64,000 nt of DNA, from contig JAUYIT010000008.1 in the NCBI GenBank assembly GCA_030688315.1, positions 21,240 to 85,239 on the forward strand. Reading direction: 5' to 3'. The stretch is from Candidatus Komeilibacteria bacterium (lineage in GTDB: Bacteria; Patescibacteriota; Patescibacteriia; UBA1558; UBA10009). The notes under the pieces were generated by a model that did not search any database, was not told the DNA's origin, and was given only the letters and a program-made list of their open reading frames with translations. The position numbers were made by a program, and so were the translations under genes. Positions 1 through 64,000 of the stretch are shown here, one piece after another (the first letter of the stretch is position 1; each line of letters starts with the position of its first letter).

Positions 1-201
<201 letters not shown>

Positions 202-218
202 TCGTCGTAGTCACTTTT

Positions 219-258
219 CAGCTTTCGCGTCCGAGTAAAACTCGGCCGCCTCAGCTTC
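219..258. repeat. GC-rich hairpin element A (cagctttcgcgtccgag-taaaa-ctcggccgcctcagcttc) upstream of tRNA-Ala
   Basis: About 85% identical to the reverse complement of element B at 391..432. It contains an internal hairpin gcgtccgag/ctcggccgc. Confidence 0.5.
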
Positions 259-390
259 AATATGTCTACTCCTCTTCAAAATCCACCTGCGGTGGATTTT
301 TGATTAAATAAACTTAATCTATGATAGCTATATTTTAACTAAAAATCAAGTACTTCCATTATAGCAAATTTTGAAAGGGGCATATTTACG

Positions 391-432
391 GAAGCTGCAG
401 CGGCCGAACTTGTTCGGACGCGAAAGCTGCAG
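391..432. repeat. GC-rich hairpin element B, inverted copy of A; probable 3' hairpin/terminator of tRNA-Arg
   Basis: gaagctgcagcggccgaacttgttcggacgcgaaagctgcag. Its rc aligns to element A. It lies 15 nt downstream of the tRNA-Arg 3' end on the minus strand. Confidence 0.5.
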
Positions 433-446
433 TAAATATTGACCCG

Positions 447-521
447 TGGTGCCCTGACCAAGAATCGAACTTGGATCTAGACGTTAGGAGTGTCTTGTTC
501 TATCCGTTGAACTATCAGGGC
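447..521 (-). tRNA. tRNA-Arg (anticodon CCU)
   Basis: The rc is GCCCTGA..TCAGGGCACCA with a perfect 7-bp acceptor stem, D-stem GTTC/GAAC, anticodon loop CTCCTAA (CCT), T-loop TTCGATT and an encoded CCA. One A-C mismatch closes the anticodon stem. Confidence 0.8.
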
Positions 522-535
522 CTCGCATTTAAATT

Positions 536-557
536 AAATGTTCCACGTGGAACATTT
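536..557. promoter_or_regulatory. perfect 22-bp palindrome aaatgttccacgtggaacattt (CACGTG core) 15-36 bp upstream of tRNA-Arg
   Basis: The sequence is its own reverse complement. It sits in the AT-rich putative promoter region of the minus-strand tRNA. Confidence 0.45.
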
Positions 558-652
558 TGATCTTAAAATATTAGTTCTAAATCAAAAAATGGCCAAATTC
601 AGCAGAAAAGAAGGTTCGTAAAATATTACAACCAGAGCTAGGTTTGCTGAAA

Positions 653-787
653 TTAAAAATACTTTTGCGCGATTCTATCTAAAATACCGGTCTGATTATT
701 CCAGATCGTCAGAGCCACCATGGCCACGGCAATTAGGCCGAATAAAGCCAATGCTCTATTTAAATTCCTCTTAATGTTTTGTTGCAT
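653..787 (-). CDS. possible 44-aa small membrane peptide (MQQNIKRNLNRALALFGLIAVAMVALTIWNNQTGILDRIAQKYF)
   Basis: The ORF is below the track cutoff. It has one hydrophobic helix and no obvious RBS. This is a weak call. Confidence 0.15.
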   Translation of the reverse strand: MQQNIKRNLNRALALFGLIAVAMVALTIWNNQTGILDRIAQKYF

Positions 788-935
788 AAATATTCTTGGC
801 TAATTTTTAAATCTCCCTTAATATAATACAGTTCCTACTATTTGTCTACCCCAAAACTAATCCACGCCTTATCAACTTTGACAGAATGGCCGCTATTAAC
901 TAAAATTGAACTACTTAACTATTGACCATAAACTT

Positions 936-1325
936 ATGTTTAAAGACGAACCCGGCAAGCAGATTAAAAACGCGGAAACCATTATTGGCCCGTCAGTTAA
1001 AGTTGAGGGAGATTTTGTGGGCGACGGCAACGTGATTGTGGAAGGCATTGTGGTGGGCAACTTAAAAACCAAAAACCATTTAACCATCGGGGCCGAAGCT
1101 AAGGTCAACGCCGAAATTGAAGCCAACAGCGCCTATATTTCGGGCGAAGTGACCGGCAATTTGACTGTGGTTGGTGACGTGGAACTTACGGCCAGCGCCA
1201 GAATCAAGGGCGATATTTCGGCCAGCTCCATTGCTATTGAACGCGGCGCACAGGTCAACGGCCGCCTTAACATGAACGGCGCCAAAAAACCCGAACTCAC
1301 CGAAAAGCACGAGAATAAAAAGTAA
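936..1325 (+). CDS. bactofilin (CcmA-like polymer-forming cytoskeletal protein)
   Basis: The translation shows repeated beta-helical motifs (VKVEGDFVGDGNVIVEGIVVGNLKT..., ISGEVTGNLTVVGDVELT...) typical of DUF583 bactofilins. An ATG at 936 is preferred over the TTG at 906. Confidence 0.7.
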   Translation: MFKDEPGKQIKNAETIIGPSVKVEGDFVGDGNVIVEGIVVGNLKTKNHLTIGAEAKVNAEIEANSAYISGEVTGNLTVVGDVELTASARIKGDISASSIAIERGAQVNGRLNMNGAKKPELTEKHENKK

Positions 1326-1520
1326 TTTTGACTTAACGAGCGAGGGCAAGAAAATTTTTTTGTCCGAGGGCCTGTCTGAGCCACGCTAACCATTTGCTTA
1401 GGCAATGATATTGCTGTACGCACAGTTAAGCGGTGTCCCAAAATCGGTTGGCGAGTTGACGAGGACGAAAAAATTTTACTTGCCCAAGCGAAGTTTACCT
1501 GATTCTACTATTTTTATTTT

Positions 1521-2276
1521 ATGTACTTGTACATCTACGATACGTTCTTAAGCGACAAAAAATATTATTCGCTTTTGAATAAAATTGAAAACCGGCTGGC
1601 CGACTTGGAAATCAAGGGCAAGGTCTGCCGTTTGAATATTTTAAAAAACATGAAAGAGGTGGTGGAAGACGGCATTAAGCAGGGCGTGGATACTGTGGTA
1701 GCCGTGGGCAATGATTTAACTTTTTCCAAAATTGTTAACATCATTGCCGAACTTAACGTGACACTGGGCATTATTCCGGTTACTAAAAGCAAGATTGCTG
1801 AAATTTTGGGCGTGCCCGAAGGCGAAGCGGCCTGCGATACATTGGCCCAGCGTTTGATTCAAAAAATTGATTTGGGCAAAATCAGCAACCAGTATTTTAT
1901 CGACTCGGCCACCATTGACGATACCAACGTAATTTTAAGTTTTGATAAATTCCAAATCAGTTCCATTGCCAAAAACGCTTTGGTCACTATTTGCAATCTG
2001 GGCTTTTTAGCCGATAACCAATCCATTTACAAAGAGCGCTTGTCGGTGCCCACCGATGGCCTATTGGAAGCGGTAATCGCGCCCATTAAAGCAACGTTAT
2101 TTTCTAAAAAAATAAAACAGCAGAGCATTTTTCCTTTTACCAAAATCAAGCTGGATAGTAAAGCCGAGCCCGTGACCGTAACCATTGACCAGCAAGCCGT
2201 ATTTAAAACGCCGCTGGAAGTTACTGTCGCGCCAAAAAAACTGAAAGTCGTGGTTGGTTCTAAAAGATTATTTTAA
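1521..2276 (+). CDS. DAGK_cat/YegS-like lipid kinase family protein
   Basis: Translation: ...VDTVVAVGNDLTFSKIVNII... This resembles the GGDGT-region fold of the diacylglycerol kinase catalytic domain. Confidence 0.45.
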   Translation: MYLYIYDTFLSDKKYYSLLNKIENRLADLEIKGKVCRLNILKNMKEVVEDGIKQGVDTVVAVGNDLTFSKIVNIIAELNVTLGIIPVTKSKIAEILGVPEGEAACDTLAQRLIQKIDLGKISNQYFIDSATIDDTNVILSFDKFQISSIAKNALVTICNLGFLADNQSIYKERLSVPTDGLLEAVIAPIKATLFSKKIKQQSIFPFTKIKLDSKAEPVTVTIDQQAVFKTPLEVTVAPKKLKVVVGSKRLF

Positions 2277-2283
2277 AACAAAA

Positions 2284-2322
2284 AACGTCCCGACTTTGCG
2301 AAGCAAACGTCGGGACGTTTTT
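2284..2322. terminator. bidirectional rho-independent terminator between convergent DAGK-like (+) and yidC (-)
   Basis: Perfect 11-bp stem aacgtcccgac/gtcgggacgtt with A-run on the 5' side and T-run on the 3' side. Confidence 0.6.
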
Positions 2323-2334
2323 ACTTTCTCAAAT

Positions 2335-3063
2335 TTATTTGTTAACAATCTCAACTTTATTATCCATTTTTTTAAACACCCAGGTCTGCTGAGCTACGCC
2401 TAAAACCGTAATCACCAGCCAATAAAGGGTTAAGCCGGCCGGCAAAGAGGCGCCGATAAACACGGTAATCAAAGGCATAAAATAAGTCATCTGTTTGTTC
2501 ATGATGGCCATGGTGCTGTTTTTATTCTTGTCATTCTGCGGCTGTCGAGCAAACATGAGTTTGGACTGCCAAAACTGGGACAGACCCGCCAATACAGCCA
2601 TGATAATACTGGGTTCGCTTAAATTAATCATTCCCAAAGAAATGGGATTAATGGTGCCGGGATTATAGATGAACGGATAAACCGCGTCCAAACTGCCATT
2701 GCTTAAACCAACGCTGAAAACTTTATACACGGCAATTAAAAACGGCAACTGCAACAACAAAGGCAGGCAGGAAGCAAACGGACTGACTTTTTCTTTTTTA
2801 TAAAGTTCCATTAAAGCCGGCCCCAGCTTTTGCTTGTCGTCTTTGTATTTTTCCTTAAGTTCGTCAATTTTGGGCTGAATCGCCTGCATGGACCGCTGGG
2901 CTTTGATGGACTGCGAAAAAAATGGCCACAATATTAATTTAACAACCACGGTCAACATAATAATGGCTAAACCGATATCGTGGCCCGGCACAATGTTATA
3001 AAAAAAGACCAGGATGTTATACAACGGCTGGTACAAAACGGTGTGGTAAATAGTTGAGATCAT
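2335..3063 (-). CDS. yidC: membrane protein insertase YidC (short form)
   Basis: Multi-TM translation in the conserved rpmH-rnpA-yidD-yidC order at the origin. Confidence 0.8.
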   Translation of the reverse strand: MISTIYHTVLYQPLYNILVFFYNIVPGHDIGLAIIMLTVVVKLILWPFFSQSIKAQRSMQAIQPKIDELKEKYKDDKQKLGPALMELYKKEKVSPFASCLPLLLQLPFLIAVYKVFSVGLSNGSLDAVYPFIYNPGTINPISLGMINLSEPSIIMAVLAGLSQFWQSKLMFARQPQNDKNKNSTMAIMNKQMTYFMPLITVFIGASLPAGLTLYWLVITVLGVAQQTWVFKKMDNKVEIVNK

Positions 3064-3069
3064 AATAGA

Positions 3070-3300
3070 TTAAACTTGGTCAACGCCGCCTTGGCTGAAC
3101 GGGTTGCATTTTAAAACTCTTTTAATTGATTTAAAAATTCCTTTGGCCAAACCATGCTTCTCAATGGACTGATAGGCGTATTCGGAGCAATGCGGATAAA
3201 AGCGGCAATAGCCGTGCGGATGCTTGTAAGCCAGCCAGCCCGAATCGGGGGAGAGGGTTTTTTGATATAGCCGGATTAATTTGAGAATTGATTTCTTCAT
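3070..3300 (-). CDS. yidD: membrane protein insertion efficiency factor YidD
   Basis: 76 aa with the typical Cys-containing YidD sequence (..HPHGYCRFYPHCSEYA..), plus synteny. Confidence 0.8.
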   Translation of the reverse strand: MKKSILKLIRLYQKTLSPDSGWLAYKHPHGYCRFYPHCSEYAYQSIEKHGLAKGIFKSIKRVLKCNPFSQGGVDQV

Positions 3301-3321
3301 AGTCGCCGACTTTATTCAAAA

Positions 3322-3675
3322 CTATTTTTTCAGCGGAAACAGCAACTTGGCTTTATCAAACAATCCGGCCAGGGCTTCTTCCAGTTGCTGATAACTTTTG
3401 CCCACGGCAACCGCTTTGACCAAAATCATCACATCATGCCCCGGCTTGATTTGTTTCAGATTCAACCGAATAACTTCCGTTAATCTTCTTTTGATTAAAT
3501 TGCGGACCACGGCTTTTTTACTCACTTTGGCCGAAATCACAATCCCAAAACGGCTGTGCGCTAAATTATTGGGTAAAACCTTAGCGCTGAATAAATCCAA
3601 AGAAGCTGGCCGGCCTTTGCGGGCCAATAATTTAAAATCCTGTTCTTTGGCCAGGCGATAAGCGGGCTTAAGCAT
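3322..3675 (-). CDS. rnpA: ribonuclease P protein component
   Basis: 117 aa basic protein (..KEQDFKLLARKGRP..), plus synteny. Confidence 0.8.
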   Translation of the reverse strand: MLKPAYRLAKEQDFKLLARKGRPASLDLFSAKVLPNNLAHSRFGIVISAKVSKKAVVRNLIKRRLTEVIRLNLKQIKPGHDVMILVKAVAVGKSYQQLEEALAGLFDKAKLLFPLKK

Positions 3676-3687
3676 TGCTCGGTTAAA

Positions 3688-3828
3688 TTAAACGGAAAGT
3701 TTTTGGCGGCCCTTGGCGCGGCGGCGCTTTATTACCTTGGTGCCGGTTTTGGTAGCCATTCTTTTTCTAAAACCGTGGGTTCTGGCGCGCTTTCTCTTTT
3801 TGGGCTGGTAGGTTCGCTTAGTTGACAT
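3688..3828 (-). CDS. rpmH: 50S ribosomal protein L34
   Basis: rc translation [46 protein letters not shown] is canonical L34. It falls below the ORF-track size cutoff. Confidence 0.9.
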
Positions 3829-4050
3829 ATTTTTTGGTTAATAGAGTTTATATTATTTTCAGCCAAAGGCTGATCCGCCTCTGGCGGAGAATATCTTGAA
3901 TTCTAACAGGATTAGGCGGTTAAGTCAATGAGTTTGACATCGCCGTTCAAATTGGCTAATATTCAGATAATTCAAAAACAGGGTCAATAATCCAGTCGTT
4001 AACCGCGATTGGTTGCTGGCCCTGTTATTTATTTAATAATAATCCTAATT

Positions 4051-4626
4051 ATGCTTGTTTTTATAGACGAATCAGGGATTCATAAACAAACAGATCATTC
4101 TAGCTTTGTTCTTGTTTTTATTGAGGTGAAAGACGAGGCGTTGATTAATGAAAGCATTGAACAAATAGAAAAAGGTTTAAAAATCCAACCATTTCATTGG
4201 GCGGATTTTAGCTCACGCTCGGATTGGAAAATAAGAAAAAAGTTTATCAAAGCAATTTCAATTTTGCCTTTTACTCTAAAATATATTATCGTGAAAAATC
4301 CTATTCTACCGCAGGCCATGCTGCGGTACGCTTTAAACCATTTACTGATTGGGGTTGATATTAAAAAAGTCGTCATTGATGGGCGTCATTCCAGAACCTA
4401 TGAGCAACAATTGAAAACATTATTAAGGCGTTACGGCGTCTCCGTGGATAAATTAAGAGTGGCCAACGATCGGTCGATGCCGGCCTTAAGATTAGCCGAC
4501 GCTTTAGCTGGTTTAATAAGATCATATCATGATAAAAATCCCGATGCCGAAAATCTTTACCAATTGATAGAATCCGCAAATAAAATAACCTCCCACTTGG
4601 AAGTGGGAGGTCAGGCTCACCGCTAG
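4051..4626 (+). CDS. DUF3800 family protein
   Basis: N-terminal MLVFIDESG motif, the hallmark start of DUF3800. An ATG at 4051 is preferred over the upstream TTG. Confidence 0.55.
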   Translation: MLVFIDESGIHKQTDHSSFVLVFIEVKDEALINESIEQIEKGLKIQPFHWADFSSRSDWKIRKKFIKAISILPFTLKYIIVKNPILPQAMLRYALNHLLIGVDIKKVVIDGRHSRTYEQQLKTLLRRYGVSVDKLRVANDRSMPALRLADALAGLIRSYHDKNPDAENLYQLIESANKITSHLEVGGQAHR

Positions 4627-4721
4627 ATGGTGTTTAGCCGCCTTTCCCCTTACGGAGGATTTGTCGCGGGCCTCGTTACTTTTTAATCCTATCATAAGCA
4701 AAAATACTGTCAAGCAAAAAT

Positions 4722-4776
4722 TTGAAAATAAAAAAGAGCCCGTGCCGGATTGTTCAGATGAACTTTCCGACACGGG
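4722..4776 (-). terminator. rho-independent terminator downstream of GC-rich ORF
   Basis: Stem cccgtgccgga/tccgacacggg (11 bp, 1 mismatch), followed on the minus strand by a T-run (gctcttttttatttt). Confidence 0.5.
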
Positions 4777-4835
4777 ACTCAATGTGAGTGGTGGGACGAT
4801 TTGCCGCTAGATCAAAATCTGCATATCGACATGGA

Positions 4836-5210
4836 TCAGCTCGACGCGAGCAAGAGGTCGACCTCCTGACCCTCGATGACGAAGTGATATACTTCATCTA
4901 GGATAGGGTCGCCGTGAAAGTCCTCCTTACTCATGAGAGTGGCCCCCTTCTCCTGTAGGACATCCGCGACATGGGCGAGCAAAGCTCGCCGTGCCGGAAG
5001 TATGTTCTGCCCGGCAATTGGGCCATTGATGAACCCCGTGCCACCCGTAATAGCATTACGAAAGGCCGGGACGCGGAGGGCTTTCATGTGGTCGCTGAGA
5101 CCTCCCTCCAACATCACCGCATTGCCCAAAGCGAAGGAGTGGTTGAGCCCGACTCCATCGAGAACCTCTAGAACACTGACAACGACTTGACTATTTGAGT
5201 GATCTAACAT
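4836..5210 (-). CDS. hypothetical protein in a locally GC-rich (~55%) island; probable foreign gene
   Basis: The ORF starts MLDHSNSQ.. and is preceded by a strong SD (aaggagttgg-ATG), unlike most genes here. GC is far above the ~40% surroundings. No family recognised. Confidence 0.45.
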   Translation of the reverse strand: MLDHSNSQVVVSVLEVLDGVGLNHSFALGNAVMLEGGLSDHMKALRVPAFRNAITGGTGFINGPIAGQNILPARRALLAHVADVLQEKGATLMSKEDFHGDPILDEVYHFVIEGQEVDLLLASS

Positions 5211-5361
5211 CCAACTCCTTTTGTTTGATTTTGGCCTAGCTTTTGCCAAGCACTTTGATTTGTAATGTTCAGTTTAATCAGGAATAATAACTTACTATTC
5301 ACAAAATGTCAAGATATATGACTTATTAAATATACTAATATTAGCCAAAATAAATACAATG

Positions 5362-5380
5362 TTGTCAAAAATATTGACAA
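5362..5380. promoter_or_regulatory. palindromic operator TTGTCAA-aaata-TTGACAA overlapping -35 of trmB-like promoter
   Basis: Perfect 7-bp inverted repeat. TTGACA at 5374-5379 with a tatcat -10-like hexamer about 17 bp downstream; 28 bp upstream of the CDS start. Confidence 0.45.
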
Positions 5381-5408
5381 ATTCAGTCAGATTTGCTATC
5401 ATTCAAAT

Positions 5409-6137
5409 ATGATCGAAGCTAAAATACTACAAGACCTCGGCTTAACCGAAATTGAAGCCAAAATCTATTTGGCCTCCTTGGAATTGGGCACAGAGACAGT
5501 GCTTAAAATTGCCAAACAGGCCCAAGTTAAACGCCCGACCGCTTATGTGGCTTTGGATAATTTATTTGCCAACGGCTTTGTTTCTAAAGTTCAAAAAAAG
5601 GGCACGACCATGTACGCCGCCGAGAGCCCGGAAATAATCAGTAATAAATTCAAAGAAAAGTTAGCTAACTTTAATGATTTAATGCCGTTCTTTGCCGCCA
5701 AATTCAACCGCGGCCCTAAACCTAAAATAAGATACTATGAAGGCGCCCAAACCTTGCTGGACATTTATACCAAAGTTCTCTTTCCTTCAGCGGAAATATA
5801 TTTTTTTGGTACGGACGTGGCTAAAATTAAAGAAAAGCTACCTCAACTGTTTAACTATGGCGTAACGGCTTTGGCCAAAAAATCCGTTAAGCCGATGGAA
5901 ATAGTTTCGTATAACCCAGCGGGAATTGAATACGTCAAAAAATATGCCGCCGGCCGGCCGATCAAACTGATGCCTAAAAGTTTACCGGTATTTGCCGACG
6001 TGGCCATTACTGAAAATAAGATCTTCATTGTTTCTTTGGATAATCTCTTTGGGGTTTTAATTGAATCGGAGGATTTGGCTAAAACCTTCAAAAACTTTTT
6101 TCTGCTGGCCTGGTCGGCCGCGACCACGGTTAAATAA
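5409..6137 (+). CDS. TrmB family transcriptional regulator
   Basis: N-terminal wHTH (LTEIEAKIYLASLELGTETVLKIAKQAQVKRPTAYVALDNL) typical of TrmB-like regulators. Confidence 0.65.
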   Translation: MIEAKILQDLGLTEIEAKIYLASLELGTETVLKIAKQAQVKRPTAYVALDNLFANGFVSKVQKKGTTMYAAESPEIISNKFKEKLANFNDLMPFFAAKFNRGPKPKIRYYEGAQTLLDIYTKVLFPSAEIYFFGTDVAKIKEKLPQLFNYGVTALAKKSVKPMEIVSYNPAGIEYVKKYAAGRPIKLMPKSLPVFADVAITENKIFIVSLDNLFGVLIESEDLAKTFKNFFLLAWSAATTVK

Positions 6138-6297
6138 ACTAAACCCGGCCAAAATTAAATCAACAGGTAATCAACAGCTTATAAACAAACGTTGCCCTGG
6201 TGGGGATATTTAACGTTTTTTTTATTTATGCTAAGATGGAACAACCTTTACAAGAAAAATCGAGTCAAGCTGAGCTTGGCCTAAAAAATAAAAAAAC

Positions 6298-7671
6298 ATG
6301 AACAATGAGCAACTGTGGCAAGCCGTTTTAGGCGAACTGGAGCTGTTAATCAGCAAAGCCAACTTTACCACCTGGTTTAAGAGTACTTTTATAATCTCTT
6401 CAGACAACGAAACCGTGCTGGTGGCCACGCCCAATGCTTTTACCAAAAACTGGCTGGAAAAAAAATATTCCGACCAGCTGCTGCGCGCTTTAAAAAATAT
6501 TACCAGCGACGGGGTTAAAAAAATCAACTTTACCGTGGAAACCAAAAAGCCGATCGCGGGCAAACAAATGGTTGATGCCGTGGCGCCACGATTGAACAGC
6601 CAAACTTCCGCGACCGGTGAAAACACCGACAAGCAGGACATTAACAAGTTCGGCTTAAACCCCAAATACACTTTTGAAAACTTTATCGTGGGCAAAGGCA
6701 ATGAGCTAGCCCACGCCGCCGCCCGGGCCGTAGCCCAAAAGCTGGGCCAGGTTTACAACCCGCTCTTTATTTACGGCGGGGTCGGCTTGGGCAAAACCCA
6801 TTTGGTTCAGGCCGTGGGCAACGAGATCATCAAGAACAACCCCAAACTAAGAATTCTCTATATTAATAGCGAACGCTTTACCAACGATTATGTTCAGGCC
6901 ATTAAATCCGGCCAAACCGAAAGCTTTAAAAAACAGTACCGCACCGTTGACGTGTTGCTGATTGACGATATTCATTTTATGGCCGGCAAGGAGCAGACCC
7001 AGGAAGAGTTCTTCCATACTTTTAACGCTTTGCACCAAAACAACAAGCAGATCATTTTAAGCTCGGACCGGCCGCCTAAAGCCATCCCCGACGTGGAACA
7101 ACGTTTGATTTCGCGCTTTGAATGGGGCATGACCGCTGATGTGAGCTCGCCGGATTTTGAAACCAGAATCGCCATTTTACAGGCCAAATGCCAAGAAAAA
7201 TCCCTTGATCTTTCAGCGGAAATAATTTCCTACCTGGCGGAAAACGTGCAAAACAACGTGCGTGAGCTGGAAGGCGCCTTAAACAGAATTATCGGCGTCC
7301 ACGAGCTTAACAAGAGCGTACCGACCCTGGAATCAACCAAGCAGGTCTTGCAGGCCTTAACCGCTTCCAGCCCCAAAGGCAACTTAACGCCCAAAAAGAT
7401 TATTCAGGCCGTTAGCAGTTATTTTGACGTGTCTATTGAAAACATTGTGGGCGCCTGCCGGCGCAAAGAATTGGTTTTACCAAGACAGATTGTGATGTAT
7501 TTAATGAGGGAAGAAATTAACGCTTCCTACCCGTCCATCGGCCAAGAGCTGGGCGGCCGCGACCACACCACCGCTATTCATGCCTGCAACAAAATTATTG
7601 ACGTGTTAACCAGAGATGAAAAAATGAAAAATGATATTTCCATGATCAAGCAACGTTTGTATCATGCTTAA
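6298..7671 (+). CDS. dnaA: chromosomal replication initiator DnaA
   Basis: Walker A GGVGLGKTHL, an AAA+ core, and a C-terminal DNA-binding domain (..ELGGRDHTTAIHA..). Confidence 0.95.
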   Translation: MNNEQLWQAVLGELELLISKANFTTWFKSTFIISSDNETVLVATPNAFTKNWLEKKYSDQLLRALKNITSDGVKKINFTVETKKPIAGKQMVDAVAPRLNSQTSATGENTDKQDINKFGLNPKYTFENFIVGKGNELAHAAARAVAQKLGQVYNPLFIYGGVGLGKTHLVQAVGNEIIKNNPKLRILYINSERFTNDYVQAIKSGQTESFKKQYRTVDVLLIDDIHFMAGKEQTQEEFFHTFNALHQNNKQIILSSDRPPKAIPDVEQRLISRFEWGMTADVSSPDFETRIAILQAKCQEKSLDLSAEIISYLAENVQNNVRELEGALNRIIGVHELNKSVPTLESTKQVLQALTASSPKGNLTPKKIIQAVSSYFDVSIENIVGACRRKELVLPRQIVMYLMREEINASYPSIGQELGGRDHTTAIHACNKIIDVLTRDEKMKNDISMIKQRLYHA

Positions 7672-7941
7672 TATGTTGGTTAAAAGTTTGAGGAAAAGTT
7701 TTTGATAACTTGGTGGAGAAAAATAAATTTACTGTTTAAAACTATTCCACTTGTACACAGTAAATTAAACCGCGCCAAAGTTATCCCAAAGTTATTAAAA
7801 AATAATCACAGGAGTTAAGTAAATTAATCAACAAGAACCAACTGGAAATCGCCAATTGGTTATTGCCTAAAATTTACTTTTCAACTTATCAACTCCCCTT
7901 ATTACTATTATCATCAATTATATATTTAAAAAGAATTGAAT
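7672..7941. promoter_or_regulatory. candidate oriC region (dnaA-dnaN intergenic, AT-rich)
   Basis: Conserved location. Degenerate DnaA-box-like 9-mers (gttatccca; repeated tgtacacag) but no perfect TTATCCACA. Confidence 0.25.
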
Positions 7942-9051
7942 ATGAAATTCACATGTACACAGGAAAATTTAAATAAAGGTTTGGGCATTGTGAGCCATAT
8001 TGCCAATCGCAATATTACTTTGCCGATTTTAAATAACGTGGCCATTAAAGCCGAGGGTGGGGTAATTGCTTTAAGCACCACTAATTTGGAAATTGGCATT
8101 ACCGCCAGTGTGCGCGGTAAAATCGATCAGCCGGGCAGGTTTACGGTGCAGGCCCGTTTAATCGCCGACTACGTCAATTTACTGCCCAAGGAAAACGTGG
8201 AAGTGGAATTAAATGGCGACGTGCTGCATCTTAAATGCGGCAATCATAAAACCAGTGTTAAGGGTGTGAGTTCCGAGGACTTTCCAACTATTCCGGAAAT
8301 GGAGAGTGAGGCCACCATCAGTTTAAAAACCGCCGAGCTAAAAGAGGCCTTGGCCCAGGTGATTTTTGCCGTTTCTGTTGATGAAACTAGGCCTGAAATC
8401 AGCGGTGTGTTATTTTATTTTAACAATAAAACTTTAACCATCGTAGGCACTGATAGCTATCGTTTGGCTGAAAAAAAACTGACCGTTAAAAGCGATTTAA
8501 CTACCGAAAAAAGTTTGATTATTCCTTTAAGAACCTTACAGGAAGTTTACCGGATTTTAAGCGATGATGGCACTGCGGAAATTGAAATTTTAATTAATTC
8601 CAACCAAATTTTATTCAAGATTGCCGGCGAAGTGGAGTTAACTTCGCGCTTAGTGGAAGGCCAATACCCCGATTATCAGCAGATTATTCCGGGCGATTGC
8701 CGCACCAAAGCCAAGGTTAAAACCGCTGAATTTATCAGGGTAATTAAAAGTGCCTCGCTGTTTTGCAAGCCGGGCATTAATGATGTTAAACTTAATTTTG
8801 ACCTAACCAAAGGCACGTTGGTGGTTAGCTCTTTAAACAGCGCGGTGGGTGAAAACGTGGCCACGGTGGAAGTGGATGGCACCGGCGACAATAACGAGGC
8901 GGTGTTTAATTACCGTTATTTGTTGGACGGGCTTAATAATTTGGATAGCGCTGAAGTCAGTGTGGAATTGGTTTCCGAAAGCGCGCCCGGTATTTTGCGC
9001 CCGGTTAATGGCGGCGATTATCTTTACATCATCATGCCTATTAGGCAGTAA
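7942..9051 (+). CDS. dnaN: DNA polymerase III beta sliding clamp
   Basis: Three-domain clamp translation (MKFTCTQENLNKGL...). An ATG at 7942 is preferred over the TTG at 7936. Confidence 0.9.
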   Translation: MKFTCTQENLNKGLGIVSHIANRNITLPILNNVAIKAEGGVIALSTTNLEIGITASVRGKIDQPGRFTVQARLIADYVNLLPKENVEVELNGDVLHLKCGNHKTSVKGVSSEDFPTIPEMESEATISLKTAELKEALAQVIFAVSVDETRPEISGVLFYFNNKTLTIVGTDSYRLAEKKLTVKSDLTTEKSLIIPLRTLQEVYRILSDDGTAEIEILINSNQILFKIAGEVELTSRLVEGQYPDYQQIIPGDCRTKAKVKTAEFIRVIKSASLFCKPGINDVKLNFDLTKGTLVVSSLNSAVGENVATVEVDGTGDNNEAVFNYRYLLDGLNNLDSAEVSVELVSESAPGILRPVNGGDYLYIIMPIRQ

Positions 9052-9059
9052 ATAAAAAA

Positions 9060-9178
9060 ACTTACCCAACCGTCATTCTGGAGCCCCGCTTGCTCGGCGT
9101 GGCAATCCCGCTGTACTAGGTATGCACATCGGGATTGCTTCGTCGCTTCGCTCCTCGCAATGACCGCTAAAGGTAAGT
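9060..9178. repeat. 119-bp GC-rich imperfect palindromic element (REP-like) between convergent dnaN and DUF1653
   Basis: Outer arms acttacc/ggtaagt and inner arms gtcatt..gcaatcccg / cgggattgc..aatgac. It shares the 13-mer cgggattgcttcg and 9-mer cgcaatgac with the element at 24962..25002. Confidence 0.55.
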
Positions 9179-9183
9179 TTTTT

Positions 9184-9402
9184 TTATTTACTCACAAGTT
9201 TAAACCTCGGCACGGCTTTTCCATCAACCATCACTTTCTGCTTAAACATCTTTAACGGCCGAACCCACAATTTTGAGAGTTTGTTTTTATATAAAGTTTC
9301 GTAAACCACTAAATCTTCCATGGTCTCACTGTGTTTGGCAGAGCCAACAACACGATATTTTTTACCTTTGTAGTGGAGATAAACTCCGGGTTTAATTTTC
9401 AT
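9184..9402 (-). CDS. DUF1653 family protein
   Basis: 72 aa (..YLHYKGKKYRVVGSAKHSETMEDLVVYETLY..) matches DUF1653. Confidence 0.55.
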   Translation of the reverse strand: MKIKPGVYLHYKGKKYRVVGSAKHSETMEDLVVYETLYKNKLSKLWVRPLKMFKQKVMVDGKAVPRFKLVSK

Positions 9403-9403
9403 C

Positions 9404-10045
9404 TTAATATCCCTTTAACAGAGTCGAGTTTATTTTTTTGATCTTTTTGCCGTAGGCGTAAGCGGCGTGTTGGGTTAATAACCAAACTGATAATTGACCC
9501 ATATTTTTTATTTTCTTTTTTTTGTTTAAAACATCTATCAGTCCGGCCTGTTCTTTTTTAAATCTTTGTTTAAGCGCCTCGCCGGCTAAACCTTGATCGG
9601 GCGCGCTTAAAAAATCCAATTGATATTTAACCGCGAGAGGCGGTAAGCTAAAGACCCAATTAAAAATCGCCCTCGTTCTGGCCATATGGAAACCACTGGT
9701 AATTACCAGGAGCTTTTTTAAGCGCATGGTTTCTGTAAAAATCTGACGGGCAAAGTAAGCATTGCCGATTGTATCCCAGGAATATTTTTCCACTAGGATT
9801 TTTTTGGCGGGCATGCCGTGTTGCGTTAAATATTTAGCGCCAACCGCGGCTTCGTAAATCGGAAAACCTTTTTTATCCAACGGTCGGGGTTTGTAAACCG
9901 TGCCGGCGCTGGTGGACATGATATATTTTGAACCGGAAAAGTTTTTTAAACCAAGATCATGGCGGGCCTTGGCCCAGAGGGGTAACTCACTCTTTGTGGT
10001 TAAACCGCCACCCATGATTAAAATGGCGTCGTATTTTTTCTTCAT
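9404..10045 (-). CDS. YdcF/DUF218 (ElyC/SanA-like) family protein
   Basis: Translation with the ITSGFHMARTRAIF motif. Confidence 0.55.
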   Translation of the reverse strand: MKKKYDAILIMGGGLTTKSELPLWAKARHDLGLKNFSGSKYIMSTSAGTVYKPRPLDKKGFPIYEAAVGAKYLTQHGMPAKKILVEKYSWDTIGNAYFARQIFTETMRLKKLLVITSGFHMARTRAIFNWVFSLPPLAVKYQLDFLSAPDQGLAGEALKQRFKKEQAGLIDVLNKKKKIKNMGQLSVWLLTQHAAYAYGKKIKKINSTLLKGY

Positions 10046-10049
10046 GTGA

Positions 10050-10976
10050 TTAAAGAAATTTTAATTTGCCTTTGGCCGAATTGATTGAAGGGTATTTTTT
10101 GTTGGTTAAGATTTTAACCAGTTGATCGTCAATTTTATTAAAACAAGCCGGGCCCCGTTCCTGAAAGGCCGTACCAACTTGAACTGCTGCGGCTCCGGCC
10201 AGCAGGAATTCAAAGGCGTCCTGGCCGCTAGATATGCCCCCTACGCCGATGAGGTTGATGTTTTTGGGTAAGAGTTCATAAAACATTCTTACGTTCGCGA
10301 GAGCGACAGGTTTAATGTATTGTCCGCCCAACCCGCCCAGACCCTGCTTGGGTTTAATGACGGGCTTTTCGCCGTGTCCGTCAATTACTAGGCAGTTGCC
10401 TAAAGAGTTAATGCAAGTCACAAATTTAATGCCGAATTTTTTTATCAGTTTGGCCATCATTTGCTGTTGCGCCAAATCACAGTAAGCCGGCAATTTTAGA
10501 CCCAGCGGTTTTTTACCCAGCCGGCTGATTTTTTTTAAAACATTGGCGGAAGCAATAAAGTCATAGGCCACCTGGGGTTTGCCCTTAATATTGGGGCAGG
10601 ACAAATTGACTTCAATCGCGTCGACCGCTGATTGTTGGAAGGCCTTAACCATGATGGGAAAATCAGCCGGGCTTAAACCGGCCACCGAAGCAAAAACCGG
10701 CTTATCATATTTTTTTAAAACCGGAATCATTTTGATATATTCTTGGTAACCTAGATTTGGTAAACCCATGCTTTGAATAGAACCGTAAGGCAAAGCGGCG
10801 TAGCGGGGCTCTTCGTTGCCCAGCCGTGGCTTGATGGTGCAGGATTTCATCATGATCGCGCTGGCAGCCGACTCACCGATTTTTTTTAGTTCCGCTAAAG
10901 TTACATCCCTCGGCCCGGAAGCGTTAAAAACGTAGGATTTTAATTTTATGCCGGCGATGGAAGTTTGTGTAGTCAT
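10050..10976 (-). CDS. pyrD: dihydroorotate dehydrogenase (class 1-like)
   Basis: TIM-barrel DHOD motifs (NASGP.., ..VQVGTAF..). Start taken at MTTQTS to avoid overlap with the upstream PBP gene. Confidence 0.75.
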   Translation of the reverse strand: MTTQTSIAGIKLKSYVFNASGPRDVTLAELKKIGESAASAIMMKSCTIKPRLGNEEPRYAALPYGSIQSMGLPNLGYQEYIKMIPVLKKYDKPVFASVAGLSPADFPIMVKAFQQSAVDAIEVNLSCPNIKGKPQVAYDFIASANVLKKISRLGKKPLGLKLPAYCDLAQQQMMAKLIKKFGIKFVTCINSLGNCLVIDGHGEKPVIKPKQGLGGLGGQYIKPVALANVRMFYELLPKNINLIGVGGISSGQDAFEFLLAGAAAVQVGTAFQERGPACFNKIDDQLVKILTNKKYPSINSAKGKLKFL

Positions 10977-10978
10977 GT

Positions 10979-13864
10979 TTATTCCAAGGTTATTGTTATT
11001 TCCGGGCCTTTGATGGCCTGGCTTTGAAGATCGGTGATAACCGGGAAAAGCCGGTATGTTCCGGCCGGGGGCAGATCGCGCCAAACCACGGTCAGATTAT
11101 TATCCTGTCCGGACTCGGTGTAGCCCAGCCAATGCGATTCATTGTCATCGGATTTTTGATAGTAGAAATCAACTTTGGTTATTTTAGCCGGTTCGTTGAT
11201 GGTTATTTTTAAAGCCAAAGGAAAATCGGCCCGTTTAATTACGCTTTGGTTTAACGGCTCCAGCCAGTCAATGCTTAATGAGGCCTCGCGATCCAGCTTG
11301 ATTTCAATGCTGGCTTCGGCGCTGTTTTGCAAATCGTCGCTTGCCTTAGCTCTTAAGCGATGGGCGCCGTTGGTCATGAATGCAGGCACAGTCAAAGTTA
11401 GATCAAACGGCGACTGGTAAGCCGTGCCCAGCTTTTCGTTGTCCAGATAATATTCCACTTTGTTGACCCCTCGGTTGGCGCTAGCCCTAACGCTGACATT
11501 AAAAGTTTCTTGATTAATGACGGCGTTGGCTGACGGGCTAGTCAGTTCAATGGTCGGCTTGTCTTGACCCCGGTGAACATTATCAAATTCGGTGGGCGGC
11601 AGTTCGTTGGTAATGTTATTTTTTTCCGCCCATCTGGCCACCGGCGCTTCCCAGGCATTATACTGTTCATCCTTGGCCGGATTGGTAGGAATGCCACCTA
11701 AAGGATCATCTTTATCAACGTAATGCAAAATTTCATGCGCCTGCCTAAAAGTTTTTTCTTCCACCAGTTCCACCGGCGTGGCTTCGGTGGCCAGCAGACC
11801 GGTCATCTTATCAATCTTAACCGTAACGCCCGCCGAGCTGCCGCCCATCATGGGTTTGGCCGGAATTTTGTAAATCGGTTTAACAAAGTTTTCTACCGGC
11901 AATTTGGCGTGGGCCGCCCTCATCACTTTTTGCCAAATGGGCGCGGCAATTTGGCTGCCGTCGGCGCCGCGCTTCATTTCGTCATTATTATTATTGCCCA
12001 CCCACACGCCCACCGCGATTTGCGGGGTGTAGCCCAGCGTCCAGGCATCATGATAATCGTTGGTGGTGCCGGTTTTGGCGGCCACCGGACGGTCGCCCAA
12101 AGTTAAATAATTACTGGCGCCAAAAACATAGGCGCGGGCGTTGTTATCTGACAGAACATCGGTGGTTAAACGGGCAATATCCGGCTCCAGCACTTTTTGC
12201 GTACGCGGTTCCCTAAATTCTTCCAGCACTTTTTGCTCGTGATCTTCCAGCTTTAATACTGCCGTGTAAGGAATTTTTTTACCGTCTCGCGCCAAAGTGG
12301 CGTAAGCGTTGGTATGTTCCAATAAAGTAACTTCACCGCCGCCTAATACCAAGGATAAACCAAACCGGCTGCGGTCTTTAAGCGTGGTGTATTCCAAATC
12401 ATCAGCCAAATCAAGTACGTTAGCAATGCCGGCCAAATAAATCATTTTAACGGCCGGAATGTTTAACGAGCCGGCCAAGGCCTGCCGCAAATTAACCGGA
12501 CCGCGTTCTTTTAAATCATAGTTGCGCGGTTCGTACGGACCCTGCGGGGTAGGAAAACTGGTGAACAAATCATAGACCACCGTTTCCGGCACATAACCCC
12601 GTTGCCAAGCGGCCGTGTACACAATCGGTTTAAAGGAACTGCCCGGCTGTCTGGGCGAAGTGGCACTGTTAAACTGGCCGTCAATTTCCACATTGAAAAA
12701 ATCCTTACTGCCCACCATGGCCAGAATCTGTCCGGTCTTAACGTCAATGGCTATTAGGGAAGCGTTGGCGGCGTCAAAGTTAGCCAGATTTTTTTCGGCC
12801 TGTTCGGCCAAGATTTTCTCGGCCTCTTTTTGTAAATCATAATCCAAAGTGGAGATGATTCTCCAGCCGCCCTGTTCAATCAGCGCGTCGCCGTATTTTT
12901 CGGCCAGCAGTTCTTTAACAAAAAACACAAAGTGCGGCGCTTCAATACCTTCAATCCGAGCTTTAAATTCGATTTTTTCTTCTTTCGCCGCAATGCCTTG
13001 TTCAGCGGTAAGGTAGCCAAGCCGGACCATCTGGTCCAGGGCGTATTTTTGCCTACCCAGCAATTCGTCCACGTGACTGCCGTAGGGCGAGTAATATGAT
13101 GGCGCCTGCGGCAGGGCCGCCAAAACCGCGGCCTCGCCCACGGTCAGCTCCTTGGCTGATTTGCCAAAATAGCTGAAGGCGGCCGCCTCAATGCCGTAAC
13201 TGGAGCCGCCGTAGGGAATTTCGTTAAAATACATTTGCAGAATTTCTTGTTTGCTGAATTTACGCTCAATGCGGTAAGCCAAAATCAACTCTTTAATTTT
13301 TCGGACCGGACTGCGTTTGTTGCTTAAAATGGCGTTTTTAACCAATTGCTGGGTCAGCGTTGAACCGCCTTGAGGGCGCTTGCCTTTAAGAGTTTGTATG
13401 ACCACGCCCCTAAACATGCCCCAGAGCGAAAAGCCGCCGTGTTCGTAAAACCGTTGGTCTTCCAAAGCCAAAGTGGCGTTAACGGCGTGAGCTGGAATGT
13501 TTTCAAACTTGATCAGCGTCCTCTGCTGGTCGCCGTGGATATCGTACAGCAAGTGTTCGCCGGTGCGGTCGTAAATTTTGGTGCTTTGCGCTACTGCCCG
13601 GTCAATCAGTTTGCCCGGATCAGGCAGATCTTTAGAAAGCCAAGCTACGCCTACAATGCTAAAAACCAGCACAAACAAAAAAGCCGCCAAACCGTGGCGC
13701 CAGTATTTTTTGAATAAGCCCAACAAACTGAACTTTTCGTTTTTAGGGTTAAAGCGGATATCCAAAAAACGCTTTTTTTGGTGGTTCAAGCCGATCACTT
13801 TGGACGGCCGGTCGTTTTTGTCTTTGGGCGAATGGATTTTGTGGTTTAAATGAGGAATAGGCAT
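10979..13864 (-). CDS. penicillin-binding protein 1A family (transglycosylase + transpeptidase) with a ~250-aa C-terminal Ig-like repeat extension
   Basis: 961 aa with an N-terminal TM, GT51 and TP domains, and C-terminal beta-rich repeats. Confidence 0.8.
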   Translation of the reverse strand: MPIPHLNHKIHSPKDKNDRPSKVIGLNHQKKRFLDIRFNPKNEKFSLLGLFKKYWRHGLAAFLFVLVFSIVGVAWLSKDLPDPGKLIDRAVAQSTKIYDRTGEHLLYDIHGDQQRTLIKFENIPAHAVNATLALEDQRFYEHGGFSLWGMFRGVVIQTLKGKRPQGGSTLTQQLVKNAILSNKRSPVRKIKELILAYRIERKFSKQEILQMYFNEIPYGGSSYGIEAAAFSYFGKSAKELTVGEAAVLAALPQAPSYYSPYGSHVDELLGRQKYALDQMVRLGYLTAEQGIAAKEEKIEFKARIEGIEAPHFVFFVKELLAEKYGDALIEQGGWRIISTLDYDLQKEAEKILAEQAEKNLANFDAANASLIAIDVKTGQILAMVGSKDFFNVEIDGQFNSATSPRQPGSSFKPIVYTAAWQRGYVPETVVYDLFTSFPTPQGPYEPRNYDLKERGPVNLRQALAGSLNIPAVKMIYLAGIANVLDLADDLEYTTLKDRSRFGLSLVLGGGEVTLLEHTNAYATLARDGKKIPYTAVLKLEDHEQKVLEEFREPRTQKVLEPDIARLTTDVLSDNNARAYVFGASNYLTLGDRPVAAKTGTTNDYHDAWTLGYTPQIAVGVWVGNNNNDEMKRGADGSQIAAPIWQKVMRAAHAKLPVENFVKPIYKIPAKPMMGGSSAGVTVKIDKMTGLLATEATPVELVEEKTFRQAHEILHYVDKDDPLGGIPTNPAKDEQYNAWEAPVARWAEKNNITNELPPTEFDNVHRGQDKPTIELTSPSANAVINQETFNVSVRASANRGVNKVEYYLDNEKLGTAYQSPFDLTLTVPAFMTNGAHRLRAKASDDLQNSAEASIEIKLDREASLSIDWLEPLNQSVIKRADFPLALKITINEPAKITKVDFYYQKSDDNESHWLGYTESGQDNNLTVVWRDLPPAGTYRLFPVITDLQSQAIKGPEITITLE

Positions 13865-13987
13865 GAAAAGAGGCCAAAAGATCCAAGAACCAATAAATTA
13901 AAAAATCAAAATAACTAAGTTCTTTGGTTCTTTTATGTTTAAATTTTATCTTGTATTCTATGAGCATTATGCTATAATTTACGCAAT

Positions 13988-15181
13988 ATGTCAAAGGTAA
14001 ATACTGATCCCCAAAAAATTGAAGCGCTCTTAAAACGCGGCGTGGAAGAGGTGATTAAACTGGACCATTTGCGCCAGCGGTTGCTTTCGGGCGAGCGTTT
14101 AAGGGTTAAATTAGGCATTGATCCGACTAGTCCGAACATTCATCTGGGCCGTTCCATTCCTTTGTTAAAGTTGAGGGATTTTCAGGAACTTGGTCATCAG
14201 GTGGTTTTTATCGTGGGCGATTTTACCGGTGTCATTGGCGATACTTCCGATAAGGATGCGGAACGGCCGATGCTGACCCCGGCGGATATTAAAAAAAATA
14301 TGAAGGACTATGTTAAGCAGGCCGGGAAAATTATTGATCTTAAAAAATGCGAAGTCCACTACAACAGCCAGTGGCTGAAAAAATTATCTTACGCCGAACT
14401 GGGGGCGCAGGCCGATCAGTTTTCGGTGGCTGAATTTTCCGCCCGGGAAAATATTAAAAAACGGTTGGACGCGGGCAAGCGAGTTTCGTTTAGGGAAATG
14501 CTGTATCCGTTAATGCAGGCCTATGATTCGGTGATGGTTAAGGCGGATGTGGAATTGGGCGGCACCGATCAACGATTTAATTTGTTGGCCGGCCGGGAAT
14601 TGCAAAAACATTATCAGCAGAATCAGCAGGACGTGATTATGGGGCCATTATTGGAAGGCACGGACGGCCGCAAAATGAGTTCCAGCTGGGACAACACCGT
14701 TAACCTTACCGACGCTCCGTCGGAAATGTTTGGTAAAATTATGACTGTGCCGGATAATTTGATTATGAAGTATTTTATTTTAGCCACTCGGGTCGATTTG
14801 ACCGATTTAAAAGGCGTGGAAGCTCAGTTGCTCGGCGGTGCCAATCCCCGTTACATTAAAGCGCTGCTGGCCAAAGAAATTGTTAAAATGTATCATGGTG
14901 ACCAGGCCGCGGTTTTGGCCGAAGAAGCGTTTAACAAGCAGTTTACTGATAAGGAGCTACCGGAAGATATTGAAGAAAAAAAAATTGAATTAAGAAGTTG
15001 GAAGCTTGATGACCTATTGGTTGAGCTTGGCCTGACTTCGTCCAAAACTGAAGCACGACGACTGATTGAGCAGGGCGGGGTAAAAATTGATTCTCAAAAA
15101 ACCGCTAACCTTGCTGAAATTCAGGTTAAATCGGGCATAATCGTCCAGGTGGGTAAGAGGAAGTTTGCCAGAATTAAATAG
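13988..15181 (+). CDS. tyrS: tyrosine--tRNA ligase
   Basis: Class I HIGH-like (PNIHLGR) and KMSKS (KMSSS) motifs, with a C-terminal S4 domain. Confidence 0.8.
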   Translation: MSKVNTDPQKIEALLKRGVEEVIKLDHLRQRLLSGERLRVKLGIDPTSPNIHLGRSIPLLKLRDFQELGHQVVFIVGDFTGVIGDTSDKDAERPMLTPADIKKNMKDYVKQAGKIIDLKKCEVHYNSQWLKKLSYAELGAQADQFSVAEFSARENIKKRLDAGKRVSFREMLYPLMQAYDSVMVKADVELGGTDQRFNLLAGRELQKHYQQNQQDVIMGPLLEGTDGRKMSSSWDNTVNLTDAPSEMFGKIMTVPDNLIMKYFILATRVDLTDLKGVEAQLLGGANPRYIKALLAKEIVKMYHGDQAAVLAEEAFNKQFTDKELPEDIEEKKIELRSWKLDDLLVELGLTSSKTEARRLIEQGGVKIDSQKTANLAEIQVKSGIIVQVGKRKFARIK

Positions 15182-15194
15182 TTAGAAATAATAA

Positions 15195-15224
15195 AATCGC
15201 TCTAAGAAATTAAAGCGATTTTTT
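15195..15224. terminator. bidirectional terminator between tyrS (+) and ruvC (-)
   Basis: Stem aatcgct/agcgatt followed by tttt. Confidence 0.45.
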
Positions 15225-15232
15225 GATTTAAA

Positions 15233-15715
15233 TTATTTTGTGGAATTGGCGCAGGTAATGGCAATGGCCAAAGCATCGGCGGCATCATCGGGTTTGGGTA
15301 CGGCGTTAAGGTTCAGCATGACTTTAACCATTTGTCCGACCTGATTTTTGTCAGCCGCGCCATAAGAAGTAAGCGCCTGTTTAACTTGTAAAGGCGTATA
15401 TTCAAAAATCGGCAATTTGTTTTGGGCAATGGTCATTAATACTACGCCTCTGGCTTGTCCCACCATTAAAGCGGTTTTAACGTTTTTGCAAAAAAACAGT
15501 TCTTCCACGCTTACGGAACTTGGTTTATATTTTTTGATGATTTTTTTGAGTTCGTTATGCAGGCTTTCCAGGCGTTTGATAAAATCGGTTTTAGCGGAAG
15601 TAACAATGGACCCGCAGGCCACAAATTTTAAATCACCTGCCTCCTTGTTGATGACGCCCCAGCCGGTATCGGCAATGCCCGGGTCAATGCCCAGGATTAT
15701 TTTAGAGGTCGGCAT
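15233..15715 (-). CDS. ruvC: crossover junction endodeoxyribonuclease RuvC
   Basis: ILGIDPGIADTGWGV N-terminus and overall RuvC fold. Confidence 0.85.
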   Translation of the reverse strand: MPTSKIILGIDPGIADTGWGVINKEAGDLKFVACGSIVTSAKTDFIKRLESLHNELKKIIKKYKPSSVSVEELFFCKNVKTALMVGQARGVVLMTIAQNKLPIFEYTPLQVKQALTSYGAADKNQVGQMVKVMLNLNAVPKPDDAADALAIAITCANSTK

Positions 15716-16427
15716 TGGAATAAAAATTACTGACGTCGTCTAACGCTTCCAAGTCATCAAAGAATTTTAAAATGGTTTCCTCGTTGCTGACTTTGACGGA
15801 ATCCTTGGCCACGTATTCAATATTTGATTCCAAAATAGGAATATTGAGTTCGGCAATTTTCTTTTTGATGTTTTCAAATTGATCGGGCGCGGTATAAACG
15901 GTTACGCCGCCATCTCCGAGCTCAGCTTGGCTGTCGGTTTTAATATCCAAAGCGCCGGCGTCAATCAAGGCCAGCTCTTCATCATCGGTCAGTTTTTCCT
16001 TGTCCAAAGTAATTACGCCCCGGTGGTCAAACATCCACATAGTAGCGCCGGGGCCGGCCAAATTACCGCCGTATTTATTTAAAACATGTTTAACTTCCGA
16101 AGCGGCGCGGTTTTTGTTGTCGGTCACAATTTCCATCACCAAGGCCAAACCGGCCGGGCCGTAGGCCTCGTAAATAATTTCTTCCATTTGTTCACCGCCC
16201 AGTTCACCAGTGCCTTTTTTAACGGCGCGATCAATGTTTTCTTTGGGCAAACGGAATTCTTTGGCCTTATCAATGGCCATGCGTAATTTAAAGTTGGTTT
16301 CGGGGTCGCCACCGCTTCTGGCCGCTACCGCAATAACGTTGGCCAGCTTGGTAAAATTGGCTGATTTTTTGGCGTCAACGCCTTCTTTTCTGCGTTTGGT
16401 TGTTGCCCACTTGGAATGTCCGGACAT
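15702..16427 (-). CDS. yebC: YebC/PmpR family DNA-binding regulator
   Basis: MSGHSKWATTKRRK N-terminus, diagnostic of YebC. Confidence 0.85.
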   Translation of the reverse strand: MSGHSKWATTKRRKEGVDAKKSANFTKLANVIAVAARSGGDPETNFKLRMAIDKAKEFRLPKENIDRAVKKGTGELGGEQMEEIIYEAYGPAGLALVMEIVTDNKNRAASEVKHVLNKYGGNLAGPGATMWMFDHRGVITLDKEKLTDDEELALIDAGALDIKTDSQAELGDGGVTVYTAPDQFENIKKKIAELNIPILESNIEYVAKDSVKVSNEETILKFFDDLEALDDVSNFYSNADL

Positions 16428-16508
16428 ATATTTATGGATTATTTTATTTGATAAGCCAAGTTTAGCCCCTTTAATTGAAAAAATCAAGATTTTAATATTA
16501 TATTTTTT

Positions 16509-17687
16509 TTAAACTAAGGAGCTTAAAAATTTATCAGCGCTCATTACCCTAACGCCCGATTTAAGCTGATCCACGCCCGACGTTTTAACAATCTGGTAAA
16601 CCTGAGCCAGCTTCATTTTTTCCTTAAAGTAGATTAAGTTGGGAGAAACTTCCATCGTTTGGCTTTTAACCTCAACGGCAAACCACGGCTGTTTTTTGAT
16701 CGTTACCAAAAAATCAACCTCTCGGCCGGCCGTATCCCTAATAAACCACAGCTCGGCTTGGTAGCCCTGGCTATCAGCCAGATAGTGGACAAATTTTAAC
16801 AAATGGGAAGCAACCATGTTTTCCAATTTGGCCGCTTCGTTTGGCAATTCCGACCAGTCCCACAGATAAAGCTTGGGCTGTTTGCGCAATGATTTTATGG
16901 CTTGTTGATGAAAAGGCAAAATACGGAAGTGATAGTAGAACTTTTCCAAAATATCCAGCCAAGATGTTACGGTTTTATGGGTAACCCGCAGATCTTCTCT
17001 TAGTGAAGACGCGGAAAAAAGCGAACCGACTTTAGCCGGCAATAGCTCCGCCAGAATTTGCAAAGCCGATAAATCATGGATTTTTTCCAGATCGCGGATA
17101 TCTTCTTTAACTAAGCGGTCTAAGCGTTCGCGGTAAAAGCGTCGGGCAATTGTCGCGTTTTGGCTTAAAAACGGTTCAGGGAAGCCGCCGAATTCCCATA
17201 AAGCCGCAAATGCTTCCTTAACTTCAGCCGTGCTTAAAAAGGTTAATTCTTTAAATTCAGAAATGGTCAGAGGTTTTTTATTTATGGCTTCCGCTACCGA
17301 AAAAGGATGCAGACGGTAATAATGGTATCTGCCTAACAGCGAATCCCCGCCCCGGCGATAAATATCCAAACGGGAACTGCCGGTAACTAAGATTTTTAAT
17401 CGCTCTTTGTGAACATCATACAATCCTTTTAAATAATTTTTCCAGCGTTTAAATTTATGGATTTCATCAAAAACTATTAAGGGCTCGTTTAAAGGCAGGG
17501 TATTGCCAATAATTAGTTGGCGATGTTCGCGGTTATCCCAGTTAAGATAAGTGAAACCGGCATAGTTTTTTTGGCCCAAATTTTTAGCTAAAGTGGTTTT
17601 ACCCACTTGCCTGGGTCCGCCTATAAAAACCATCTTTTGATTAAGATCGGCTAGTATATTATCGTTCAAATAACGGTTAATAATCAT
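16509..17687 (-). CDS. AAA ATPase, COG1373-like (AAA_14 + DUF4143)
   Basis: Walker A GGPRQVGKTTLA; paralog of 37612..38745. Confidence 0.6.
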   Translation of the reverse strand: MIINRYLNDNILADLNQKMVFIGGPRQVGKTTLAKNLGQKNYAGFTYLNWDNREHRQLIIGNTLPLNEPLIVFDEIHKFKRWKNYLKGLYDVHKERLKILVTGSSRLDIYRRGGDSLLGRYHYYRLHPFSVAEAINKKPLTISEFKELTFLSTAEVKEAFAALWEFGGFPEPFLSQNATIARRFYRERLDRLVKEDIRDLEKIHDLSALQILAELLPAKVGSLFSASSLREDLRVTHKTVTSWLDILEKFYYHFRILPFHQQAIKSLRKQPKLYLWDWSELPNEAAKLENMVASHLLKFVHYLADSQGYQAELWFIRDTAGREVDFLVTIKKQPWFAVEVKSQTMEVSPNLIYFKEKMKLAQVYQIVKTSGVDQLKSGVRVMSADKFLSSLV

Positions 17688-17721
17688 AATTTAGCTAATG
17701 TTAGTAATTAAGTTATATAGA

Positions 17722-17776
17722 AAATTATACCATAGTATAATTTTTTGTCAAACAAATTATACCATAGTATAATTTT
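17722..17776. promoter_or_regulatory. two perfect 23-bp direct repeats (aaattataccatagtataatttt), each near-palindromic, spaced 32 bp, in a divergent promoter region
   Basis: Copies at 17722..17744 and 17754..17776. Inner motif TTATAC-CATAG-TATAA. Confidence 0.5.
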
Positions 17777-17854
17777 CCATACCAATCGTTAATTAAGATT
17801 TTCGCTTAAAAACAAGGATTTTGGTATAATAGAGGCAATAAATTAACCATTTTT

Positions 17855-18865
17855 ATGAAATTAAACGAACAAAACTATCTTAAATCAATTGAGCTATTGG
17901 GCGAGCAAATTAAGCAGTCATATTTTGAAGCTGGGCGGCTAAAATTACCAGCTTCTTATCGTCAGATTAATAAAATCGCCGTGTTTGGCATGGGTGGATC
18001 GCAACTAGGCACGGATTTGATCAATAACTTATTTAGCCAGGAATTAAAGGTCCCGATTATTCAAATCAGAGATTATAGCGTGCCCGGGTTTGTTGACGCT
18101 AATACTTTGGTTTTATTACTTAGTTATTCCGGCACCACCGAAGAAGTTTTGGCCGTCAGTCAAAAATTATCGAGCCGTAATAAGGTTGTGGTTATCACGG
18201 TTGGCGGAAAGTTATCTGAAGTTTCCAAGAAAAATCATTGGCCCATGTATCAGTTTGATCCGCGGTACAATCCTTCGGGTCAGCCGCGGATGGGCACCGG
18301 TTATTTGGTCGGTTCGGTCATGGCGATTTTGAAAAAACTGAATTTGCTGGCCATTAATGATTCAACCGCCAACCAAATGATTGTTGGTGCTAAGCTGACT
18401 TCAGCTGTAAAACTTCAGGCCAAAAAATTGGCGAAATCCTTGAAAGGCAAAACACCGATCATCATTGGCGCTGAGCATTTATTTGGCAACGCCCACATTA
18501 TGACCAATCAGATTAATGAATCGTCAAAACAAAGGTGCTATTACTTTGCTTTGCCCGAGCTCAACCATCATTTATTGGAAGGATTGTCTTTCCCCTCCAC
18601 CACCAAAAAGAATCTGGTTTTTGTTTTTCTGAATTCTAAAAATTATTTTGCCCGCAACAAAAAACGCTTTGCTTTAACCGAACAGGTGGTTAACAAGCAG
18701 GGCATTGGTTCGGTTAAAATTGATGTGGGCGGCAATAAAGTTCAGGAAGCTATTAAATTATTGGGTCTGGGGGGCTTGCTTTCCTACGAACTGACCAAGA
18801 TCAATAAGGTTGAACCGGATCAGATTCCCTGGGTAAATTATTTTAAAGAACAGTTAGGAAAATAA
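17855..18865 (+). CDS. SIS-domain bifunctional phosphoglucose/phosphomannose isomerase (archaeal type)
   Basis: Translation with a tandem SIS architecture (..VFGMGGSQLGTDL..). Confidence 0.6.
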   Translation: MKLNEQNYLKSIELLGEQIKQSYFEAGRLKLPASYRQINKIAVFGMGGSQLGTDLINNLFSQELKVPIIQIRDYSVPGFVDANTLVLLLSYSGTTEEVLAVSQKLSSRNKVVVITVGGKLSEVSKKNHWPMYQFDPRYNPSGQPRMGTGYLVGSVMAILKKLNLLAINDSTANQMIVGAKLTSAVKLQAKKLAKSLKGKTPIIIGAEHLFGNAHIMTNQINESSKQRCYYFALPELNHHLLEGLSFPSTTKKNLVFVFLNSKNYFARNKKRFALTEQVVNKQGIGSVKIDVGGNKVQEAIKLLGLGGLLSYELTKINKVEPDQIPWVNYFKEQLGK

Positions 18866-18870
18866 AACGC

Positions 18871-20484
18871 ATGCATAGCAAATTTTGGCTGTTTTTCCGC
18901 CACGTTAACAGCAAATACTATTTTGATTATCTAGCTGTTTTTTTTATTGCCTTAATTTTATTCGGCTGGCTGCAAGCCGGTCCGACTTTGGCCGAGCCCG
19001 ATTCATTTTATCACGCCAAGATGGCGGTAATTATGTCGGAAGGCAAAGTTTTACAGCAATTCCCTTGGCTGCAAGAAACCAATTTGCCGGAACAGTATGT
19101 TAACCACCATTTTTTATACCACGCTCTACTGGTTCCTTTTGTTAACATGTTTGATCCTTTGGTGGGCGTTAAAGTGGCCACGGTTTTATTCGCTTCTCTG
19201 TTGGTTTTATCAATTTATTGGCTGTTTAAAAAGTTTGAAGTTAAATACCCCTTGGTTTTTGTTTTAATATTATTAACTATTTCGCCCTGGCTGTTTAGGG
19301 CTAGTTTGGTTAAAGCGCCGGCCATCAGTTTTATTTTTCTGCTCTGCGCGTTTTACTGTCTGGCGCATCAGCATTGGCTGCGTTTGTTTTTGCTTTCGTT
19401 TGCCGCGGTTTGGCTGTACGGTTCCTGGCCGGTTATTTTGGTTATGACCATTACTTATTTGATTGTTTATTGGCTGTTGGAAAAATATCGGCAGGAAGAA
19501 TCAATTTGGCATAAACTAAAAAATATTTTCCAATTAAATAAAAAAGTTCCCTGGCGCGGGTTGCTGTACGTGGTCGGTGGTTTAACGGCCGGCCTGGTTA
19601 TTAATCCCTATTTCCCGCAGAATTTAAAATTTTATTATCAGCAAATTATTGATATTGCCTTATTTAACTATCAGCATGTGATCAGCGTGGGTTCCGAGTG
19701 GTATCCTTATGATATTTATAAATTGATTGCCGACGCGCCTTTGATTATGTCTTTGCTGGTGGTTAGCGTGCTGTTGTTTATTTTAACCGTAAAAAAACAA
19801 TCCATTTATTCCTGGACCTGGGGTTTGCTAGCTGTGGCCTTTTTTATTTTAACCTTAAAATCACGGCGGCAGGTGGAATTTTTTACGCCCTTAACCGTAA
19901 TTTTTGCCGGCTTTACCTTTAACGATTATTTTAGAAAGCTTTCCCGCCTGCATTTGCAATTGTTGTTAAACGTGGCCTGGCAGGCAATTTTTGGTCTGGC
20001 TTTGATTTTAGTCGGACTAATTTTTATTTTTAAAATACCCGGCGATTTAAACAGAGCCAAATCCTATTTGGATAACGGTAAACCTTTAACTTATTATCAA
20101 CAAGCGTCCGCCTGGCTTACAGCCAACTCGCCCAAACAGGCCGTGGTTTTTAACGCCAACTGGTCCGATTTTCCCGCCCTGTTTTACCACAACAGTCATA
20201 ATTATTATCTGACCGGTTTGGATCCGACTTTTATGTATCAGCTGAACCCGGTTAAATACCAACAATACGTAGACATCACCTTGGGCAAGGTACAGCAAAA
20301 TTTAAAAAAAATCATCCAAGATGATTTTAAGGCCGATTATGTTTTATTTGACCATGAGCACTGGCTGTTGGAAAAACAATTAAAATACAGCGGCGATTTT
20401 ATCAAGGTTTATGAAGACAGCGAAGCTAAAATTTATCAGGTTAGGTCTGCGCCGGTGTTATTGCCGAGTTCATCAGGCGATTGA
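18871..20484 (+). CDS. large polytopic membrane protein, possible GT-C-fold glycosyltransferase
   Basis: 537 aa, more than 10 predicted TM helices, with an early periplasmic loop bearing ..AEPDSFYHAKMA.. No confident family. Confidence 0.3.
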   Translation: MHSKFWLFFRHVNSKYYFDYLAVFFIALILFGWLQAGPTLAEPDSFYHAKMAVIMSEGKVLQQFPWLQETNLPEQYVNHHFLYHALLVPFVNMFDPLVGVKVATVLFASLLVLSIYWLFKKFEVKYPLVFVLILLTISPWLFRASLVKAPAISFIFLLCAFYCLAHQHWLRLFLLSFAAVWLYGSWPVILVMTITYLIVYWLLEKYRQEESIWHKLKNIFQLNKKVPWRGLLYVVGGLTAGLVINPYFPQNLKFYYQQIIDIALFNYQHVISVGSEWYPYDIYKLIADAPLIMSLLVVSVLLFILTVKKQSIYSWTWGLLAVAFFILTLKSRRQVEFFTPLTVIFAGFTFNDYFRKLSRLHLQLLLNVAWQAIFGLALILVGLIFIFKIPGDLNRAKSYLDNGKPLTYYQQASAWLTANSPKQAVVFNANWSDFPALFYHNSHNYYLTGLDPTFMYQLNPVKYQQYVDITLGKVQQNLKKIIQDDFKADYVLFDHEHWLLEKQLKYSGDFIKVYEDSEAKIYQVRSAPVLLPSSSGD

Positions 20485-20495
20485 GGTTAATGAGT

Positions 20496-22496
20496 TCAGT
20501 TGACAAAAATTTCACCCAAGTCAATTATCGGCCAAAGCATTTCTTCTTTACTAATCTTCATGACGGCTGACCTTTGCCCGTCTAAAACTAAGGAGCCGCC
20601 GTAATCAAGGACCTGTAATTCCGCCCGGTAATTGCCCAAAGAAAGCTTATTTGGCAGTAAAAACCAGTAGTTGCTTTTAATAACCTGACCCGGTTGCCAT
20701 TCGGAAGTCGGGTACAGGCCGTAAGCCAGGGGATATAGTTTTTGGTGGACAACCTGATCTTGGTTGTTTTTTAAACTAAGTTTAAATTGATAATTTTTGT
20801 TTATTTTTTGATCAGCTTTAAAATACAAGGCCAGCGGAAAAATTCTTAAATTTTCGGCCGTCTGCTCGGTTTTAGGGAGCGGCGTGGAGCCCAGAAAAGT
20901 CAGGAGCTGGTTCAGTTTTAGGTTTTGGCGGTTGGTGATTTTGGTTGTAGGCGCGTCAATTTGATAAAGCTCAAGGCCATCCCCCGCTTCTTTTTTAAAC
21001 AGCGCCAAAGTATCAATGATTTTGATTGCCTTAAAGCCGCGTTCGGCAATAATGTTTCTTAAATTGTCGTCGCCTTGGTCGTAGTATTTACTCCACATTT
21101 TATTATTCGGGAACTGAATTTGATATTCCAGCAAATCGCTAAAATCAACGGCCAGCGCCTCAGTCTCTTGAGGTAGGCGGTAATTAATGTGGGATAATTG
21201 CGTTTTGCCGATAAAAGCGTAGTGCAGGGAATAAATTTTTTCCCGGCCCGACAGATTGGTCAGCAATTCATAGGTGGCGGCCACGGCCTCCTGATCAGCC
21301 ACCGTTTCAATCAGCTCATGCCTGATTTGCCTAGCTTGCGCGTCATAAGTCGGGTTAGCTAGTTTGCCGATAAAGCCCGGCAACGGCCCCAGGGCCAGCA
21401 AACCGTAAACAGCGCTGACAATTAAAATCAGCTTAACTATGGCCCAATTATTTTTTAAGTAAAGCGCCAGTTTGGTTTTGACTTGTCCGGTTTGCAGATG
21501 GTCCAAAGAAAAAATCAGGGCAATAAAAAGCGGGGGCAATAATAAGCTCACATAATGAAGCTTGACTACAATCACGGCGTTGTTGGTTTGGCTTAAAATG
21601 AGCTGGGCAAAAATTGGCAGAGCCAAAAGCAGATATTTTGGCTTAAGCAGGCAAAAAAAGCCCGCCGGCAAAAATAGCAACGGGGCCAGCAACAAATTGC
21701 CCGGCGTTAGCAGGCGTTGTAAAACCAGCCAGGGTTTGGCAAAAAAATTTACGGCCAGTTGCAAAAAACTGTTGCCCAGCCAGCCGTAGTAAGTTAAAAA
21801 TTTAAATAGGCCGCTGGTGCTAAAATGAGCAACGATTTTTACGGCAATAATAAACCAGGTCGCGGCCAGCGCCATGGGCCAGATAATCCACTTTAGAGAT
21901 TTTTTGTCCATGATTGCTAGCGGACTAAACATGAACACGGCTAACGACACGTCTTCACGGATCAATAACGAGATAACAATAAAAAGCAAAAACCAGGGAA
22001 ATTTATCGCGCAGGTAAAAATAGAAAGCCCAGAAAATAGAAAAAATGGCAAAGGGCAAAAAATGGAACTCAAAAAGATTAATGTTTTGGACAAACGGATT
22101 TAACAGCCAGAGCAGGGCAATCAGCAAAGGCCAGCCACGCGTTAACCGGGTTTTAGCGATTAAAAACAAGGGCCAGGCCGATAAAGCCAAAATTGCTGTT
22201 TGTAAAATCAACAAAGTAATCGGATGCTGAAAAAAGTAATAGATGGGCAGCAGGCCAAGTAACAGTAGTTCCAAATGGTCGCCCAGATAGTATTGTTGAT
22301 GAAAAGTAAATTCAAACCAGCGGCCGTGGGCGGAATTAAACAGCACTTGATTGTAAATGGCCAGATCCAAACCGTTGTAGCCGAACTGCCAATATTTCCA
22401 AACGCAGATTGCTGAAAATACTAAAAAATATAAACCGATGGCCAGCCACAGGCATAAGCCGGGTTTATTGTTGATGAAATGGCGGATTTTTTTCAT
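20496..22496 (-). CDS. DUF2079 (COG3463) polytopic membrane protein, GT-C-like
   Basis: GLDLAIYNQVLFN..LGDHLE motifs resemble DUF2079. ATG at 22496 (MKKIRHF) avoids overlap with the pilin-like gene. Confidence 0.45.
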   Translation of the reverse strand: MKKIRHFINNKPGLCLWLAIGLYFLVFSAICVWKYWQFGYNGLDLAIYNQVLFNSAHGRWFEFTFHQQYYLGDHLELLLLGLLPIYYFFQHPITLLILQTAILALSAWPLFLIAKTRLTRGWPLLIALLWLLNPFVQNINLFEFHFLPFAIFSIFWAFYFYLRDKFPWFLLFIVISLLIREDVSLAVFMFSPLAIMDKKSLKWIIWPMALAATWFIIAVKIVAHFSTSGLFKFLTYYGWLGNSFLQLAVNFFAKPWLVLQRLLTPGNLLLAPLLFLPAGFFCLLKPKYLLLALPIFAQLILSQTNNAVIVVKLHYVSLLLPPLFIALIFSLDHLQTGQVKTKLALYLKNNWAIVKLILIVSAVYGLLALGPLPGFIGKLANPTYDAQARQIRHELIETVADQEAVAATYELLTNLSGREKIYSLHYAFIGKTQLSHINYRLPQETEALAVDFSDLLEYQIQFPNNKMWSKYYDQGDDNLRNIIAERGFKAIKIIDTLALFKKEAGDGLELYQIDAPTTKITNRQNLKLNQLLTFLGSTPLPKTEQTAENLRIFPLALYFKADQKINKNYQFKLSLKNNQDQVVHQKLYPLAYGLYPTSEWQPGQVIKSNYWFLLPNKLSLGNYRAELQVLDYGGSLVLDGQRSAVMKISKEEMLWPIIDLGEIFVN

Positions 22497-22522
22497 TGTT
22501 AACAAAAGGCCCCGACCGTCAT

Positions 22523-23119
22523 TTAATTTCTGGCGCACTCGTTTTTAATCGGCCCGCTTTTGCATTCATAGCTGTTGCCGTACCATTCCTGGCATTGTTC
22601 AGTATTATCACATTCTTGGTTAAAACTGCACCAACCCTCTTGGCACAACCAGCCCGAACCAAAATCCCCTAAACAGTCGACGTTGCGATTGCATTTGCCG
22701 CTGGGGTTGCCACCGGCGTTAAAATCGTAATAACCGCCGCTGTTGGTACTGCGCTGGGCTATGTTATCCACGTAAACAACTATTACCATGGAAGCGGCAA
22801 TAATGGTTACGCCGATGATGGAATTTTTAAGGCGTTTTTTGGCGTCTTCTATTTTGTCTTCTTCCCCGCCCGAACTCATCCACTGCCAGCCCGCGTAAAT
22901 AATGCTGATTAAAAAGAACAGACCCACCAAGGTCAGGGCGTAATTAATAAAATTTATAATAATGCGCTGGGGGGAGGCCTCGGTAGTGGCCAAACCGGCT
23001 TCGTTATTAGCGCGGTTAACACGATCCAAAATTCCGCCATCCTGCGCCAGAACTTTGGTCCAAGCCAACAGTAAAAGCGAGTTAACCGCCAGTCCCAAAT
23101 TTTTTATGAATTTAATCAT
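22523..23119 (-). CDS. VirB2/TrbC-like two-helix secreted protein paralog 1 (Cys-rich C-tail, 8 Cys)
   Basis: Signal peptide, then a helix, loop YAGWQWMSSGGEEDKIEDAKKRL, a second helix, and a Cys-rich tail. Confidence 0.6.
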   Translation of the reverse strand: MIKFIKNLGLAVNSLLLLAWTKVLAQDGGILDRVNRANNEAGLATTEASPQRIIINFINYALTLVGLFFLISIIYAGWQWMSSGGEEDKIEDAKKRLKNSIIGVTIIAASMVIVVYVDNIAQRSTNSGGYYDFNAGGNPSGKCNRNVDCLGDFGSGWLCQEGWCSFNQECDNTEQCQEWYGNSYECKSGPIKNECARN

Positions 23120-23121
23120 AT

Positions 23122-23500
23122 TTATAGATAACGATTATCCAAACCCACCTGCCAAAAATTCAGCACGAACAAAATCAAACTGTAGGCAATGGCAATAATA
23201 AAAAAGCCGATGACGGAGTTTTTAAGCCGGGTCTGGGCTTTTTCAATGGTGTCTTCGTTGCCGCCGGCCGTAATCCACTGAAAGCCGGAATAGATGATCA
23301 TAATTAAAAAGAAGATGCCCACAAAGGTTAAAACGTAGGCAATAATACCCAGCACCACCGTGATTTTGGTACCGGTCGCTGTGGTATCAAAACCCGACTG
23401 ATCGGCTAAACTCTTAAAACGATCCAAGGGCGTGGTTAAAGCCAAAACCGAAGACAAGGGGGTTAACAAAAGTAGATAAATGGCAATTAAAATTTTCATA
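23122..23500 (-). CDS. VirB2/TrbC-like paralog 2
   Basis: Loop YSGFQWITAGGNEDTIEKAQTRL. ATG at 23500 lies 1 nt after the stop of paralog 3. Confidence 0.6.
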
Positions 23501-23501
23501 C

Positions 23502-24335
23502 TTAAGGTTGACACTCGTTATTAACGCACCTGCCAGGGGCGCAGTCACCGTCATCTTGGCATTCCTTGCACTCGCCGTCTATGCAATATTTTACGTTGGG
23601 ATTACAGGAGGTTCGGCAGGCGCTATCGGCTAGGCAGATGCCCGTTCTTGGTCCGGTAAATTCCCAAAAGCATAGATTGGCAATACAAAGGCCTCTATCG
23701 TTAAAGTCCGGGCAGGGCGTATTTTCATAAAAACAGCAGGTTGCTTGGTTGGGGCAGGAGGCGTCTTCCGCGTCAATAATTATTCCGTCCTGACCATCGC
23801 AAACCCTCGGATTATTAACGCAGGCAAATCGGCCGTTGGCTCCGTCATTATTTAATTCGTCACAGCTGATTTGATATGGCTCCTCGCCCGTGGGCGGTGT
23901 TTCTATGCCGGTGCCAGGATCTTTTAGGAAGCGCTGGTCAAAATAGCTGTACAGGGCGTAGGTTAAAATAAAAGCCAGCAGGGTAATGGCCACGCCAATG
24001 ACGCCGTTTAAAATCCTTTTTTTTGCTTGTTCCACCTTTTCCTCGTTACCGCCGGCCGTCATCCACTGGAAACCGGAGTAAATGACCAGCCCCAAAAAAA
24101 ATAAACCGGTAAAGCTGATCACGGTCATAATGATCCGGCCCAGCAAAGTGTCAAAATAACTTTCATCGGACTGCAAATCCACGTTATAAGTGCCCTCGCG
24201 GCCGGCTTTATTTAAAAAATCCTGGTAGGTTTGAAAAGTACCGGGATTTTGGGCCAAAACAACATTGGCCACTAGCGCTACCGCGCTGACCGTTAAAATT
24301 AGCAGGCAGATTTTGATCAGGTTTTTTTTAGTCAT
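23502..24335 (-). CDS. VirB2/TrbC-like paralog 3 (long Cys-rich C-terminal ectodomain, 18 Cys)
   Basis: Loop YSGFQWMTAGGNEEKVEQAKKRI. The C-terminal 130 aa carry multiple CxxxC/CC motifs. Confidence 0.6.
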   Translation of the reverse strand: MTKKNLIKICLLILTVSAVALVANVVLAQNPGTFQTYQDFLNKAGREGTYNVDLQSDESYFDTLLGRIIMTVISFTGLFFLGLVIYSGFQWMTAGGNEEKVEQAKKRILNGVIGVAITLLAFILTYALYSYFDQRFLKDPGTGIETPPTGEEPYQISCDELNNDGANGRFACVNNPRVCDGQDGIIIDAEDASCPNQATCCFYENTPCPDFNDRGLCIANLCFWEFTGPRTGICLADSACRTSCNPNVKYCIDGECKECQDDGDCAPGRCVNNECQP

Positions 24336-24346
24336 TTAATTTGATT

Positions 24347-24955
24347 TTATTCACAGCTGTTGCGCCCGCCGATATTTTCGTTGCAGGTTTTGCCTTGCGG
24401 ACAGGCGGGACCGCGTTCTCTAAAACAAGTGCACCATTTGGCTTGGCCGTCTGCCGTTCTAAACGTTTCGCACATCGGCATATTAGCATCAAGGCAATCA
24501 GCGTTGCTTTGGCATTCATAATTAGCGTTATTTGCCGGCGCGTCAGCGCTTCCTCCTTGGGTAAAGATAAAGTTAAAAACGAGATTGGTAATAATGTAGG
24601 CAAAAAAGATCAGGCCAAAGCCCAGCGAGGCGTTTAAAATGCGTTTTTTGGATTCTTCCACTTTTTCCTCGTTACCACCGGCCGTCATCCACTGAAAGCC
24701 GGAATAGATAATTAAGGCCAAAAATAGTGCCCCCAAAAAGCCCAAAAAAATAGCGATCAACTGGCCAAAAGTGGTATCCAAAAACGTTTCGCTGGCCACA
24801 TCGTCGGTGTTATAAAAACCCGTTGAGGCAATGATGTTGATGGTACCGCCGTTATCTCCGCCAAAACCAATGGATTGGGCCATTAAAACGGCCGGGGAAA
24901 ATAAAACTACTACGGCGATAATCACGGTCAAAGTTTTGTAAAAAGTTTTAGTCAT
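24347..24955 (-). CDS. VirB2/TrbC-like paralog 4 (Cys-rich C-tail)
   Basis: Loop YSGFQWMTAGGNEEKVEESKKRI. Confidence 0.6.
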   Translation of the reverse strand: MTKTFYKTLTVIIAVVVLFSPAVLMAQSIGFGGDNGGTINIIASTGFYNTDDVASETFLDTTFGQLIAIFLGFLGALFLALIIYSGFQWMTAGGNEEKVEESKKRILNASLGFGLIFFAYIITNLVFNFIFTQGGSADAPANNANYECQSNADCLDANMPMCETFRTADGQAKWCTCFRERGPACPQGKTCNENIGGRNSCE

Positions 24956-24961
24956 ACTAAA

Positions 24962-25002
24962 CGGGATTGCTTCGCCCGCCGAATCGGCGGGATCGCAATG
25001 AC
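24962..25002. repeat. GC-rich palindromic element, second copy of the 9060..9178 family, between pilin-like paralogs 5 and 4
   Basis: cgggattgcttcg-cccgccgaatcggcggg-atcgcaatgac. It shares a 13-mer and a 9-mer with the dnaN-downstream element. Confidence 0.5.
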
Positions 25003-25006
25003 AGGA

Positions 25007-25387
25007 TTAGGCGGCGCCCAAGGTTTTACTGATAAACCAAGTGATAAAGAAGGCGGCCACAGTTACGGCCAAACCAACGATAGCGTTCATAATTCTGGTT
25101 TTGGCTCTGGTTACTTTTTCCTCTTCGCCGCCGGCCGTCATCCACTGGATGCCGGAAATAACAATGTAGATAAAAAAGATCGCGCCCACAAAACTTAAAA
25201 CAATGCTGATCAAAGTGCCGATGGTTTGGGGGATAGTATCAGAAGTACCGGCGCCGGCAGGGTAACCCGCTCCGTTAATGCCGGCGGCATCGTCAATTAA
25301 ACCAGAGTTGACCTGGGCCAAGGCAGTCAATGGCAAAATTAGGAAGTTAAGGTAAAGACCAATTAATATTTTTTTGACGTTTTTCAT
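25007..25387 (-). CDS. VirB2/TrbC-like paralog 5
   Basis: Loop ISGIQWMTAGGEEEKVTRAKTRI. Confidence 0.6.
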   Translation of the reverse strand: MKNVKKILIGLYLNFLILPLTALAQVNSGLIDDAAGINGAGYPAGAGTSDTIPQTIGTLISIVLSFVGAIFFIYIVISGIQWMTAGGEEEKVTRAKTRIMNAIVGLAVTVAAFFITWFISKTLGAA

Positions 25388-25402
25388 TTTATTGTTTGTT
25401 AA

Positions 25403-25981
25403 TTATGCATTCATTGGGCAGCATTTTTTGTTATTCGGACAGGTTTCATCGGTCGGCTCAATTCCTTCACCGCAGGCGTCTTCACATGAGTACCCCTCAT
25501 CAAGTGGACAGGTATAAGAGCCAGGGTCAACTTCATTTACACTCGGAGTAATCCGCATTCTGTCTACAATAAAGCTGGTTAAGGCATAGGACATCATTAC
25601 AATGCCCAAGCCGATGGCGGCGCGGATAATGCGTTCGCGGGCATGGGTAACCTTTTCCTCGTTGCCGCCGGCCGTCATCCACTGGATGCCGGAGTAAACC
25701 ACTAGGCCGAAAAATACCACGCCAAACACGGACAAAACCATGCCAATAACCTGACCGACTTTTTGGGCCAAGGTTTCCGCGCTAACAACAGTATTGGATC
25801 CGTAACCTGAAGGACCACCGCCCGCTTGCTCCAAAATCCATTTCTGACAATCTTGTAAGCTTTCGTTTGGGTCGCAGCTTTGCAAATTGGCAGCGGCATC
25901 CTGGGCTAAAGCCAAGCCGGGTAAAAATAAACTGGCAGCTAAAGTAAGGGATAATAAATAAAGTTTTATAAATTTTATCAT
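25403..25981 (-). CDS. VirB2/TrbC-like paralog 6 (Cys-containing N- and C-ectodomains)
   Basis: Loop YSGIQWMTAGGNEEKVTHARERI. Confidence 0.6.
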   Translation of the reverse strand: MIKFIKLYLLSLTLAASLFLPGLALAQDAAANLQSCDPNESLQDCQKWILEQAGGGPSGYGSNTVVSAETLAQKVGQVIGMVLSVFGVVFFGLVVYSGIQWMTAGGNEEKVTHARERIIRAAIGLGIVMMSYALTSFIVDRMRITPSVNEVDPGSYTCPLDEGYSCEDACGEGIEPTDETCPNNKKCCPMNA

Positions 25982-25987
25982 AAAAGT

Positions 25988-26428
25988 TTATTGGGGCAGG
26001 CCGGTGCCGATGCCCATGATTCTAAAGACCAAAAAGTTAATAAAAATATAGGACAAAAGAATAATAATAATGCCGATGGCGGCGCTTTCAATGTGTTTGA
26101 CCGCGTCATCAACCATTTGCTGGTTGCCCTTGGCCATCATCCAGGTAAAGCCGGAATAAATAACGATGACTAAAAAAATAACGCCCAAAAAAGCCAAAAA
26201 TAAATTGATGAACCGGCCGACATATTCGAAAACGGTTGGCGCCGGTTTATCGTCACTAAAAATATTTGAGTCCTTGGCGGTATCATCCAGGCGTTTAATG
26301 ATATCACCCACATTGTTGGCCCCCAAATCCTGCTGGGCGTAAATTAAGCCGTTGGGAATAACGGCTGTAAAGCCAAAAAAAGCCAGCAGGCAGGAGAGGG
26401 AAATAATTTTTGCAGTTAATATTTTCAT
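25988..26428 (-). CDS. VirB2/TrbC-like paralog 7 (divergent loop)
   Basis: Loop YSGFTWMMAKGNQQMVDDAVKHI. Start at MKILTAK. Confidence 0.5.
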   Translation of the reverse strand: MKILTAKIISLSCLLAFFGFTAVIPNGLIYAQQDLGANNVGDIIKRLDDTAKDSNIFSDDKPAPTVFEYVGRFINLFLAFLGVIFLVIVIYSGFTWMMAKGNQQMVDDAVKHIESAAIGIIIILLSYIFINFLVFRIMGIGTGLPQ

Positions 26429-26429
26429 C

Positions 26430-26912
26430 TTAAGGATTTTGGCTTTGCGAAGGAGGGTTGGCAATGCCAGCCAGTTGAAAAACCACAAAGTTAACCACCA
26501 GATAGGCGAAAATTATTACCAGCAAGCCCAAAGTGGCCTGGCGCAGGGTGCGGATCGCTTTATCGGCCCGCTCCTTGTTACCGCCGGCCGTCAGCCAAAC
26601 AATGCCGCCGTAAACCGTTAGGAGAAAAAAGACCAGGCCAACAATTTGCAGGCCAATAACCACAAATTCGCCGATAATGGCCGCGGTCGTAGGCGGGCTA
26701 TCTTGGGCATTTTCAGAAACGGCCCCGCTGTTTCGCGCGCCTTTATCAAGAGTTTTTTGGGCGCACTCAATGGCCGAGTCGGTGGGCAGGCATTCCAGGT
26801 CGTTCTGGGCTTGCGCCATTAAAAAATTAAATGGCAGAAAGAGAGCGAATAATAAAAATAGGGCGCAAATGCCCTTGATTATAAATTGTCCATGGTAACG
26901 GGCAATGGTCAT
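26430..26912 (-). CDS. VirB2/TrbC-like paralog 8
   Basis: Loop YGGIVWLTAGGNKERADKAIRTL. The N-terminal ectodomain has 2 Cys. Confidence 0.55.
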   Translation of the reverse strand: MTIARYHGQFIIKGICALFLLFALFLPFNFLMAQAQNDLECLPTDSAIECAQKTLDKGARNSGAVSENAQDSPPTTAAIIGEFVVIGLQIVGLVFFLLTVYGGIVWLTAGGNKERADKAIRTLRQATLGLLVIIFAYLVVNFVVFQLAGIANPPSQSQNP

Positions 26913-27131
26913 AAGCGACGTAGAGTGAGAGAAATAATAAAGCGAAGCTTTATTATTTCCGAACCGAGGAGCTTATATGTACTCATATATGGACTCGGAT
27001 GAGCAGGGCTTAAAATAGCCGTTTAATTATTTGAAGATACAGTTTAGACCTCAACCCCGAAGTAGACGCTCGCGTTTTGCTCGCGACACTTCGGGATTAC
27101 AATTTAAATTGTATCAATGAGTCAGTTATCC

Positions 27132-27566
27132 TTAATTAGCTACAGTCGCTTGTTGAAGGTTTTCGAGTACAAATCTGGCAATGGCGTAAGCCGATAAAAT
27201 CACAATCAAGCCAACGATGCCCGCTGAAATCAGCTTTTTGGCTTCACCGACTTTTTCCTCTTCACCGCCGGCTGTCATCCATTTAAAGCCGCCCAACAGG
27301 ATGATCACCACCGCGATTACGCCCAAAAATCCCAACAACACGTTTAAAATATCGGCAATGGTTTCCTTTAACGGTTTGGTGCCCAAATTGGTATCTGTCA
27401 AAGCATTGATGCCGAATTCATCGCCTTCGGGGTTAAAATTATCTCCTGCTACTCCTCCCTCATCATCTTGCGCCCAAACTTGTGTCCCAACCATGGCAAT
27501 GGGCATGGCTAAAGCCAACAACAGGCCAAAAACCACTAAGTTCTTTTTTAATAAGAATTTTTTCAT
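27132..27566 (-). CDS. VirB2/TrbC-like paralog 9 (acidic N-ectodomain)
   Basis: Loop LGGFKWMTAGGEEEKVGEAKKLI. Confidence 0.55.
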   Translation of the reverse strand: MKKFLLKKNLVVFGLLLALAMPIAMVGTQVWAQDDEGGVAGDNFNPEGDEFGINALTDTNLGTKPLKETIADILNVLLGFLGVIAVVIILLGGFKWMTAGGEEEKVGEAKKLISAGIVGLIVILSAYAIARFVLENLQQATVAN

Positions 27567-27691
27567 ACTTCACCCCCTTTCATTTACTGACGCCGCTTGG
27601 CTGCGACCCCAATAAACTACTTGTTTAATAATAACTCAATTTATTATACAATAATTTTATTTATTCCGCTATAAGTTAGCTGGGTATATCT

Positions 27692-28135
27692 TTATGAAAA
27701 GTTTAATGTTTCAAAGATCGCTCGCAGAATGGCGTAGCTGGAAAAAATAATCACCAGCCCGAGCGCGGCCCAAATCAGAGTATCTTTGCCCTTTTTGACT
27801 TTATCGGCCGCGCCGCCGGCCGTCATCCATTGAAGCCCGCCAATAACGAACATTAATAAAGCAATAACTCCGGTTACGCCCATAAAGCCAAAAATCAGGC
27901 GGGAGTACAGATCAGCCGGTGTTTTAATGTTTTCTCCTAAGGGGTTATCCAATTTAATGACGCCCGAGTTAGCGGCGCCTGCGTCCTCGCAGGTTTTATC
28001 GCAGGCCGCCTTGGCCACTTCGTCGGCCATAGTGCATTTCGATGCTTTGCAGGCCGCTACTGTTTCCGCCATAACTGGTCCGGCAAATAAAAATAGAGCA
28101 AGTAATAAAAAAGCAATTAGTCCTCTTTTATTCAT
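27692..28135 (-). CDS. VirB2/TrbC-like paralog 10 (Cys-containing N-ectodomain)
   Basis: Loop IGGLQWMTAGGAADKVKKGKDTL. Confidence 0.55.
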   Translation of the reverse strand: MNKRGLIAFLLLALFLFAGPVMAETVAACKASKCTMADEVAKAACDKTCEDAGAANSGVIKLDNPLGENIKTPADLYSRLIFGFMGVTGVIALLMFVIGGLQWMTAGGAADKVKKGKDTLIWAALGLVIIFSSYAILRAIFETLNFS

Positions 28136-28168
28136 ATCGGTAATTTTAAATTAAACTTTTAAAAGTTA

Positions 28169-28609
28169 TTATTTGGGGCAAACTTCGTTCCAGGCCTGGC
28201 CGGAAAAAATTCTGCCAACGCCTTTTTCGGTTGGCATAACGGAATTTTGGGGATCGGCCTGATTAAAAGTGAGTAACACCACCACCAAGTTAACAATCAG
28301 CCAGCTGGCTAAAATAATCATAATGCCGACGACGGTATGCACTAAAGCGTCTTTGGTTTTTTTAACTTTTTCACTGTCGCCCATGCTGGTTAGCCAGCCA
28401 AAGCCGTGCCAGACAAACAGTAATAAGGAAAGGCCGCCCACAATGCCCAAAATCCACCTAAAAACATTTAAGCCCAGTTGAACAAAATCGCACAGGCCGC
28501 AATTACCGTCTTTTGTGCATTCAGGCAGAAGATCTTGAGCATAAACCATGGCCGGGCTAAATATTGTTAGGCAGAGCAGTGCTATAATCAAGAACCTTTT
28601 GTTGTTCAT
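28169..28609 (-). CDS. VirB2/TrbC-like paralog 11 (most divergent)
   Basis: Loop WHGFGWLTSMGDSEKVKKTKDAL. Confidence 0.5.
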   Translation of the reverse strand: MNNKRFLIIALLCLTIFSPAMVYAQDLLPECTKDGNCGLCDFVQLGLNVFRWILGIVGGLSLLLFVWHGFGWLTSMGDSEKVKKTKDALVHTVVGIMIILASWLIVNLVVVLLTFNQADPQNSVMPTEKGVGRIFSGQAWNEVCPK

Positions 28610-28621
28610 TTGATTTGAGAA

Positions 28622-29995
28622 TTAGAGGGTTTGGTTGACCTTGTCAGCGGCGTTTTGTAACAGTTTAAGCTGGTTCGGCGTGGTAGCAAAATTTTTAATT
28701 AAATCTTTAAAAATCTCTTCCATTTTAAGTTGATCCTTGCCCTGATACCAGTTTTGAGCCGTTAAAGTTTGATTGGCAAAGACGCCGATTTCCGGGTCGT
28801 CTTTTTGGCCGTTGATTAAGGCCCTTAAAGCGGAGGGCTTTTTGGCTTGAGCTAGGTATTTAACCACTTGTTCTTGGCTGGCCGCAAAGTTAATAAAGCC
28901 CCAGGCCGCGTCAACATTGGCGGTTTTATGGCTGACCGTTTCCGCCCAGTAGTTGGTGTAATTAACGGCTTTGGTGGAGTTTATAATTTGCGGCAGAGGG
29001 GCCACGCCCAGATTGATTTTAGGAGCCCGGCCTTTAATTTCCCTTAATTGATAGGTATAGCCGAGGGTCATGCCTACTTTGCCGGACACAAAGGCGTCTA
29101 AAGAATTGGCCTGTTTGGCGTTCCAGGAATAAACCTGTTTTAAGGGGTCGGCAAAATCGGTGTAAAAATTTAAGGCGGCCAAACCGGGGTAGTAGCTGTC
29201 TTTGCCCGCGGCTTTATTGGCAAAAGCCACTCGTCCGTTTTTATCGGTCATTATCGTGCCGTTTTGGATCATTAATAAAGATACGATATCCACGGCATTA
29301 TTGATGTTATCGGCCGTACCCAGGGTAATGCCCGATTGGATTGGGTTGTTGTTAAGGTCAATTTGGCTGATTTTAGCGGCCGCTTCAGCCACTTCGTCCC
29401 AGTTGGTGGGGGCAGTGGCAATGCCGGCCTTATCCAGCAAATCGCGGTTGTATAGTAAAACCAAGGAATCCAAACTGTAGGGCAAGCCGTAAATTTTTCC
29501 GTTGCTGACCACGTCTTCATAAACCTGATCCACAAATTTGTTTTTTATGTCGGCGGCGCTAAAAATCGGCACGCCCCTAACCACGGTAGTCCGCTCCTCT
29601 TGCCCCAAGGTTTTGGTTATCTGCTCAAACGCCAGTTGGACTTGCGCGGGCTGGGGTGTAATAAAGCTTTGGTATTTGGTCAGCCAGCTGGCCGGTAAAC
29701 TGTAAATATCCGGACCGCGGTCGGCGGCCCAGGCCTCCAACAGTTTTTGCTCATATTCGCTAAAGCGGAAGCGGGTGTATTTGATTTTAATATTAGGATG
29801 CAGGGCTTGAAAATCCTTGATTAATGGCGCTAAAAAGGCCGGTTCGTCCCAGACGCCCCAGTAATTAAGCTGAATGGTTTTGGTTAAAGCGGCCGGCGCT
29901 TGTTTGGTCGGAAAAAGTTTGCAGGAAAAACCGCCGGTGGCCAGAATCACGGCCACAAGCAGGAGTAAAAGTTTTTTTTGAAAATGTTTAGTCAT
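28622..29995 (-). CDS. extracellular solute-binding protein (ABC-type SBP family 1-like) lipoprotein, orphan
   Basis: Signal/lipobox ..ATGGFSC and SBP-like translation. No permease or ATPase adjacent. It ends 12 nt before pilin-like paralog 11. Confidence 0.55.
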   Translation of the reverse strand: MTKHFQKKLLLLLVAVILATGGFSCKLFPTKQAPAALTKTIQLNYWGVWDEPAFLAPLIKDFQALHPNIKIKYTRFRFSEYEQKLLEAWAADRGPDIYSLPASWLTKYQSFITPQPAQVQLAFEQITKTLGQEERTTVVRGVPIFSAADIKNKFVDQVYEDVVSNGKIYGLPYSLDSLVLLYNRDLLDKAGIATAPTNWDEVAEAAAKISQIDLNNNPIQSGITLGTADNINNAVDIVSLLMIQNGTIMTDKNGRVAFANKAAGKDSYYPGLAALNFYTDFADPLKQVYSWNAKQANSLDAFVSGKVGMTLGYTYQLREIKGRAPKINLGVAPLPQIINSTKAVNYTNYWAETVSHKTANVDAAWGFINFAASQEQVVKYLAQAKKPSALRALINGQKDDPEIGVFANQTLTAQNWYQGKDQLKMEEIFKDLIKNFATTPNQLKLLQNAADKVNQTL

Positions 29996-30024
29996 GGTTG
30001 GTAAACCGCTAAACTGACAAATGC

Positions 30025-30903
30025 TTAAATTTTGAGGTTTTTAAGGTATTTTTTAAATTCCCCGTTAAGTTTGGGATGATCCAATGCTAGTTCCACATTG
30101 GCCTTAAGCCAACCCAAAATGGTGCCGGCATCATAAAGCTTGCCCTCTATTTTTTTGGCGTAAAATGGCCTTTTTTTGAGTAAAACGCTGATGGCGTCGG
30201 CCAGCCAAAGTTCACCGCCCTGGCCGGGCTTGGTTTTTTTTAAAATGGTAAAAATTTCCGGAGTTAAAATGTAACCGCCTACCAGTGCCAAATTGGATTT
30301 GGCTTTAGCTGGGCCGGGTTTTTCGGTAAAATCCTTGACTTTATAAACATTTTTTTCCACCCGTTGGCCGTCAATAATGCCATAGCGCTTAGTGTCTTCT
30401 TTACTTACTTCAATAACCGACAAAACCGGATTTTGGTATTTTTCGTAAACTTCAATCATCTGCTTAATCCAGCTTTTGCCGCCCTTGGTTTGCGGGATAA
30501 AAAATTCGTCGCCCCAAAATACGGCAAAGGGCTCATTGCCAATCAGTTGCTCGGCGTTTAAGACCGGGGTGCCATTGCCATAGCCGCCTTTTTGCCGGAT
30601 GTAAACAAAGTTAGCTAGGCGCGGGATTGACCGCAATTCCTTTAATAATTGGGGATTGGTGGATTTTTCCACCCATTTTTCCAGTTCCGGACTGCGGTCA
30701 AAGTGATCTTCCACGGCGCGTTTGTTGCCGCTGGTAACAAAAATTATTTCGGTAATACCTGCTTCGGCGCAGGCCTCCACAATGTATTGGATGGTGGGTT
30801 TATCAACCACCGGCAGCATTTCTTTGGGCTGGGCTTTGGTGGCTGGCAAAAAGCGGGTGCCAAACCCGGCCACGGGGATTATTGCTTTGCGGATTTTAGA
30901 CAT
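30025..30903 (-). CDS. galU: UTP--glucose-1-phosphate uridylyltransferase
   Basis: N-terminal AIIPVAGFGTRFLPATKAQPKEMLPVVDKP is canonical GalU. Confidence 0.85.
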   Translation of the reverse strand: MSKIRKAIIPVAGFGTRFLPATKAQPKEMLPVVDKPTIQYIVEACAEAGITEIIFVTSGNKRAVEDHFDRSPELEKWVEKSTNPQLLKELRSIPRLANFVYIRQKGGYGNGTPVLNAEQLIGNEPFAVFWGDEFFIPQTKGGKSWIKQMIEVYEKYQNPVLSVIEVSKEDTKRYGIIDGQRVEKNVYKVKDFTEKPGPAKAKSNLALVGGYILTPEIFTILKKTKPGQGGELWLADAISVLLKKRPFYAKKIEGKLYDAGTILGWLKANVELALDHPKLNGEFKKYLKNLKI

Positions 30904-30963
30904 ATGTTAGTAATATTATACAATCATTGTTTAACTTTCGCAACCATAAAAGGCCTTTTGTTG

Positions 30964-31362
30964 TTACTCATTCTTAGTAAAATTTAAAGCCGCGGAATTA
31001 ATGCAATAGCGTTGTCCGGTTGGGCCGGGGCCGTCGGGAAAAACGTGGCCGAGGTGAGAACCGCAGTTTTTGCAGATTACTTCAGTTCTGGTAATGCCAA
31101 AGCTGTTATCTTCCTTAAACTCCACCGCTATTTTATCGGCCGCGTCAGAAAAACTGGGCCAGCCCGTACCGGAGTCAAACTTGGTGGCGGAAGAAAACAA
31201 GAGGGCGTCGCAAGCCGCGCAATGGTAAGAGCCATCTTGATGATGATTCCAATACTTGTTGTTAAAGGCCGGTTCGGTGGCGCCCAAACGGCAAACACTG
31301 TACTGTTCGGGCGTTAGTTTTTGTTTAAAGGCCTCTTCCTCTTGCGGGGTAGCTTGAGTCAT
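30964..31362 (-). CDS. msrB: peptide-methionine (R)-S-oxide reductase
   Basis: Two CxxC pairs and the CKNCGSHLGHVF catalytic region. Confidence 0.85.
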   Translation of the reverse strand: MTQATPQEEEAFKQKLTPEQYSVCRLGATEPAFNNKYWNHHQDGSYHCAACDALLFSSATKFDSGTGWPSFSDAADKIAVEFKEDNSFGITRTEVICKNCGSHLGHVFPDGPGPTGQRYCINSAALNFTKNE

Positions 31363-31364
31363 CT

Positions 31365-32378
31365 TTAATTTTTTAAATGTTGATCAAAAAAGGCGGTTGT
31401 TTTTTGCATAAAGTCAGTCCAATGGACGCCGAATTCATGCGGGCCGTTTTGATAAATCGTCAGTTGGGCAGGCACGTCGGCTTTAGTTAGAGCATCCAAA
31501 GTATGCTTTGACCATTCCAAGGGCACCGAGTCATCGGCCGTGCCGTGGAAAATGGCCACGGGCGCAATAATCCGGTCATAAAAATTTTCCGCTGATAAAT
31601 CGTACCAAAAATCAGGGTTGTTGGTTGGGCTACCGTAAAGCTGATCCAGTTTAACTACGGTTTCCGGCCTTTTAGCCAGCCATCTTTCATAACTCAAAGC
31701 GTAATTGCCGGAAACCGGCGCGTATAAAACGGCCGCTTTAATTAAACCGGGCTTGGCCACTAAAGAGGTAAGCGTAACGCCGCCGCCCATGGAATGGCCC
31801 AGCGTGCCGATGTTGTTTGGATCAATAAATGCCAGTTGGGAATTTTTTACTGCCTCGGCGGCGGCCAAAGAATCTTCGGCATAGCTTAAGCGCACGGCCA
31901 GTTCATCGCGGTTATCCTTATCGGATTGGGCGTGATTGCGGTAATCGGTGTGCAAGACCACGTAGCCCTGATTGGCCAGATAATCCTGTTCTCGCTTTAA
32001 ACCGCGTCCGTTGGTGTAAATAGCGGTATCAATATGGCCATGGTTTAAAATTAAAACAGGGAACAATCCGGCGCCGACGGGCACATTCATAATGCCCGAA
32101 ATAGTCAGCTGATTGCTTTGGTAAGTAATATAGTAGCGGGTATATAAGGAAGTTCGCGCCAACACTTGGCCGAGTTTTAAATTTGAACCGATGATTTCTT
32201 TGTCAAATAAGGCCGGCAAAGAAACCGCATGGCTAATTTTGGCTTGAACTGATTCAGCTAGGGTCGCGGAAGTAGGTATTATGTTTTTGTTTTGTCCGAG
32301 AGGCGCGTTAGCAGTCAGACAACCGCTTAATACCAAAGGCAAAACAGTAATCAAATAGAATAATTTAGCCGTATTCAT
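31365..32378 (-). CDS. secreted alpha/beta hydrolase lipoprotein (esterase/peptidase S9-like)
   Basis: Lipobox LSGC, nucleophile elbow GHSMGG and HGTADD motif. Confidence 0.6.
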   Translation of the reverse strand: MNTAKLFYLITVLPLVLSGCLTANAPLGQNKNIIPTSATLAESVQAKISHAVSLPALFDKEIIGSNLKLGQVLARTSLYTRYYITYQSNQLTISGIMNVPVGAGLFPVLILNHGHIDTAIYTNGRGLKREQDYLANQGYVVLHTDYRNHAQSDKDNRDELAVRLSYAEDSLAAAEAVKNSQLAFIDPNNIGTLGHSMGGGVTLTSLVAKPGLIKAAVLYAPVSGNYALSYERWLAKRPETVVKLDQLYGSPTNNPDFWYDLSAENFYDRIIAPVAIFHGTADDSVPLEWSKHTLDALTKADVPAQLTIYQNGPHEFGVHWTDFMQKTTAFFDQHLKN

Positions 32379-32578
32379 ACATCATTTATTATAGCACATT
32401 TTATTTTATCAACATTTGGTATCCTAACCTAAGCCCCAAAAAACGTTTATAAACAGTTTATACACTTTGTACAGTTTGACAATAATTGCCGGCCATGAAA
32501 TAGTATAACTAGGGTATCCTCGGGTTGGTTGGATTGCCCAAAGGTCGATGATTAAAAATAACAGCTAAGGAACAATCA

Positions 32579-32701
32579 TATGAGATTTAAAAATGAAATT
32601 ACCAACCGTCCTAATTCCAATATTGATGGCGCTGATGATGACAAAAAAGACCAAAGCGCGGAGATGGACGACAAAAAAAGCGAAGAAGATGATAAAGAAT
32701 A
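32579..32701 (+). CDS. possible 40-aa highly acidic small protein (MRFKNEITNRPNSNIDGADDDKKDQSAEMDDKKSEEDDKE)
   Basis: Preceded by aaggaaca. Followed by a plus-strand hairpin with a T-tail (14-bp IR 32726..32739 / 32783..32796, then ttttaaaa). Confidence 0.3.
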
Positions 32702-32725
32702 GACTTTTCCCGATCGGGGAATGAG

Positions 32726-32800
32726 GCGGCCGGCTTAAAGAGATCTTTCTCAACATTTATCTCATACAAGAAAGCAATCTTTTTTAAGCCGGCCGCTTTT
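32726..32800 (+). terminator. long-stem hairpin (perfect 14-bp arms gcggccggcttaaa/tttaagccggccgc, 43-nt loop) plus T-run
   Basis: Both arms read directly from the sequence; a T-rich tail follows on the plus strand. Confidence 0.4.
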
Positions 32801-32807
32801 AAAATTG

Positions 32808-33416
32808 TCAGGATTTTTGGTAAAAGTGTTTTTTAACAAAATAAAGCGCGGCTAAAATAAGCAGGCCGAGCATGAGCAGGTCAATGACCTCGGTGTATTT
32901 AATCACCGAGTCCCAGTTGTTTTTAAGATAAAAGCCGGCCGCGGCCAAAAAAGTATTCCATAAACCGGCGCCGATCACGGTATAAACACAAAATTTAAGC
33001 AGATTCATTTTAGCCAAACCCGCCGGCAAAGAAATCAAATGCCGCACGATGGGGATAAAGCGGCTGACAAAAATAGTTAGTTCGCCCTTTTGTTTAAAAA
33101 AGTTTTCGGTTTTGTTTAAGTCCGCTTCATTAAGCAAAAAATATTTGCCCCATTTGGCAATTAAAGCCCGTCCGCCGTATTGGCCGATCCAGTATGAAAG
33201 CAAAGAGCCCACCAAACTGCCCAAGGTGCTAAAAAAAATCACGCCTAAAAAGGTAAAATCGCCCGAAGCAATTAAAAAACCGGCAAAAGGCATGACCGCT
33301 TCCGAGGGAATGGGGAAAATCATGCTCTCGGCCGTCATTAATAAAAAAACGCTCGGATAGCCAAGGGCATTGATAAAGTTGGTAATATGTTCCGCTAAAA
33401 ATTCAGTTAAGCCCAT
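32808..33416 (-). CDS. DedA/SNARE-associated family membrane protein
   Basis: DedA-type translation (..FLLMTAESMIFPIPSE..). Confidence 0.75.
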   Translation of the reverse strand: MGLTEFLAEHITNFINALGYPSVFLLMTAESMIFPIPSEAVMPFAGFLIASGDFTFLGVIFFSTLGSLVGSLLSYWIGQYGGRALIAKWGKYFLLNEADLNKTENFFKQKGELTIFVSRFIPIVRHLISLPAGLAKMNLLKFCVYTVIGAGLWNTFLAAAGFYLKNNWDSVIKYTEVIDLLMLGLLILAALYFVKKHFYQKS

Positions 33417-33453
33417 TGATGTTTTATTATTTATATTATTCTACCAATAATTA

Positions 33454-33487
33454 AGGCCCATTGTCCATGATGCGGATTTGGGCCTTA
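33454..33487 (-). terminator. hairpin aaggccca/tgggcctt downstream of DEAD-box helicase gene
   Basis: 8-bp GC stem with an 18-nt loop; an A/T-rich tract follows. Confidence 0.35.
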
Positions 33488-33510
33488 ACCAGTTATTTAG
33501 TTTTAAGATT

Positions 33511-34734
33511 TTAATAGCGTTTTCTAAACGAACGCCGGCTGTTGTAAGTTGAGCGCGGCCGGCCGGACATCCGCTTGTCATCTTCAGCCGTTATTTTAAC
33601 ATTAGGCAGATCCGGCAGTTTAGAAATTGGCAAGGCGGTTTTAACCAGCCGTTCAATTTCTCTAAGTTCGTAGCGCTGTTCGGGCGTAACCAATGAAATA
33701 GCGTGGCCGCCGGCTCCGGCGCGGGCCGTCCGGCCGATGCGGTGAACGTAATCCTCGGTGTTCATCGGCAGATCAAAGTTTAAAACCAATTCAATACCTA
33801 CCACGTCAATGCCGCGCGAGGCAATATCGGTGGCGATTAAAATGCGGTATTTGCCGGATTTAAAACCCTTCATGGCATCCTGACGCTGGCCCAAGGAACG
33901 GTTGGAATGCAATTCCACGCAGCTGTGGCCAAGTTGCCGGACCAGTTGGCTTAAACGTTTGGCGCCGTATTTGGTTTTGGTAAAAATTAAAGTCGGACCC
34001 GTGTATTGCTTTAACAATTTTTCGGTCAAAGGAATCTTGGCATCTTTAGGGCAGATAAAAATTTCTTGCGTTACGCGATCGGCCGTGGTGCCGGTGGGCG
34101 CCACTTCAATCCTAATCGGCAGTTTCATGTAACTGCTAGCCAGCTTGATAATTTCGCTCGGCATGGTAGCCGAAAAAAGCATGGTTTGCCGGTCATGGGG
34201 CAGATTTTGGAAAATCTGGCGGATTTGCGGGGCAAAACCCATATCCAGCATGCGGTCGGCTTCGTCCAACACCACCACTTTAATATCATCGGTGCGTAAA
34301 GTTTTTTGGTTAAGATGATCGTTTAAGCGGCCGGGCGTGCCGATAATAATATGAGGGTTGCGGGCTAAGGCCTTAATTTGAGGATAGGCCGAAGTGCCGC
34401 CGATCAATACGGCGGTTTTTAAGCCCAGGCCGTGCCCTAGCTGGCGCAAGGCCTCATCCACCTGCGTGGCCAGTTCGCGCGTGGGCAAAACAATCAGGCC
34501 GCGGCCTTTAAGCTGATGCAGGCGTTGGATCATAGGAATGCCAAAAGCAAAGGTTTTGCCGGTACCGGTTTGGGCCACGCCCATCACATCTTTGCCTTGA
34601 ATGGCAATAGGAATGGCCTGTTTTTGAATGGGAGTCGGGGAGGAGATTTTTAATTTGGCCAGGGCCTCCAGTAAAGAGGGGGCAATGCCCAGGCCGGAAA
34701 AGCCGACAGCCGTAGTTTGTGGTTCTTGATTCAT
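33511..34734 (-). CDS. DEAD-box ATP-dependent RNA helicase
   Basis: AQTGTGKT (motif I), VLDEADRMLDMGF (DEAD), SAT and HRIGRTAR motifs. Confidence 0.9.
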   Translation of the reverse strand: MNQEPQTTAVGFSGLGIAPSLLEALAKLKISSPTPIQKQAIPIAIQGKDVMGVAQTGTGKTFAFGIPMIQRLHQLKGRGLIVLPTRELATQVDEALRQLGHGLGLKTAVLIGGTSAYPQIKALARNPHIIIGTPGRLNDHLNQKTLRTDDIKVVVLDEADRMLDMGFAPQIRQIFQNLPHDRQTMLFSATMPSEIIKLASSYMKLPIRIEVAPTGTTADRVTQEIFICPKDAKIPLTEKLLKQYTGPTLIFTKTKYGAKRLSQLVRQLGHSCVELHSNRSLGQRQDAMKGFKSGKYRILIATDIASRGIDVVGIELVLNFDLPMNTEDYVHRIGRTARAGAGGHAISLVTPEQRYELREIERLVKTALPISKLPDLPNVKITAEDDKRMSGRPRSTYNSRRSFRKRY

Positions 34735-35309
34735 AAAGATTTTTTGAATTTATGTTTAGTTAAAGAAGTAATTAATAGTATATTCATGATTACGAGATAA
34801 AACGGAAAAGAGTAAGCGGAAGCTTGCCAGGTGGTGATGGCAAAAAAGCTGGTCAGCGAACTAAACAAACCTGCCACATACGGGCTGATAGTTTCAGTTT
34901 CCGGATATTTCCAGGATTTTATCAAAGTGGGAATGGCGGCAAAGCCGTCACTGACAATGGCCAGCATGATGGCCACCAACGGTTCTTTGGTAATGGCCCA
35001 GAGCACTAAGGCCAAAACGGAAAATAAGCCGCACAAGTAATCAAATTTTTCCAGCTTCCAATAGGCGTTACGGTTGATAAAGGAAGCGATAAAAACCAGC
35101 AACGGGCCAAAGCCGGCGATAAAAGTGGGTATCACCGCCCAGGTAACTCCGTTAGACAGGGCGGCTAAGGTCCCGATCATTGGAGCAATGGTCCACAACA
35201 GCCAGGTAACTTTGTTGGGTTTGGTGTGGCCGCGTAAAGTTTCTTTGATATAGTAGGAAATGCCGATTAATTGAACGACCGCGCCTACTAAAACCAGGTA
35301 TTTTAGCAT
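34731..35309 (-). CDS. hypothetical 6-TM membrane protein
   Basis: Hydrophobic periodicity. 4-nt overlap with the helicase gene suggests co-transcription. Confidence 0.4.
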   Translation of the reverse strand: MLKYLVLVGAVVQLIGISYYIKETLRGHTKPNKVTWLLWTIAPMIGTLAALSNGVTWAVIPTFIAGFGPLLVFIASFINRNAYWKLEKFDYLCGLFSVLALVLWAITKEPLVAIMLAIVSDGFAAIPTLIKSWKYPETETISPYVAGLFSSLTSFFAITTWQASAYSFPFYLVIMNILLITSLTKHKFKKSL

Positions 35310-35525
35310 TGAATTTGCTGGCTAGTTATCAAGATTTATCAAAAAGGATAACTTGATTTAAAACTATATCAAATTATTTAAATTTTGTCAAGCTAAAGTA
35401 TGAATTAAACGCAATTTTCTGATATTTATACCTAACATTAGCTAAAAAGTAGTTTTATTCAATATATAACCTAAAATAAAAACAGCTCTGCTAGGAAAAA
35501 CTGTTGTTTGAAGAGAAATAAGTAC

Positions 35526-36167
35526 TTATGGGATTATTTCCTCTTTAGCGCCGTTGATAATTATCACTTGGCCGTCTGTTAAAGTTTTAAAAGGCATTTT
35601 TTCTTGTTTAAAAAATTCCACTGTTCTATCAATCGCCGCTGATTCGGGGTGGTTTGAATGATAATGAGGCGTAAAGGAGTAGGGTAAAATATTTAGGCCT
35701 TCCCAGATAGGTTCCTGCCCGTAGATTTGTTGGACGGCGTTAACGTCATCAACAATTTCTAAACCCCGCAAAGTGGGTGATAGCACGCAACCGCCGGCGC
35801 TATAACCCGCGTAGATTATTTTGTCTTCAGCCAGTAATTCTTTAATGATTATATCAAAGCCGCTCTCGCGCATGGCACGGCGCAATAAAAATGTATTACC
35901 GCCAGAAACGCACAAACCTTCATAGTTTAGCAATTCATTTTTTAATTCAGCAGTTTTTCCAAAGAATTTTTTTAAATCAATTTCCGAGGCAATCAGGCCG
36001 ATTTTATTTAAACCTTCAAGGTGTTCAAAACACTTCATTTGCCTTTCTTCTTTACTATAACCATCGCGCGCGTTTAAAATAAGAGCGACTTTTTTATTGC
36101 CCTTAAATAAGGCGGTTAGTTTTTCCGGATGATTGCCTAAGCCGTATGAGGATAAGTATAAACGCAT
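35526..36167 (-). CDS. peptidase S51 (dipeptidase E-like) family protein
   Basis: ..VSGGNTFLL.. and ..GYSAGG.. motifs. Confidence 0.55.
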   Translation of the reverse strand: MRLYLSSYGLGNHPEKLTALFKGNKKVALILNARDGYSKEERQMKCFEHLEGLNKIGLIASEIDLKKFFGKTAELKNELLNYEGLCVSGGNTFLLRRAMRESGFDIIIKELLAEDKIIYAGYSAGGCVLSPTLRGLEIVDDVNAVQQIYGQEPIWEGLNILPYSFTPHYHSNHPESAAIDRTVEFFKQEKMPFKTLTDGQVIIINGAKEEIIP

Positions 36168-36170
36168 AGT

Positions 36171-36920
36171 TTATTTTTTAGATTCAGCGTAATTATCTAA
36201 AAATTGTCCTACAGTTTGATTAACTTCATTAATAGCTTGTGAGTTATAACGATAATCATGTTCCGCCTCCACTTCCTGTATCATTTTTGGTTCCAAAAGA
36301 TTTTGGTATATTTTTTTAACTTCATCAACGGCAGTAAACTTATCTTTGGTGCCGTAGACTAAAAGTTTTGGCTTTGTACATTCCTGCAAGGCCTGGAGAG
36401 GATTGTGCAGTTCACCATCTTTCCAATAGTTAAGCGGCAATAGAAATTTTTTCTTTTCATCGCTTGGTGATTCACCGGGCGGCAGATCTCTGTAGCTAAC
36501 TTCAAAACCTTCTTGTAAGGCCTTATTGGTTGGAGGAGTGGGTGCGCCATAGGTAGCCATAATCAGGACGATGTCGGTAACAGAGTTATTAGAACTTGCG
36601 AGCATCGCTGTGGTGGCACCGCGGCTATGACCCAGCAGCAATGTTGGTTTATTACCATAATACTCTATCAGTTCGTTAGTGGATTTTATGTAGTTAGTAG
36701 TTGTGCAAAGATTAATTTCTCCGGGACTTTCCCATGTTCCGGGCGGATCAAAACATACAGCTAAAAATCCTTTGTTCGCCAAATAATCAAGATGGCTGAC
36801 AAAATGAGCGTAATCTTTGGTATCTAACCTGCCGGGAATTAAAATAGCTAATTTTTTAGCGTTTTCATTTCCTTTAATAATAACGGCTAATTCAAATGAT
36901 TTGGTTTTGATTAAATTCAT
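36171..36920 (-). CDS. alpha/beta hydrolase
   Basis: GHSRGA nucleophile elbow. Confidence 0.6.
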   Translation of the reverse strand: MNLIKTKSFELAVIIKGNENAKKLAILIPGRLDTKDYAHFVSHLDYLANKGFLAVCFDPPGTWESPGEINLCTTTNYIKSTNELIEYYGNKPTLLLGHSRGATTAMLASSNNSVTDIVLIMATYGAPTPPTNKALQEGFEVSYRDLPPGESPSDEKKKFLLPLNYWKDGELHNPLQALQECTKPKLLVYGTKDKFTAVDEVKKIYQNLLEPKMIQEVEAEHDYRYNSQAINEVNQTVGQFLDNYAESKK

Positions 36921-37597
36921 TTGTTTACGATGATTTCTTTTTTAGGACTTTTCTTTTTTAAATTTTGGATTATTTTTTTGGCCACATAGTCAATTTCCAT
37001 CCAGGTTTTGTAACCAGCCGGTTTAAACTTGCCGAAGATGGTGGTTTTAAAACCACCCGGATGAACCATAAGAACGGAGATATTGTAAGGTTCCAAGGCG
37101 ATGCGCAAAGATTCGGTAAAACCGCGAGCGGCCCATTTGCTGGCGGCGTAAACGGATGACTGCGCCCGGCCGATCAAAGAGCTCATGGAAACGATATTTA
37201 AAATAGTTCCGCCTTTTTGTTTTTTCATTATTTTTAAAGCGGCTCGGGAACCGTAAAACGTGCCAAAAAAATTGATTTCCATTACCTCGTGAGCGCTTTT
37301 TGGATTAATGTCCTCAACGTCCATATGAGGAATGGTTATGCCGGCGTTATTAATCCAAATATCAATTTTACCGAATTTTTTTAAAGCAAAGGCGGCTAAT
37401 TTATTGACTTCATTTTCCTTACTAACATCGCACAGGCAAGTTAAGGCGCCTGTTTCCTGACTGGCTTTTAACAATTCATTTTTGGATCTGGCGCTGATAA
37501 TCACTTTGGCTTTTTCCAAGACCAAAAAGCGGGCCAGTTCTTTACCTAAGCCCTTGCTACCGCCTGTGATGACAATGACCTTATTTTTTAGATTCAC
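36917..37597 (-). CDS. SDR family oxidoreductase
   Basis: TGGSKGLG Rossmann motif. Confidence 0.75.
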   Translation of the reverse strand: MNLKNKVIVITGGSKGLGKELARFLVLEKAKVIISARSKNELLKASQETGALTCLCDVSKENEVNKLAAFALKKFGKIDIWINNAGITIPHMDVEDINPKSAHEVMEINFFGTFYGSRAALKIMKKQKGGTILNIVSMSSLIGRAQSSVYAASKWAARGFTESLRIALEPYNISVLMVHPGGFKTTIFGKFKPAGYKTWMEIDYVAKKIIQNLKKKSPKKEIIVNK

Positions 37598-37611
37598 TCA
37601 AGTATTTTAAA

Positions 37612-38745
37612 TTATGGTTTAACAAAGTGATCCGCGATATTATCGGTAGTAATACATTTAAAGCGAGCATTTGGGTATTTGTTTTTGAATGGAATGGGTA
37701 TCGCGGCTATTTCTTTCCACTTACATTCATAGGCAAAAATTTCTAGGCCATTTTTTTCTATCACATCAATTTCAATCCCAGTCCGTGTTCTCCAAAACAT
37801 AATTTCCGGCGGAAAAATTTCTAAAGTTCCTTTTTTCATCAGTTCCGTTACAAAAAAGTTTTCAAAAATCGCGCCCTTATCCGTCCGGGTATCCATCGAG
37901 GAAGCAATATCCACCAAGGCGTTACGAACGCCGTTATCAAGAAAGAAAACTTTAAATGCTTTTTTTAATTCAGTCCGCGGGTTATTAGAAAATGAATGGA
38001 CGCGCTTGATAATAAATGATTGCTCTAATAATCTAAGGTAGCGATTTACCGTTGCTCTGGTAACGCCCAATCCTTGGGCCAGTTCATTAACAGAAACCAT
38101 TGACCCAACCTGCAGCGCCAGCATTTTTAGCAAATCTTCAAAAATCTTGGAATCGCGGATAGCTTCAAAAACAAAAACATCCTTGTATAAATAATTGGTT
38201 ACAATGTTTTTAATGGTAAATAATTTTTCATCAATTGTCTCCGCGGCAACCACTGCCGGGTATGAGCCGAATTTTAGTAAAGAAAATAAGTCCGATTCGC
38301 TAATATTTGGATACGCCAAGCCAACTTCGCGCAAAGAAAGAGGCAGAAGTAAAAACTCATACGCCCGGCCGGTCATCGGCTCTTTTATTTTATTCGCCAA
38401 ATCAAACGAGGATGAACCGGTGGCGATAATTTGAACCCCCGGGTAGGTATCGTGAAATATTTTTAAAATACTGCCGATGTTTTGAATAGTTTGCGCTTCG
38501 TCAAAAACAACTATTTTTTTGTTTTGGGTGAGTGGTAATAACTTTTTTGGTTCGCCCAGCGAAAAATGAGTGCGGATATCAGCCAATTGGCAATCATAAT
38601 ACGCGCCTTGTTGGCCATAGGCGTCAATGATTTTTTTGGCCAAAGTGGTTTTTCCTGATTGGCGGGGACCTAAAATAACCACCATTTTACGCTTAAAAAG
38701 GACTGAAGCAATACGCGGTTCGATGTTTCTTTGGAAAATTTTCAT
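37612..38745 (-). CDS. AAA ATPase, COG1373-like (AAA_14 + DUF4143), paralog of 16509..17687
   Basis: Walker A GPRQSGKTTLA. Confidence 0.6.
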   Translation of the reverse strand: MKIFQRNIEPRIASVLFKRKMVVILGPRQSGKTTLAKKIIDAYGQQGAYYDCQLADIRTHFSLGEPKKLLPLTQNKKIVVFDEAQTIQNIGSILKIFHDTYPGVQIIATGSSSFDLANKIKEPMTGRAYEFLLLPLSLREVGLAYPNISESDLFSLLKFGSYPAVVAAETIDEKLFTIKNIVTNYLYKDVFVFEAIRDSKIFEDLLKMLALQVGSMVSVNELAQGLGVTRATVNRYLRLLEQSFIIKRVHSFSNNPRTELKKAFKVFFLDNGVRNALVDIASSMDTRTDKGAIFENFFVTELMKKGTLEIFPPEIMFWRTRTGIEIDVIEKNGLEIFAYECKWKEIAAIPIPFKNKYPNARFKCITTDNIADHFVKP

Positions 38746-38836
38746 AATTATAGTATAGCAAATTGCTACTAAACAAGCAATTTGTAATAGTTAACCAAAA
38801 ATGCCTTTAAAATAAGGGTTTTATGTGGTAATCTTT

Positions 38837-39349
38837 TTATTCGTAGAATATTTTTACCATTTTTGGCAGATCGCTTTTGGTTTTTTCGCCGCTCGCGATG
38901 CGGTCAAACAGTTCTTGAGGCTTAAGCCAAAGATATTCAAAAAAGTCGTTGGGGTTGTAATTTGGCGCATCTTCCATTTTGGTTTCATAAACTTTCATAT
39001 AAGCCGAAACGCCGTCTTGCGGAGTAAGATAACCCAAAAATTTTAAATTAATTTGCTCAACGTCAAGATTCAATTCTTCCAGCGTTTCTCTTTTTAACGC
39101 CTCTTCATAAGTTTCGCCCGCGCTAACGTGTCCGCCCATACTGCAATCCAAATGCAAAGGACAGTGCGCTTTTTCAGTCCGCCTTCTGGGTAGCCAGATT
39201 TTTCCTTCAGAATTTACCACAAAAAGATTGACTACCCTAAAACCGAAGTTTTGATAGCCCTCGGCGTAAACTTCCGACCTTTTCTTTTGTCCGATTACCA
39301 GGTCGTTAACATCAACCAGGTCAAGATATTCTTCCGTGGAATTTATCAT
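38837..39349 (-). CDS. NUDIX hydrolase
   Basis: NUDIX box GGHVSAGETYEEALKRETLEELNL. Start at MINSTEEY. Confidence 0.7.
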   Translation of the reverse strand: MINSTEEYLDLVDVNDLVIGQKKRSEVYAEGYQNFGFRVVNLFVVNSEGKIWLPRRRTEKAHCPLHLDCSMGGHVSAGETYEEALKRETLEELNLDVEQINLKFLGYLTPQDGVSAYMKVYETKMEDAPNYNPNDFFEYLWLKPQELFDRIASGEKTKSDLPKMVKIFYE

Positions 39350-39356
39350 AAATATT

Positions 39357-39599
39357 TTATCGATGAGGGCAACCGGCCCAACAACAAGGCCGGCGCATTC
39401 CGCCGTTAAGTTTAGAGAGCGTTTTGTTGATACGAATAGTTCTTGTCTCTGCTTTTTTGCCGGAAATAACCCAGCAGATCCATTCGTTGCGGGCGAGCGG
39501 AGTAATACTTTTCCAGGCCTTACCAGCTGTTGGCAAGGCAATCAGGGCCTTTTTTAAATCGGCGGGCATTTTATGCGGCGCCTTAGCAGTGATTTTCAT
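39357..39599 (-). CDS. YdeI/OmpD-associated (OmdA) family protein
   Basis: 80-aa translation ..LKKALIALPTAGKAWKSITPLARNEWICWV.. matches the family. Confidence 0.55.
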   Translation of the reverse strand: MKITAKAPHKMPADLKKALIALPTAGKAWKSITPLARNEWICWVISGKKAETRTIRINKTLSKLNGGMRRPCCWAGCPHR

Positions 39600-39635
39600 A
39601 TATTTAAAATAGGTGTTTACTTCCGCAAGTCAAGG

Positions 39636-39956
39636 TTAATTGTTTAAGCCCATCTTATCAAGATACCGATTTACAACCTCCGCAACAAGATCCTGCCTGG
39701 CCTTTGCTAATATCGGAAGCGTAATAATCACGGAAGCATTATCAGTCGGTAAAAGTTCAACTTTGCCTTGATTAAAATCAGTCAGACGGGTAAGAAATTC
39801 ATCTAGCCAGGAAGGCGTTACCGTCAGCACGTCATCAAAACTTATTTGCACCGGAGTGTTGGGGTCTAATTGAGGCCGAATAGCATTAAAAGCTTCTTGG
39901 CCGGCGGGGCGTGAGACAAGGATGTTGCCGAATTTTTTAAGTTGTATAATTTGCAT
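39636..39956 (-). CDS. DUF4325 STAS-like domain protein
   Basis: 106 aa with the pattern FG..LVSRPAG.EAFNAI......PVQISFDDVLTVTPSWLDEF. Confidence 0.5.
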   Translation of the reverse strand: MQIIQLKKFGNILVSRPAGQEAFNAIRPQLDPNTPVQISFDDVLTVTPSWLDEFLTRLTDFNQGKVELLPTDNASVIITLPILAKARQDLVAEVVNRYLDKMGLNN

Positions 39957-39966
39957 ATTAATTAAT

Positions 39967-40695
39967 TTAAAAGGTTATAACACAATAAGTGCCGCGGACA
40001 TTTTGATCAGACATAGCTATAGTAAGAGTTCCGGGTTTTTTAGTTGGGACAGTTACCACCCCAATGCCTGACCGGAAAATAAGTCCAATCTCGCGTGACT
40101 CTAGTGTTTTACGAACAACCTTTAGTCCGTTGCCTCTTTTTTCCGGATTTCTGCCTGACAGAATCTCCGTAAAAGCGACCCGCAATGCTTCCAGATCATT
40201 ATCAATAGACGGCCTTACCTGCCTGAGAGTGGCTTTAACACCACGGCCTCGGTCGGCTATGACGATAGTTTTTTTATTAAGATCAAATGCGTAAAAGATT
40301 CCCGGTATATCCGGCCAATTGCCCACATTGTGGGCAAAGGAATTATCGCCAATCTCACTGGCCACAAGAGTAATAAGAGAAACCAGGTCATTAGAAAATT
40401 TTCCAGCTTGTTGTAAATTTATAGCCATTTTTTGCGCTCTGCTTGTAAACCGATCAGGACGCTCACAGTAGTATTCATCCGTAAGATCCGGCGGGATTTC
40501 ACTTGTGGCCCAAACTAATCCCAGCGCCTTGATATCTAAGGCGAATTTTTTAAGATCTATGAGTGAATAATAACGTTGGTTTCCGGGACTTCTGTGGGCT
40601 TGAAGTTTTCCGGATTTTTCCCAATTACGTAAAGTTTGACCGGATACGCCTAGTATCTGCGCCGCTTCGCTTATCCTGACTTTATTATCATTCAT
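39967..40695 (-). CDS. MerR-family HTH fused to GHKL (HATPase_c) ATPase/kinase-like domain
   Basis: N-terminal ISEAAQILGVSGQTLRNWEKSGKL (MerR HTH); C-terminal N-box SEIGDNSFAH, DRGRG and GNGL boxes. Confidence 0.6.
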   Translation of the reverse strand: MNDNKVRISEAAQILGVSGQTLRNWEKSGKLQAHRSPGNQRYYSLIDLKKFALDIKALGLVWATSEIPPDLTDEYYCERPDRFTSRAQKMAINLQQAGKFSNDLVSLITLVASEIGDNSFAHNVGNWPDIPGIFYAFDLNKKTIVIADRGRGVKATLRQVRPSIDNDLEALRVAFTEILSGRNPEKRGNGLKVVRKTLESREIGLIFRSGIGVVTVPTKKPGTLTIAMSDQNVRGTYCVITF

Positions 40696-40893
40696 ACTTA
40701 GATTAGGTTACTTTATAAGAATACAGCATAAACTTATAAAAGTCAAGTAAACTTTATAAGTTTAGTATTCAAACTTATAAAAAATCATATTTTCCAAGGG
40801 ATATTTACATTGACTAAAGATAATAATATATTGACAAACGATAAACAATGGTTTAAACTTTAGAGGTGGGTTTAATAATTAACTAAAAAACCT

Positions 40894-41382
40894 ATGGTAA
40901 AACGAAGTTCAATAATATTTCTTCAGGTAGTTATTGTGCTAATCGGCATCGGCGCACTGGCTTTGATGCTTTGGGAACCTCACCTTGAGGGCAGAAATAT
41001 AAACGCCACTAACTTTGAAATGTACTTTAAAGATCCATTCTTGGCGTATGCCTATACGGCATCTATTGCCTTTTTTGTGGCGCTTTACCAAGCATTTAAA
41101 CTGTTGGAGTTTGTAGGGCAAAACCAAGTATTTTCGGCAGCATCCGTAAAAGCTTTACGGACTATAAAATACTGCGCTATGATATTTGTCGCTTTTATTG
41201 TGGGAGCGGAAGGATACTTTTTAATTGTTCAGCGCAAAGTGGAGGAGGATATTGCCGGCGGCGTGATGATGGGGTTGGTGCTGATTTTTATTTCCGTCGT
41301 AGTTGCTACTGCCGCGGCCGTGTTTGAAAAAACTTTACAAAGCGCTTTGGAGATAAAGTCCGAAAACGACTTGACGGTTTAA
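40894..41382 (+). CDS. DUF2975 family membrane protein (paralog 1)
   Basis: 4 TM helices plus the conserved C-terminus ..LEIKSENDLTV. Confidence 0.5.
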   Translation: MVKRSSIIFLQVVIVLIGIGALALMLWEPHLEGRNINATNFEMYFKDPFLAYAYTASIAFFVALYQAFKLLEFVGQNQVFSAASVKALRTIKYCAMIFVAFIVGAEGYFLIVQRKVEEDIAGGVMMGLVLIFISVVVATAAAVFEKTLQSALEIKSENDLTV

Positions 41383-41407
41383 TGATAACAAATAATCAAA
41401 TTATTTT

Positions 41408-41890
41408 ATGAAACGTGCCTCAACCATTTTTTTAAGAATAGCCGTCATTTTTTTGGGATTGGTGGCCCTGGCTTTATACATTTTTGCCTTGCCCGCGATC
41501 TATAAAGGCGGATCCGCGGAATTTCCAATGGCGAGCCTTGCTCTATTAATAATCGTCTGTATTTTATACGCTATGGCCATTCCGTTTTTTATCGCCCTGT
41601 GGCAGACCTTAAAATTATTAAGCTATATTGATCATAATCGGGCCTTTTCCGATTTATCCGTGCAGGCCTTGAACAATATTAAATATTGCGCGAGTATTTA
41701 CGCGGTTTTGGCTTTTGTTTGCGTGCCTTTGGTAGTTCCGATTGCCGACGCGGATGACGCGCCTGGGGCCATAGTTTACGCCGCGGCGCTGGCCTGTGCT
41801 CCCGTGGCCGTAGCTGTGTTTGCGGCTATTTTGCAAAAATTGTTGCGGGAAGCGCTTGATATTAAATCAGAGAACGATTTAACCGTTTAA
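41408..41890 (+). CDS. DUF2975 family membrane protein (paralog 2)
   Basis: Same architecture; C-terminus ..LDIKSENDLTV. Confidence 0.5.
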   Translation: MKRASTIFLRIAVIFLGLVALALYIFALPAIYKGGSAEFPMASLALLIIVCILYAMAIPFFIALWQTLKLLSYIDHNRAFSDLSVQALNNIKYCASIYAVLAFVCVPLVVPIADADDAPGAIVYAAALACAPVAVAVFAAILQKLLREALDIKSENDLTV

Positions 41891-41894
41891 AATT

Positions 41895-42098
41895 ATGGCC
41901 ATTATAATCAACATTGATGTGGTGCTGGCAAAAAGAAAAATGAGCGTCACGGAGCTGGCGGAAAAAGTGGGCATAACCATGGCCAATATTTCCATTTTAA
42001 AAAACGGCAAGGCCAAGGCCATCCGTTTATCAACTTTAGAAGCGATTTGTAAGGCGCTAAACTGCCAGCCGGGAGATATTTTAGAGTTTAAAGATTAA
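41895..42098 (+). CDS. XRE-family (Cro/C1-type) HTH transcriptional regulator
   Basis: 67 aa, ..MSVTELAEKVGITMANISILKNGK.. The gene pairing with DUF2975 is conserved. Confidence 0.7.
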   Translation: MAIIINIDVVLAKRKMSVTELAEKVGITMANISILKNGKAKAIRLSTLEAICKALNCQPGDILEFKD

Positions 42099-42115
42099 GA
42101 ACCTTACTTTATAGT

Positions 42116-42607
42116 TCAACCCTGATTGATATTAGAGTTTACTTTCTCTAAAATCTCGGTTGGGTTGAAATGTCCATGATTTTCTAATCTCAACAGTGGT
42201 AAATTTGCTTCTTTTAGAACTCTTTCAACTTCTGCATCTCTATCCTTTCGATTTTGCTGTTCGTGGGTTCGGTCGTCAAGTTCAATAGCCAGCTTTGGCG
42301 AAACATATACCTTATCACACAAAACAAAATCTACTGATTTTTGATTGATGTGACGAAAAGCTGCCCGCCAGCTTTGGCCCTTAACCTTGTTATCTATGAT
42401 TGATGGTAAGTGAACCTGGGGAAAAATGAAGTATTTTTCGCCTAAGGCGATAATCAAGGCGTCATAGCATTCATGTTCCGCTCGAGACATAAAAAACTTT
42501 TTCCGCTTATATTGGTATTGAGGGGGCTTATGTTTGTAGCCATGTGAAAGCTTGGCGAGGACAGTGATTATTATTAACACTGCAATGATTATGACGAATT
42601 TTGTCAT
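42116..42607 (-). CDS. membrane-anchored DUF2726 (restriction-endonuclease-like fold) protein
   Basis: N-terminal TM then ..SVDFVLCDKVYVSPKLAIELDDRTHEQQNRKDRDAEVERVLKEANLPLLR. Confidence 0.5.
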   Translation of the reverse strand: MTKFVIIIAVLIIITVLAKLSHGYKHKPPQYQYKRKKFFMSRAEHECYDALIIALGEKYFIFPQVHLPSIIDNKVKGQSWRAAFRHINQKSVDFVLCDKVYVSPKLAIELDDRTHEQQNRKDRDAEVERVLKEANLPLLRLENHGHFNPTEILEKVNSNINQG

Positions 42608-42786
42608 GGTTTTTAATTTCGCTGAATATAAATTTTTGCGGAGGCGTAAGCTTTCTAGATGCCACTGTGAACTCATTCTTTGACACCCAATCTCCTTACT
42701 TCTAATTTCCTCTAACTATTGTAGGGTCGAAATCCCTCCTAAACCCTTTATTTTATTGATTAAAATAGCGGCTCCTCTAATTGCCC

Positions 42787-44214
42787 CTAAAAATTTGCTT
42801 CATAGTAGGTGTGTTTTCCTGCTCCGCCTGAGTGGATAAGGCCTAATTCCTGCATCTTGTTTAAATCATAGTTGATTGTCTGTCGTGGAACAGAGGAAAG
42901 AATTTCATCACATATCCCTACTGTGATTCTTTTTTTTTCAACAAGATAATCCCAAATACGAAATTGTCGCTCATTTAACTTGCTTAATTTTTCACCAGGT
43001 AAGATCACCTTGAAACTATTAGTGGTATTTTTAAAAATTGGTTGAATCAATCCCCATTTTTCCATTTCTGTAAAAATAATATCAATACCTCTGCCATATT
43101 CTTCTAAGTAGTCAAGATCTTTTAAGCGCGCAGCTATAGTTTCGTTGCGGCTGACCTGGGCATCGCGGATGTTATCTATAGTTACTCCAGGTGGCAAACA
43201 GCCCGGGTTAAAAACTTCAAGCCTATCCTCGAATACATTGACCTGGGCGTATGTTTCGGTAATTCTATAGTCACGGTGGATAATAGCATTAGCGATAATC
43301 TCACGGATCGCCTTTTCCGGATATTCATATCTATCAACTCTTTTCGTACCGACAATTTGAGCACTTGTACGTATATTACGCAGTATAAATTTTTGCATCG
43401 TGTCAATTTGTTCATTTAACGTTCCATCTATGTCCGCCTTATCTATAATATCTGTTGCTACATTTGATCCTTTGTATTTCACACAACGAACAGTATAGCG
43501 ACTGAATGATCGTCTGAGTTGAGGCTTCTCTTTTGCAAAAATAAGAAAACCACCGAAAGTTGGAAAGTTTCCACCATCAAATGTATCGGCTATATTAAGA
43601 TTTTTAAGCAAATCAAAATCTATTTCCTCAATTCGAGCATCGCGGCTCGTCCTTTGTCCCATTCTAGACAGAAGGTCATATATTTTCTTTTCCGATAAAT
43701 CACTAAGTTGTGTATCCGGCGCTTTGGTGCTATCAAATTTTGAAAGCTTCGCGTTATCAAGAAATCGTAGCATTTCCTCATGTGTAATTTTTCTATCGGT
43801 ATTGCCATCGCGTATGTAAGCGCCATTAGGCATACCCGCATCCTTGTGATAACAAGGTTTATGCTGATCCGAACATTCAGAAATATATATAGCTAGTATA
43901 GTTTTATCACCTATGGTTATTGGAAAATACTCCGGACGAATGACAACGCTCATCTGACTACTTACTACATCACTCATTTTTTCTTGTAAAACCGCAAGCT
44001 CAGTAATTCCCGTAGCTTCCATGGAATTTTTTGACCTTTCCTCAGTAACACCAAATACAATAAAACCCCCGCCAGGATGATGAGAAAAAGAGGAAATGGT
44101 TTTCCATGTATCATGAGGGAAGCCGCCACGAGCATCTTTAAACTCAACATTGGATGTTTCCGAGCCTAATCTTATTGTTTCCTCAATGATTTGTTTAACC
44201 TTGGATTCATCCAT
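42787..44214 (-). CDS. COG2865-type Schlafen-like AlbA_2 + HATPase_c_4 + wHTH protein
   Basis: N-terminal ..ETSNVEFKD.. (AlbA_2), mid ..AIREIIANAIIHRDY.., and a C-terminal wHTH. Confidence 0.6.
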   Translation of the reverse strand: MDESKVKQIIEETIRLGSETSNVEFKDARGGFPHDTWKTISSFSHHPGGGFIVFGVTEERSKNSMEATGITELAVLQEKMSDVVSSQMSVVIRPEYFPITIGDKTILAIYISECSDQHKPCYHKDAGMPNGAYIRDGNTDRKITHEEMLRFLDNAKLSKFDSTKAPDTQLSDLSEKKIYDLLSRMGQRTSRDARIEEIDFDLLKNLNIADTFDGGNFPTFGGFLIFAKEKPQLRRSFSRYTVRCVKYKGSNVATDIIDKADIDGTLNEQIDTMQKFILRNIRTSAQIVGTKRVDRYEYPEKAIREIIANAIIHRDYRITETYAQVNVFEDRLEVFNPGCLPPGVTIDNIRDAQVSRNETIAARLKDLDYLEEYGRGIDIIFTEMEKWGLIQPIFKNTTNSFKVILPGEKLSKLNERQFRIWDYLVEKKRITVGICDEILSSVPRQTINYDLNKMQELGLIHSGGAGKHTYYEANF

Positions 44215-44479
44215 AAAATAATTTTAGCTCTCTATGAGAATGATTTTTATTAATAACGGATTTAGTAATTTTGACACCATTAATGCTGTTTGTGATCCTC
44301 TTGACGCTAAATTTTTCTGGCGGTGTACTAAGGTCTGGTACACCGAAAGTAAGGACATTATAAGGGGTTTTTGAGTTTCTGTCCAGATGGCCTTAGAGGT
44401 ACTCGGGTCGGGGTCTAAAAAGGCTAAATGAGACAAATGAGACTGTCCTTAAGGGGTAGACCGCGCGTCTCATTTAATA

Positions 44480-45709
44480 TTAACGCTTTTTTCTTTTCTT
44501 TTCCAAGTTTAAGTGATATTGATGAAATTTATCATCATCGCGCTCTTTATCTAGAGTCATAATTTCAAAGGTTCTGCCGCGTCGATAAGGGCCATACAAT
44601 CTTGCAAATTCGCCTTTAAATTTATCAAGGCTGTTAAATTCACTATGGTTCTTGGTTTCTTTGTTGTAATCCGGATCCCAGGGTAACCGTCCATATTCGT
44701 CCATGGCGCCGCCTGTTCCATCGTTATTCCCCCACATTATTTCACCTCCCCAATGGATTGGACGAGGGTCAGGCATAAGTAAATAACCATCGCCAAACAT
44801 ATTCCATTGGGTTGTGGATACATATTTTTCAGGGTAAAGCCAAGCTTCTTTAGCTGCCCCTATAAATTGATAAGCTCTGCGTTTTATAATATAGTTAATA
44901 TCCCATACTTCTTGTTCGGTTAAATGGCGTAAAGTTTGGATTTCGGTAAATTTAAAAATCGCTCCTCGGAATGGTTGAGCATTAGGCCTTAATGATCTTT
45001 CGGGTTGGTACGGGTTCCTAACCCAAGATAAGTTAGTGAGTATAAGTATTTTATTTAATGATAAAGGAAAAATAGTGTGGGTTGCGTTGAGCCAAATATC
45101 CGGGTCATTGGCTTCCCGACACCATTGTGAACGTGGGCCGCATACTCGATTATAGACAGTAACAGGATGATCAGAAATTATGAATTTGACATTTAATTGG
45201 GTTGCATCAGCAATTTGCCAAACACACTCAGTCCATATAGCACAATGAAGCTGCCTGAGTTTTAACATCGATTCCAATATTTGATTTTTACTAGCAGTTT
45301 TTGACTGTTCAGAAAGCCAAGCTAATCCTTTTGGCGTTCTAAGTTTCTGCGTACTCATAAACAGCATCAAATCTTCAAAAGCTTTGCCGTCAACAGAAGG
45401 GTGTTGAAAATTCGTAAAATATTCTACGGCATTTCTGCCATTTCTATCAATTTTGCCAAAAAAGTATTGTTCAATTTTTGTAGATTCAACATTTTGAAAT
45501 TGAGTAGTATAAAGATCTTTTTTGGCAAAGCAAAAATTAAAACCTTGCTTTTTAATTGGTTTACTTGGATGAGCTATGCCTCGGGGATCAATAAATTGAC
45601 CTGGTTTAAAATTCAGATAATACAGCTCGTTATCCTTTTGTCCGACCGACAAAAAGCGTTTTTGATACCAAACCGGAACATAATGATTATTTCTATATTG
45701 ATTTGACAT
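44480..45709 (-). CDS. DUF4238 family protein
   Basis: N-terminal NHYVPVWYQKRF is the DUF4238 signature (HYVPQFYLRGF-like). Confidence 0.6.
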   Translation of the reverse strand: MSNQYRNNHYVPVWYQKRFLSVGQKDNELYYLNFKPGQFIDPRGIAHPSKPIKKQGFNFCFAKKDLYTTQFQNVESTKIEQYFFGKIDRNGRNAVEYFTNFQHPSVDGKAFEDLMLFMSTQKLRTPKGLAWLSEQSKTASKNQILESMLKLRQLHCAIWTECVWQIADATQLNVKFIISDHPVTVYNRVCGPRSQWCREANDPDIWLNATHTIFPLSLNKILILTNLSWVRNPYQPERSLRPNAQPFRGAIFKFTEIQTLRHLTEQEVWDINYIIKRRAYQFIGAAKEAWLYPEKYVSTTQWNMFGDGYLLMPDPRPIHWGGEIMWGNNDGTGGAMDEYGRLPWDPDYNKETKNHSEFNSLDKFKGEFARLYGPYRRGRTFEIMTLDKERDDDKFHQYHLNLEKKRKKR

Positions 45710-45760
45710 GAATAGTCGTAGGCCAAGGCGAAAACATCGCCTTGGCCTAACAATTATTTA

Positions 45761-45961
45761 TTATTTCCTATTATAGGGCGACTGGTTGACGGGATCAAGG
45801 GTGATGTCTTCCTCTGATGCTTTGCTATAAATTGAACCCTCTGTTCTACCCAGCTTTAATCCAATAACCCTAGTTGGCGTATTTTGGTCAGCCAATTTTT
45901 CAAGCTTTTGGATTTCTGCCGGCGTCCATGGTTTGCCGGAATTGCGATTGTACTTAGCCAT
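45761..45961 (-). CDS. small putative DNA-binding protein (GcrA-N-terminal/Myb-like HTH pattern)
   Basis: ..KPWTPAEIQKLEKLADQNTPTRVIGLKLGRTEGSIYSKA.. resembles the W..E...L..L...G.S...IA..LGRT motif. Confidence 0.3.
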   Translation of the reverse strand: MAKYNRNSGKPWTPAEIQKLEKLADQNTPTRVIGLKLGRTEGSIYSKASEEDITLDPVNQSPYNRK

Positions 45962-46092
45962 ATCGGTTGTTTTTCTTAACCTTTCGGTTGTTATTTTTAG
46001 TAGCTTAGCTTTAGGCGATTACGACGTTATCCTTGGCGAAGCATTCATATGACATTGTAAGCTAACGCTGTACATTTGTCAAGCAAAAAAAA

Positions 46093-46806
46093 TTATAAAC
46101 TCATTTGTGTCTCTTTAGCGACAGGATATAGGCCGTCTAACCTTATTTTTGCCACGATTGGATTGATATTAAAAATATCAACGATTGAATTTATTGCCAA
46201 CGCTCTTTTAGTGGGATCAAGTTGTTTAATGCCCAACAATCCGGCCTTTATTTTGTAAGGTTCTAATGCTTTTTCAAGCAACGGCCGAGGTAATAATAAA
46301 GATCCTATAACAGAATTAGCCTGAAATTCCCACCATCGTCCATCGTAAGTTTTTAAAGATCCGGAATGGTCATTTCCTGGGACGTCTCGGCATAAAACCT
46401 TTGGCCTCCGAGGGTTTTGATAATCCGCAAATAATGGCCTGCTTGATGAAAGATTGGAAAATAAATGGGTATGCAACAGACAATGCCCGGCTTCATGCGC
46501 CAAAGTACTTCTAATCCGTCTTTCTGAGGCTTGGCTATTTTCTTCATCCAAACATCTGTTTATCATCATCGCTTGAACTCCTGTTTGACTGAAAATAGTA
46601 TAACCCAGGATACTATTTTCCATGTTTTCATATTGAGGAGTAATGTTGTATTTTTTTTCAATAAACCTATCTATTCTAATCGGAGCAGGTTCAAGGGGTA
46701 ATAATTCGTTTGCTTGAAGCTCGCTAAGGCAAATACTTTCGATCTCTTGCGGAGTAAAATAAGGCCTTTCCTTGAAAGGCCCGGTATGCGCTTTAAAGGT
46801 TTTCAT
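46093..46806 (-). CDS. ImmA/IrrE family metallo-endopeptidase (DUF955)
   Basis: HEXXH-type motif LAHEAGHCLLH. Immediately downstream of and overlapping the XRE gene. Confidence 0.7.
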   Translation of the reverse strand: MKTFKAHTGPFKERPYFTPQEIESICLSELQANELLPLEPAPIRIDRFIEKKYNITPQYENMENSILGYTIFSQTGVQAMMINRCLDEENSQASERRIRSTLAHEAGHCLLHTHLFSNLSSSRPLFADYQNPRRPKVLCRDVPGNDHSGSLKTYDGRWWEFQANSVIGSLLLPRPLLEKALEPYKIKAGLLGIKQLDPTKRALAINSIVDIFNINPIVAKIRLDGLYPVAKETQMSL

Positions 46807-47147
46807 TTCTTTCGCCCTTTATTTAATTTTTTAATAATATCATCAGCGTCTGCTTTATTTTTAATATCACCCATTACTTGCCGGAAGGCAAAGCCAAATC
46901 CAGGATGAAGTTCATTCATGCGTTTTAATTCTTCAACTGGCGGCCGTGTGTCAAAAGTTAATAAATAATCAACCTTTACTTCTAATAAATCGGCAATTTT
47001 ACTTAATACATGATTGGATGGAAATCTCCTTCCTAATTCAATATCCGAGATAAAAGGAGCGGATAACTTTAATTTATCAGCGAATTCACGCAAAGAGTAT
47101 TCTTTTTTCTGCCTTAAATCCCTAATTATATTGCCTAGATTTTCCAT
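46803..47147 (-). CDS. XRE-family HTH repressor (ImmR-like)
   Basis: ..YSLREFADKLKLSAPFISDIELGRR.. 4-nt overlap with ImmA. Confidence 0.7.
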   Translation of the reverse strand: MENLGNIIRDLRQKKEYSLREFADKLKLSAPFISDIELGRRFPSNHVLSKIADLLEVKVDYLLTFDTRPPVEELKRMNELHPGFGFAFRQVMGDIKNKADADDIIKKLNKGRKK

Positions 47148-47218
47148 ATTTACAGCTTAGTTTAACTAGTGTAAGCTTATAATGTTAATCAATTTTTGTC
47201 AATCAACCGTCAACATAT

Positions 47219-48022
47219 ATGAATAAAAGGGTAAATAAGCCGCATCTTTCTTACAAGAAAAACATGGATAACATGAAGCTCCTGGCCTCATTTAGTGAAT
47301 TTCAAACTTTAGTTGGCGAGGCAAGAAAATTTTTGGATATTCCAGAAGAAGGATTATTAAATGGTAAAGATTCAGAAAAATGGCATAAGGGATTTGTTAA
47401 AAAGAGCGATTTTATAATAGAATCTAAAAGCTTTAATGAGCGGTGTAAAAAGATAAGTGAAAAATTAAAGTCAGGGGAAATTACTAGAAATATCGCTAAT
47501 GAGCAGTTAAAGCTGTTACACCAGCAAATTCCAATTAATTACTTAACGAACATGGTTAAATTTATTGTTGATAAATTTTATCTACCTTTAAATTACCAAG
47601 ATAGCATAAGGCGGTATATTTTATTGAATAAAATAGAGGCACCTTACAATAATTTTATTGTTGGACCTTATATTAATATTAAAAAAATGAGCGATGTTAG
47701 GTTTGTCCCTATTACCATTTACGCTAAATTAACTAGGGAAGAAATTAAAGACCTTCAAAAGGAAATAGACCTGGTTGGCGAAAATTTGCCAGTGTTTAAT
47801 CCTTTAAAAGATATTGATAAAAAATTAGCATTTGAAGAATGGTTAAAAGAGGAAAATCGGCAAAGATCCTCTTACGATGAAGAGTATGTTTTAACAGTGG
47901 CCGAAATAGCGGAAGATAAACTTGGTAGCACAAAAAAGGTCAAGAGCATTTATGATGCTATAAAAGGGTTGAAAGACCTCAGAAAAAAACGATTTAAACA
48001 GTCGGGAAAAACTGAACCATAA
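47219..48022 (+). CDS. hypothetical protein (Lys/Glu-rich)
   Basis: ORF only; no family recognised. Confidence 0.35.
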   Translation: MNKRVNKPHLSYKKNMDNMKLLASFSEFQTLVGEARKFLDIPEEGLLNGKDSEKWHKGFVKKSDFIIESKSFNERCKKISEKLKSGEITRNIANEQLKLLHQQIPINYLTNMVKFIVDKFYLPLNYQDSIRRYILLNKIEAPYNNFIVGPYINIKKMSDVRFVPITIYAKLTREEIKDLQKEIDLVGENLPVFNPLKDIDKKLAFEEWLKEENRQRSSYDEEYVLTVAEIAEDKLGSTKKVKSIYDAIKGLKDLRKKRFKQSGKTEP

Positions 48023-48100
48023 AATCCCGACTGGCTAAAAGCGTAATATGATACCGTGAAAATATACTTCACGGTATTTTATTATTAACCAAAAAAATTT

Positions 48101-49444
48101 ATGCCCAAAAAGCAAAATTTTAGTAGGGACAAGTTGGACATCAACTATGTCCCCATCTCGATACTCAAGCCCATCGATCTAAATCCAAGGGTTTGGTCTA
48201 AGGATGCCATAGGTCAGTTAAAAGAGAGTATCCGTAAATTCGGAATGGTCGATCCTCTTTTAGTTAATTCAGCGCCAAATCGTAAAAACTTTGTTATTGG
48301 AGGCAACTTCCGACTTTCAATAGCAAAGGAAATGGGCATTGCTGAAGTTCCAGTGGTGTATGTCAATATACCTGATCCTGAGCGAGAAATGGAACTGTGT
48401 GTCCGCTTAAACAAAAACGTCGGCGCGTTCGATATGGATGCCTTAGCAGACTTTGGCGAGAGTTTCCTTAAAGACATTGGTTTTTCTAGTGAGGAATTGG
48501 ATTCTATCTTTGAGATTGATGAATTACCGGAAGTATTTGATTTAAACAAGGAATTGGCCAAATTGGACATTAAAAAAGTTGAGGCAAAGAAAGGCGATGT
48601 TTGGCTACTTGGTAATCATCGCCTTTTTATAGGCGACAGCATGATAGAAGAAGACATGTTGAAACTTATGGATGGCCAAAAAGCCGATATGTGTTTCACG
48701 GATCCACCATATATTTTGGACTACCTCAAGGGCAAGAAGAAAAAAGGCGAAGCAACAACTGGTTTCGGCTATAAGCGTGACCGTAGGTATTTGGAAACCG
48801 ATGTTTTGCCACCTGATTTTACCGAAAAATGGATCGGCAACGTGGCTAAAGTAGCTAAAGATGATTTCAGTATTATTATTTACGAAAACTGGAAAAACAT
48901 CAGAACCATTTGGGGTGAGATGGAGAAATACTGGAAAATCAAAAACATGATCGTTTGGCATTTACAGAATCGAACTCAGGGTTTTGCCGGTAGATACAAA
49001 TTCTTTTCCAAACATGATATTGCCATGGTTGGAACTTCGGAAAAGCAAGGCGGCCTTAACCTAAAGACAGAAGAAGAATTACTGCAAAACGAATACGAGA
49101 CCGCTTTGTACGCCATTTCCGGTCATCCGCAGTGGGAATCTTACGAGAAAGGTAAAAAATACTGCCCGACTGACTTTATTGAATACAAAGCTAGTGATGA
49201 AAAATCTTCTGGACAAGGAATTATTTTCGGCACTAAGCCCTTGGAAATCCTGATTCCTTATTTAAAGGTACTAACTAAGCGTGACCAACTAGTACTAGAA
49301 CCATTCGGTGGCTCGGGTAGCACGTTGATTGCTTGTGAAAAAATGAAACGCAAGTGTTTCTTAATGGAAAAATCTCCTGTCTACGCCGAAGTGATAAAGG
49401 CCAGGTGGCAAAAATTAACCGGCCAAAAGGCTAAAAAGTTATGA
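48101..49444 (+). CDS. ParB-like nuclease domain fused to N6-adenine/N4-cytosine DNA methyltransferase (phage-type orphan MTase)
   Basis: N-terminal ParB-like region (..ISILKPIDLNPRVW..) and a C-terminal DPPY motif (CFTDPPYILDY) with an SAM-binding region ..LEPFGGSGSTLIA. Confidence 0.7.
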   Translation: MPKKQNFSRDKLDINYVPISILKPIDLNPRVWSKDAIGQLKESIRKFGMVDPLLVNSAPNRKNFVIGGNFRLSIAKEMGIAEVPVVYVNIPDPEREMELCVRLNKNVGAFDMDALADFGESFLKDIGFSSEELDSIFEIDELPEVFDLNKELAKLDIKKVEAKKGDVWLLGNHRLFIGDSMIEEDMLKLMDGQKADMCFTDPPYILDYLKGKKKKGEATTGFGYKRDRRYLETDVLPPDFTEKWIGNVAKVAKDDFSIIIYENWKNIRTIWGEMEKYWKIKNMIVWHLQNRTQGFAGRYKFFSKHDIAMVGTSEKQGGLNLKTEEELLQNEYETALYAISGHPQWESYEKGKKYCPTDFIEYKASDEKSSGQGIIFGTKPLEILIPYLKVLTKRDQLVLEPFGGSGSTLIACEKMKRKCFLMEKSPVYAEVIKARWQKLTGQKAKKL

Positions 49445-49905
49445 GTAAGGATGAAAAGAAAAAGGCAACTATTCAGGTGAGAAAGAATAAGGATAAGCTC
49501 GCCTTACTGGAAAATCTTAAATCAATTCCAATTATTGAGGTGGCTTGTAGTAAAGCGTCAATCAGTCGAGCTACTTACTATCGTTGGCGGGACGAAGATG
49601 AGGAATTCTGTAAAAATGCTGATGAAGCAATCGCCGAAGGCGAGAAAAGGATTAATGACATGTCAGAGTCACAATTGATTTCATTAATTAAAGATAGAAG
49701 CATGCCTAGCATCGCCTTCTGGCTTCGCCATCATCATCCTAAATACTCCAATAAGTTGGAGGTGGTAGCTAATATTAATAACTCTAATCAACAATTAACA
49801 CCGGAACAACAGGCCGTTGTTGAGAAAGCCTTAACTTTGGCTTTTACTAACAATGCTGAAAATTCCGGGGAAGAAAGTAAGCAACTATATGGAACAAGTA
49901 TTTGA
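49441..49905 (+). CDS. phage terminase small subunit-like HTH protein
   Basis: HTH ..ACSKASISRATYYRWRDEDEEF.. It overlaps the terminase large subunit gene. Confidence 0.45.
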   Translation: MSKDEKKKATIQVRKNKDKLALLENLKSIPIIEVACSKASISRATYYRWRDEDEEFCKNADEAIAEGEKRINDMSESQLISLIKDRSMPSIAFWLRHHHPKYSNKLEVVANINNSNQQLTPEQQAVVEKALTLAFTNNAENSGEESKQLYGTSI

Positions 49906-51388
49906 TTCGGAAATGTTAAAACGCATTTACGAAGATGGTGCAGTGCGCAAGGCTATTGCTCGTCAAAGCCACTTCATGCACTTTAATATTTACCACGCTG
50001 GGTATATTAAATACCCAACAGCACAGTTCCAAAGAGAAATCTTTGCGATTACTGAAGATCCAACGATTAAGACAGCTGTAATCACGGCCTTCAGAGGGGC
50101 CGCTAAGTCATCTATTATCACTACCTCTTATCCCATCTGGGCAATACTTGGGTTGCCTGCTAAAAGATTTGTCGTAATAATCAGCCAAACTCAACGTCAG
50201 GCTAAACAGCACCTGCTCAACATTAAAGCGGAGCTCGAAAGCAATGAATTGTTGAAGACCGACCTCGGACCGTTTACAGAGGATCGCGGCGAGTGGGGGT
50301 CATATAGCTTAATAATTCCCGGCTATAATGCCAAAATTATGGCCGTCAGCATTGAAGAAAGTTTTAGAGGTATCAGGTACCTTGAAACAAGACCAGATCT
50401 GATTATTTGTGATGACGTTGAGGATTTGGATTCGGTTAAAACTAAAGAAGGCAGGGATAAGACGTATCGCACTTTAATGGCTGATATATTGCCCTTAGGC
50501 GACCTTGATACCAAGGTTATTATCACAGGGAACCTTCTGCACCACGATTCGTTAATAATGAGATTAAAAAAGGATATTGAAGAGGGGCGTTTTAATGCCA
50601 CCTTCAAAATGTATCCATTAATTGACGATGATGGCAAGATCTACTGGCCGGGGAAATTTCCAGATCAGAACGCCTTGATGGAATTCAAGAAAAACGTTCC
50701 CAGCGAAATTGATTGGATGAGGGAATATTTATTGAAAATCATGCCGGATGATGGGCAAGAAATTCTGCCGGAGTGGATTCACTATTATGACGAGATTCCT
50801 CATGACAAAAAGGCCTATCGTCATACTCTTACTGGAGTTGATCCGGCGGCGTCTGAAAAAACCCACGCTGATTTTACAGGTATCGTATCGGCTAGGATAT
50901 TCGGCTATGGGGCGGATATGAAAATTGTAATTTTACCTAATCCAATTAATAGAAAGATGGGGTTCCCTGAAGCCGTTGCGGAACTTAAAAGACTTTACGA
51001 TTTTAAGGACGGCGGAAAGTCCAGACGAATATTGGTTGAAGGGTATGGTTATCAAAAGGTGTTAGCTCAAATGCTTGTAAGTATTGGTATTCCAGCTCAA
51101 GAAACGATTCCCTTAGGCATGGATAAACGAGCCCGGTTAAGAATGACTTCGCAGTTTATATCTACCGGAAGGATTGTGTTTCCAAGGCACGGAGCCGAAG
51201 AGTTGATCAATCAGCTGGTTTACTTTGGGGCTGAAAAGCATGACGATTTGGTTGATGCTTTTACCCTGGTTGTTTACAAGGCGTTAGAAGAGATGAAAAA
51301 ACCTGCTGTGCCAGAAATTTGGTTTATAAATCATGGTCATTCAGGTAGAAGAGGTTTGTCTGATTTTATCGATGAAGATGATGACTAA
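49853..51388 (+). CDS. phage terminase large subunit (ATPase + nuclease)
   Basis: Walker A-like ..TAFRGAAKSS.., Walker B ..LIICDDVEDLDS.., and a C-terminal RNase H-like nuclease. The true start may be the internal MEQVF at 49889. Confidence 0.75.
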   Translation: MLKIPGKKVSNYMEQVFDSEMLKRIYEDGAVRKAIARQSHFMHFNIYHAGYIKYPTAQFQREIFAITEDPTIKTAVITAFRGAAKSSIITTSYPIWAILGLPAKRFVVIISQTQRQAKQHLLNIKAELESNELLKTDLGPFTEDRGEWGSYSLIIPGYNAKIMAVSIEESFRGIRYLETRPDLIICDDVEDLDSVKTKEGRDKTYRTLMADILPLGDLDTKVIITGNLLHHDSLIMRLKKDIEEGRFNATFKMYPLIDDDGKIYWPGKFPDQNALMEFKKNVPSEIDWMREYLLKIMPDDGQEILPEWIHYYDEIPHDKKAYRHTLTGVDPAASEKTHADFTGIVSARIFGYGADMKIVILPNPINRKMGFPEAVAELKRLYDFKDGGKSRRILVEGYGYQKVLAQMLVSIGIPAQETIPLGMDKRARLRMTSQFISTGRIVFPRHGAEELINQLVYFGAEKHDDLVDAFTLVVYKALEEMKKPAVPEIWFINHGHSGRRGLSDFIDEDDD

Positions 51389-51505
51389 ATCAAGAATCGG
51401 GATCGAGCCTTTGGTTATAGTCATGATAAATCAATGACCTGTAAAACTAAAAACTCCGGTGGTAAGCCGGGGTTTTTAGTTTTAACCTCAATAAAGTGTG
51501 CTTGA

Positions 51506-52450
51506 TTATTTCTGCCAACTATTTCCATCAGCAAAGTGAGTTTCATAAATTTCAGCTGTAATTTTAGTGGCGGTATCATAGCCGAAAAGTTCCCAAGATA
51601 TATCAATAGTAGCTCCGGGGTTTATTGTTTTTTGAGCGATGCCATCAAAATTATTATCGGACAAAAATCCATTAACTGGCTCATCAAAATTATTAAAAGT
51701 TTTAATGTTAACTTTGAGTCCATCTATAATTTTTTCGGAAATATTTTTGACTTTTAAATTAGCGACAGGGGTGTCGATAATATTTTTTGTTACGCTGGTT
51801 GAAACTATTTCAACAGGCGATGGTTCTTTATTATCAATGACGTTAACTTGCTGCTCCGAATCATTATCTGATTTAACGGGATTGTTTGAATTTACTATTT
51901 CCTTTACTGAACTGGACATTGCAATAGAACCACCGATGATCGCCATTATGATTAAGGCAATAATCATAGTTAGCGAACGATGTTTTTCATAGAAAGTTTT
52001 GTCCTCTTTTTCTTCATCTTGGTCACTGCCTGATTTTTCCAGCTTCTTATTAAAATTATTGGCAATAAGGTGGAAAATCAATCCTCCGAATAAGCCGATG
52101 ACAAAGCCGAGTCCAATGGCCATAGTTCCACCGATGGCGGCTCCTAAAGCGGCACCTGCCTGTGCGGCACCACCATTTGTTTGAGTAACAACACTTGACC
52201 CAAAGGCAACCGTGAATACTATTGCCGAAATCGGTAATAAAAACATACCAATTTCCGAGATCCTGAACAGTTCTTTTAACAAGCGGTTTTTATTACCGAT
52301 GTTAAAAACTAAAGCCGCTGTGAATGCCCAAAAAAGGATAAAGGCAATGCCTGCTCCTTTATTTAAGGTCATCCAAGCGTAATTCTGAGTGAAAATGATT
52401 GCTGGAAGCAAACTCACTAGAATTTTAGATGCGATGTATTTTTTATTCAT
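51506..52450 (-). CDS. hypothetical membrane protein with C-terminal extracellular beta-rich domain
   Basis: N-terminal TMs, a Gly/Ala-rich helix, and a C-terminal ~120-aa domain. Confidence 0.4.
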   Translation of the reverse strand: MNKKYIASKILVSLLPAIIFTQNYAWMTLNKGAGIAFILFWAFTAALVFNIGNKNRLLKELFRISEIGMFLLPISAIVFTVAFGSSVVTQTNGGAAQAGAALGAAIGGTMAIGLGFVIGLFGGLIFHLIANNFNKKLEKSGSDQDEEKEDKTFYEKHRSLTMIIALIIMAIIGGSIAMSSSVKEIVNSNNPVKSDNDSEQQVNVIDNKEPSPVEIVSTSVTKNIIDTPVANLKVKNISEKIIDGLKVNIKTFNNFDEPVNGFLSDNNFDGIAQKTINPGATIDISWELFGYDTATKITAEIYETHFADGNSWQK

Positions 52451-52703
52451 AATACATTTTTGGTTAATTAATAAATTTGCGGAAAACCAAAAAGTTCCCC
52501 GCTAGCCCAGGCTTGTTTAAGGCCCCATACCCGTTTCCAGATATGACCGCAAAGGTAAGCTAAACGAGGAACTCCTCGTAACCTTTGCGGATTTACAACC
52601 ATGCCCGTTGAAACTCAACGAGTTTAGGCTATCTAAATTGTGCCTTTATAATAGCTAAAAATAAGAAAAAATGGAAGTCCTAGTTACCGACAGGTTACCA
52701 ACT

Positions 52704-52745
52704 GGGCAAAATCATAATATCAAAAGCCCCCGTAAATAGGGGCTT
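52704..52745 (-). terminator. rho-independent terminator downstream of MTase gene
   Basis: Stem aagcccc/ggggctt followed on the minus strand by tttgatattatgatttt. Confidence 0.4.
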
Positions 52746-52809
52746 ATTGATTACGGATTAATTATTTTTCCGCATTGATCGCAAGTAACTATAAGTGGGG
52801 TTATAATTA

Positions 52810-55077
52810 TCAAGATTCAACGACTCTTATTTCGTCTTCAGTGAGATCATAAAGTTTATACACCAATGTATCTATTTGATGTTCGAGATCTTTGACCTTT
52901 GCTTGTTCTGCAGAATTATTCTTATATTCCGGAAGCTTGGCGATTTCTGAAATTTTTTCAACAAGATCAGTAAATGATCTTTGCTCATCGGGCAATATTT
53001 TCTTTATAGGGAACTGATCTAAATGCCTTCTTTTAACATATGGGAACACTTCCTTGTTGGTAATAAAAAATTGACTATAAATATACGTGAAGAGTTTAGA
53101 ATTTAATAGGGCTAATAGATATTCTTCTTGCACGTCCTTATCTTTAATGACAATGTTATATAAAGATTGGATAGTAAAAAACTTTTTTGTATCAAGACAA
53201 GCTGTAAATTCTTTACCAGTTTTTCTTAGAAGTATTTTTTTATCCGATAAGTATACTTTTTCATTATCATTACTATGAATTTTCTCCTTATCAAAATTTA
53301 CATAATTACCCCTATCAATATAAAACCATTTAAAAATATCTTTACCTGACAATATCGGCTTACTATTTTTAAAAATAGGGCTATCGGATATCATTTCTTT
53401 CTGACCTCCAGTCATAATCCCGATGTAATTTAAAGCTATTTTACCTAATAGTTCAGATCCTTGTTTCATCTTTTCCAAAATTGAATCTGCTATACTTCCT
53501 TTTGGAAAATCAAAAACATATTTATCATTACTTTTGTATTTATCCTGATTAATAAGTACCCGTTTTGACTTATCGAATAAATCATCGAATAAAATAGTGT
53601 TATCTGAATTATTTGGATCTTTTTGAAAAACAGAAATTATATTATCAACAATAATTCCATTAAAAATATTAGGAGGAAGTTTATTGAATATCTTTATCCG
53701 AACATTATCAAGTAAAAACTTTCTTATCTTAAAAGAATAAAAATTTGATACAAAATTCCACGGGCTTATAAAAGTTATGAAGCCGTACGTTTTTGATATT
53801 TTAATTGCCATCTCAAAAAACAAGACATATAAATCGAGTTTATCATAAGCCGATTCGAAAAGTGTTGAGTATATCTTTTTTTGAGTGTCGCTAATTTTTC
53901 CGTATTTTGTAGTTACATAGGGCGGATTTGCAATAACCACATCAAAACCGCCATTCTCTTGAAAGACTTCGGAAAAATGTAGTTTCCACAAAAAGAATGG
54001 TCTTGAGCTTTCTCTTTCTAGCTTCTGGAGTGTTGACTGTATAGCTTCTATTTGTTGGTCGGCATCCTTAATTTTCTTTTCGTCTTGAGTATTTTTCTTT
54101 ACAGTATTTAATCTTTTAATTTCTTCATCGCATTTCGCCGTTATAAAGGATTGCTCTTTTTCATCAATTTTCTGTTTTAATATGAGTTTCTTGTTTTTAT
54201 TATTTTCCTCAAAATAAACGCTATGTAATTTTTTTAGTTCAGTAAAAATATCTTCACTTTTATCTCTAAAAAGTTTTTCTTGCGTTTTTTTCTCAAAAAG
54301 ATTTTTCATCTCTTTGGTACGATGATCAACCTTAACCAAATCATCAAGATTAAATTTAATAATCGTATCACCAATAACCAAATCCTCAATCAAGCTATTG
54401 CCCTGCATTATTTTATAATCCAAGTTCGGCAATGGTTTGATTTGTTTAATATCGTCCTCGTCAACGATTAAAGAGAGCCATAAACGAAGCTTGGCAATTT
54501 CAACAGCTCCCGGATCAAGGTCAACACCATAGAGAGAATTTTGAATGCAATCACGCTTGAAGCCGTAAACCGTTCGGTCGGTATTTTTAATATAACTAGA
54601 AAGCACAGTCCGAGCTTTTACTATCTCGCTCATCATACCAACCGGAAAAGCCCCGGAGCCAATGGCCGGATCGCAAACTTTAATAGTAGCTAGTTTGTCA
54701 TCAATTTCCTCGGCAAACTTACCAATGGATTCTGGTAAAATTGATTCATACGTGCCTTTATAGCCCGGATCGTCTTCTTTTTTGGCAAGATAGGTAGCTT
54801 CGTGCTCGGCGACATTCTCTCCAAACTTAATAAGCTCCTCTAAATCTTCTTTGGAGACTTTACTCTCAAGCTCGGTTGCAAGATAATTGATCAAACTTTG
54901 TTCACACATATAGTGAACTATTTCCCGAGGCGTATAGTAGGTGCCCTTGGACTTACGGTCTTTAACTTCCAGTAAGTTCTCAAACACCTTGCCAAGCATC
55001 TCTGGGTCCACGGCTACCTCTTTTTCAAGAGGTTCGTCTTCTTTAACAGTGAAGTTGTAACGATCAAAGATGTCCAA
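52810..55077 (-). CDS. N6-adenine DNA methyltransferase, C-terminal part (NPPY motif VIANPPYV; gamma-class, Eco57I/MmeI/DrmMI-like); frameshifted relative to 55085..56161
   Basis: Motif I ..DPAIGSGAF.., motif IV NPPY, and a long C-terminal TRD-like region. The reading frame continues upstream without an ATG (TTG in the track). Confidence 0.65.
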   Translation of the reverse strand: MDIFDRYNFTVKEDEPLEKEVAVDPEMLGKVFENLLEVKDRKSKGTYYTPREIVHYMCEQSLINYLATELESKVSKEDLEELIKFGENVAEHEATYLAKKEDDPGYKGTYESILPESIGKFAEEIDDKLATIKVCDPAIGSGAFPVGMMSEIVKARTVLSSYIKNTDRTVYGFKRDCIQNSLYGVDLDPGAVEIAKLRLWLSLIVDEDDIKQIKPLPNLDYKIMQGNSLIEDLVIGDTIIKFNLDDLVKVDHRTKEMKNLFEKKTQEKLFRDKSEDIFTELKKLHSVYFEENNKNKKLILKQKIDEKEQSFITAKCDEEIKRLNTVKKNTQDEKKIKDADQQIEAIQSTLQKLERESSRPFFLWKLHFSEVFQENGGFDVVIANPPYVTTKYGKISDTQKKIYSTLFESAYDKLDLYVLFFEMAIKISKTYGFITFISPWNFVSNFYSFKIRKFLLDNVRIKIFNKLPPNIFNGIIVDNIISVFQKDPNNSDNTILFDDLFDKSKRVLINQDKYKSNDKYVFDFPKGSIADSILEKMKQGSELLGKIALNYIGIMTGGQKEMISDSPIFKNSKPILSGKDIFKWFYIDRGNYVNFDKEKIHSNDNEKVYLSDKKILLRKTGKEFTACLDTKKFFTIQSLYNIVIKDKDVQEEYLLALLNSKLFTYIYSQFFITNKEVFPYVKRRHLDQFPIKKILPDEQRSFTDLVEKISEIAKLPEYKNNSAEQAKVKDLEHQIDTLVYKLYDLTEDEIRVVES

Positions 55078-55084
55078 AATGCCA

Positions 55085-56161
55085 TCACCAATGTCGCCAG
55101 TTTTTTAAATTCTTGTGATCATTTGAAAATAAGTCGTTTGGAATATTTATTGCTGTGTTAACCCAATCATAATTATTGATCGGGTCAAAAAGACCGCCGT
55201 TCAAAAATGGAATTTTACATTCGAAACGGCTATAAAAATCATCGTCTCTTTCTTTGGCTAAAGCTTCATAAAACAACGGTTCAAGATAATCGTTAAAATA
55301 ATTTTTATTTGCGTCGCAAGCTTTGGTAAATAAAGTCCTCAAAAACCACTTATCACCATCGCCCCAGCTTTTGATCATCGGAACACCAAACCAACCTTTT
55401 TTCTGTAAGAAATATAAGAAAACAATTTGACCAAGTAATTTTTTAGAAAAGTCTACGATGTTAACATTCTTATCGGTAAAATCTTTTTTGATAGCCGGAT
55501 CATTACTAACAATATCTTCCAACGTCTCTTGAACTCTAAGGAATAGATCCCGATATTTTTCAAAAAATTCTTCGGTAACCTTTTCAATGTTAAAGGCTTC
55601 TTCAAGTCGCTTAAGCAAAGGATTATGGCTATCGTCCTCAACAATGGGAGAGAGGCGACTTTGGGCAGTATGGCTATTTTCGTTTGTACCAACTAAAAAC
55701 GACCAGCGTTTGGCTGGGGTAAACTCTTCTTTTACCTTGGCGCGTCCATTTTTGCCTTCCTCAAATTTATATTCCATCTTAACCAACGAGAAACGCCAAT
55801 CGCCGGAATCCGGAGACACAAAAGCAACTAAGGCCGCATCTTTTTGTTTTCCACCCCGACTACCATTTAAATACCAAGCAATAAAATTCCTTTGTCTCGT
55901 CCTTGCTCGTTCAAGCGTTGAATTCTTTTTTAGATGAACAATAAGGACATCAATGCTATTTTCGCCATCAAAATATTTACCGACTCTTTCAAATGTGCTT
56001 ATATATTGATCGTATGCGTCGGGAATAGTGTTTCCGCGATAAACAAAAGAAGCCTCTTCGTAAGAATTAAGGAGTTCACGGATAAATCTGATAAACTTTG
56101 TTTTATCAAAAGAATTTTGAAATACATCCTTTACCAGATTTTGTGACTGCTTTTTCTCCAT
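55085..56161 (-). CDS. N-terminal part of the same methyltransferase/restriction protein (possible PD-(D/E)xK-like region ..SPDSGDWRFSLVKMEYK..)
   Basis: It ends 8 nt before the C-part. The frames are joined by a 1-nt change in the A6 tract (plus-strand T6 at 55101..55106). Confidence 0.55.
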   Translation of the reverse strand: MEKKQSQNLVKDVFQNSFDKTKFIRFIRELLNSYEEASFVYRGNTIPDAYDQYISTFERVGKYFDGENSIDVLIVHLKKNSTLERARTRQRNFIAWYLNGSRGGKQKDAALVAFVSPDSGDWRFSLVKMEYKFEEGKNGRAKVKEEFTPAKRWSFLVGTNENSHTAQSRLSPIVEDDSHNPLLKRLEEAFNIEKVTEEFFEKYRDLFLRVQETLEDIVSNDPAIKKDFTDKNVNIVDFSKKLLGQIVFLYFLQKKGWFGVPMIKSWGDGDKWFLRTLFTKACDANKNYFNDYLEPLFYEALAKERDDDFYSRFECKIPFLNGGLFDPINNYDWVNTAINIPNDLFSNDHKNLKNWRHW

Positions 56162-56165
56162 ACGT

Positions 56166-59100
56166 TTACTTGATTAAATATTCAGACAGAATCACTTCTC
56201 GCTTGCCGATATTGATTGCACTATACTCGGCAAAATGACCACTTAGGAGTCGATTGGAAATGTTAGTTTCAAGTATGCCAAGTATACGCAAAGGACTTGG
56301 TACTTTATTTGTTTCCAATTCTTTATTTAAGACCTGAAGCGTGACTCGAGTGGTTTGTTTTGGCAAGCCACCTTCTTCCAGTTGAATAATAATCTTTTTG
56401 AGATATAATTCCTGATCTTCGGTAAATTGTCGGCGATCTTTCATTGTTGCCTTAATAATTCGCAAAATCTGAGTGGCACTGTCTCGGCCGCCTCTCATTT
56501 TTACTTCCGGAATTTCTTCAGTAGTTGCAAAAATAAAAGCCTTTTTATTCTCATCCAGTAATCCGTAAAAGTTTTTATCTGTTTTTTCTTGGTTAGTTTT
56601 TTCAGCAGTTTCAAGAATTTTCGCCGTCGACATAAAGTCTAATTCTTTAGAGTCGTTGCCAGTATTAGCTATAAAGAATTTTTGCACTTTACCACGGCGG
56701 AAATAAGTAATAAGGTGGCCAGCCAAATTTTTATCTATTCTTGCGGTCCTGGCTTTTTTGGGTAAATGCTTTATTTTCTCAAAGAGATCTGGATTTTTAT
56801 CACGCAATTCTTTGATTGCATGCAAATATTTCAATTCGCTTTCCTCACCATCGTCTTCACCGGTGATAAATTTCTCAGAAGTTAACCTATTAAACAGTTC
56901 GTGTGAACCAATTGGTTCGTTTTCAGTTAAAAGATGAGCGTCTCCGCCAAGGAGAGCCAAGAAGGCGTTAATTTTGGCTTCAGCGGCTTCCCGAAGTTTG
57001 ATCTGATCATTTCCTTGTTTTGTCGGGAAGAAGTTATAAGTGTAAATTTTATCAAATTTGGTATCAACACGATTAATACGACCAACCCTTTGCATCATGC
57101 GAGTCGGGTTCCAAGGAATGTCATAGTTAATGACCACATTAGAACGGTGTAGGTTTACACCTTCAGCCAAGACTTCAGTACAAATAAGAATGCGATAATC
57201 ATCCTTGGGAAATTTAGCTTTGGCGTCAAAGTTTTCAATAACTTGTTCACGGACTAATTCGCTAGAACCGCCGGTAAAACATACCGCTTGGCCGGGTATT
57301 TTTTCTTCAATATTCTGAGTTAGATATTCCGCCGTTTCTTTTGACTCAGTAAAGATAATTAGTTTATTCTTTTTGAGAATCGGATTAGTAGAAAGTTTAT
57401 CAATAAAAGCTACGAGCTTTGGATCTCGTTTAATACCGACCCACATAGCATGTATTTCTTTCAAAATATCTAAGTCGTTTTGTAAATCCTTTCTTAAACC
57501 ATCTTTAAAATCCTTACTTGGAAATTTTTCAGCTTTACCCTTACTGATCAAATTTTCAACAGCCTCATCATTATCATCTTCTAAATACTCAAAAATCTTA
57601 TTAGTATACTTCTTGCTGACATAAACATCGCCTTTTTCCAATTCAGACAAAAAAGAAATATACGAATTTATAAATCTATCAAGAGAATTACGGAAAGCGT
57701 AAAAACTGCTCTCCAGACGTTTGATAAGCAAAATCTTCATAAACTTACCCATGTTCATTTGTGCCAATTCTTCCGGCTGACTCAACTCGCCTTTATAGTA
57801 AAGCATTGGGGTATAACGAGAGTATTTGAATTTTTTGGCGATTAGTTCAATCGTCTTGATGAATACCGAATCTTCGTTCTCGTTCAGCTCATAGAAAACT
57901 GCCTCGGGTTTTTCAACCTCAGGGAATTTCAATTTTTGCTTAGCCAAGTCTTCAACAAAGTATTTATTAATCTCCGAACGAGTTCGGCGAACCATTAAAT
58001 ATTTCAAAACCTTTTCTCTAATCTCTTTAGCATTTTCTTTAACTGTATTTATATAAACTGCATAATCCTTTTGACGGTCAAGATTTTTTAGTTTCCTCTC
58101 CAAACTAGCAAAAAACTGTTCAAGATCTGGGAGGTTCGGAATAGTACTCTTTCGAGCTTTTTGGAAAAGTTTAATTTGACTCAAAATATCTTTTGGCGAG
58201 TTGTTATAGGGCGTAGCAGTAACAAGGATAATTTTTTTACCCCGGCAAATTTCCGCTAATTTTTCATACGTAGCATTATTTTCAGTCCTAAATCTATGAG
58301 CTTCATCAATAATAATGTTATCAAATTTCTCCACCCCTCGCTTAATAATTTCATCAAGTTTACCGACGGATTCACATTCTGCTGAAACCTTAAAATCAAG
58401 TAGCACATTAGCCCATGATCCAGGATTCTTTTTATCAATCAAAACAGGAGGGGCGATTACTAAAGTTCGGCCATCCAACTGCCCTGCAAGCATGGAGGCA
58501 ATATAAGTTTTACCAAGACCAACAACATCGGAAATAAAAACTCCACCATATTCCTCAAGAATCTTTTTCGCGTTTATAACGGCTTGCTTTTGATATTCAA
58601 ATTCCTTAAATTCCTCTGGGAGATATTTCAAAAACATCTCATCTTGCTGGTTTAGATCATCTTTAAAATATTCATATAAAAACTTAAGATAAAGTTCGTA
58701 GGGAGTAATGCTGTCGTTAAGCCATGTTTTTGTCTGAATAGTTTCAATATATTTTTGGCTGACATCAACAGCATCTTGCCAGAGTTCGTTAAACTTTTCT
58801 AAGGCAAAATCGTAGTCGGCTCTGTTTTTAAGCTCAACGTTAAACTCCAAGTTATCCATGAGGCCGGCTTGAGTAAAATTGCTTGATCCGGTGATTACTC
58901 TGCCTTTATCCCTATCCTCATCACTAAAGGTCATAATATAAACCTTGGCGTGTATTTTTTCTGTTGGATAGGCACGAATTTCAAGGCGGCTGGATTTTAT
59001 CCATTCAATAAATTTGAAGACACCGTCCTCCACTTTTTCGCTATCCTCGGCTTCCTCCATTTCTTTCTCAATCGCAGTACCTAATTGCTCCTTAGTTTCG

Positions 59101-59360
59101 GCACTGGAAAATTGCAGAGCGGATTGCTCGGCTGGATTTGCTTTCTGCATCAAATCATATGTTTGCTGATTAGTACTGATACCAATAAGAATTCTAACCT
59201 TGTCGGTGCTTTCAAGAGATTTGTATAAAGCATGAAAACCACTAGTATAAAAATAACCAACCAGACAATCAAAAAATTTAGTGTCTTTGATTAATACCTC
59301 GAATCTCTGTTTAAGACTTTGACCTTTTTCGTTTGTTATAAATGTTAAGTCAGAATTCAT
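56166..59360 (-). CDS. PLD-family nuclease domain fused to SNF2/SWI2 helicase (DEAH + helicase C)
   Basis: N-terminal HxK PLD motif (..EKIHAKVYI.. / GSSNFT), then ..GLGKT.., DEAH (IIIDEAHRFR) and helicase motif VI (..MMQRVGRINR..). Confidence 0.8.
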   Translation of the reverse strand: MNSDLTFITNEKGQSLKQRFEVLIKDTKFFDCLVGYFYTSGFHALYKSLESTDKVRILIGISTNQQTYDLMQKANPAEQSALQFSSAETKEQLGTAIEKEMEEAEDSEKVEDGVFKFIEWIKSSRLEIRAYPTEKIHAKVYIMTFSDEDRDKGRVITGSSNFTQAGLMDNLEFNVELKNRADYDFALEKFNELWQDAVDVSQKYIETIQTKTWLNDSITPYELYLKFLYEYFKDDLNQQDEMFLKYLPEEFKEFEYQKQAVINAKKILEEYGGVFISDVVGLGKTYIASMLAGQLDGRTLVIAPPVLIDKKNPGSWANVLLDFKVSAECESVGKLDEIIKRGVEKFDNIIIDEAHRFRTENNATYEKLAEICRGKKIILVTATPYNNSPKDILSQIKLFQKARKSTIPNLPDLEQFFASLERKLKNLDRQKDYAVYINTVKENAKEIREKVLKYLMVRRTRSEINKYFVEDLAKQKLKFPEVEKPEAVFYELNENEDSVFIKTIELIAKKFKYSRYTPMLYYKGELSQPEELAQMNMGKFMKILLIKRLESSFYAFRNSLDRFINSYISFLSELEKGDVYVSKKYTNKIFEYLEDDNDEAVENLISKGKAEKFPSKDFKDGLRKDLQNDLDILKEIHAMWVGIKRDPKLVAFIDKLSTNPILKKNKLIIFTESKETAEYLTQNIEEKIPGQAVCFTGGSSELVREQVIENFDAKAKFPKDDYRILICTEVLAEGVNLHRSNVVINYDIPWNPTRMMQRVGRINRVDTKFDKIYTYNFFPTKQGNDQIKLREAAEAKINAFLALLGGDAHLLTENEPIGSHELFNRLTSEKFITGEDDGEESELKYLHAIKELRDKNPDLFEKIKHLPKKARTARIDKNLAGHLITYFRRGKVQKFFIANTGNDSKELDFMSTAKILETAEKTNQEKTDKNFYGLLDENKKAFIFATTEEIPEVKMRGGRDSATQILRIIKATMKDRRQFTEDQELYLKKIIIQLEEGGLPKQTTRVTLQVLNKELETNKVPSPLRILGILETNISNRLLSGHFAEYSAINIGKREVILSEYLIK

Positions 59361-59361
59361 A

Positions 59362-59541
59362 TTATTTTTTTAATAAATTTAGAATGTTATTTTTCTTATA
59401 TCTTCTGTCGCCACGAACTCCAAATCTAATGGCTTTCAAAACCCCCTTATTATCCCACTTTCGTAAAGTATTTGGATGGCAATGTAGAAGTTCACACGCT
59501 TCACTTAAGGTTATGATTTCATCGTTCTTTTTTATTGTCAT
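59362..59541 (-). CDS. small HTH_17/excisionase-like DNA-binding protein (59 aa, below ORF-track cutoff)
   Basis: rc translation MTIKKNDEIITLSEACELLHCHPNTLRKWDNKGVLKAIRFGVRGDRRYKKNNILNLLKK. Its stop is 2 nt upstream of the PLD-SNF2 start. Confidence 0.5.
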   Translation of the reverse strand: MTIKKNDEIITLSEACELLHCHPNTLRKWDNKGVLKAIRFGVRGDRRYKKNNILNLLKK

Positions 59542-59684
59542 AAAAGAAGTAATATTTAACTTAACATTACTTTACACCTATTTTAAATCAAAGTAAAGTC
59601 ATTTTTTAGAAGTTTTAGGATTAAAAGTTATCTACTCGGGACGCTCTGGACTCCTTTAGGGATCAGCGTCATCAATAGTGTTAT

Positions 59685-61016
59685 ATGGAATACGCAAATT
59701 ATCAAGGGTTTAAAGGGGCTTCTATCCAAAACCAAGTTCAGGCCCCAGTAAAGGTCAAATATTGCCTTTACGCAAGAAAATCAACGGAATCAGAGGAACG
59801 CCAAGTCCTCTCTATAGATAGCCAGATAAAAGAGATGATCCGGCTAGCTGAAAGAGAAAAACTGGATATTGTAGAGATTAAGCGGGAAAGCCATTCAGCT
59901 AAAGCAACCGGACAACGGCCAATCTTTAACGAGCTTCTGACTGATCTTAGGCAAGGCAAGTTTAATGGTATCCTAACTTGGGCTCCTGATAGAATATCCA
60001 GGAATGCTGGCGACCTCGGAGCGATAGTAGATCTGATGGATGAAAAACTTTTAATAGACATACGAACGTTTAGCCAAAGCTTTAGTAACAACCCAAATGA
60101 AAAATTCTTGCTGATGATTTTAGGTAGTCAGGCTAAACTTGAAAACGATAATCGTGGCATTAACGTAAAACGTGGTTTAAGATCCAGAGCAGAAATGGGT
60201 TTTTGGACAGGACTTGCTCCGCTTGGGTATTTAAACCAGAATAGAGTAGATAAAAAGGGCGATGTCATTATTGATCCGGTAAGAGCGCCTATTATTAAAC
60301 AGATGTTTGAAAAAGTTGCTTATGAATATTATAGCGGCAGGAAATTGTTTCACTGGCTGAAGTTTGATATTAATTTTAAAACCAGGGGTAATAAAAATCT
60401 TACACTAAGCGGAATATACAGGGTAATAAACAGCTCATTTTATTACGGGATGTTTGAGAGGCCGCAGGGTAGCGGTACTTGGTATAAAGGTCAGCATAAG
60501 CCACTAATAACCCAAGAGTTATTTGAAAAAGTCCAAGAACAACTTCAAAGAGCAGAAAAAGAACGTAAGAATAGGGATTTTGCCTTCACTAAATTATTAA
60601 CTTGTGGCTACTGCGGATCAGGGGTAACTGGGCAAGAAAAATATAAGCATCTTAAAAACGGAACCATAACTACCTATATTTATTATGGTTGTACCCGGGG
60701 CAAGGATAAAAATTGTAAAAGTATCTACATTAGAGAAGAAGAGTTGATCGTAGAGCTGCTTAAAATTATTGACCAAGTGGAAATAGATAAACTCGGTATG
60801 AGGTATAAGCTAGAAGCCGAAGTTGAAAGATATAATAAATTTCAAGAATCGGTACTAGGGAGTAGTCCCGATAAAAATATCCCGACTAAAAAAATTGACG
60901 TACGAACGTATGCCAAGTATATATTACAAAATGGAGTGATTACTGAAAAGAGAGAGCTACTGGCTTTATTACAGAGTAAGCTAATTTATAAGGATAAAAA
61001 AATTACTCTCCTTTAA
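59685..61016 (+). CDS. large serine recombinase (resolvase catalytic domain + recombinase domain + zinc ribbon)
   Basis: ..YCLYARKSTESEERQ.. catalytic Ser region, and a C-terminal CGYCGSG...YYGC Zn ribbon. Confidence 0.8.
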   Translation: MEYANYQGFKGASIQNQVQAPVKVKYCLYARKSTESEERQVLSIDSQIKEMIRLAEREKLDIVEIKRESHSAKATGQRPIFNELLTDLRQGKFNGILTWAPDRISRNAGDLGAIVDLMDEKLLIDIRTFSQSFSNNPNEKFLLMILGSQAKLENDNRGINVKRGLRSRAEMGFWTGLAPLGYLNQNRVDKKGDVIIDPVRAPIIKQMFEKVAYEYYSGRKLFHWLKFDINFKTRGNKNLTLSGIYRVINSSFYYGMFERPQGSGTWYKGQHKPLITQELFEKVQEQLQRAEKERKNRDFAFTKLLTCGYCGSGVTGQEKYKHLKNGTITTYIYYGCTRGKDKNCKSIYIREEELIVELLKIIDQVEIDKLGMRYKLEAEVERYNKFQESVLGSSPDKNIPTKKIDVRTYAKYILQNGVITEKRELLALLQSKLIYKDKKITLL

Positions 61017-61779
61017 AAGTATTAGTAGTGAATTTTTTCTGCGCGCGTTGAAAATTCTCAGTTTTCATAAGCTCTTCTTTTAAAGATTCATTTTCTTTTC
61101 TAAGCTCCTTAAGTCTTGTAATAAAATCATCGGAAAAATTAATTACTTCAAAATCTTTGTTTATTCCCCCAAAAATATCCATGAAGTTACCGGCACAAAG
61201 GCCTAGTGTCCATAGATCAGTTTTAACCAAAAAATCATTTTCCTTATCAAAGAATGGAGTGGCAAATTTTTTTCTCTCTTCATCTAAGTAAAAATTTTGT
61301 TGGGCATAAACTATATTTGCATGCGCGGTCGAAGAATTAATTGATTGTTTGATATTTTTAATTGCTAAAGAAGCCTGCGGATACCGTTGTTCAAGCCAAT
61401 CATATCTTTTTTTAGTTAATTCTTTAGATGGATCCATTATTTCCTCTTCATTTATATCAGCAAAATCTTTAATATCTATATTGCCAATAGCATAGGCTGC
61501 GCAGGCACCTGATTCCAGGGATTGCCTTAAATCCATCATAGCCTGAACATGGTGGAGTCTTACTGTTGAAAATAAGGCCAAAGTATGGTGTTTTCTAATT
61601 TGTGAAAGAAACATAGTGAAAATAAACCTATCAGGATCCACGGATTTTATAAATTCGTTTAGTAGATGATTTAATTCAGCGGAGTTAATAAAATGCCTAC
61701 CAAAGCGTTCAGCTCCAGCAAGAACCATTTCTTTTTCGCTTTCAAGGATATCGCCTAATGTTGATTGTTTGAAGTCCAT
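61003..61779 (-). CDS. hypothetical protein
   Basis: ORF only. Confidence 0.35.
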   Translation of the reverse strand: MDFKQSTLGDILESEKEMVLAGAERFGRHFINSAELNHLLNEFIKSVDPDRFIFTMFLSQIRKHHTLALFSTVRLHHVQAMMDLRQSLESGACAAYAIGNIDIKDFADINEEEIMDPSKELTKKRYDWLEQRYPQASLAIKNIKQSINSSTAHANIVYAQQNFYLDEERKKFATPFFDKENDFLVKTDLWTLGLCAGNFMDIFGGINKDFEVINFSDDFITRLKELRKENESLKEELMKTENFQRAQKKFTTNTFKGE

Positions 61780-61783
61780 ATGA

Positions 61784-62518
61784 TTAATACAGTAATGGGT
61801 TTAAGTCAGTCTGGATATTCAGATTGTAAGCTAATAAACTAGGACAAAGTTGAGTTAATGAAATATCATCAGAGCCAAGATTACAAAAAATCCATACTTG
61901 ATGAAATGGTTGAGCTTCATTTTTTAATAATAAATCGCTTATTTCAGTAATATTTAAATTTTCTATTGGTTTATTTAAACTTATTAAAAGTGTGGTTTGA
62001 GGAACGTATCTTTTTATAAATTTTTTTTCAATTATTAATTTAGCAATTTTTTGTGAATCATTTTCTCCCGCTGTATTATTAATTACTTCTGGCGGTAGGA
62101 AAATGCACTCTAAAGGGAATGCATTTATTGTATTACCTCTTCTATCTCCGAGTGCTTCAATGGGTACCAATGCAATATCTGGCACATCGCTTGATACTAT
62201 CAAATGTTTCCCGTAATTTAATTTTGCTAGTAGTAAAGTAAAATATATTGTTGGAAAAATTTCTTCACTAACTTTTTTAAATCGAGTATCCTGGAGCTTG
62301 CCTTTAGTTTTTTCTAAAGCGAAATTGACTAATTCAATTAGTTTTAATGGAGTAAAACCAATATTCCAATCGCCATGGGAACTGTTAGGGCTTAAATTAC
62401 GAGCCTGTAAATAAGTAAGAGCATTAATTAATTCTTCATCAATTAGCTCAAGGCCTAATGTTTTTTTAAAAAATGAATTACATTCTTCTTTTGTCCACAT
62501 AAAATTATTATCTTTCAT
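61784..62518 (-). CDS. hypothetical protein
   Basis: ORF only. Confidence 0.35.
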
Positions 62519-63959
62519 TAACTAGTTTTTTTTCTTGTTCTATGATGCTCCAATACGGCTCGGCGTAATTTCCCCCTCTCATATCTTTTAATACATCAAT
62601 TTGATCCTGTGGAATTTCTACAACTAATTGATCAAGATAGTCCAAGAAAGCTTGCTTATTGTTAAGTGAAAATATCTTTGCAGGAAATTCATTTAACCTT
62701 AAATATGACGGCGTGTTTTCAGGAAATTCCCTAAGCAGTAAAGCTGATTCTTTATCTAAGAAAAGTGCGTCACAGTATGGCAGATAACTAGCTATAAAGG
62801 AAACATCCGTTGTAGATTTTGGAGGATTCTTTTTGCCGTTCCTTGCCCGATGCGCTAATCCAGCGAACATGACGGCATTAATTCTGATCTGAGGTATTTC
62901 AAGTAGCGCGTTTACGTCAATAAAGTATTGAGCAATTGTTTCTTGTGTTTGTTCTTCTGATAAGCCTTTTTGTTTAGCAATTTTGACTAAATCTTCAATT
63001 GTATCATTGGCTGGCGGCGGTAATAAATCATCTAAATCAAAATTATAATTTTCTTCTCTAACTATTTTTGTCATAGCTAAAGATCTTCTTTCAATAAATT
63101 TTTTTACTACCTCAATTAACCCTTTCCCCATGCCCAATGTTTCCTCTTTTACTCTTTGCACAAAAGTGATATTTTTTTCATTTTGCCACCTAGTCCAGAC
63201 TTCTTTTAATTGTTCTTTTGTGAAAGTATTAACTTTTTGAATATTTTCTAATTGTCCTGGATATGGTCTTCCTCCGACAGATATCATCATGCCAGCCGAC
63301 CAAGAATGTAAGTCTTTTTCAAATGCTATATTTTCCGGCTTCAACTCAAATTTAATTTTTCTGCCTTCTAGCCATCCTTCAAAATGTTTAGTAATTTGGT
63401 CTCTTTCTATTATCACGCTAGGATAAAGAGTTTTTCCATTGGAAAAATGTTCATATAATCTTTTCATTAATCTGAAATCTATATTTCCAATTAATGACTC
63501 ATCTACATGATAAAAACTGTCAGGACAAACTATCGCTTGAGATTTTGAAGCAGCCTCAAGTTTTATGAATAAAGATTCCCAAAAAGGATCTGCCTTTATT
63601 CTTTCATGGCTCGGATGCGATTTGTCTAATAATTTTACCAAATTGCTAATAACAAATTGATCGAGATACAAAATATTCTTTTTAATCTTAGGCAAAATAT
63701 AATCCTTTTTATACCCACACTTAATACACTCTCTCGTATATGAACCTTGACCGGACATTAGAAAGGATACGCCAAAAGAATTTTCCGCTTGGCATTTTAG
63801 GTCAGGGCATTGTTTATATGGTTCTGAAATAAAATCTTTACGAGTTATAGTCATAACTTGTTTCTTGGGAATACTTTTTTGTCCATCCCTATCTAAACAG
63901 CATTTTTTATATTTTATTCCCGAACCGCATGGACAGGGATCATTTCTTCCTATTTTCAT
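62508..63959 (-). CDS. SEC-C metal-binding motif protein (N-terminal [16 protein letters not shown]), rest unknown
   Basis: The SEC-C motif read at the N-terminus. 11-nt overlap with the downstream hypothetical gene. Confidence 0.45.
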
Positions 63960-64000
63960 ATCTTATTATTTTACTATAAAACCGCCCTTTTGTGGACGGC

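What the first reader, a model, noticed from the sequence alone, without database searches (positions are those of the whole stretch)
3829..6297. ~2.4 kb insertion between rpmH and dnaA carrying DUF3800, a GC-rich foreign ORF and a TrmB regulator
rpmH and dnaA are normally adjacent and divergent at bacterial origins. Here they are separated by a DUF3800 gene, a ~55% GC segment (about 4610..5230) in a ~40% GC genome, and a TrmB-family regulator with a palindromic operator. The GC-rich segment encodes a 124-aa ORF with a strong AAGGAG SD (atypical for this genome) and its own terminator. The short direct repeat ccgctagat occurs at 4619 and 4805.
Basis: seen in the sequence. Interest (0 to 1): 0.5.

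Follow-up and report, generated by a model that had tools for sequence, protein, structure and literature searches.

The report
Nuclease-plus-small-RNA module beside the replication origin

Summary
rpmH and dnaA are 2469 bp apart here, against about 150-450 bp in roughly 40 of 45 CPR relatives. The gap holds DUF3800, a 124-aa ORF that is the most GC-rich of 63 ORFs in the window, and a TrmB-like gene.

It has its own promoter and terminator and overlaps the DUF3800 stop codon in antisense. The same arrangement occurs in 80 of 80 related DUF3800 loci, with strong covariation.

The gap is not one insertion. Against a sister genome (L009):
- Backbone genes, including TrmB, differ at dS 0.7-1.2.
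- The ORF124 patch is 97-100% identical (dS 0.03).
- The DUF3800 and RNA cassette has been replaced by a non-orthologous one.

ORF124 belongs to a tiny family without a Pfam match. It has a nucleotidyltransferase-like fold, is sometimes fused to a sigma-70 region 4 domain, and shows unsaturated dS (0.5-0.6) to Giovannonibacteria and Kaiserbacteria copies. The 9-mer repeat is at chance level.

Most likely the locus is a small variable islet. Its core is a nuclease plus cognate-RNA module, possibly toxin-antitoxin or defence-like; that mechanism is inferred, not shown. It is a new member of a known kind, of moderate interest.

The parts
3688..3828 (-). rpmH (L34), left anchor. The predicted rpmH promoter is at 3900-3928 (-).
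   Evidence: Pfam PF00468, E 2e-22; promoter scan
3934..3962 (+). Predicted promoter of DUF3800 (TTGACA-17-TAATAT). It lies in an intergenic stretch (about 3930-4035) that is roughly 95% identical to L009.
4051..4626 (+). DUF3800 gene (191 aa), an RNase HII-like fold with invariant D6, E7, D110 and D150. Its last codons run through the RNA terminator and 18 nt into the RNA.
4586..4613 (-). Intrinsic terminator of the small RNA (12-bp stem, then UUUUAUUU to about 4576). It lies inside the DUF3800 coding sequence for the last beta-strand.
4609..4679 (-). DUF3800-II RNA core: a junction of three helices with conserved unpaired AACAAG, GACAAAUCC, GGGAAAG, CUA and CUGACC.
   Evidence: Rfam RF02961, 38.8 bits, E 1.2e-5; covariation across 84 copies
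4686..4713 (-). Promoter of the small RNA (TTGACA-16-TAGGAT, with TG). The -10 box ends 7 nt before the RNA model start. Identity with L009 breaks here, marking the cassette boundary.
4724..4776 (-). Terminator of ORF124 (10-bp stem at 4767-4776/4739-4748, then a U-run).
   Evidence: Read from the sequence; conserved in L009 with a U-G to U-A change
4836..5210 (-). ORF124, with its SD AAGGAG at 5215-5220. It is a small protein with a nucleotidyltransferase-like fold, belongs to a rare family without a Pfam match, and was recently transferred horizontally. It is not annotated in the deposited MAG.
4690..5180 (.). Patch of 97-100% identity to L009, inside a backbone that is 75-90% identical.
5284..5312 (-). 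Predicted promoter of ORF124 (TTGACA-17-TATTAT).
5362..5402 (+). The palindrome TTGTCAAAAATATTGACAA (5362-5380) overlaps the -35 box of the TrmB promoter (5374-5402). The -10 box ends 6 nt before the ATG, so the mRNA is probably leaderless.
   Evidence: conserved in L009
5409..6137 (+). TrmB-type winged-helix regulator (242 aa), at backbone-level divergence from L009 (89% aa, dS 0.70).
6298..7671 (+). dnaA, right anchor.

Best explanation
The rpmH-dnaA gap is a small variable islet assembled in steps, not a single insertion.

1. Core module. Its core is a self-contained two-part module. One part is a DUF3800 nuclease with an RNase HII-like fold and an intact D-E-D-D site. The other is a cognate small RNA of about 100 nt (DUF3800-II), transcribed from its own strong promoter on the opposite strand. 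The RNA ends at a terminator embedded in the last codons of the nuclease gene.

2. How the module probably works (inferred). The RNA is the obligate partner of the nuclease. Most probably it acts as an inhibitor, as an antitoxin would, or as a cofactor that binds the protein through its conserved unpaired nucleotides. Antisense pairing with the 3' end of the nuclease mRNA would give a second level of control. The module behaves like an addiction or defence cassette: it is multi-copy, its neighbourhoods vary, and whole cassettes are exchanged between strains at the same site.

3. ORF124. Next to the module lies ORF124, a rare small protein with a nucleotidyltransferase-like fold. It entered by recent horizontal transfer among CPR bacteria. 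It is probably a regulatory or small-molecule-handling domain, because some relatives are fused to a sigma-70 region 4 DNA-binding domain.

4. TrmB. The TrmB-type gene is an older, vertically inherited resident that probably represses its own promoter through the palindrome.

Shown: the anatomy, the RNA-gene association, the folds and the three evolutionary histories.
Inferred: binding of the RNA to the protein, the toxin-antitoxin or defence role, and the function of ORF124.
For: RNA:
- The Rfam DUF3800-II hit lies exactly at the DUF3800 stop codon.
- Nine of nine sampled relatives score above the gathering threshold, all in antisense.
- A clade model finds the RNA in 79 of 80 metagenomic DUF3800 loci, always on the opposite strand; the 80th is cut by its contig end.
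- 93.9% of cells are paired, and all 18 pairs show double changes. Slid controls give 20-53%.
- Every copy has a TTGACA-N17-TAnAAT promoter just upstream and a hairpin with a U-run just downstream.
- No third conserved neighbour was found.

Nuclease:
- D6, E7, D110 and D150 are invariant.

Cassette behaviour:
- The DUF3800 in L009 is non-orthologous; its best matches are 52-53% to other clades.
- The swap limits are the DUF3800 start and the RNA -10 box.
- A 66% paralogue lies 15 genes away on the same contig.
- L116 carries two modules in tandem. Extra RNA copies without a gene occur in L009 and L137. No gene lacks an RNA.

Literature:
- DUF3800 is an effector of type VII retrons (PMC7736814).
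- It is an accessory gene of Cas12a2/a3 and Cas13 loci (PMC10910872, PMC13594972, PMC12669027, bioRxiv 10.64898/2026.08.25.746378).
- Eleven different RNA motifs accompany it, with function unknown (PMC5737381).

ORF124:
- dN/dS is 0.1-0.5. dS is 0.03 to L009, against a backbone of 0.7-1.2. dS is 0.5-0.6 to other CPR classes.
- There are only 24 cluster representatives among 1.84 billion.
- One relative carries a Sigma70_r4 fusion.
Against: - The window's RNA copy scores 38.8 bits, below Rfam's gathering score of 43.2, and its third helix has one or two mispairs, so it may be decaying.
- Nothing here shows that the RNA binds the protein or that the protein is toxic.
- PADLOC has no model matching any of the three proteins.
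- The RNA is a single unit on the opposite strand, unlike type III antitoxins. The protein is a 191-aa enzyme, unlike type I toxins.
- ORF124 lacks a recognisable hG[GS]...D.D nucleotidyltransferase signature and matches no NTase family in Pfam, NCBIfam or PDB sequence searches. It may not be an enzyme.
- The 97-100% patch could be a homologous-recombination patch between sister populations rather than a fresh acquisition.
Confidence: 0.5

Rival explanations
1. The three genes are an ancestral, vertically inherited part of the origin region in this lineage, and nothing was acquired.
For: L009, a sister genome with 75-90% backbone identity, has the same gene order: dnaA, TrmB, ORF124, DUF3800, rnpA. 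TrmB diverges at backbone level (dS 0.70).
Against: - About 40 of 45 CPR relatives have rpmH directly next to dnaA.
- ORF124 has a dS of 0.03 against a backbone of 0.7-1.2, and a lower dS to other CPR classes than the backbone has to the sister genome.
- The DUF3800 cassette is non-orthologous between the two genomes.
- ORF124 has atypical GC and an atypical SD.
Confidence: 0.1
2. The small RNA is purely an antisense regulator of the DUF3800 mRNA, as in type I-like systems with convergent 3' overlap (txpA/RatA, bsrG/SR4). No RNA-protein complex forms.
For: The RNA is always convergent. It overlaps the gene's 3' end or lies 7-52 nt beyond it. No plus-strand terminator separates the gene from the RNA, so the mRNA probably reads through the RNA gene (sequence; scan).
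Against: - Invariant unpaired nucleotides and covarying stems show selection on a folded RNA, not on complementarity alone.
- Extra RNA copies are found with no gene opposite them (L009b, L137).
Confidence: 0.2
3. The RNA is a guide or scaffold for an RNA-directed RNase H-fold nuclease. This would parallel the HEARO and IS605-orfB RNAs, which proved to be the omega RNAs of IscB and TnpB.
For: A nuclease with an RNase H-like fold has a conserved structured RNA at its gene's 3' end. Other motifs from the same kind of screen were later shown to be guide RNAs (my own knowledge, not tested here).
Against: The transcript is bounded tightly by its promoter (the -10 box ends 7 nt before the conserved 5' end) and its terminator (the stem starts inside the conserved CUGACC). 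No variable segment of fixed length is left that could act as a guide. The RNA is on the opposite strand. No transposon ends were found.
Confidence: 0.1
4. The GC-rich segment is an assembly or binning chimera, or a non-coding structured RNA rather than a gene.
For: GC jumps locally to 55-59%. NCBI's annotation of the MAG has no protein there: the flanking accessions MDP2586253 and MDP2586254 are consecutive.
Against: - The same junctions appear in independent assemblies, namely the Logan contigs behind L009 and P0074.
- dN/dS is 0.1-0.5 across six homologues.
- The alignment has 19 invariant columns.
- The AF2 model is confident.
- No Rfam match falls within ORF124 or the GC-rich stretch (4800-5210); the only Rfam match in the interval is the DUF3800-II RNA at 4609-4679.
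Confidence: 0.03

Closest known systems
DUF3800-II RNA motif (Rfam RF02961; Weinberg et al. 2017, PMC5737381)
   Same: Same consensus sequence and three-helix structure, and it lies next to a DUF3800 gene.
   Different: The window copy scores 38.8 bits, below the family's gathering score of 43.2, and has a weakened third helix. This work adds several points that I did not find stated in the main text of the source paper:
- a constant convergent orientation;
- a dedicated promoter and terminator;
- a terminator embedded in the coding sequence in one clade;
- cassette exchange between strains.
DUF3800 (PF12686) proteins: type VII retron effectors and Cas12a2/a3 or Cas13 accessory proteins
   Same: Same domain, an RNase H2-like fold and an N-terminal D-E motif (PMC7736814, PMC10910872).
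   Different: This is a stand-alone 191-aa protein with no TPR domain. There is no reverse transcriptase and no CRISPR locus nearby. Its partner is a small RNA rather than msDNA or a Cas effector.
Type III (ToxIN) and type I (txpA/RatA, bsrG/SR4) toxin-antitoxin systems
   Same: A protein gene is tightly coupled to a small non-coding RNA. The 3' ends are convergent and overlapping, as in the Bacillus type I pairs. Orphan RNA copies are tolerated. Several divergent paralogues occur per genome.
   Different: There are no tandem RNA repeats upstream on the same strand, as type III has. The protein is not a small membrane peptide, as type I toxins are. Toxicity is untested.
Pol-beta-like nucleotidyltransferase fold proteins (MNT, MenT/AbiEii, small alarmone synthetases, RsfS)
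   Different: There is no sequence-level match to any such family and no clear hG[GS]/DxD signature. It has no HEPN or AbiEi partner. Some members are fused to Sigma70_r4.
TrmB-family transcription regulators
   Same: The N-terminal winged helix matches PF01978 above its cut-off, and a palindrome lies in the gene's own promoter.
   Different: It is far below the NCBIfam equivalog cut-offs for sugar-sensing TrmB (31.7 against 650 bits). The C-terminal 160 aa are unassigned.

Membership tests
DUF3800-II RNA (RF02961) | Covariance-model score at or above the curated gathering score (43.2 bits) | tested here: not met
   The window copy scores 38.8 bits, E 1.2e-5 over 2.5 kb. Copies in 9 related loci score 49.9-73.9 bits.
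DUF3800-II RNA (RF02961) | Consensus helices formed and conserved unpaired nucleotides present | tested here: met
   The full-length alignment covers model positions 1-69. P1 and P2 are intact and P3 has two mispairs. GACAAAUCC, GGGAAAG, CUA and CUGACC are all present. Family-wide covariation is shown.
DUF3800-II RNA (RF02961) | Located next to a DUF3800 gene | tested here: met
   It overlaps the DUF3800 stop codon by 18 nt in antisense, with the same geometry as 27 other unique loci.
DUF3800 (PF12686) | Pfam score above the gathering score | tested here: met
   33.5 bits against 21, covering profile positions 1-147 of 149.
DUF3800 (PF12686) | RNase H-like fold with conserved acidic residues (N-terminal D-E and a C-terminal D) | tested here: met
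Type VII retron | Reverse transcriptase gene and msr/msd RNA adjacent to DUF3800 | tested here: not met
   All ORFs in 3829-6297 are accounted for, and none is a reverse transcriptase. There is no recurrent neighbour in 80 loci.
Type III toxin-antitoxin (ToxIN-like) | Tandem RNA repeats upstream of the toxin gene on the same strand, separated from it by a terminator | tested here: not met
   A single RNA unit lies downstream on the opposite strand.
Type III toxin-antitoxin (ToxIN-like) | The protein is toxic and is neutralised by binding the RNA | not testable with these tools
   This needs expression and binding experiments.
Pol-beta-like nucleotidyltransferase superfamily (ORF124) | Nucleotidyltransferase core fold | tested here: met
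Pol-beta-like nucleotidyltransferase superfamily (ORF124) | Signature hG[GS]x9-13Dh[DE]h, or a sequence match to a member family | tested here: not met
   No hit in Pfam or NCBIfam, in a PDB profile search, or among 1.84 billion representatives beyond its own 24. The invariant residues E35-G-G..D40 and D105-E106 do not fit the canonical pattern by inspection.
TrmB family | N-terminal TrmB winged-helix domain above the Pfam cut-off | tested here: met
   54.2 bits against 25.6.
TrmB family | Orthology to sugar-sensing TrmB or TrmBL1 | tested here: not met
   NCBIfam gives 31.7 and 26.5 bits against cut-offs of 650 and 600.
Transposon, integrative element or prophage remnant | Integrase or transposase, terminal inverted repeats, target-site duplication | tested here: not met
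   No such gene was found. Only short, chance-level repeats flank the block.

The most novel reading that the evidence does not exclude
DUF3800 with its dedicated small RNA is a new class of RNA-protein conflict module, in which an RNase HII-like toxin or effector is held by a structured RNA. The RNA's terminator doubles as coding sequence for the enzyme's last strand. Whole cassettes are exchanged at fixed chromosomal sites. In some lineages the RNA promoter is placed under DnaA control: an exact DnaA box lies 39-53 nt upstream of the RNA's 5' end in 6 of 67-71 unique loci. That would tie activation of the nuclease to replication status. Its position beside dnaA in this genome would then not be accidental.
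Probability: 0.15. Interest if true: 0.7.

Novelty: new member of a known kind. Interest (0 to 1): 0.4.

Why it matters
DUF3800 keeps appearing in retrons and in Cas12 and Cas13 loci, and it is accompanied by eleven unrelated RNA motifs, yet neither the protein nor any of the RNAs has a known function. This locus and its 80 relatives define a minimal, cleanly bounded version: one promoter, one RNA of about 100 nt, one terminator and one 190-aa enzyme. That is a convenient starting point for experiments.

The mosaic comparison with a sister genome also gives a clear case of gene flow between CPR lineages. It reveals a rare protein family with a nucleotidyltransferase-like fold and no Pfam match, which the deposited annotation of this MAG missed. 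None of this overturns current views, and the RNA-gene association itself was published in 2017.

Tried and rejected
- A second RNA copy or relic at the 'ccgctagat' repeat: a full-model scan of 3800-6300 found only the copy at 4609-4679. About 11 such 9-mer pairs are expected by chance.
- ORF124 and DUF3800 as one system: no DUF3800-II RNA occurs in any ORF124-homologue locus, and no ORF124 occurs in 80 DUF3800 loci.
- TrmB and ORF124 as a conserved pair: the adjacent TrmB in Kaiserbacteria matches only over the HTH (40% over 92 aa). TrmB-like genes are no more frequent near DUF3800 loci than in the origin loci.
- Origin association of the module: none of 80 DUF3800 loci has dnaA or rpmH nearby.
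- Flanking repeats or mobile-element genes: none convincing.
- Defence-system models: PADLOC had no hit for DUF3800 or ORF124.
- Sequence-level identification of ORF124: Pfam, NCBIfam, PHROGs, a PDB profile search and an exhaustive HMM search all failed to reach beyond the family itself.
- The afdb50 fold library was unavailable.
- The look-up of the paralogue P0016's context failed.
- The supplementary text of Weinberg 2017 is not held.
- DnaA boxes in the window: there is no exact box, and one-mismatch boxes occur at the chance rate.
Full report
**What is there**

The left part of the window reads as follows:

| Feature | Coordinates | Strand |
|---|---|---|
| yidC | 2335-3063 | - |
| yidD | 3070-3300 | - |
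| rnpA | 3322-3675 | - |
| rpmH | 3688-3828 | - |
| DUF3800 | 4051-4626 | + |
| 124-aa ORF ('ORF124') | 4836-5210 | - |
| TrmB-type gene | 5409-6137 | + |
| dnaA | 6298-7671 | + |
| dnaN | 7936-9051 | + |

Exact look-ups place the window in a 119,830-bp contig of a Candidatus Komeilibacteria MAG. The GC peak is real but narrower than stated, at 4800-5200 with 55-59% GC. ORF124 is 55.4% GC, the highest of 63 ORFs (mean 42.4%, sd 5.2). Its AAGGAG Shine-Dalgarno is unusual here, since 59 of 63 ORFs have no such motif. The 9-mer ccgctagat does occur twice, at 4620 and 4804, but a pair like that is expected by chance in 2.5 kb. A full covariance-model scan finds nothing at the second site.

An Rfam scan of the interval gives one hit. 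It is DUF3800-II RNA (RF02961) at 4609-4679 on the minus strand, full length, at 38.8 bits and E 1.2e-5, just under the curated threshold of 43.2.

The hit sits exactly where the family is supposed to sit, against a DUF3800 gene. I fetched 80 metagenomic loci encoding relatives of this DUF3800 (39-60% identity).
- Rfam finds the RNA above threshold in 9 of 9 loci sampled.
- A clade-specific model finds it in 79 of 80. The 80th is cut by its contig end inside the RNA.
- All 81 copies lie on the strand opposite the gene.
- On 69 distinct sequences, 93.9% of cells form standard pairs and all 18 pairs show compensatory double changes. Sliding the partners by one to three columns drops pairing to 20-53%.

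Every copy is preceded by a near-consensus TTGACA-N17-TAnAAT promoter, whose -10 box ends a few bases before the conserved 5' end. Every copy is followed at once by a GC hairpin and a U-run. In the window these elements are at 4686-4713 and 4586-4613.

In 27 unique loci, including this one, the DUF3800 reading frame runs through that terminator and 18 nt into the RNA. The hairpin therefore also encodes the enzyme's last beta-strand and the conserved tail ...KITxQLxGGQ. No other gene recurs next to the pair. The unit is thus one enzyme gene plus one convergent RNA gene, about 0.8 kb in all.

**The proteins**

- **ORF124.** It has no hit in Pfam, NCBIfam, PHROGs or PADLOC.
  - It is a real gene. 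Fourteen homologues share 19 invariant columns, and dN/dS is 0.1-0.5.
  - There is no sequence-level link to those families and no canonical signature.
  - An exhaustive profile search of 1.84 billion cluster representatives returns only 24 proteins.
  - Several members carry an N-terminal extension of about 75-90 aa. In one of them it is a Sigma-70 region 4 domain (PF04545, E 5.5e-17).
  - The deposited annotation skips this gene: the flanking proteins have consecutive accessions.
- **TrmB-type protein.** It matches only through its winged helix and is no orthologue of sugar-sensing TrmB.

**Is it an insertion?**

Using DnaA, I retrieved 80 genomic loci. In the 45 or so CPR loci (DnaA 44-70% identical), rpmH and dnaA are almost always adjacent and divergent, 150-450 bp apart. 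None of the three genes lies between them. Rare exceptions carry other cargo, for example a 553-aa membrane protein in L040. The 2469-bp gap here is therefore derived.

One sister genome, L009 (a Logan contig), has the same gene order. Comparing it with the window base by base shows three histories:

| Segment | Window coordinates | Comparison with L009 |
|---|---|---|
| Backbone genes and TrmB | outside the two segments below | 75-90% identical; dS 0.70-1.20 |
| ORF124 patch | about 4690-5180 | 97-100% identical; dS 0.03 |
| DUF3800 and RNA cassette | about 4058-4688 | about 54% identical |

The L009 DUF3800 is closest (52-53%) to proteins of other clades, and the window's protein is not among its top 15 matches. 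The cassette has therefore been replaced. The breakpoints fall at the DUF3800 start codon and at the -10 box of the RNA promoter.

L009 also carries a second, gene-less RNA copy in tandem. The window's genome has a 66% paralogue of DUF3800 fifteen genes away.

ORF124's synonymous divergence from the Giovannonibacteria and Kaiserbacteria copies is 0.5-0.6. That is lower than the backbone divergence between the two sister genomes, and nucleotide similarity stops at the ORF ends. This indicates fairly recent transfer across distant CPR lineages. No integrase, transposase or meaningful flanking repeat is present.

**How it probably works**

The following points are shown:
- a nuclease with an RNase HII-like fold and an intact active site;
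- a highly conserved folded RNA that is always transcribed towards it from a strong promoter;
- a strict one-to-one association;
- tolerance of extra RNA copies, but never a gene without an RNA;
- several divergent copies per genome;
- exchange of whole cassettes between strains.

The RNA has invariant unpaired stretches and no free variable segment between promoter and terminator, which argues against a guide function.

My best inference is an RNA-protein pair in which the RNA binds and restrains, or enables, the nuclease. Antisense overlap with the mRNA's 3' end would act as a second brake. The module would serve as an addiction or defence cassette. This fits the published occurrence of DUF3800 as a retron type VII effector and as an accessory gene of Cas12a2/a3 and Cas13 loci (PMC7736814, PMC10910872, PMC13594972, PMC12669027, bioRxiv 10.64898/2026.08.25.746378). 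None of these papers establishes a function. Weinberg et al. explicitly offered no hypothesis for the RNAs (PMC5737381). I put the toxin-antitoxin or defence mechanism at roughly one in three, and the anatomy at better than nine in ten.

ORF124 is most simply read as a small ligand-handling or regulatory domain that travels alone or fused to a DNA-binding domain. The TrmB-type gene probably represses itself through the palindrome over its -35 box. I found no evidence that the three units work together.

**Verdict**

The 'single insertion' reading is not. The key feature is a known Rfam motif with unknown function. The locus is a new, slightly degenerate member of a known kind, sitting in a small mosaic islet at an unusual position.

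Noticed in passing
L108, L109, L110, L138, L160, L177 (39-53 nt upstream of each DUF3800-II RNA 5' end): An exact DnaA box (TTATCCACA) sits just upstream of the -35 box of the RNA promoter in 6 of 67-71 unique loci. The rest of those loci hold 4 exact boxes in 314 kb. Each is a single box, not an oriC-like cluster. The window's own copy has none.
   Followed up: partly
window 52509-52630 (-): LOOT RNA (RF03000) at 73.6 bits, well above its gathering score. This is another Weinberg-2017 motif of unknown function in the same window.
   Followed up: no
window, all 63 ORFs of at least 100 aa: 59 of 63 ORFs have no Shine-Dalgarno-like motif in positions -22 to -4, so the genome appears largely SD-independent. 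The TrmB promoter's -10 box ends 6 nt before the ATG (5402 against 5409), which suggests a leaderless mRNA.
   Followed up: partly
window 4836-5210 (-): ORF124 has no protein record in the deposited NCBI annotation of this MAG. The flanking genes are MDP2586253.1 and MDP2586254.1. The sequence appears only in Logan-derived gene calls.
   Followed up: yes
L009 2686-2756 and 2818-2890 (+); L116 1458-2069 and 2215-2820; L137 902-970: There are tandem or orphan copies of the module. L009 has two RNA genes in a row, each with its own promoter and terminator, but one DUF3800. L116 has two complete DUF3800 and RNA modules in tandem. L137 has an extra RNA 2 kb from its module.
   Followed up: partly
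window 3866-3900: A 35-nt insertion relative to L009 lies in the rpmH leader. It consists of two short hairpins (ccgcc-aga-ggcgg and cagcc-ttt-ggctg). The surrounding intergenic region is about 95% identical between the two genomes, higher than the coding backbone.
   Followed up: no
L040 6127-7788; L038: In two other CPR genomes the rpmH-dnaA gap is about 1.9 kb. In L040 it holds a 553-aa multi-pass membrane protein, so the site occasionally accepts other cargo.
   Followed up: partly
window 3952-3963 and 5337-5348: A 12-nt perfect inverted repeat (TTGGCTAATATT / AATATTAGCCAA) brackets the DUF3800, RNA and ORF124 block, and its right arm is conserved in L009. It is marginal statistically, at roughly 0.2 expected or more in AT-rich DNA. 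It might be a regulator site.
   Followed up: no
window 125-201 and 447-521 (-): tRNA-Ala(GGC) and tRNA-Arg(CCT) lie at the left edge of the window.
   Followed up: no
L009 512-591 (+): There is a sub-threshold Rfam hit to AsdA, the 'antisense RNA of dnaA mRNA' (37.9 bits against 52), inside the dnaA gene of the sister genome. It is probably chance.
   Followed up: no

What the first reader, a model, noticed from the sequence alone, without database searches (positions are those of the whole stretch)
18871..22496. Two large GT-C-like polytopic membrane proteins flank the 3' end of the pilin-like array; galU and an orphan SBP lipoprotein sit at its 5' end
On the same strand and in order are galU (30025..30903), an orphan solute-binding lipoprotein (28622..29995), the 11 paralogs, and a DUF2079-type membrane protein (20496..22496). 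A second 537-aa polytopic membrane protein (18871..20484) converges on this unit. Established knowledge: pilin O-glycosyltransferases of GT-C fold (PilO/TfpO, PglL) are often encoded directly downstream of their pilin substrate, and GalU supplies UDP-glucose. Inference: the locus may encode glycosylated surface subunits together with their modifying enzyme(s).
Basis: inference. Interest (0 to 1): 0.5.

Follow-up and report, generated by a model that had tools for sequence, protein, structure and literature searches.

The report
Two glycosyltransferases beside a pilin array
Two large membrane proteins next to a row of eleven conjugation-type pilin genes in an ultrasmall (CPR) bacterium are sugar-transferring enzymes, and this pairing is kept in dozens of related genomes, but what they put sugars on is still unknown.

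Summary
The window comes from a Candidatus Komeilibacteria (Patescibacteria/CPR) genome. On the minus strand lie galU, a solute-binding lipoprotein with no transporter nearby, eleven VirB2/TrbC-like "T4SS_pilin" paralogs (not type IV pilins) and a DUF2079 protein. A 537-aa membrane protein with no Pfam family ("a1") converges on them.

Both large proteins gave confident AlphaFold models (pLDDT about 92) with a clear GT-C glycosyltransferase fold and an invariant Asp in the first outer loop. Neither looks like a transporter. a1 is closest to STT3/AglB/PglB oligosaccharyltransferases. DUF2079 ends in a beta-sandwich with weak similarity to carbohydrate-binding modules.

In 62 of 63 informative related species genomes, a pilin array sits directly upstream of DUF2079. 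Between DUF2079 and a1, relatives carry a variable island of GT2 and further GT-C genes, which this window lacks. A second locus type places an a1-family enzyme directly against a pilin array. Other arrays have no GT-C neighbour.

So both first-reader refutation criteria fail, but pilin glycosylation is not shown. A surface glycopolymer is at least as likely an acceptor. The PilO/PglL analogy names the wrong enzyme class; TfpW is the better precedent.

The parts
17855..18865 (+). Bifunctional phosphoglucose/phosphomannose isomerase (PGI/PMI). First gene of the plus-strand arm, 5 nt upstream of a1.
   Evidence: Pfam bact-PGI_C E 2e-28. NCBIfam PGI/PMI models E 1e-56, below their curated cut-offs. 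Adjacent to the a1 family in relatives.
18871..20484 (+). 'a1': a 537-aa GT-C_A-fold glycosyltransferase of a CPR family with no Pfam model. It has STT3/AglB-like architecture: a transmembrane core plus a C-terminal outer alpha/beta domain of about 135 aa. Invariant residues include D44, H48, K50, H80, H84, R143, K148, E276-W277-Y278, R333, W431 and D451.
20496..22496 (-). DUF2079 protein, 666 aa. GT-C_A-fold glycosyltransferase with an outer alpha/beta domain and a C-terminal beta-sandwich (about residues 505-666). Last gene of the minus-strand galU-SBP-pilin unit.
22523..28609 (-). Array of 11 VirB2/TrbC-like T4SS_pilin paralogs: 22523-23119, 23122-23514, 23502-24335, 24347-24955, 25007-25387, 25403-25981, 25988-26488, 26430-26912, 27132-27566, 27692-28135, 28169-28609. 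Each has a Sec signal peptide, a short outer N-terminal segment and a two-helix hairpin with a conserved loop (W-M-T-A-G-G-N-E-E-K-V). Four carry Cys-rich C-terminal extensions.
   Evidence: PF18895 hits for all 11. NCBIfam Mbov_0395 pilin-like conjugal transfer protein, below its cut-off. Alignment. Arrays of 2-11 such genes are already described in Patescibacteria (PMC12102498).
28622..29995 (-). Solute-binding lipoprotein (MalE/UgpB-like sugar-binding family) with no transporter nearby, 12 nt upstream of the first pilin gene.
   Evidence: SBP_bac_1 E 2.4e-31. In relatives the gap from SBP to the first pilin is typically -4 to +10 nt. The SBP-to-pilin coupling also appears in all the other locus types found.
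30025..30903 (-). galU, UTP-glucose-1-phosphate uridylyltransferase. First gene of the minus-strand unit.
   Evidence: TIGR01099, 336.4 bits against a cut-off of 326.8. Found upstream of the SBP in 45 related loci.
17745..17773 (+). Promoter-like site (11 of 12 consensus matches) in the divergent intergenic region upstream of PGI/a1. Consensus match only.
   Evidence: The total number of sites was not above the shuffled expectation.
30915..30943 (-). Promoter-like site (10 of 12 consensus matches) upstream of galU. Consensus match only.

Best explanation
Both flagged proteins are active GT-C-fold glycosyltransferases that work on the outer face of the cell membrane. They would take single sugars from polyprenyl-phosphate carriers. 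Those carriers would be charged inside the cell by GT2 enzymes from UDP-glucose (made by GalU) or from hexose phosphates (interconverted by PGI/PMI).

The two enzymes are the fixed end-points of a glycosylation locus found in this group of CPR bacteria. One arm runs PGI/PMI, then a1, then a variable set of GT2 and further GT-C genes. This window has none of that variable set. The other arm runs galU, SBP, the VirB2-like array and then DUF2079, and the two arms converge.

**Committed reading.** The pathway builds or decorates a surface glycoconjugate. The most likely acceptor is a membrane-anchored or wall-associated glycopolymer, such as a lipoglycan or a teichoic-acid-like polymer. DUF2079 would use its C-terminal beta-sandwich to hold the glycan. 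The array proteins would be neighbours in the same surface module and not proven substrates.

**Shown:** the gene content, the GT-C folds, the invariant outer-loop Asp residues and the conserved gene order.
**Inferred:** the lipid-linked donor, co-transcription and the acceptor.

The confidence of 0.45 is for the whole statement including the glycopolymer acceptor. That both proteins are GT-C glycosyltransferases I put at about 0.95.
For: **Fold and catalytic residues**
- AF2 models have pLDDT 92.7 and 92.5.
- An invariant Asp (D44 in each protein) starts the first outer-loop helix, where GT-C catalytic residues sit.

**Glycan-pathway context**
- In 48 related loci the interval between DUF2079 and a1 holds 1-8 genes, all but two on the a1 strand.
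- Contents: GT2 (48 copies); a roughly 550-aa a1 paralog, 'b1' (57 copies; hhalign probability 97% to a1); GT87/MptA-like proteins related to DUF2079 (85%); PMT_2; an LtaS-like sulfatase-domain protein; LPG_synthase_TM; a methyltransferase; PAP2.
- A natural GT2-b1 fusion occurs at L048:11814-14165.
- One a1 homolog carries a C-terminal glycerophosphodiesterase domain (P0290).
- GT-C enzymes that carry carbohydrate-binding modules act on glycan acceptors (PMC11127046). The DUF2079 beta-sandwich weakly resembles Wzt carbohydrate-binding domains.
- Sugar-nucleotide and hexose-phosphate genes open both arms.
Against: - No GT2 gene and no flippase were found among the ORFs of 150 aa or more that were scanned in this 64-kb window. 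The donor pathway is therefore unseen here.
- The nearest structural neighbours of a1 modify peptides (STT3/AglB/PglB, DPY19, Pmt4), not glycans.
- DUF2079 is co-oriented with the pilin array and 26 nt downstream of it. That junction is broken in only 1 of 63 genomes, whereas the junction between DUF2079 and a1 is a hot spot for insertions.
- a1-family enzymes abut pilin arrays in a second, differently arranged locus type. These last three points favour a protein acceptor.
- The GDPD fusion is a single case.
Confidence: 0.45

Rival explanations
1. The VirB2-like subunits, and possibly the SBP lipoprotein, are the direct acceptors. The STT3/DPY19-like a1 enzyme would attach the first sugar to an outer segment of the protein. 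DUF2079, and in relatives b1 and the other GT-C enzymes, would extend it. The result would be a glycosylated conjugation-type pilus or surface array.
For: - DUF2079 follows the array on the same strand in 62 of 63 genomes, usually with a gap of 50-120 nt, and insertions avoid this junction.
- In the SBP-seeded metagenome set, 10 of 28 arrays of three or more pilin genes have an a1-family GT-C, together with a GT2 gene, directly upstream in divergent orientation (locus type B).
- In L100 an array converges on a GT2 gene and an a1 gene with no DUF2079 present.
- a1 ranks closest to peptide-modifying GT-C enzymes and has an AglB-like C-terminal domain.
- The family has an invariant Trp431 followed by Asp in 45 of 47 members ('DWD[ED]FP'), placed after a beta-strand as the OST WWDYG motif is.
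- Precedent: the GT-C enzyme TfpW is encoded immediately downstream of pilA and glycosylates that pilin (bioRxiv 10.1101/2020.04.19.049825).
Against: - Arrays exist with no GT-C neighbour: L111, L134 and L156 are followed by an rpoB-like gene, L122 has none, and the essential array of Southlakia epibionticum has no DUF2079 in that genome's annotation tables.
- NxS/T sequons are not enriched in the outer segments of the pilins (z = -0.4 and +0.7) or in the SBP.
- Ser+Thr content is about 17%, with no mucin-like tracts.
- The motif [AGS]-G-[FYL]-x(0-3)-[ST] before the first helix occurs in only about 20% of subunits.
- One genome keeps DUF2079 without an array (L061).
- The locus types may each stem from a single ancestor, so independent associations are few.
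Confidence: 0.3
2. a1 is a true but very divergent oligosaccharyltransferase of the STT3/AglB/PglB kind. It would move a pre-assembled glycan from a polyprenyl-diphosphate carrier onto Asn residues of secreted proteins.
For: - The top 12 Foldseek hits are all OST catalytic subunits, with TM-score about 0.6.
- Invariant E276 in a late outer loop, R333 and W431-D432 could correspond to the OST TIxE/SVSE Glu, the diphosphate-binding Arg and WWDYG (inference).
Against: - No Pfam STT3 hit in any of 47 family members.
- hhalign of the family against PglB gives 1% probability.
- No conserved DxD-type motif is evident among the invariant residues.
- The window protein has Ser in place of the family's Asp at position 432.
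- The partner genes in relatives are small GT2 enzymes typical of monophosphate sugar donors. No initiating phosphoglycosyltransferase or Wzx flippase was seen in the loci examined, apart from L061.
- No sequon enrichment in the neighbouring secreted proteins.
- Only OSTs have isolated C-terminal domains in the PDB, which biases that particular match.
Confidence: 0.12
3. The adjacency has no functional meaning. The GT-C genes and the pilin array are separate systems kept side by side by inherited gene order near the replication origin in one CPR class.
For: - The same loci also keep RuvC, YebC and PGI in fixed order next to a1, although RuvC and YebC have nothing to do with glycosylation.
- All 80 DUF2079-seeded loci come from one group of related candidate phyla (Komeili-, Kerfeld-, Buchanan-, Uhr- and Falkowbacteria).
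- Starting from the SBP instead, only 4 of 32 loci with enough sequence downstream have DUF2079.
Against: - DUF2079 identity falls to 32-35% across these loci while the junction stays intact, yet the neighbouring junction accepts 0.7-9.6 kb of insertions.
- A remote a1 subfamily, linked to a1 only by iterated jackhmmer search, sits against arrays in a different arrangement.
Confidence: 0.2

Closest known systems
TfpW of Pseudomonas aeruginosa group IV strains (GT-C arabinosyltransferase encoded immediately downstream of pilA)
   Same: A polytopic GT-C enzyme with a catalytic acidic motif in an outer loop and a large C-terminal outer domain. It is encoded directly after the gene for a filament subunit, and it uses lipid-linked sugars made elsewhere.
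   Different: TfpW modifies a type IV pilin, has a TPR C-terminal domain and uses D-arabinofuranose. Here the subunits are VirB2-like, the C-terminal domains are AglB-like (a1) or a beta-sandwich (DUF2079), and glycosylation of the subunits is not shown. Sequence homology to TfpW was not tested.
STT3/AglB/PglB oligosaccharyltransferases (GT66)
   Same: These are the best overall structural match to a1: the transmembrane core plus a C-terminal alpha/beta domain, and a Trp-Asp motif in an equivalent position. AglB glycosylates archaeal pilins and archaellins (established knowledge).
   Different: No sequence-level membership. No DxD motif is evident. a1 is shorter, at 537 aa. The partner genes suggest monophosphate-linked single sugars and not diphosphate-linked oligosaccharides.
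Three-component extracytoplasmic glycosylation systems (GtrA/GtrB/Gtr*, CsbB/GtcA/YfhO, GT136 systems)
   Same: A small GT2 polyprenyl-phosphate sugar synthase works with a GT-C enzyme that decorates a surface polymer outside the membrane. Some of these GT-C enzymes carry a carbohydrate-binding module (PMC11127046; PMC5836110, listed). Relatives of this locus pair a1 or b1 with GT2 genes, and one protein fuses the two.
   Different: No GtrA/GtcA-type flippase was identified and no GT2 gene was found among the window ORFs scanned. Relatives hold several different GT-C enzymes in one locus instead of one.
Actinobacterial lipomannan, lipoarabinomannan and arabinogalactan GT-C enzymes (PimE, MptA/B, Emb, AftA-D)
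   Same: Several GT-C enzymes, each making a different linkage, are clustered with polyprenyl-phosphate sugar synthases. Relatives' islands give GT87 and MptA_B-family hits, and AftA, AftB, AftD and PimE appear among the structural matches.
   Different: Different phylum and envelope. No product is known. a1, b1 and DUF2079 are separate sequence families.
PilO/TfpO and PglL O-oligosaccharyltransferases
   Same: A membrane enzyme encoded next to the gene for its pilin substrate.
   Different: They belong to the Wzy_C/O-antigen-ligase family and act on type IV pilins. Neither protein here hits that family, and the structural matches are all GT-C_A enzymes.

Membership tests
GT-C glycosyltransferase superfamily (GT-C_A fold) | Polytopic helical membrane core with a long first outer loop containing helices, matching solved GT-C enzymes | tested here: met
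GT-C glycosyltransferase superfamily (GT-C_A fold) | Conserved acidic catalytic residue in the first outer loop | tested here: met
   D44 is invariant in 47 of 47 a1 sequences (motif P-D-S-F-Y-H-x-K) and D44 is invariant in 48 of 48 DUF2079 sequences (G-L-D-L-A-I-Y-N-Q). Each lies at the start of the helix that follows TM1.
GT-C glycosyltransferase superfamily (GT-C_A fold) | Uses a lipid-phosphate-linked sugar donor | not testable with these tools
   Context only. GT2 genes sit next to a1 or b1 in relatives, and one GT2-b1 fusion exists. None was found among the window ORFs scanned.
Pfam DUF2079 (PF09852) | Score above the family's gathering threshold | tested here: met
   208.5 bits against a cut-off of 28.2, covering model positions 1-441 of 459. 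All 120 listed homologs carry PF09852.
STT3/AglB/PglB oligosaccharyltransferase (GT66, PF02516), for a1 | Sequence-profile match to the family | tested here: not met
   No STT3 hit at E<=5 in any of 47 members, and a single AglB_core-like hit at E 0.31. hhalign against PglB gives probability 1.1%. No PDB sequence hit.
STT3/AglB/PglB oligosaccharyltransferase (GT66, PF02516), for a1 | WWDYG sequon-binding motif in the C-terminal domain | tested here: inconclusive
   The family has invariant W431 and Asp432 in 45 of 47 members ('DWD[ED]FP') after a beta-strand that follows the last TM helix. The window protein has Ser432. A permissive, low-confidence hhalign alignment places this motif on the WWDYG of PglB. 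No residue-level structural superposition was possible.
STT3/AglB/PglB oligosaccharyltransferase (GT66, PF02516), for a1 | DxD/ExD metal-binding motif in the second outer loop | tested here: inconclusive
   The invariant residues in that region are basic (R143, K148). No invariant acidic pair was seen. The loop assignment is inferred from the model and not from a superposition.
PilO/TfpO/PglL O-oligosaccharyltransferases (Wzy_C) | Wzy_C/O-antigen-ligase domain | tested here: not met
   No such Pfam hit for either protein. All strong structural matches are GT-C_A enzymes.
T4SS_pilin / VirB2-TrbC family (PF18895, PF04956), for the 11 paralogs | Profile match plus a signal peptide and a two-helix hairpin | tested here: met
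   All 11 hit PF18895, 10 above the gathering score and one at 25.8 against 26.6. 395 of 451 related subunits show three hydrophobic segments.
Type IV pilins (the substrate class of PilO/PglL/TfpW) | Class III signal peptide with an N-terminal methylation motif and a single hydrophobic N-terminal helix | tested here: not met
   Pfam returned only T4SS_pilin/TrbC-type hits. The sequences show Sec-type signal peptides ending A-x-A and two membrane helices.
Three-component extracytoplasmic glycosylation system | GT2 polyprenyl-phosphate sugar synthase and a small flippase encoded together with the GT-C enzyme | tested here: inconclusive
   In relatives, GT2 genes lie next to a1 or b1 (48 copies across 48 loci). 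No GT2 gene was found among the window ORFs scanned. A flippase was not searched for specifically.

The most novel reading that the evidence does not exclude
The VirB2-like subunits of the CPR type IV secretion apparatus are glycoproteins. A gene set of this kind was reported essential in the one Patescibacterium tested (Southlakia epibionticum). A previously unnamed, STT3-like 'mini' GT-C family (a1, with its paralog b1) would attach the first sugar to their outer segments and DUF2079 would extend it. This would be the first glycosylated conjugation-type pilin and the first function assigned to DUF2079. The variable GT island would diversify the surface glycan in step with the pilin paralogs.
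Probability: 0.25. Interest if true: 0.7.

Novelty: new member of a known kind. Interest (0 to 1): 0.45.

Why it matters
CPR/Patescibacteria live attached to other microbes, and how they build their contact surface is largely unknown. VirB2-like gene arrays are widespread in these bacteria and were reported essential in the one species tested genetically.

This work gives a concrete structural assignment to two uncharacterised families. One is DUF2079. The other is a family with no Pfam model that has at least 3,500 cluster representatives at 50% identity. The work also shows that both are genomically tied to those arrays in at least 80 species-level genomes.

That turns a vague 'surface locus' into a testable question: are the array proteins, the transporter-less sugar-binding lipoprotein, or a wall polymer the thing being glycosylated? 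If it is the pilins, it would be a new kind of pilus modification. If it is a polymer, the locus describes a lipoglycan-like pathway in bacteria thought to have very little biosynthetic capacity.

Tried and rejected
- **Sequence-level assignment of a1.** Pfam, NCBIfam, PDB phmmer and a profile search against PDB all gave nothing.
- **OST membership of a1 by profile comparison with PglB.** Probability 1%. The PglB sequence was recalled from memory and then validated against PDB entries 3aag, 3rce and 5ogl.
- **N-glycosylation signal.** NxS/T is not enriched in pilin outer segments or in the SBP. There are no Ser/Thr-rich tracts.
- **Candidate O-glycosylation motif before the first helix.** Present in only about 20% of subunits.
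- **Operon boundaries from promoter and terminator scans.** Counts were not above the shuffled expectation.
- **Literature on DUF2079/PF09852.** No functional paper found. No paper was found linking GT-C enzymes to Patescibacterial pilin arrays.
- **AlphaFold-database fold search.** The library was unavailable.
- **Distant a1 relatives.** The 1.84-billion-protein search lists only the best 150 hits, so links to named families could not be traced.
- **VirB4 or other T4SS machinery.** None found among the ORFs of 150 aa or more that were scanned in the window.

Full report
**1. What is in the sequence**

The window belongs to a Candidatus Komeilibacteria MAG (Patescibacteria/CPR). The 537-aa protein is 100% identical to NCBI Q8P32_00635, on a 119,830-nt contig.

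On the minus strand, in order:
- galU, 30025-30903 (TIGR01099, above its cut-off).
- A solute-binding lipoprotein, 28622-29995 (SBP_bac_1).
- Eleven paralogs, 22523-28609.
- A DUF2079 protein, 20496-22496 (PF09852, E 2.6e-61).

On the plus strand, a PGI/PMI gene (17855-18865) is followed 5 nt later by the 537-aa membrane protein, here called a1 (18871-20484). Its stop codon lies 11 nt from the stop codon of DUF2079. The last paralog ends 26 nt before the ATG of DUF2079. The SBP ends 12 nt before the first paralog.

All eleven paralogs match Pfam T4SS_pilin (PF18895), and several also match TrbC/VirB2. They are conjugation-type pilins with a Sec signal peptide and a helical hairpin, not type IV pilins. 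Arrays of 2-11 such genes are already described in Patescibacteria (PMC12102498). The subunit class needed correcting.

**2. What the two membrane proteins are**

*a1.* It has no Pfam, NCBIfam or PDB sequence match, on its own or in any of 47 family members. The family is nevertheless large: 3,505 representatives at 50% identity with E<=1e-3. With a 47-sequence alignment, AlphaFold2 gave pLDDT 92.7 and pTM 0.91.

- Foldseek ranks oligosaccharyltransferase catalytic subunits in the first 12 places (E 1e-10 to 1e-8, TM-score about 0.6), then DPY19, then more AglB and PglB entries. PMTs fall far lower.

Each family has an invariant Asp at the start of the first outer-loop helix, D44 in both. That is where GT-C catalytic residues lie.

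**3. Is a1 an oligosaccharyltransferase?**

The architecture is OST-like. The family also has an invariant Trp431 followed by Asp in 45 of 47 members ('DWD[ED]FP'), sited after a beta-strand as WWDYG is. The window protein has Ser at position 432.

The sequence evidence does not support membership. There is no STT3 Pfam hit. hhalign against a validated PglB pair gives 1% probability. No DxD motif is evident. I file a1 as a GT-C enzyme with STT3-like architecture, not as an OST.

**4. Neighbourhood conservation**

Four relatives with 61% down to about 40% a1 identity, each looked up separately, already showed the same frame. A scan of one genome per species with the DUF2079 alignment returned 80 loci, with DUF2079 identity down to 32%. 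They come from Komeili-, Kerfeld-, Buchanan-, Uhr- and Falkowbacteria and from unnamed Patescibacteria.

Annotation with HMMs built here gave one recurrent order:
- galU, SBP, then 1-12 pilin genes, then DUF2079, all on one strand;
- converging on a variable interval, a1 and PGI;
- followed by YebC and RuvC.

Key counts:
- Of 63 loci with upstream sequence, 62 have a pilin gene directly upstream of DUF2079. The usual gap is 50-120 nt.
- The gap from SBP to the first pilin is typically -4 to +10 nt, which suggests translational coupling.
- The one exception (L061) has flippase-like and other membrane genes upstream instead.

**5. The variable interval**

In 48 loci, 0.7-9.6 kb separate DUF2079 from a1, and all but two of the ORFs called there lie on the a1 strand. 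Clustering, Pfam and profile comparison show:
- GT2 enzymes (48 copies).
- A roughly 550-aa family with no Pfam model, 'b1' (57 copies in 39 loci), which is a paralog of a1 (hhalign probability 97%, E 6e-11).
- GT87/MptA-like proteins related to DUF2079 (85%).
- PMT_2 enzymes.
- An LtaS-like sulfatase-domain membrane protein.
- LPG_synthase_TM, a methyltransferase and, in L001, PAP2.

One protein fuses GT2 to b1 (L048). One a1 homolog carries a glycerophosphodiesterase domain (P0290).

This is the gene content of an extracytoplasmic glycan pathway fed by polyprenyl-phosphate sugars. It resembles three-component systems (PMC11127046) and the actinobacterial lipoglycan enzymes. The window is the minimal form: no interval genes and no GT2 gene among the ORFs scanned in 64 kb.

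**6. Independent ascertainment**

Seeding a metagenome scan with the SBP instead of DUF2079 changes the picture. SBP followed by a pilin gene is seen in nearly every locus that extends past the SBP. DUF2079 downstream is found in only 4 of 32 loci with room for it. The other locus types are:

| Type | Layout | Examples |
|---|---|---|
| B | SBP, one pilin, a RodZ-like gene, then (in the loci inspected) a GT2 gene, a methyltransferase and an a1-family GT-C, placed divergently against an array of 3-7 pilin genes | 10 arrays; the GT-C is linked to a1 only by jackhmmer |
| C | SBP and one pilin, followed by RodZ-like and RecA-like genes, with no array | L096, L137, L155 |
| D | galU, SBP and nine pilins, followed by an rpoB-like gene, with no GT-C | L111, L134, L156 |
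| E | An array converging on a GT2 gene and an a1 gene | L100 |

The essential array of Southlakia epibionticum has no DUF2079 term in the supplementary tables for that genome.

GT-C enzymes thus recur next to arrays in at least three arrangements, but they are not obligatory partners.

**7. Acceptor**

Evidence for a protein acceptor:
- The unbroken junction between the array and DUF2079.
- Locus types B and E.
- The peptide-modifying structural neighbours of a1.
- The TfpW precedent.

Evidence for a glycopolymer acceptor:
- The content of the variable interval.
- The two fusion proteins.
- The beta-sandwich of DUF2079.
- Arrays that have no GT-C neighbour.
- The lack of sequon or Ser/Thr enrichment.

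Because RuvC and YebC are conserved in the same frame, synteny alone is weak evidence. My estimates are:
- about 0.95 that both proteins are GT-C glycosyltransferases;
- about 0.55 that they are functionally coupled to the array module;
- about 0.45 that the acceptor is a glycopolymer;
- about 0.3 that the acceptor is a pilin or the SBP.

**8. Novelty and verdict**

The array itself is known. DUF2079 and a1 are uncharacterised families now placed in the GT-C superfamily, so they are new members of a known kind. Their conserved coupling to VirB2-like arrays was not found in the literature searched.

Noticed in passing
window 28169-28609 (-) and 28622-29995 (-); also L096, L111, L119, L137, L155: The paralog next to the SBP is a distinct, conserved ortholog with an N-terminal Cys motif (C-G-L-C-D-F here; 'NDF'-type variants elsewhere). 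The pair SBP plus this one pilin occurs even in CPR loci that have no array, where RodZ-like and RecA-like genes follow. The SBP-pilin pair therefore looks like the conserved core to which arrays are joined.
   Followed up: partly
window 22523-23119, 23502-24335, 24347-24955, 25403-25981 (-): Four of the 11 paralogs carry Cys-rich C-terminal outer extensions of about 50-150 aa. Among 395 related subunits with clear topology, 85 have extensions longer than 40 aa, and 83 of the 395 have four or more Cys residues in the C-terminal segment. These could be disulfide-rich tip or adhesin domains.
   Followed up: partly
window 36000-64000: G+C content is lower here (0.33-0.41 against 0.43-0.48). The region is dense in defence and mobile genes: an Eco57I/MmeI-type methylase (52810-55077), a PLD+SNF2 helicase of 1,064 aa (56166-59360), a serine recombinase (59685-61016), a ParB-methylase fusion (48101-49444), a Schlafen/AlbA_2 protein (42787-44214) and DUF4238 (44480-45709). 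It is probably an integrated element or a defence island.
   Followed up: no
window 6298-7671 (dnaA), 7936-9051 (dnaN): The replication origin region lies about 15 kb from the pilin array. This fits the published note that Patescibacterial T4SS genes often sit near dnaA (PMC12102498). No VirB4 was found among the ORFs of 150 aa or more that were scanned in the window.
   Followed up: partly
window 16509-17687 (-): An AAA_14/DUF4143 ATPase gene lies between YebC and PGI, which are adjacent in relatives (L001, L003-L005). It looks like an insertion. A second copy of the same family lies at 37612-38745.
   Followed up: no
L048:11814-14165 (-); protein P0290: Two natural fusions. One is GT2 joined to the a1 paralog b1 (783 aa). 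The other is an a1 homolog with a C-terminal glycerophosphodiesterase (GDPD) domain (786 aa). The second hints at a glycerol-phosphate polymer as substrate, but it is a single case and could be a gene-calling artefact.
   Followed up: partly
window 27217-27615 (+); L115:16471-16866 (-); L122:5490-6047 (-): ORFs that share the peptide '...AVIHLKPPN...'. The window ORF lies antisense to pilin gene 27132-27566, and the peptide mirrors the conserved pilin loop motif (G-G-F-K-W-M-T-A-G-G). They are most likely mechanical ORFs and not genes.
   Followed up: no
L061:1-11827: This is the only DUF2079 locus with full flanks that lacks an upstream pilin array. Flippase-like and other polytopic membrane genes and a RuvB-like gene lie upstream instead. 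DUF2079 can therefore persist without an adjacent array.
   Followed up: partly
window 20485-20495: Only 11 nt separate the stop codons of the convergent a1 and DUF2079 genes, and no terminator-like hairpin lies between them. Transcripts from the two arms would overlap unless they terminate inside the opposing gene.
   Followed up: no

Follow-up and report, generated by a model that had tools for sequence, protein, structure and literature searches.

What is the row of eleven paralogous genes that stands close to dnaA in a Candidatus Komeilibacteria (Patescibacteria) genome: a pilin locus of a known kind, a recombining repertoire of surface variants, or a set of membrane proteins that never form a pilus? 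The window, that is, the whole 64-kb stretch of DNA analysed, holds eleven pilin-core ORFs, all on the minus strand at 22523-28609 as the first-pass annotation had counted, and a local core HMM finds no further one in it. dnaA lies 15 kb from the array, and the genome, that of a Patescibacteria bacterium, is small, as had been supposed earlier. The eleven genes encode T4SS_pilin proteins related to VirB2/TrbC and form an array on the chromosome, near the origin. We consider it, with a probability of roughly 0.7, a pilin array of a known class, made of fixed, old paralogs with g03 as the major and the others as minor subunits, and displayed on the surface after T4SS-type assembly. Behind this reading stand direct observations on the family of the proteins, on their architecture and Cys distribution, on orthology by position and on conserved non-coding elements.

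All eleven products match PF18895 (T4SS_pilin), ten of them above the gathering cut-off of 26.6 bits. PF04956 (TrbC/VirB2) is matched at E = 4e-5 to 7e-3 by five paralogs, with window scores that all fall below the gathering cut-off of that family, and also by 42 of 64 g03 homologs. Thus, both families named in the earlier annotation are recovered, and its placement of the proteins among VirB2/TrbC relatives stands, by the cut-off for PF18895 and by E-value for PF04956. NCBI labels p03 and p09 'pilin [Candidatus Komeilibacteria bacterium]'. Within the array, protein identity averages 28.7% (range 21-43%, maximum 42.9%). The suggestion of a previously undescribed surface system does not survive, as the array falls in an already published class of Patescibacteria VirB2-like pilin arrays (PMC12102498, PMC10633639 and PMC12857230).

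Every product has an N-terminal hydrophobic signal-like segment with a terminal small-x-A / Q motif, followed by two hydrophobic helices around a conserved G(F/I)QWMTAGG(N/E)EEKV motif, which bears out the signal, two-helix and conserved-loop architecture read before. Judged from hydropathy and motifs, the products are probably Sec-exported, with the signal peptide cut after the small-x-A motif, and probably inserted in the membrane as helical hairpins whose N-region and C-tail face outwards. At the cytoplasmic face would lie the short AGG(N/E) turn together with basic residues. For g03, AlphaFold2 confidently predicts two helices joined by a turn (66-98 and 103-143, pLDDT about 90-95); for g09, it is confident in the core and in the final ~40 residues, which form a small Cys module rich in beta structure. 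Fold and sequence searches for a solved pilin recovered none, and in the fold searches the hairpin is indistinguishable from other helical hairpins.

The mature proteins p01 to p11 contain 8, 0, 18, 8, 0, 8, 0, 2, 0, 4 and 4 Cys, with none in the core (total counts: p01 8; p03 19, one in the signal peptide; p04 8; p06 8). All of these mature counts are even, and the residues are confined to the N-region and tail, both predicted to be outside; as had been proposed, the Cys-rich tails have the look of extracellular modules held by disulfide bonds. The 8-18 Cys previously ascribed to paralogs 1, 3, 4, 6 and 10 are present in the first four of these, but paralog 10 has 4. The ectodomains are indeed far more variable than the core. 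Among 436 related proteins, Cys makes up 9.9% of tails versus 0.13% of cores, and the tail count is even in 45 of 49. Relatives also carry the same hairpin fused to Big_5, TIG and fn3 adhesin-type domains and to ectodomains of 700-3400 aa.

Reading along the minus strand, on which all features below lie, a promoter-like site upstream of galU (TTGCGA-17-TATAAT, containing TTGTATAAT; 30915..30943) has the best score in the promoter scan; it is one of just three exact TTGTATAAT sites in the window and would be a candidate start of a galU-SBP-g01-g02 transcription unit. A gene encoding an extracellular solute-binding protein (SBP_bac_1; 28622..29995; PF01547, 110 bits), with no adjoining ABC permease or ATPase gene, ends 12 nt upstream of g01. 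The mature product of g01 (paralog 11; 28169..28609; PF18895 49 bits) has 4 Cys, and its orthologs in other species often have long Cys-rich tails (up to 301 aa and 24 Cys). In g02 (paralog 10; 27692..28135; PF18895 39.4 bits, PF04956 E = 8e-5; orthologs 54-74% identical) the 4 Cys lie in the predicted N-terminal outside region. The spacer at 27567..27691, with a ATTGTATAAT promoter-like motif and the RBS AAAGGGGGTGAAGT, leads to the Cys-free, canonical g03 (paralog 9; 27132..27566; PF18895 44.2 bits). Directly 3' of g03 is a long conserved RNA hairpin (27034..27115), and a second, AT-rich hairpin (GGAAATAATAAAGC-TTCG-GCTTTATTATTTC; 26929..26960) stands just before g04 (paralog 8; 26430..26912; PF18895 30.7 bits), whose product has one N-region Cys pair.

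The next gene, g05 (paralog 7; 25988..26428), scores 25.8 bits with PF18895, below the 26.6-bit cut-off, and is matched by the local core HMM. Its longest ORF reaches 26488 and that of g10 reaches 23514, both running into the upstream genes; the likelier starts are the ATG at 26428, 1 nt past the g04 stop, and 23499. The product of g06 (paralog 6; 25403..25981; PF18895 35.4 bits) has 2 Cys in the N-region and 6 in the C-terminal tail, and the short g07 (paralog 5; 25007..25387; PF18895 41.9 bits) is free of Cys, as in seven of seven orthologs. The 8-Cys C-terminal tail of g08 (paralog 4; 24347..24955; PF18895 40 bits) matches no Pfam family. In g09 (paralog 3; 23502..24335; PF18895 32.4 bits) the tail has 145 aa and 18 Cys, and its one match in 1.84 billion representative proteins is its own Komeilibacteria ortholog. 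The short, Cys-free g10 (paralog 2; 23122..23499; PF18895 32.3 bits) is called as a 125-aa gene in an independent assembly. The 8-Cys tail of g11 (paralog 1; 22523..23119; PF18895 37.7 bits) consists of two C-x5-C-x9-C-x4/8-C modules, and the end of g11 overlaps by 16 nt a gene for a DUF2079 polytopic membrane protein (20496..22538; PF09852, 208 bits) that is probably translationally coupled to it. The gaps of 1-12 nt once reported for most junctions hold in that six of ten are at most 15 nt, two of these tight via the likelier starts, but the others measure 33, 51, 125 and 219 nt, the two longest being conserved regulatory spacers.

Both of these spacers flank g03. The ATTGTATAAT motif, which includes an exact TTGTATAAT at 27643-27651, stands at the same place in all seven orthologous g03 spacers, with stable hairpins downstream, and is followed in four orthologs by a perfect DnaA-box 9-mer that is absent in the window. 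The hairpin spacer after g03 has a minimum free energy of -67 kcal/mol (z = -5.7; z = -4.4 to -5.7 in six orthologs). RNAalifold predicts 24 pairs, with compensatory changes in 16, and a covariance model matches at 50 bits; no Rfam family matches the hairpin. Across 46 arrays, the median downstream dG is -25.5 for g03-like genes versus -12 to -21 for other classes. Scanning the region for promoters and terminators of generic type gave a result not above chance. The hairpin is a candidate terminator, attenuator or mRNA stabiliser. Among the window paralogs g03 has the best PF04956 match (24.2 bits, E = 3.8e-5). Its homologs in the database number 1797 (g09: 23), and its core identity across orthologs is the highest (78-80%). 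With its own conserved promoter-like motif, a covarying 3' hairpin, no Cys and the widest conservation, g03 is, judging by these sequence signals, likely the major structural subunit.

Each window gene has its best match in the same-position gene of the related loci L002-L006 and L013, from six other species, outscoring every paralog, and the nearest neighbour is in another genome for 68 of 76 genes. Orthologs are 31-74% identical, whereas paralogs of the same genome reach 43% at most. The array flanks are syntenic across the orthologous loci, five other species have collinear 11-12-gene arrays, and in related genomes our own HMM detects arrays of as many as 12 genes. Whether a Cys tail is present depends on array position, and the Cys-rich tails evolve fast. 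Judging from these comparisons, the eleven genes are an old, fixed, specialised set, each held at its own position across species.

Gene conversion, shuffling and variable antigens had been raised in the first-pass annotation on the strength of a 35-nt block said to recur in at least six paralogs. Such a model, in which conversion via the block feeds a diversifying repertoire of interchangeable variants for antigenic or host-range variation, as proposed for Anaplasma and Bartonella VirB2 paralogs or Neisseria pilE/pilS, would fit the rapid evolution of tails and N-regions and the versatility towards different host strains suggested in PMC12102498. It would also fit a loop block that is identical at 33-34 of 36 nt among g06-g09, and the use of ACG for Thr in seven of nine window paralogs (ACG being 16% of Thr codons). 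We find the block in four copies within 3 mismatches (24037, 24663, 25116, 25653), and the eight copies of the loop-coding region are just 61-79% identical over 63-70 nt. Identical loop residues share the same codon in 66-68% of cases (66.5% in the direct comparison) among paralogs of one genome, against ~47% expected from codon usage, and in 57.5% among between-species orthologs (45% expected). Nucleotide identity beyond what the protein requires is therefore weakly true; however, the excess is small, spans ~36 nt and is partly common to species (58%, with 45% expected), a pattern suggestive of constraint or codon preference and not of conversion. Across seven species the genes are orthologous one to one by position, and no paralog is as close as an ortholog; this argues against shuffling variable antigens, as do Cys tails set by position and eleven complete genes, each with its own signal peptide. 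Silent cassettes, inverted repeats and an array-adjoining recombinase are all absent, and we regard a recombining repertoire as highly improbable. Virtually no weight falls on a collapse or expansion of fewer copies during assembly, or on membrane proteins of phage or holin type. A second assembly, from run SRR13727534, stops at 24991, in the p04/p05 spacer, and p05 and p06 have weak sub-threshold holin matches (E = 0.06-0.07). That assembly is, however, identical to window 13502-24991 (11,490 nt, 0 mismatches), and together with the collinear arrays of five other species it shows that the array is not an assembly artefact. Copies with 21-43% protein identity cannot be collapsed repeats, PF18895 scores are far above the holin scores, and the neighbours are conserved chromosomal housekeeping genes and not phage genes.

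The neighbourhood bears on a further possibility, that the hairpin is a mere membrane anchor and the eleven proteins are membrane-resident surface-display or channel-associated proteins, which would never polymerise and, with no T4SS involved, may partner the co-transcribed SBP and the DUF2079 protein in contacting a host or capturing nutrients. No T4SS machinery is encoded in the 64-kb window (VirB4, VirB6, VirD4 and VirB11 are missing from it, as noted before) or within 10 kb of 78 related loci; clade arrays lie away from VirB4, usually behind an SBP gene. Of 49 related arrays, 25 have a same-strand SBP homolog no more than 1.5 kb upstream and 32 have one within 6 kb; in 14, all close orthologs included, DUF2079 follows directly. 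This steady linkage favours an anchor, but could be plain inherited gene order of one clade. It is hard to see a helical filament being built entirely of subunits with fused ectodomains of 700-3400 aa, and the fold searches fit any helical hairpin. We found no observation of a VirB2-type pilus on any Patescibacteria cell, and PMC12857230 speaks of the 'potential to elaborate' pili. Against an anchor, the near-invariant turn motif and the PF18895/PF04956 matches point to a conserved VirB2-like interaction. One strongly signalled and many tightly coupled subunits is the usual layout of filament systems, and the homologous array in S. epibionticum lies inside the T4SS cluster, both being essential (PMC10633639). 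We consider a pure anchor unlikely.

Within the preferred pilin reading, we infer how the proteins sit in the membrane, that they form disulfides, how they divide into major and minor subunits, and that they build a filament and bind a host. The eleven genes would be a fixed positional set rather than interchangeable variants, with g03 (27132-27566) as the likely major structural subunit and the other ten, mostly tightly packed or overlapping, as low-abundance minor subunits. Across the clade, g01, g06, g08, g09 and g11 would add fast-evolving disulfide-rich C-terminal modules, which may be shown on the filament or cell surface for host-cell contact. Assembly would require a machine of the VirB4/VirB6 type, with its genes at another place in the genome.

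Among known systems, the Mbov_0395/ICE_MMCAP2_0565 family of pilin-like conjugal transfer proteins from mycoplasma ICEs (NCBIfam NF045849) is likewise made up of small proteins with two helices, from bacteria that are monoderm or lack a wall. It is matched by nine of ten paralogs scanned (p10 left out; E = 6e-10 to 3e-5), but at 23-39 bits, all below its 40-bit cut-off, and the window has no ICE context. A type IV pilin has one helix, at its N-terminus, and a prepilin-peptidase site, both absent from the window products. The pilin sets of type IV pili and of type II secretion pseudopili offer a functional analogy only, with one abundant, separately signalled subunit gene and tightly coupled low-identity paralogs, some with extra adhesive domains, although fold and machinery are unrelated. 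An analogy with the VirB2 paralog clusters of Anaplasma phagocytophilum and Bartonella is drawn in PMC12102498. Those host-dependent bacteria also have several divergent tandem VirB2 paralogs, but as lineage-specific expansions, whereas the window paralogs are ancient and positionally orthologous, and show no sign of switching or conversion beyond a weak, 36-nt signal.

Like VirB2 (Agrobacterium), TrbC (RP4) and TraA (F), the window proteins have a probably cleaved leader, two hydrophobic helices and a short turn with basic residues; the plain members are small (about 100 mature residues), and the similarity is significant by E-value. They differ in sub-cut-off PF04956 scores with no solved pilin recovered, a monoderm host, eleven paralogs rather than one gene, long N-regions and Cys-rich tails, and no adjoining machinery, relaxase or coupling protein.

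The closest systems are the Patescibacteria arrays of 2-11 tandem VirB2-like pilins (Wang 2023; Quinonero-Coronel 2025), of which PMC12102498 reports 441 in 383 assemblies (mean identity 25%, maximum 54%, often near dnaA). In Ca. Southlakia epibionticum ML1, six pilins, all essential, are encoded within the T4SS cluster SEML1_0006-0019 (PMC10633639); the 'Sec secreted array' of TM7x is also counted in this class. A term search of PMC12102498 gave no mention of the SBP link, Cys tails, positional orthology or g03 hairpin, and none was found in the available text of PMC10633639 and PMC12857230. The window array shares with these arrays PF18895/PF04956, phylum, tandem same-strand order, proximity to dnaA, low identity (mean 28.7% vs the reported 25%) and the lack of a nearby relaxase. 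With 11 genes it is at the published upper size. Unlike the S. epibionticum array it is not beside virB4, and it differs from the described arrays in following an SBP gene, preceding DUF2079 and having several members with Cys-rich C-terminal modules.

The interval 22523-28609 is filled by eleven contiguous minus-strand ORFs, all of them full-length copies, numbered here g01-g11 in transcription order, the reverse of the paralog numbering of the first-pass annotation (g01, paralog 11, at 28169-28609, is first in the transcription direction and g11, paralog 1, at 22523-23119, is last). That annotation was largely right in describing a same-strand array of eleven ORFs, with some details overstated: four junctions, of 33, 51, 125 and 219 nt, are not tight. 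Taken at full ORF length, paralogs 2 and 7 would run into their neighbors; starts at 23499 and 26428 are likelier. Each product comprises an N-terminal hydrophobic segment (small-x-A / Q end), a variable N-region, a hydrophobic helix, the aligned loop motif G(F/I)QWMTAGG(N/E)EEKV and a second hydrophobic helix, followed in some paralogs only by a C-terminal tail. Hydropathy peaks, motif positions, the alignment and AlphaFold2 models all give a signal-like N-terminus plus two helices joined by a short turn; the helix-turn-helix is confidently predicted for g03 and for the core of paralog 3 (hairpin pLDDT ~90-95). Total Cys counts for paralogs 1-11 are 8, 0, 19, 8, 0, 8, 1, 3, 0, 4 and 5. With the signal-segment Cys removed, the mature counts are 8, 0, 18, 8, 0, 8, 0, 2, 0, 4 and 4, all even, and these residues are located in the N-region or tail, never in the hairpin core.

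The proposed relationship to VirB2/TrbC pilins was borne out by the HMM searches that the first-pass annotation had recommended. The T4SS_pilin family (PF18895; membership threshold, a whole-protein gathering score of 26.6 bits) matches all eleven products, ten of them above the cut-off at 30.7-49 bits and g05 (paralog 7) under it at 25.8 bits (E = 1.1e-5). TrbC/VirB2 (PF04956) matches five paralogs (E = 4e-5 to 7e-3), the best being g03 with 24.2 bits (E = 3.8e-5) and the others scoring 17-23 bits; none reaches the gathering score of 27.9 bits. Among 64 database homologs of g03, PF18895 was detected in all 64 and PF04956 in 42 (E <= 1e-3, best 1.1e-8). At the level of sequence profiles, the PF04956 results indicate related families and not strict PF04956 membership. 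NCBIfam gave sub-threshold matches only, to a mycoplasma ICE pilin-like family, and profile searches of the PDB with the paralog alignment and the g03 family as queries returned no hits. NCBI lists proteins identical to two of the products, those of paralogs 3 and 9, under the name "pilin [Candidatus Komeilibacteria bacterium]".

Scanning species-representative genomes with the conserved loop, using four close cores as the query, recovered 389 relatives; 78 loci were fetched (L-numbers below), all of them from Patescibacteria-type genomes. With a local core HMM, arrays of 6-12 genes proved to be common among Komeili-, Magasanik-, Falkow- and Uhrbacteria. Many third-party MAG records with Patescibacteria-type arrays and synteny are titled 'uncultured Gammaproteobacteria bacterium' (L004, L007, L011, L012 and others), and the taxonomy given in these titles seems to be wrong or a default entry. 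Loci from six other species (L002-L006 and L013) show synteny to the window that takes in galU, the array, DUF2079, a 537-aa membrane protein, PGI, YebC and RuvC. The best match of each window gene in these six loci is the gene at the same array position (31-74% identity), and the positional ortholog always outscores every same-genome paralog (43% identity at most). In neighbor-joining analysis of the core, the nearest neighbor lies in another genome for 68 of 76 genes. Based on this positional orthology and the cross-genome neighbors, the eleven genes are old duplicates that have been kept one-to-one.

Pilin repertoires of the Neisseria pilE/pilS type either evolve in concert or consist of silent partial cassettes that donate to an expression site. 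The first-pass annotation had envisaged gene conversion, recombinational shuffling or a variable-antigen repertoire for the window array; shuffling, concerted evolution and a variable-antigen repertoire are contradicted by orthologs that outscore paralogs at one-to-one positions, and gene conversion of the Neisseria type is not supported, given the same relationship and the full length of every copy. Its starting point was a 35-nt block said to recur nearly identically in at least six paralogs, of which we find only four copies within 3 mismatches, the looser copies being 61-79% identical. What stands of the excess nucleotide identity is a small residue, a weak synonymous-site excess over ~36 nt: identical loop-block residues share the same codon in 66.5% of cases among within-genome paralogs vs 57.5% among orthologs (codon-usage expectation ~47%), and the blocks of g06-g09 (23502-25981) match one another at 33-34 of 36 nt. 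This excess may reflect either short-tract homogenisation or motif-specific codon preference and, whichever the cause, has not blurred orthology. Synonymous sites are saturated, because the orthologs are 31-74% identical in protein. A second assembly (L001, Logan, run SRR13727534) matches the window exactly over 11,490 nt and stops at window position 24991, within the spacer that separates paralog 4 from paralog 5 (24956-25006); short-read assemblies seem to break inside pilin arrays.

Divergence is concentrated outside the hairpin, with positional-ortholog identity of 40-80% in the core, 22-43% in N-regions and 6-26% in tails. Tails differ greatly in length and in number of Cys (g09, for example, spans 148-325 aa and 0-20 Cys), and tail presence is set by array position; g03, g07 and g10 never carry Cys. 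Across 436 related pilin-core proteins, Cys makes up 9.9% of tails vs 0.13% of cores; of the 87 tails that reach 30 aa, 78 have four or more Cys, and an even number of tail Cys is seen in 45/49. Pfam searches with isolated Cys tails identified no family, with non-significant likeness to EB, WAP and granulin modules, and the 138-aa tail of paralog 3 had one match, its own ortholog, among 1.84 billion representative proteins. Loci of the Magasanikbacteria type carry this N-terminal hairpin fused to ectodomains of 744-2050 aa with Big_5, TIG and fn3 domains, and other loci encode putative fusion ORFs of up to 3430 aa. Giant Cys-rich proteins (~600-3430 aa, up to 130 Cys) are present in L018 (7095-9806 and 9845-15997) and L023 (7586-9820), and also in L022, L028, L040, L066 and L070; in the three that were scanned, an N-terminal T4SS_pilin hairpin precedes Big_5, TIG or fn3. 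In Magasanikbacteria-type genomes the giants are often found two in a row, and they are read as pilin-anchored adhesin fusions. The predicted proteins fit an N-out, C-out hairpin that would present disulfide-bonded or Ig-like modules outside the cell.

One member of the array, g03, differs from the others. It is Cys-free, has the highest core conservation (78-80% among positional orthologs) and has 1797 database homologs vs 23 for g09. The spacer preceding it carries ATTGTATAAT in all seven orthologous arrays and ends in a G-rich ribosome-binding site in the window and in three of the six orthologs (L003, L005 and L013); a second exact TTGTATAAT in the window lies upstream of galU. In L004, L005, L006 and L013 the conserved TATAAT ahead of g03 is followed, some 15-25 nt on, by a perfect DnaA-box 9-mer, TTATCCACA; this box is absent from the window spacer (27567-27691) and from L003, and no perfect copy is found anywhere in the window, even near dnaA. 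The spacer following g03 forms a long hairpin in the orthologous arrays (z -4.4 to -5.7), with 24 pairs predicted by RNAalifold, 16 of them kept through two-sided changes in at least one species, and a covariance model locates this hairpin in two further arrays, downstream of the third gene. Across 46 arrays the layout is g01-/g02-like genes, a spacer, a g03-like gene, a strong hairpin and a tight block of other paralogs, with a median downstream dG of -25.5 kcal/mol after g03-like genes vs -12 to -21 after the other classes. An Rfam search of 22300-30100 found no family, the g03 hairpin included, and a generic promoter/terminator scan did no better than shuffled sequence; it was the comparison between species that yielded the useful signals. 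From these features we infer that g03 probably encodes the major subunit and the other ten genes minor subunits. A paper on the Gracilibacteria metaproteome contained no usable pilin abundance data. An AT-rich perfect hairpin (26929-26960, minus strand; 14-bp stem, TTCG loop) lies after the g03 hairpin, immediately upstream of g04.

The array lies ~15 kb from dnaA (6298-7671), and the window also contains rnpA, yidC and dnaN. A scan of the 64 kb supports the first-pass statement that VirB4, VirB6, VirD4 and VirB11 are not encoded there. Within 10 kb of the 78 related loci, VirB4 and VirD4 were not among the large P-loop ORFs scanned (11 of thirteen candidates, one without a Pfam match), which were of SMC, EngA, DnaA, Mg-chelatase-type and AAA_14 families. 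Two AAA_14 + DUF4143 ATPase paralogs occur in the window (16509-17687 and 37612-38745, both minus strand), with a homolog near the array in L067. The array is immediately flanked by galU and a solute-binding protein gene (SBP_bac_1) on its upstream side and by a gene for a DUF2079 membrane protein on its downstream side. The SBP_bac_1 gene (28622-29995, minus strand) is separated from the array by 12 nt and has no adjacent ABC permease or ATPase. Among 49 related arrays such a gene lies upstream within 1.5 kb in 25 and within 6 kb in 32 (for example, L008 2570-3946, L038 3768-5165 and L045 5306-6721), an adjacency that may reflect either gene order passed on by descent or a functional connection with uptake. 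The gene for the polytopic DUF2079 protein (20496-22538, minus strand) overlaps g11 by 16 nt, and DUF2079 is downstream of the array in 14/49; a literature search on this domain found no paper. It adjoins the 537-aa membrane protein gene (18871-20484, plus strand), which has no Pfam match and is kept in the closest relatives.

The right-hand 25 kb (~39600-64000) has a GC content of 0.33-0.41, vs 0.42-0.48 for 1-16 kb and 20-36 kb, and carries restriction-modification, recombinase and phage-like genes. These encode a Schlafen/AlbA_2 protein (42787-44214), a DUF4238 protein (44480-45709), a ParB-N6/N4 methylase (48101-49444), a terminase-like ORF without a Pfam hit (49853-51388), an Eco57I/TaqI-type methylase (52810-55077), a PLD-SNF2 helicase (56166-59360), a serine recombinase (59685-61016) and a SEC-C motif protein (62508-63959). 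The region resembles an integrated element or a defence island.

Much of the diversity of uncultured bacteria belongs to the Patescibacteria, which apparently live attached to the cells of a host. The comparative results narrow the question of what their pilin arrays build and why there are so many paralogs: the paralogs form a fixed, conserved parts list and not a variation repertoire, one gene (g03) bears the signals of a major subunit, and fast-changing disulfide-rich tails and giant adhesin fusions mark the subunits that probably touch the host. A tentative reading, to which we give a probability of about 0.2, is that Komeili-, Magasanik-, Falkow- and Uhrbacteria share one ordered heteromeric organelle for host attachment and nutrient scavenging, distinct from conjugative pili. 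Such an organelle would consist of a g03 major-subunit filament with ten position-specific minor subunits, five of which would display fast-evolving adhesin modules knotted by disulfides; in some relatives these would be enlarged into Ig-like adhesins of 700-3400 aa on the same hairpin. It would be uncoupled genetically from VirB4 and co-transcribed with the orphan SBP and the DUF2079 membrane protein, and the dedicated conserved RNA hairpin would set subunit stoichiometry. The comparative results offer concrete, testable starting points for proteomics and cryo-ET, and for genetic work in relatives that can be cultivated.

Conjugative pilins of the VirB2/TrbC type are assembled by a VirB4/VirB6-containing T4SS whose genes accompany their own, and they polymerise with phospholipid into an extracellular pilus. 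Unlike these, the window pilins have no VirB4/VirB6 T4SS genes in the surrounding 64 kb. A closer counterpart comes from Quinonero-Coronel et al. 2025 (PMC12102498), who used PF18895 and PF04956 to screen 3,035 Patescibacteria genomes and described 441 arrays of 2-11 pilin genes, often near dnaA, with within-array identity of 25% on average and 54% at most, likening them to the VirB2 paralogs of Bartonella and Anaplasma. A term search of that paper found no mention of solute-binding proteins, pilin cysteines, orthology or terminator. A 2025 review (PMC12857230) repeats its account. According to Wang et al. (PMC10633639), the T4SS and its pilin array are essential for epibiotic growth in Southlakia epibionticum, the one species tested. 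With eleven contiguous genes in the genome of an uncultured Candidatus Komeilibacteria bacterium, the window array falls within the published array definition (at least two PF18895/PF04956 genes, in tandem or one gene apart, in a Patescibacteria genome), and its divergence (mean 28.7%, maximum 42.9%, minimum 20.8% identity) fits the published range. It is not the previously undescribed system that the first-pass annotation had considered, and the locus adds no new kind of system; it contributes three modest points, namely that the parts list is fixed, that a candidate major subunit comes with a conserved RNA hairpin, and that orphan Cys modules are specific to array position.
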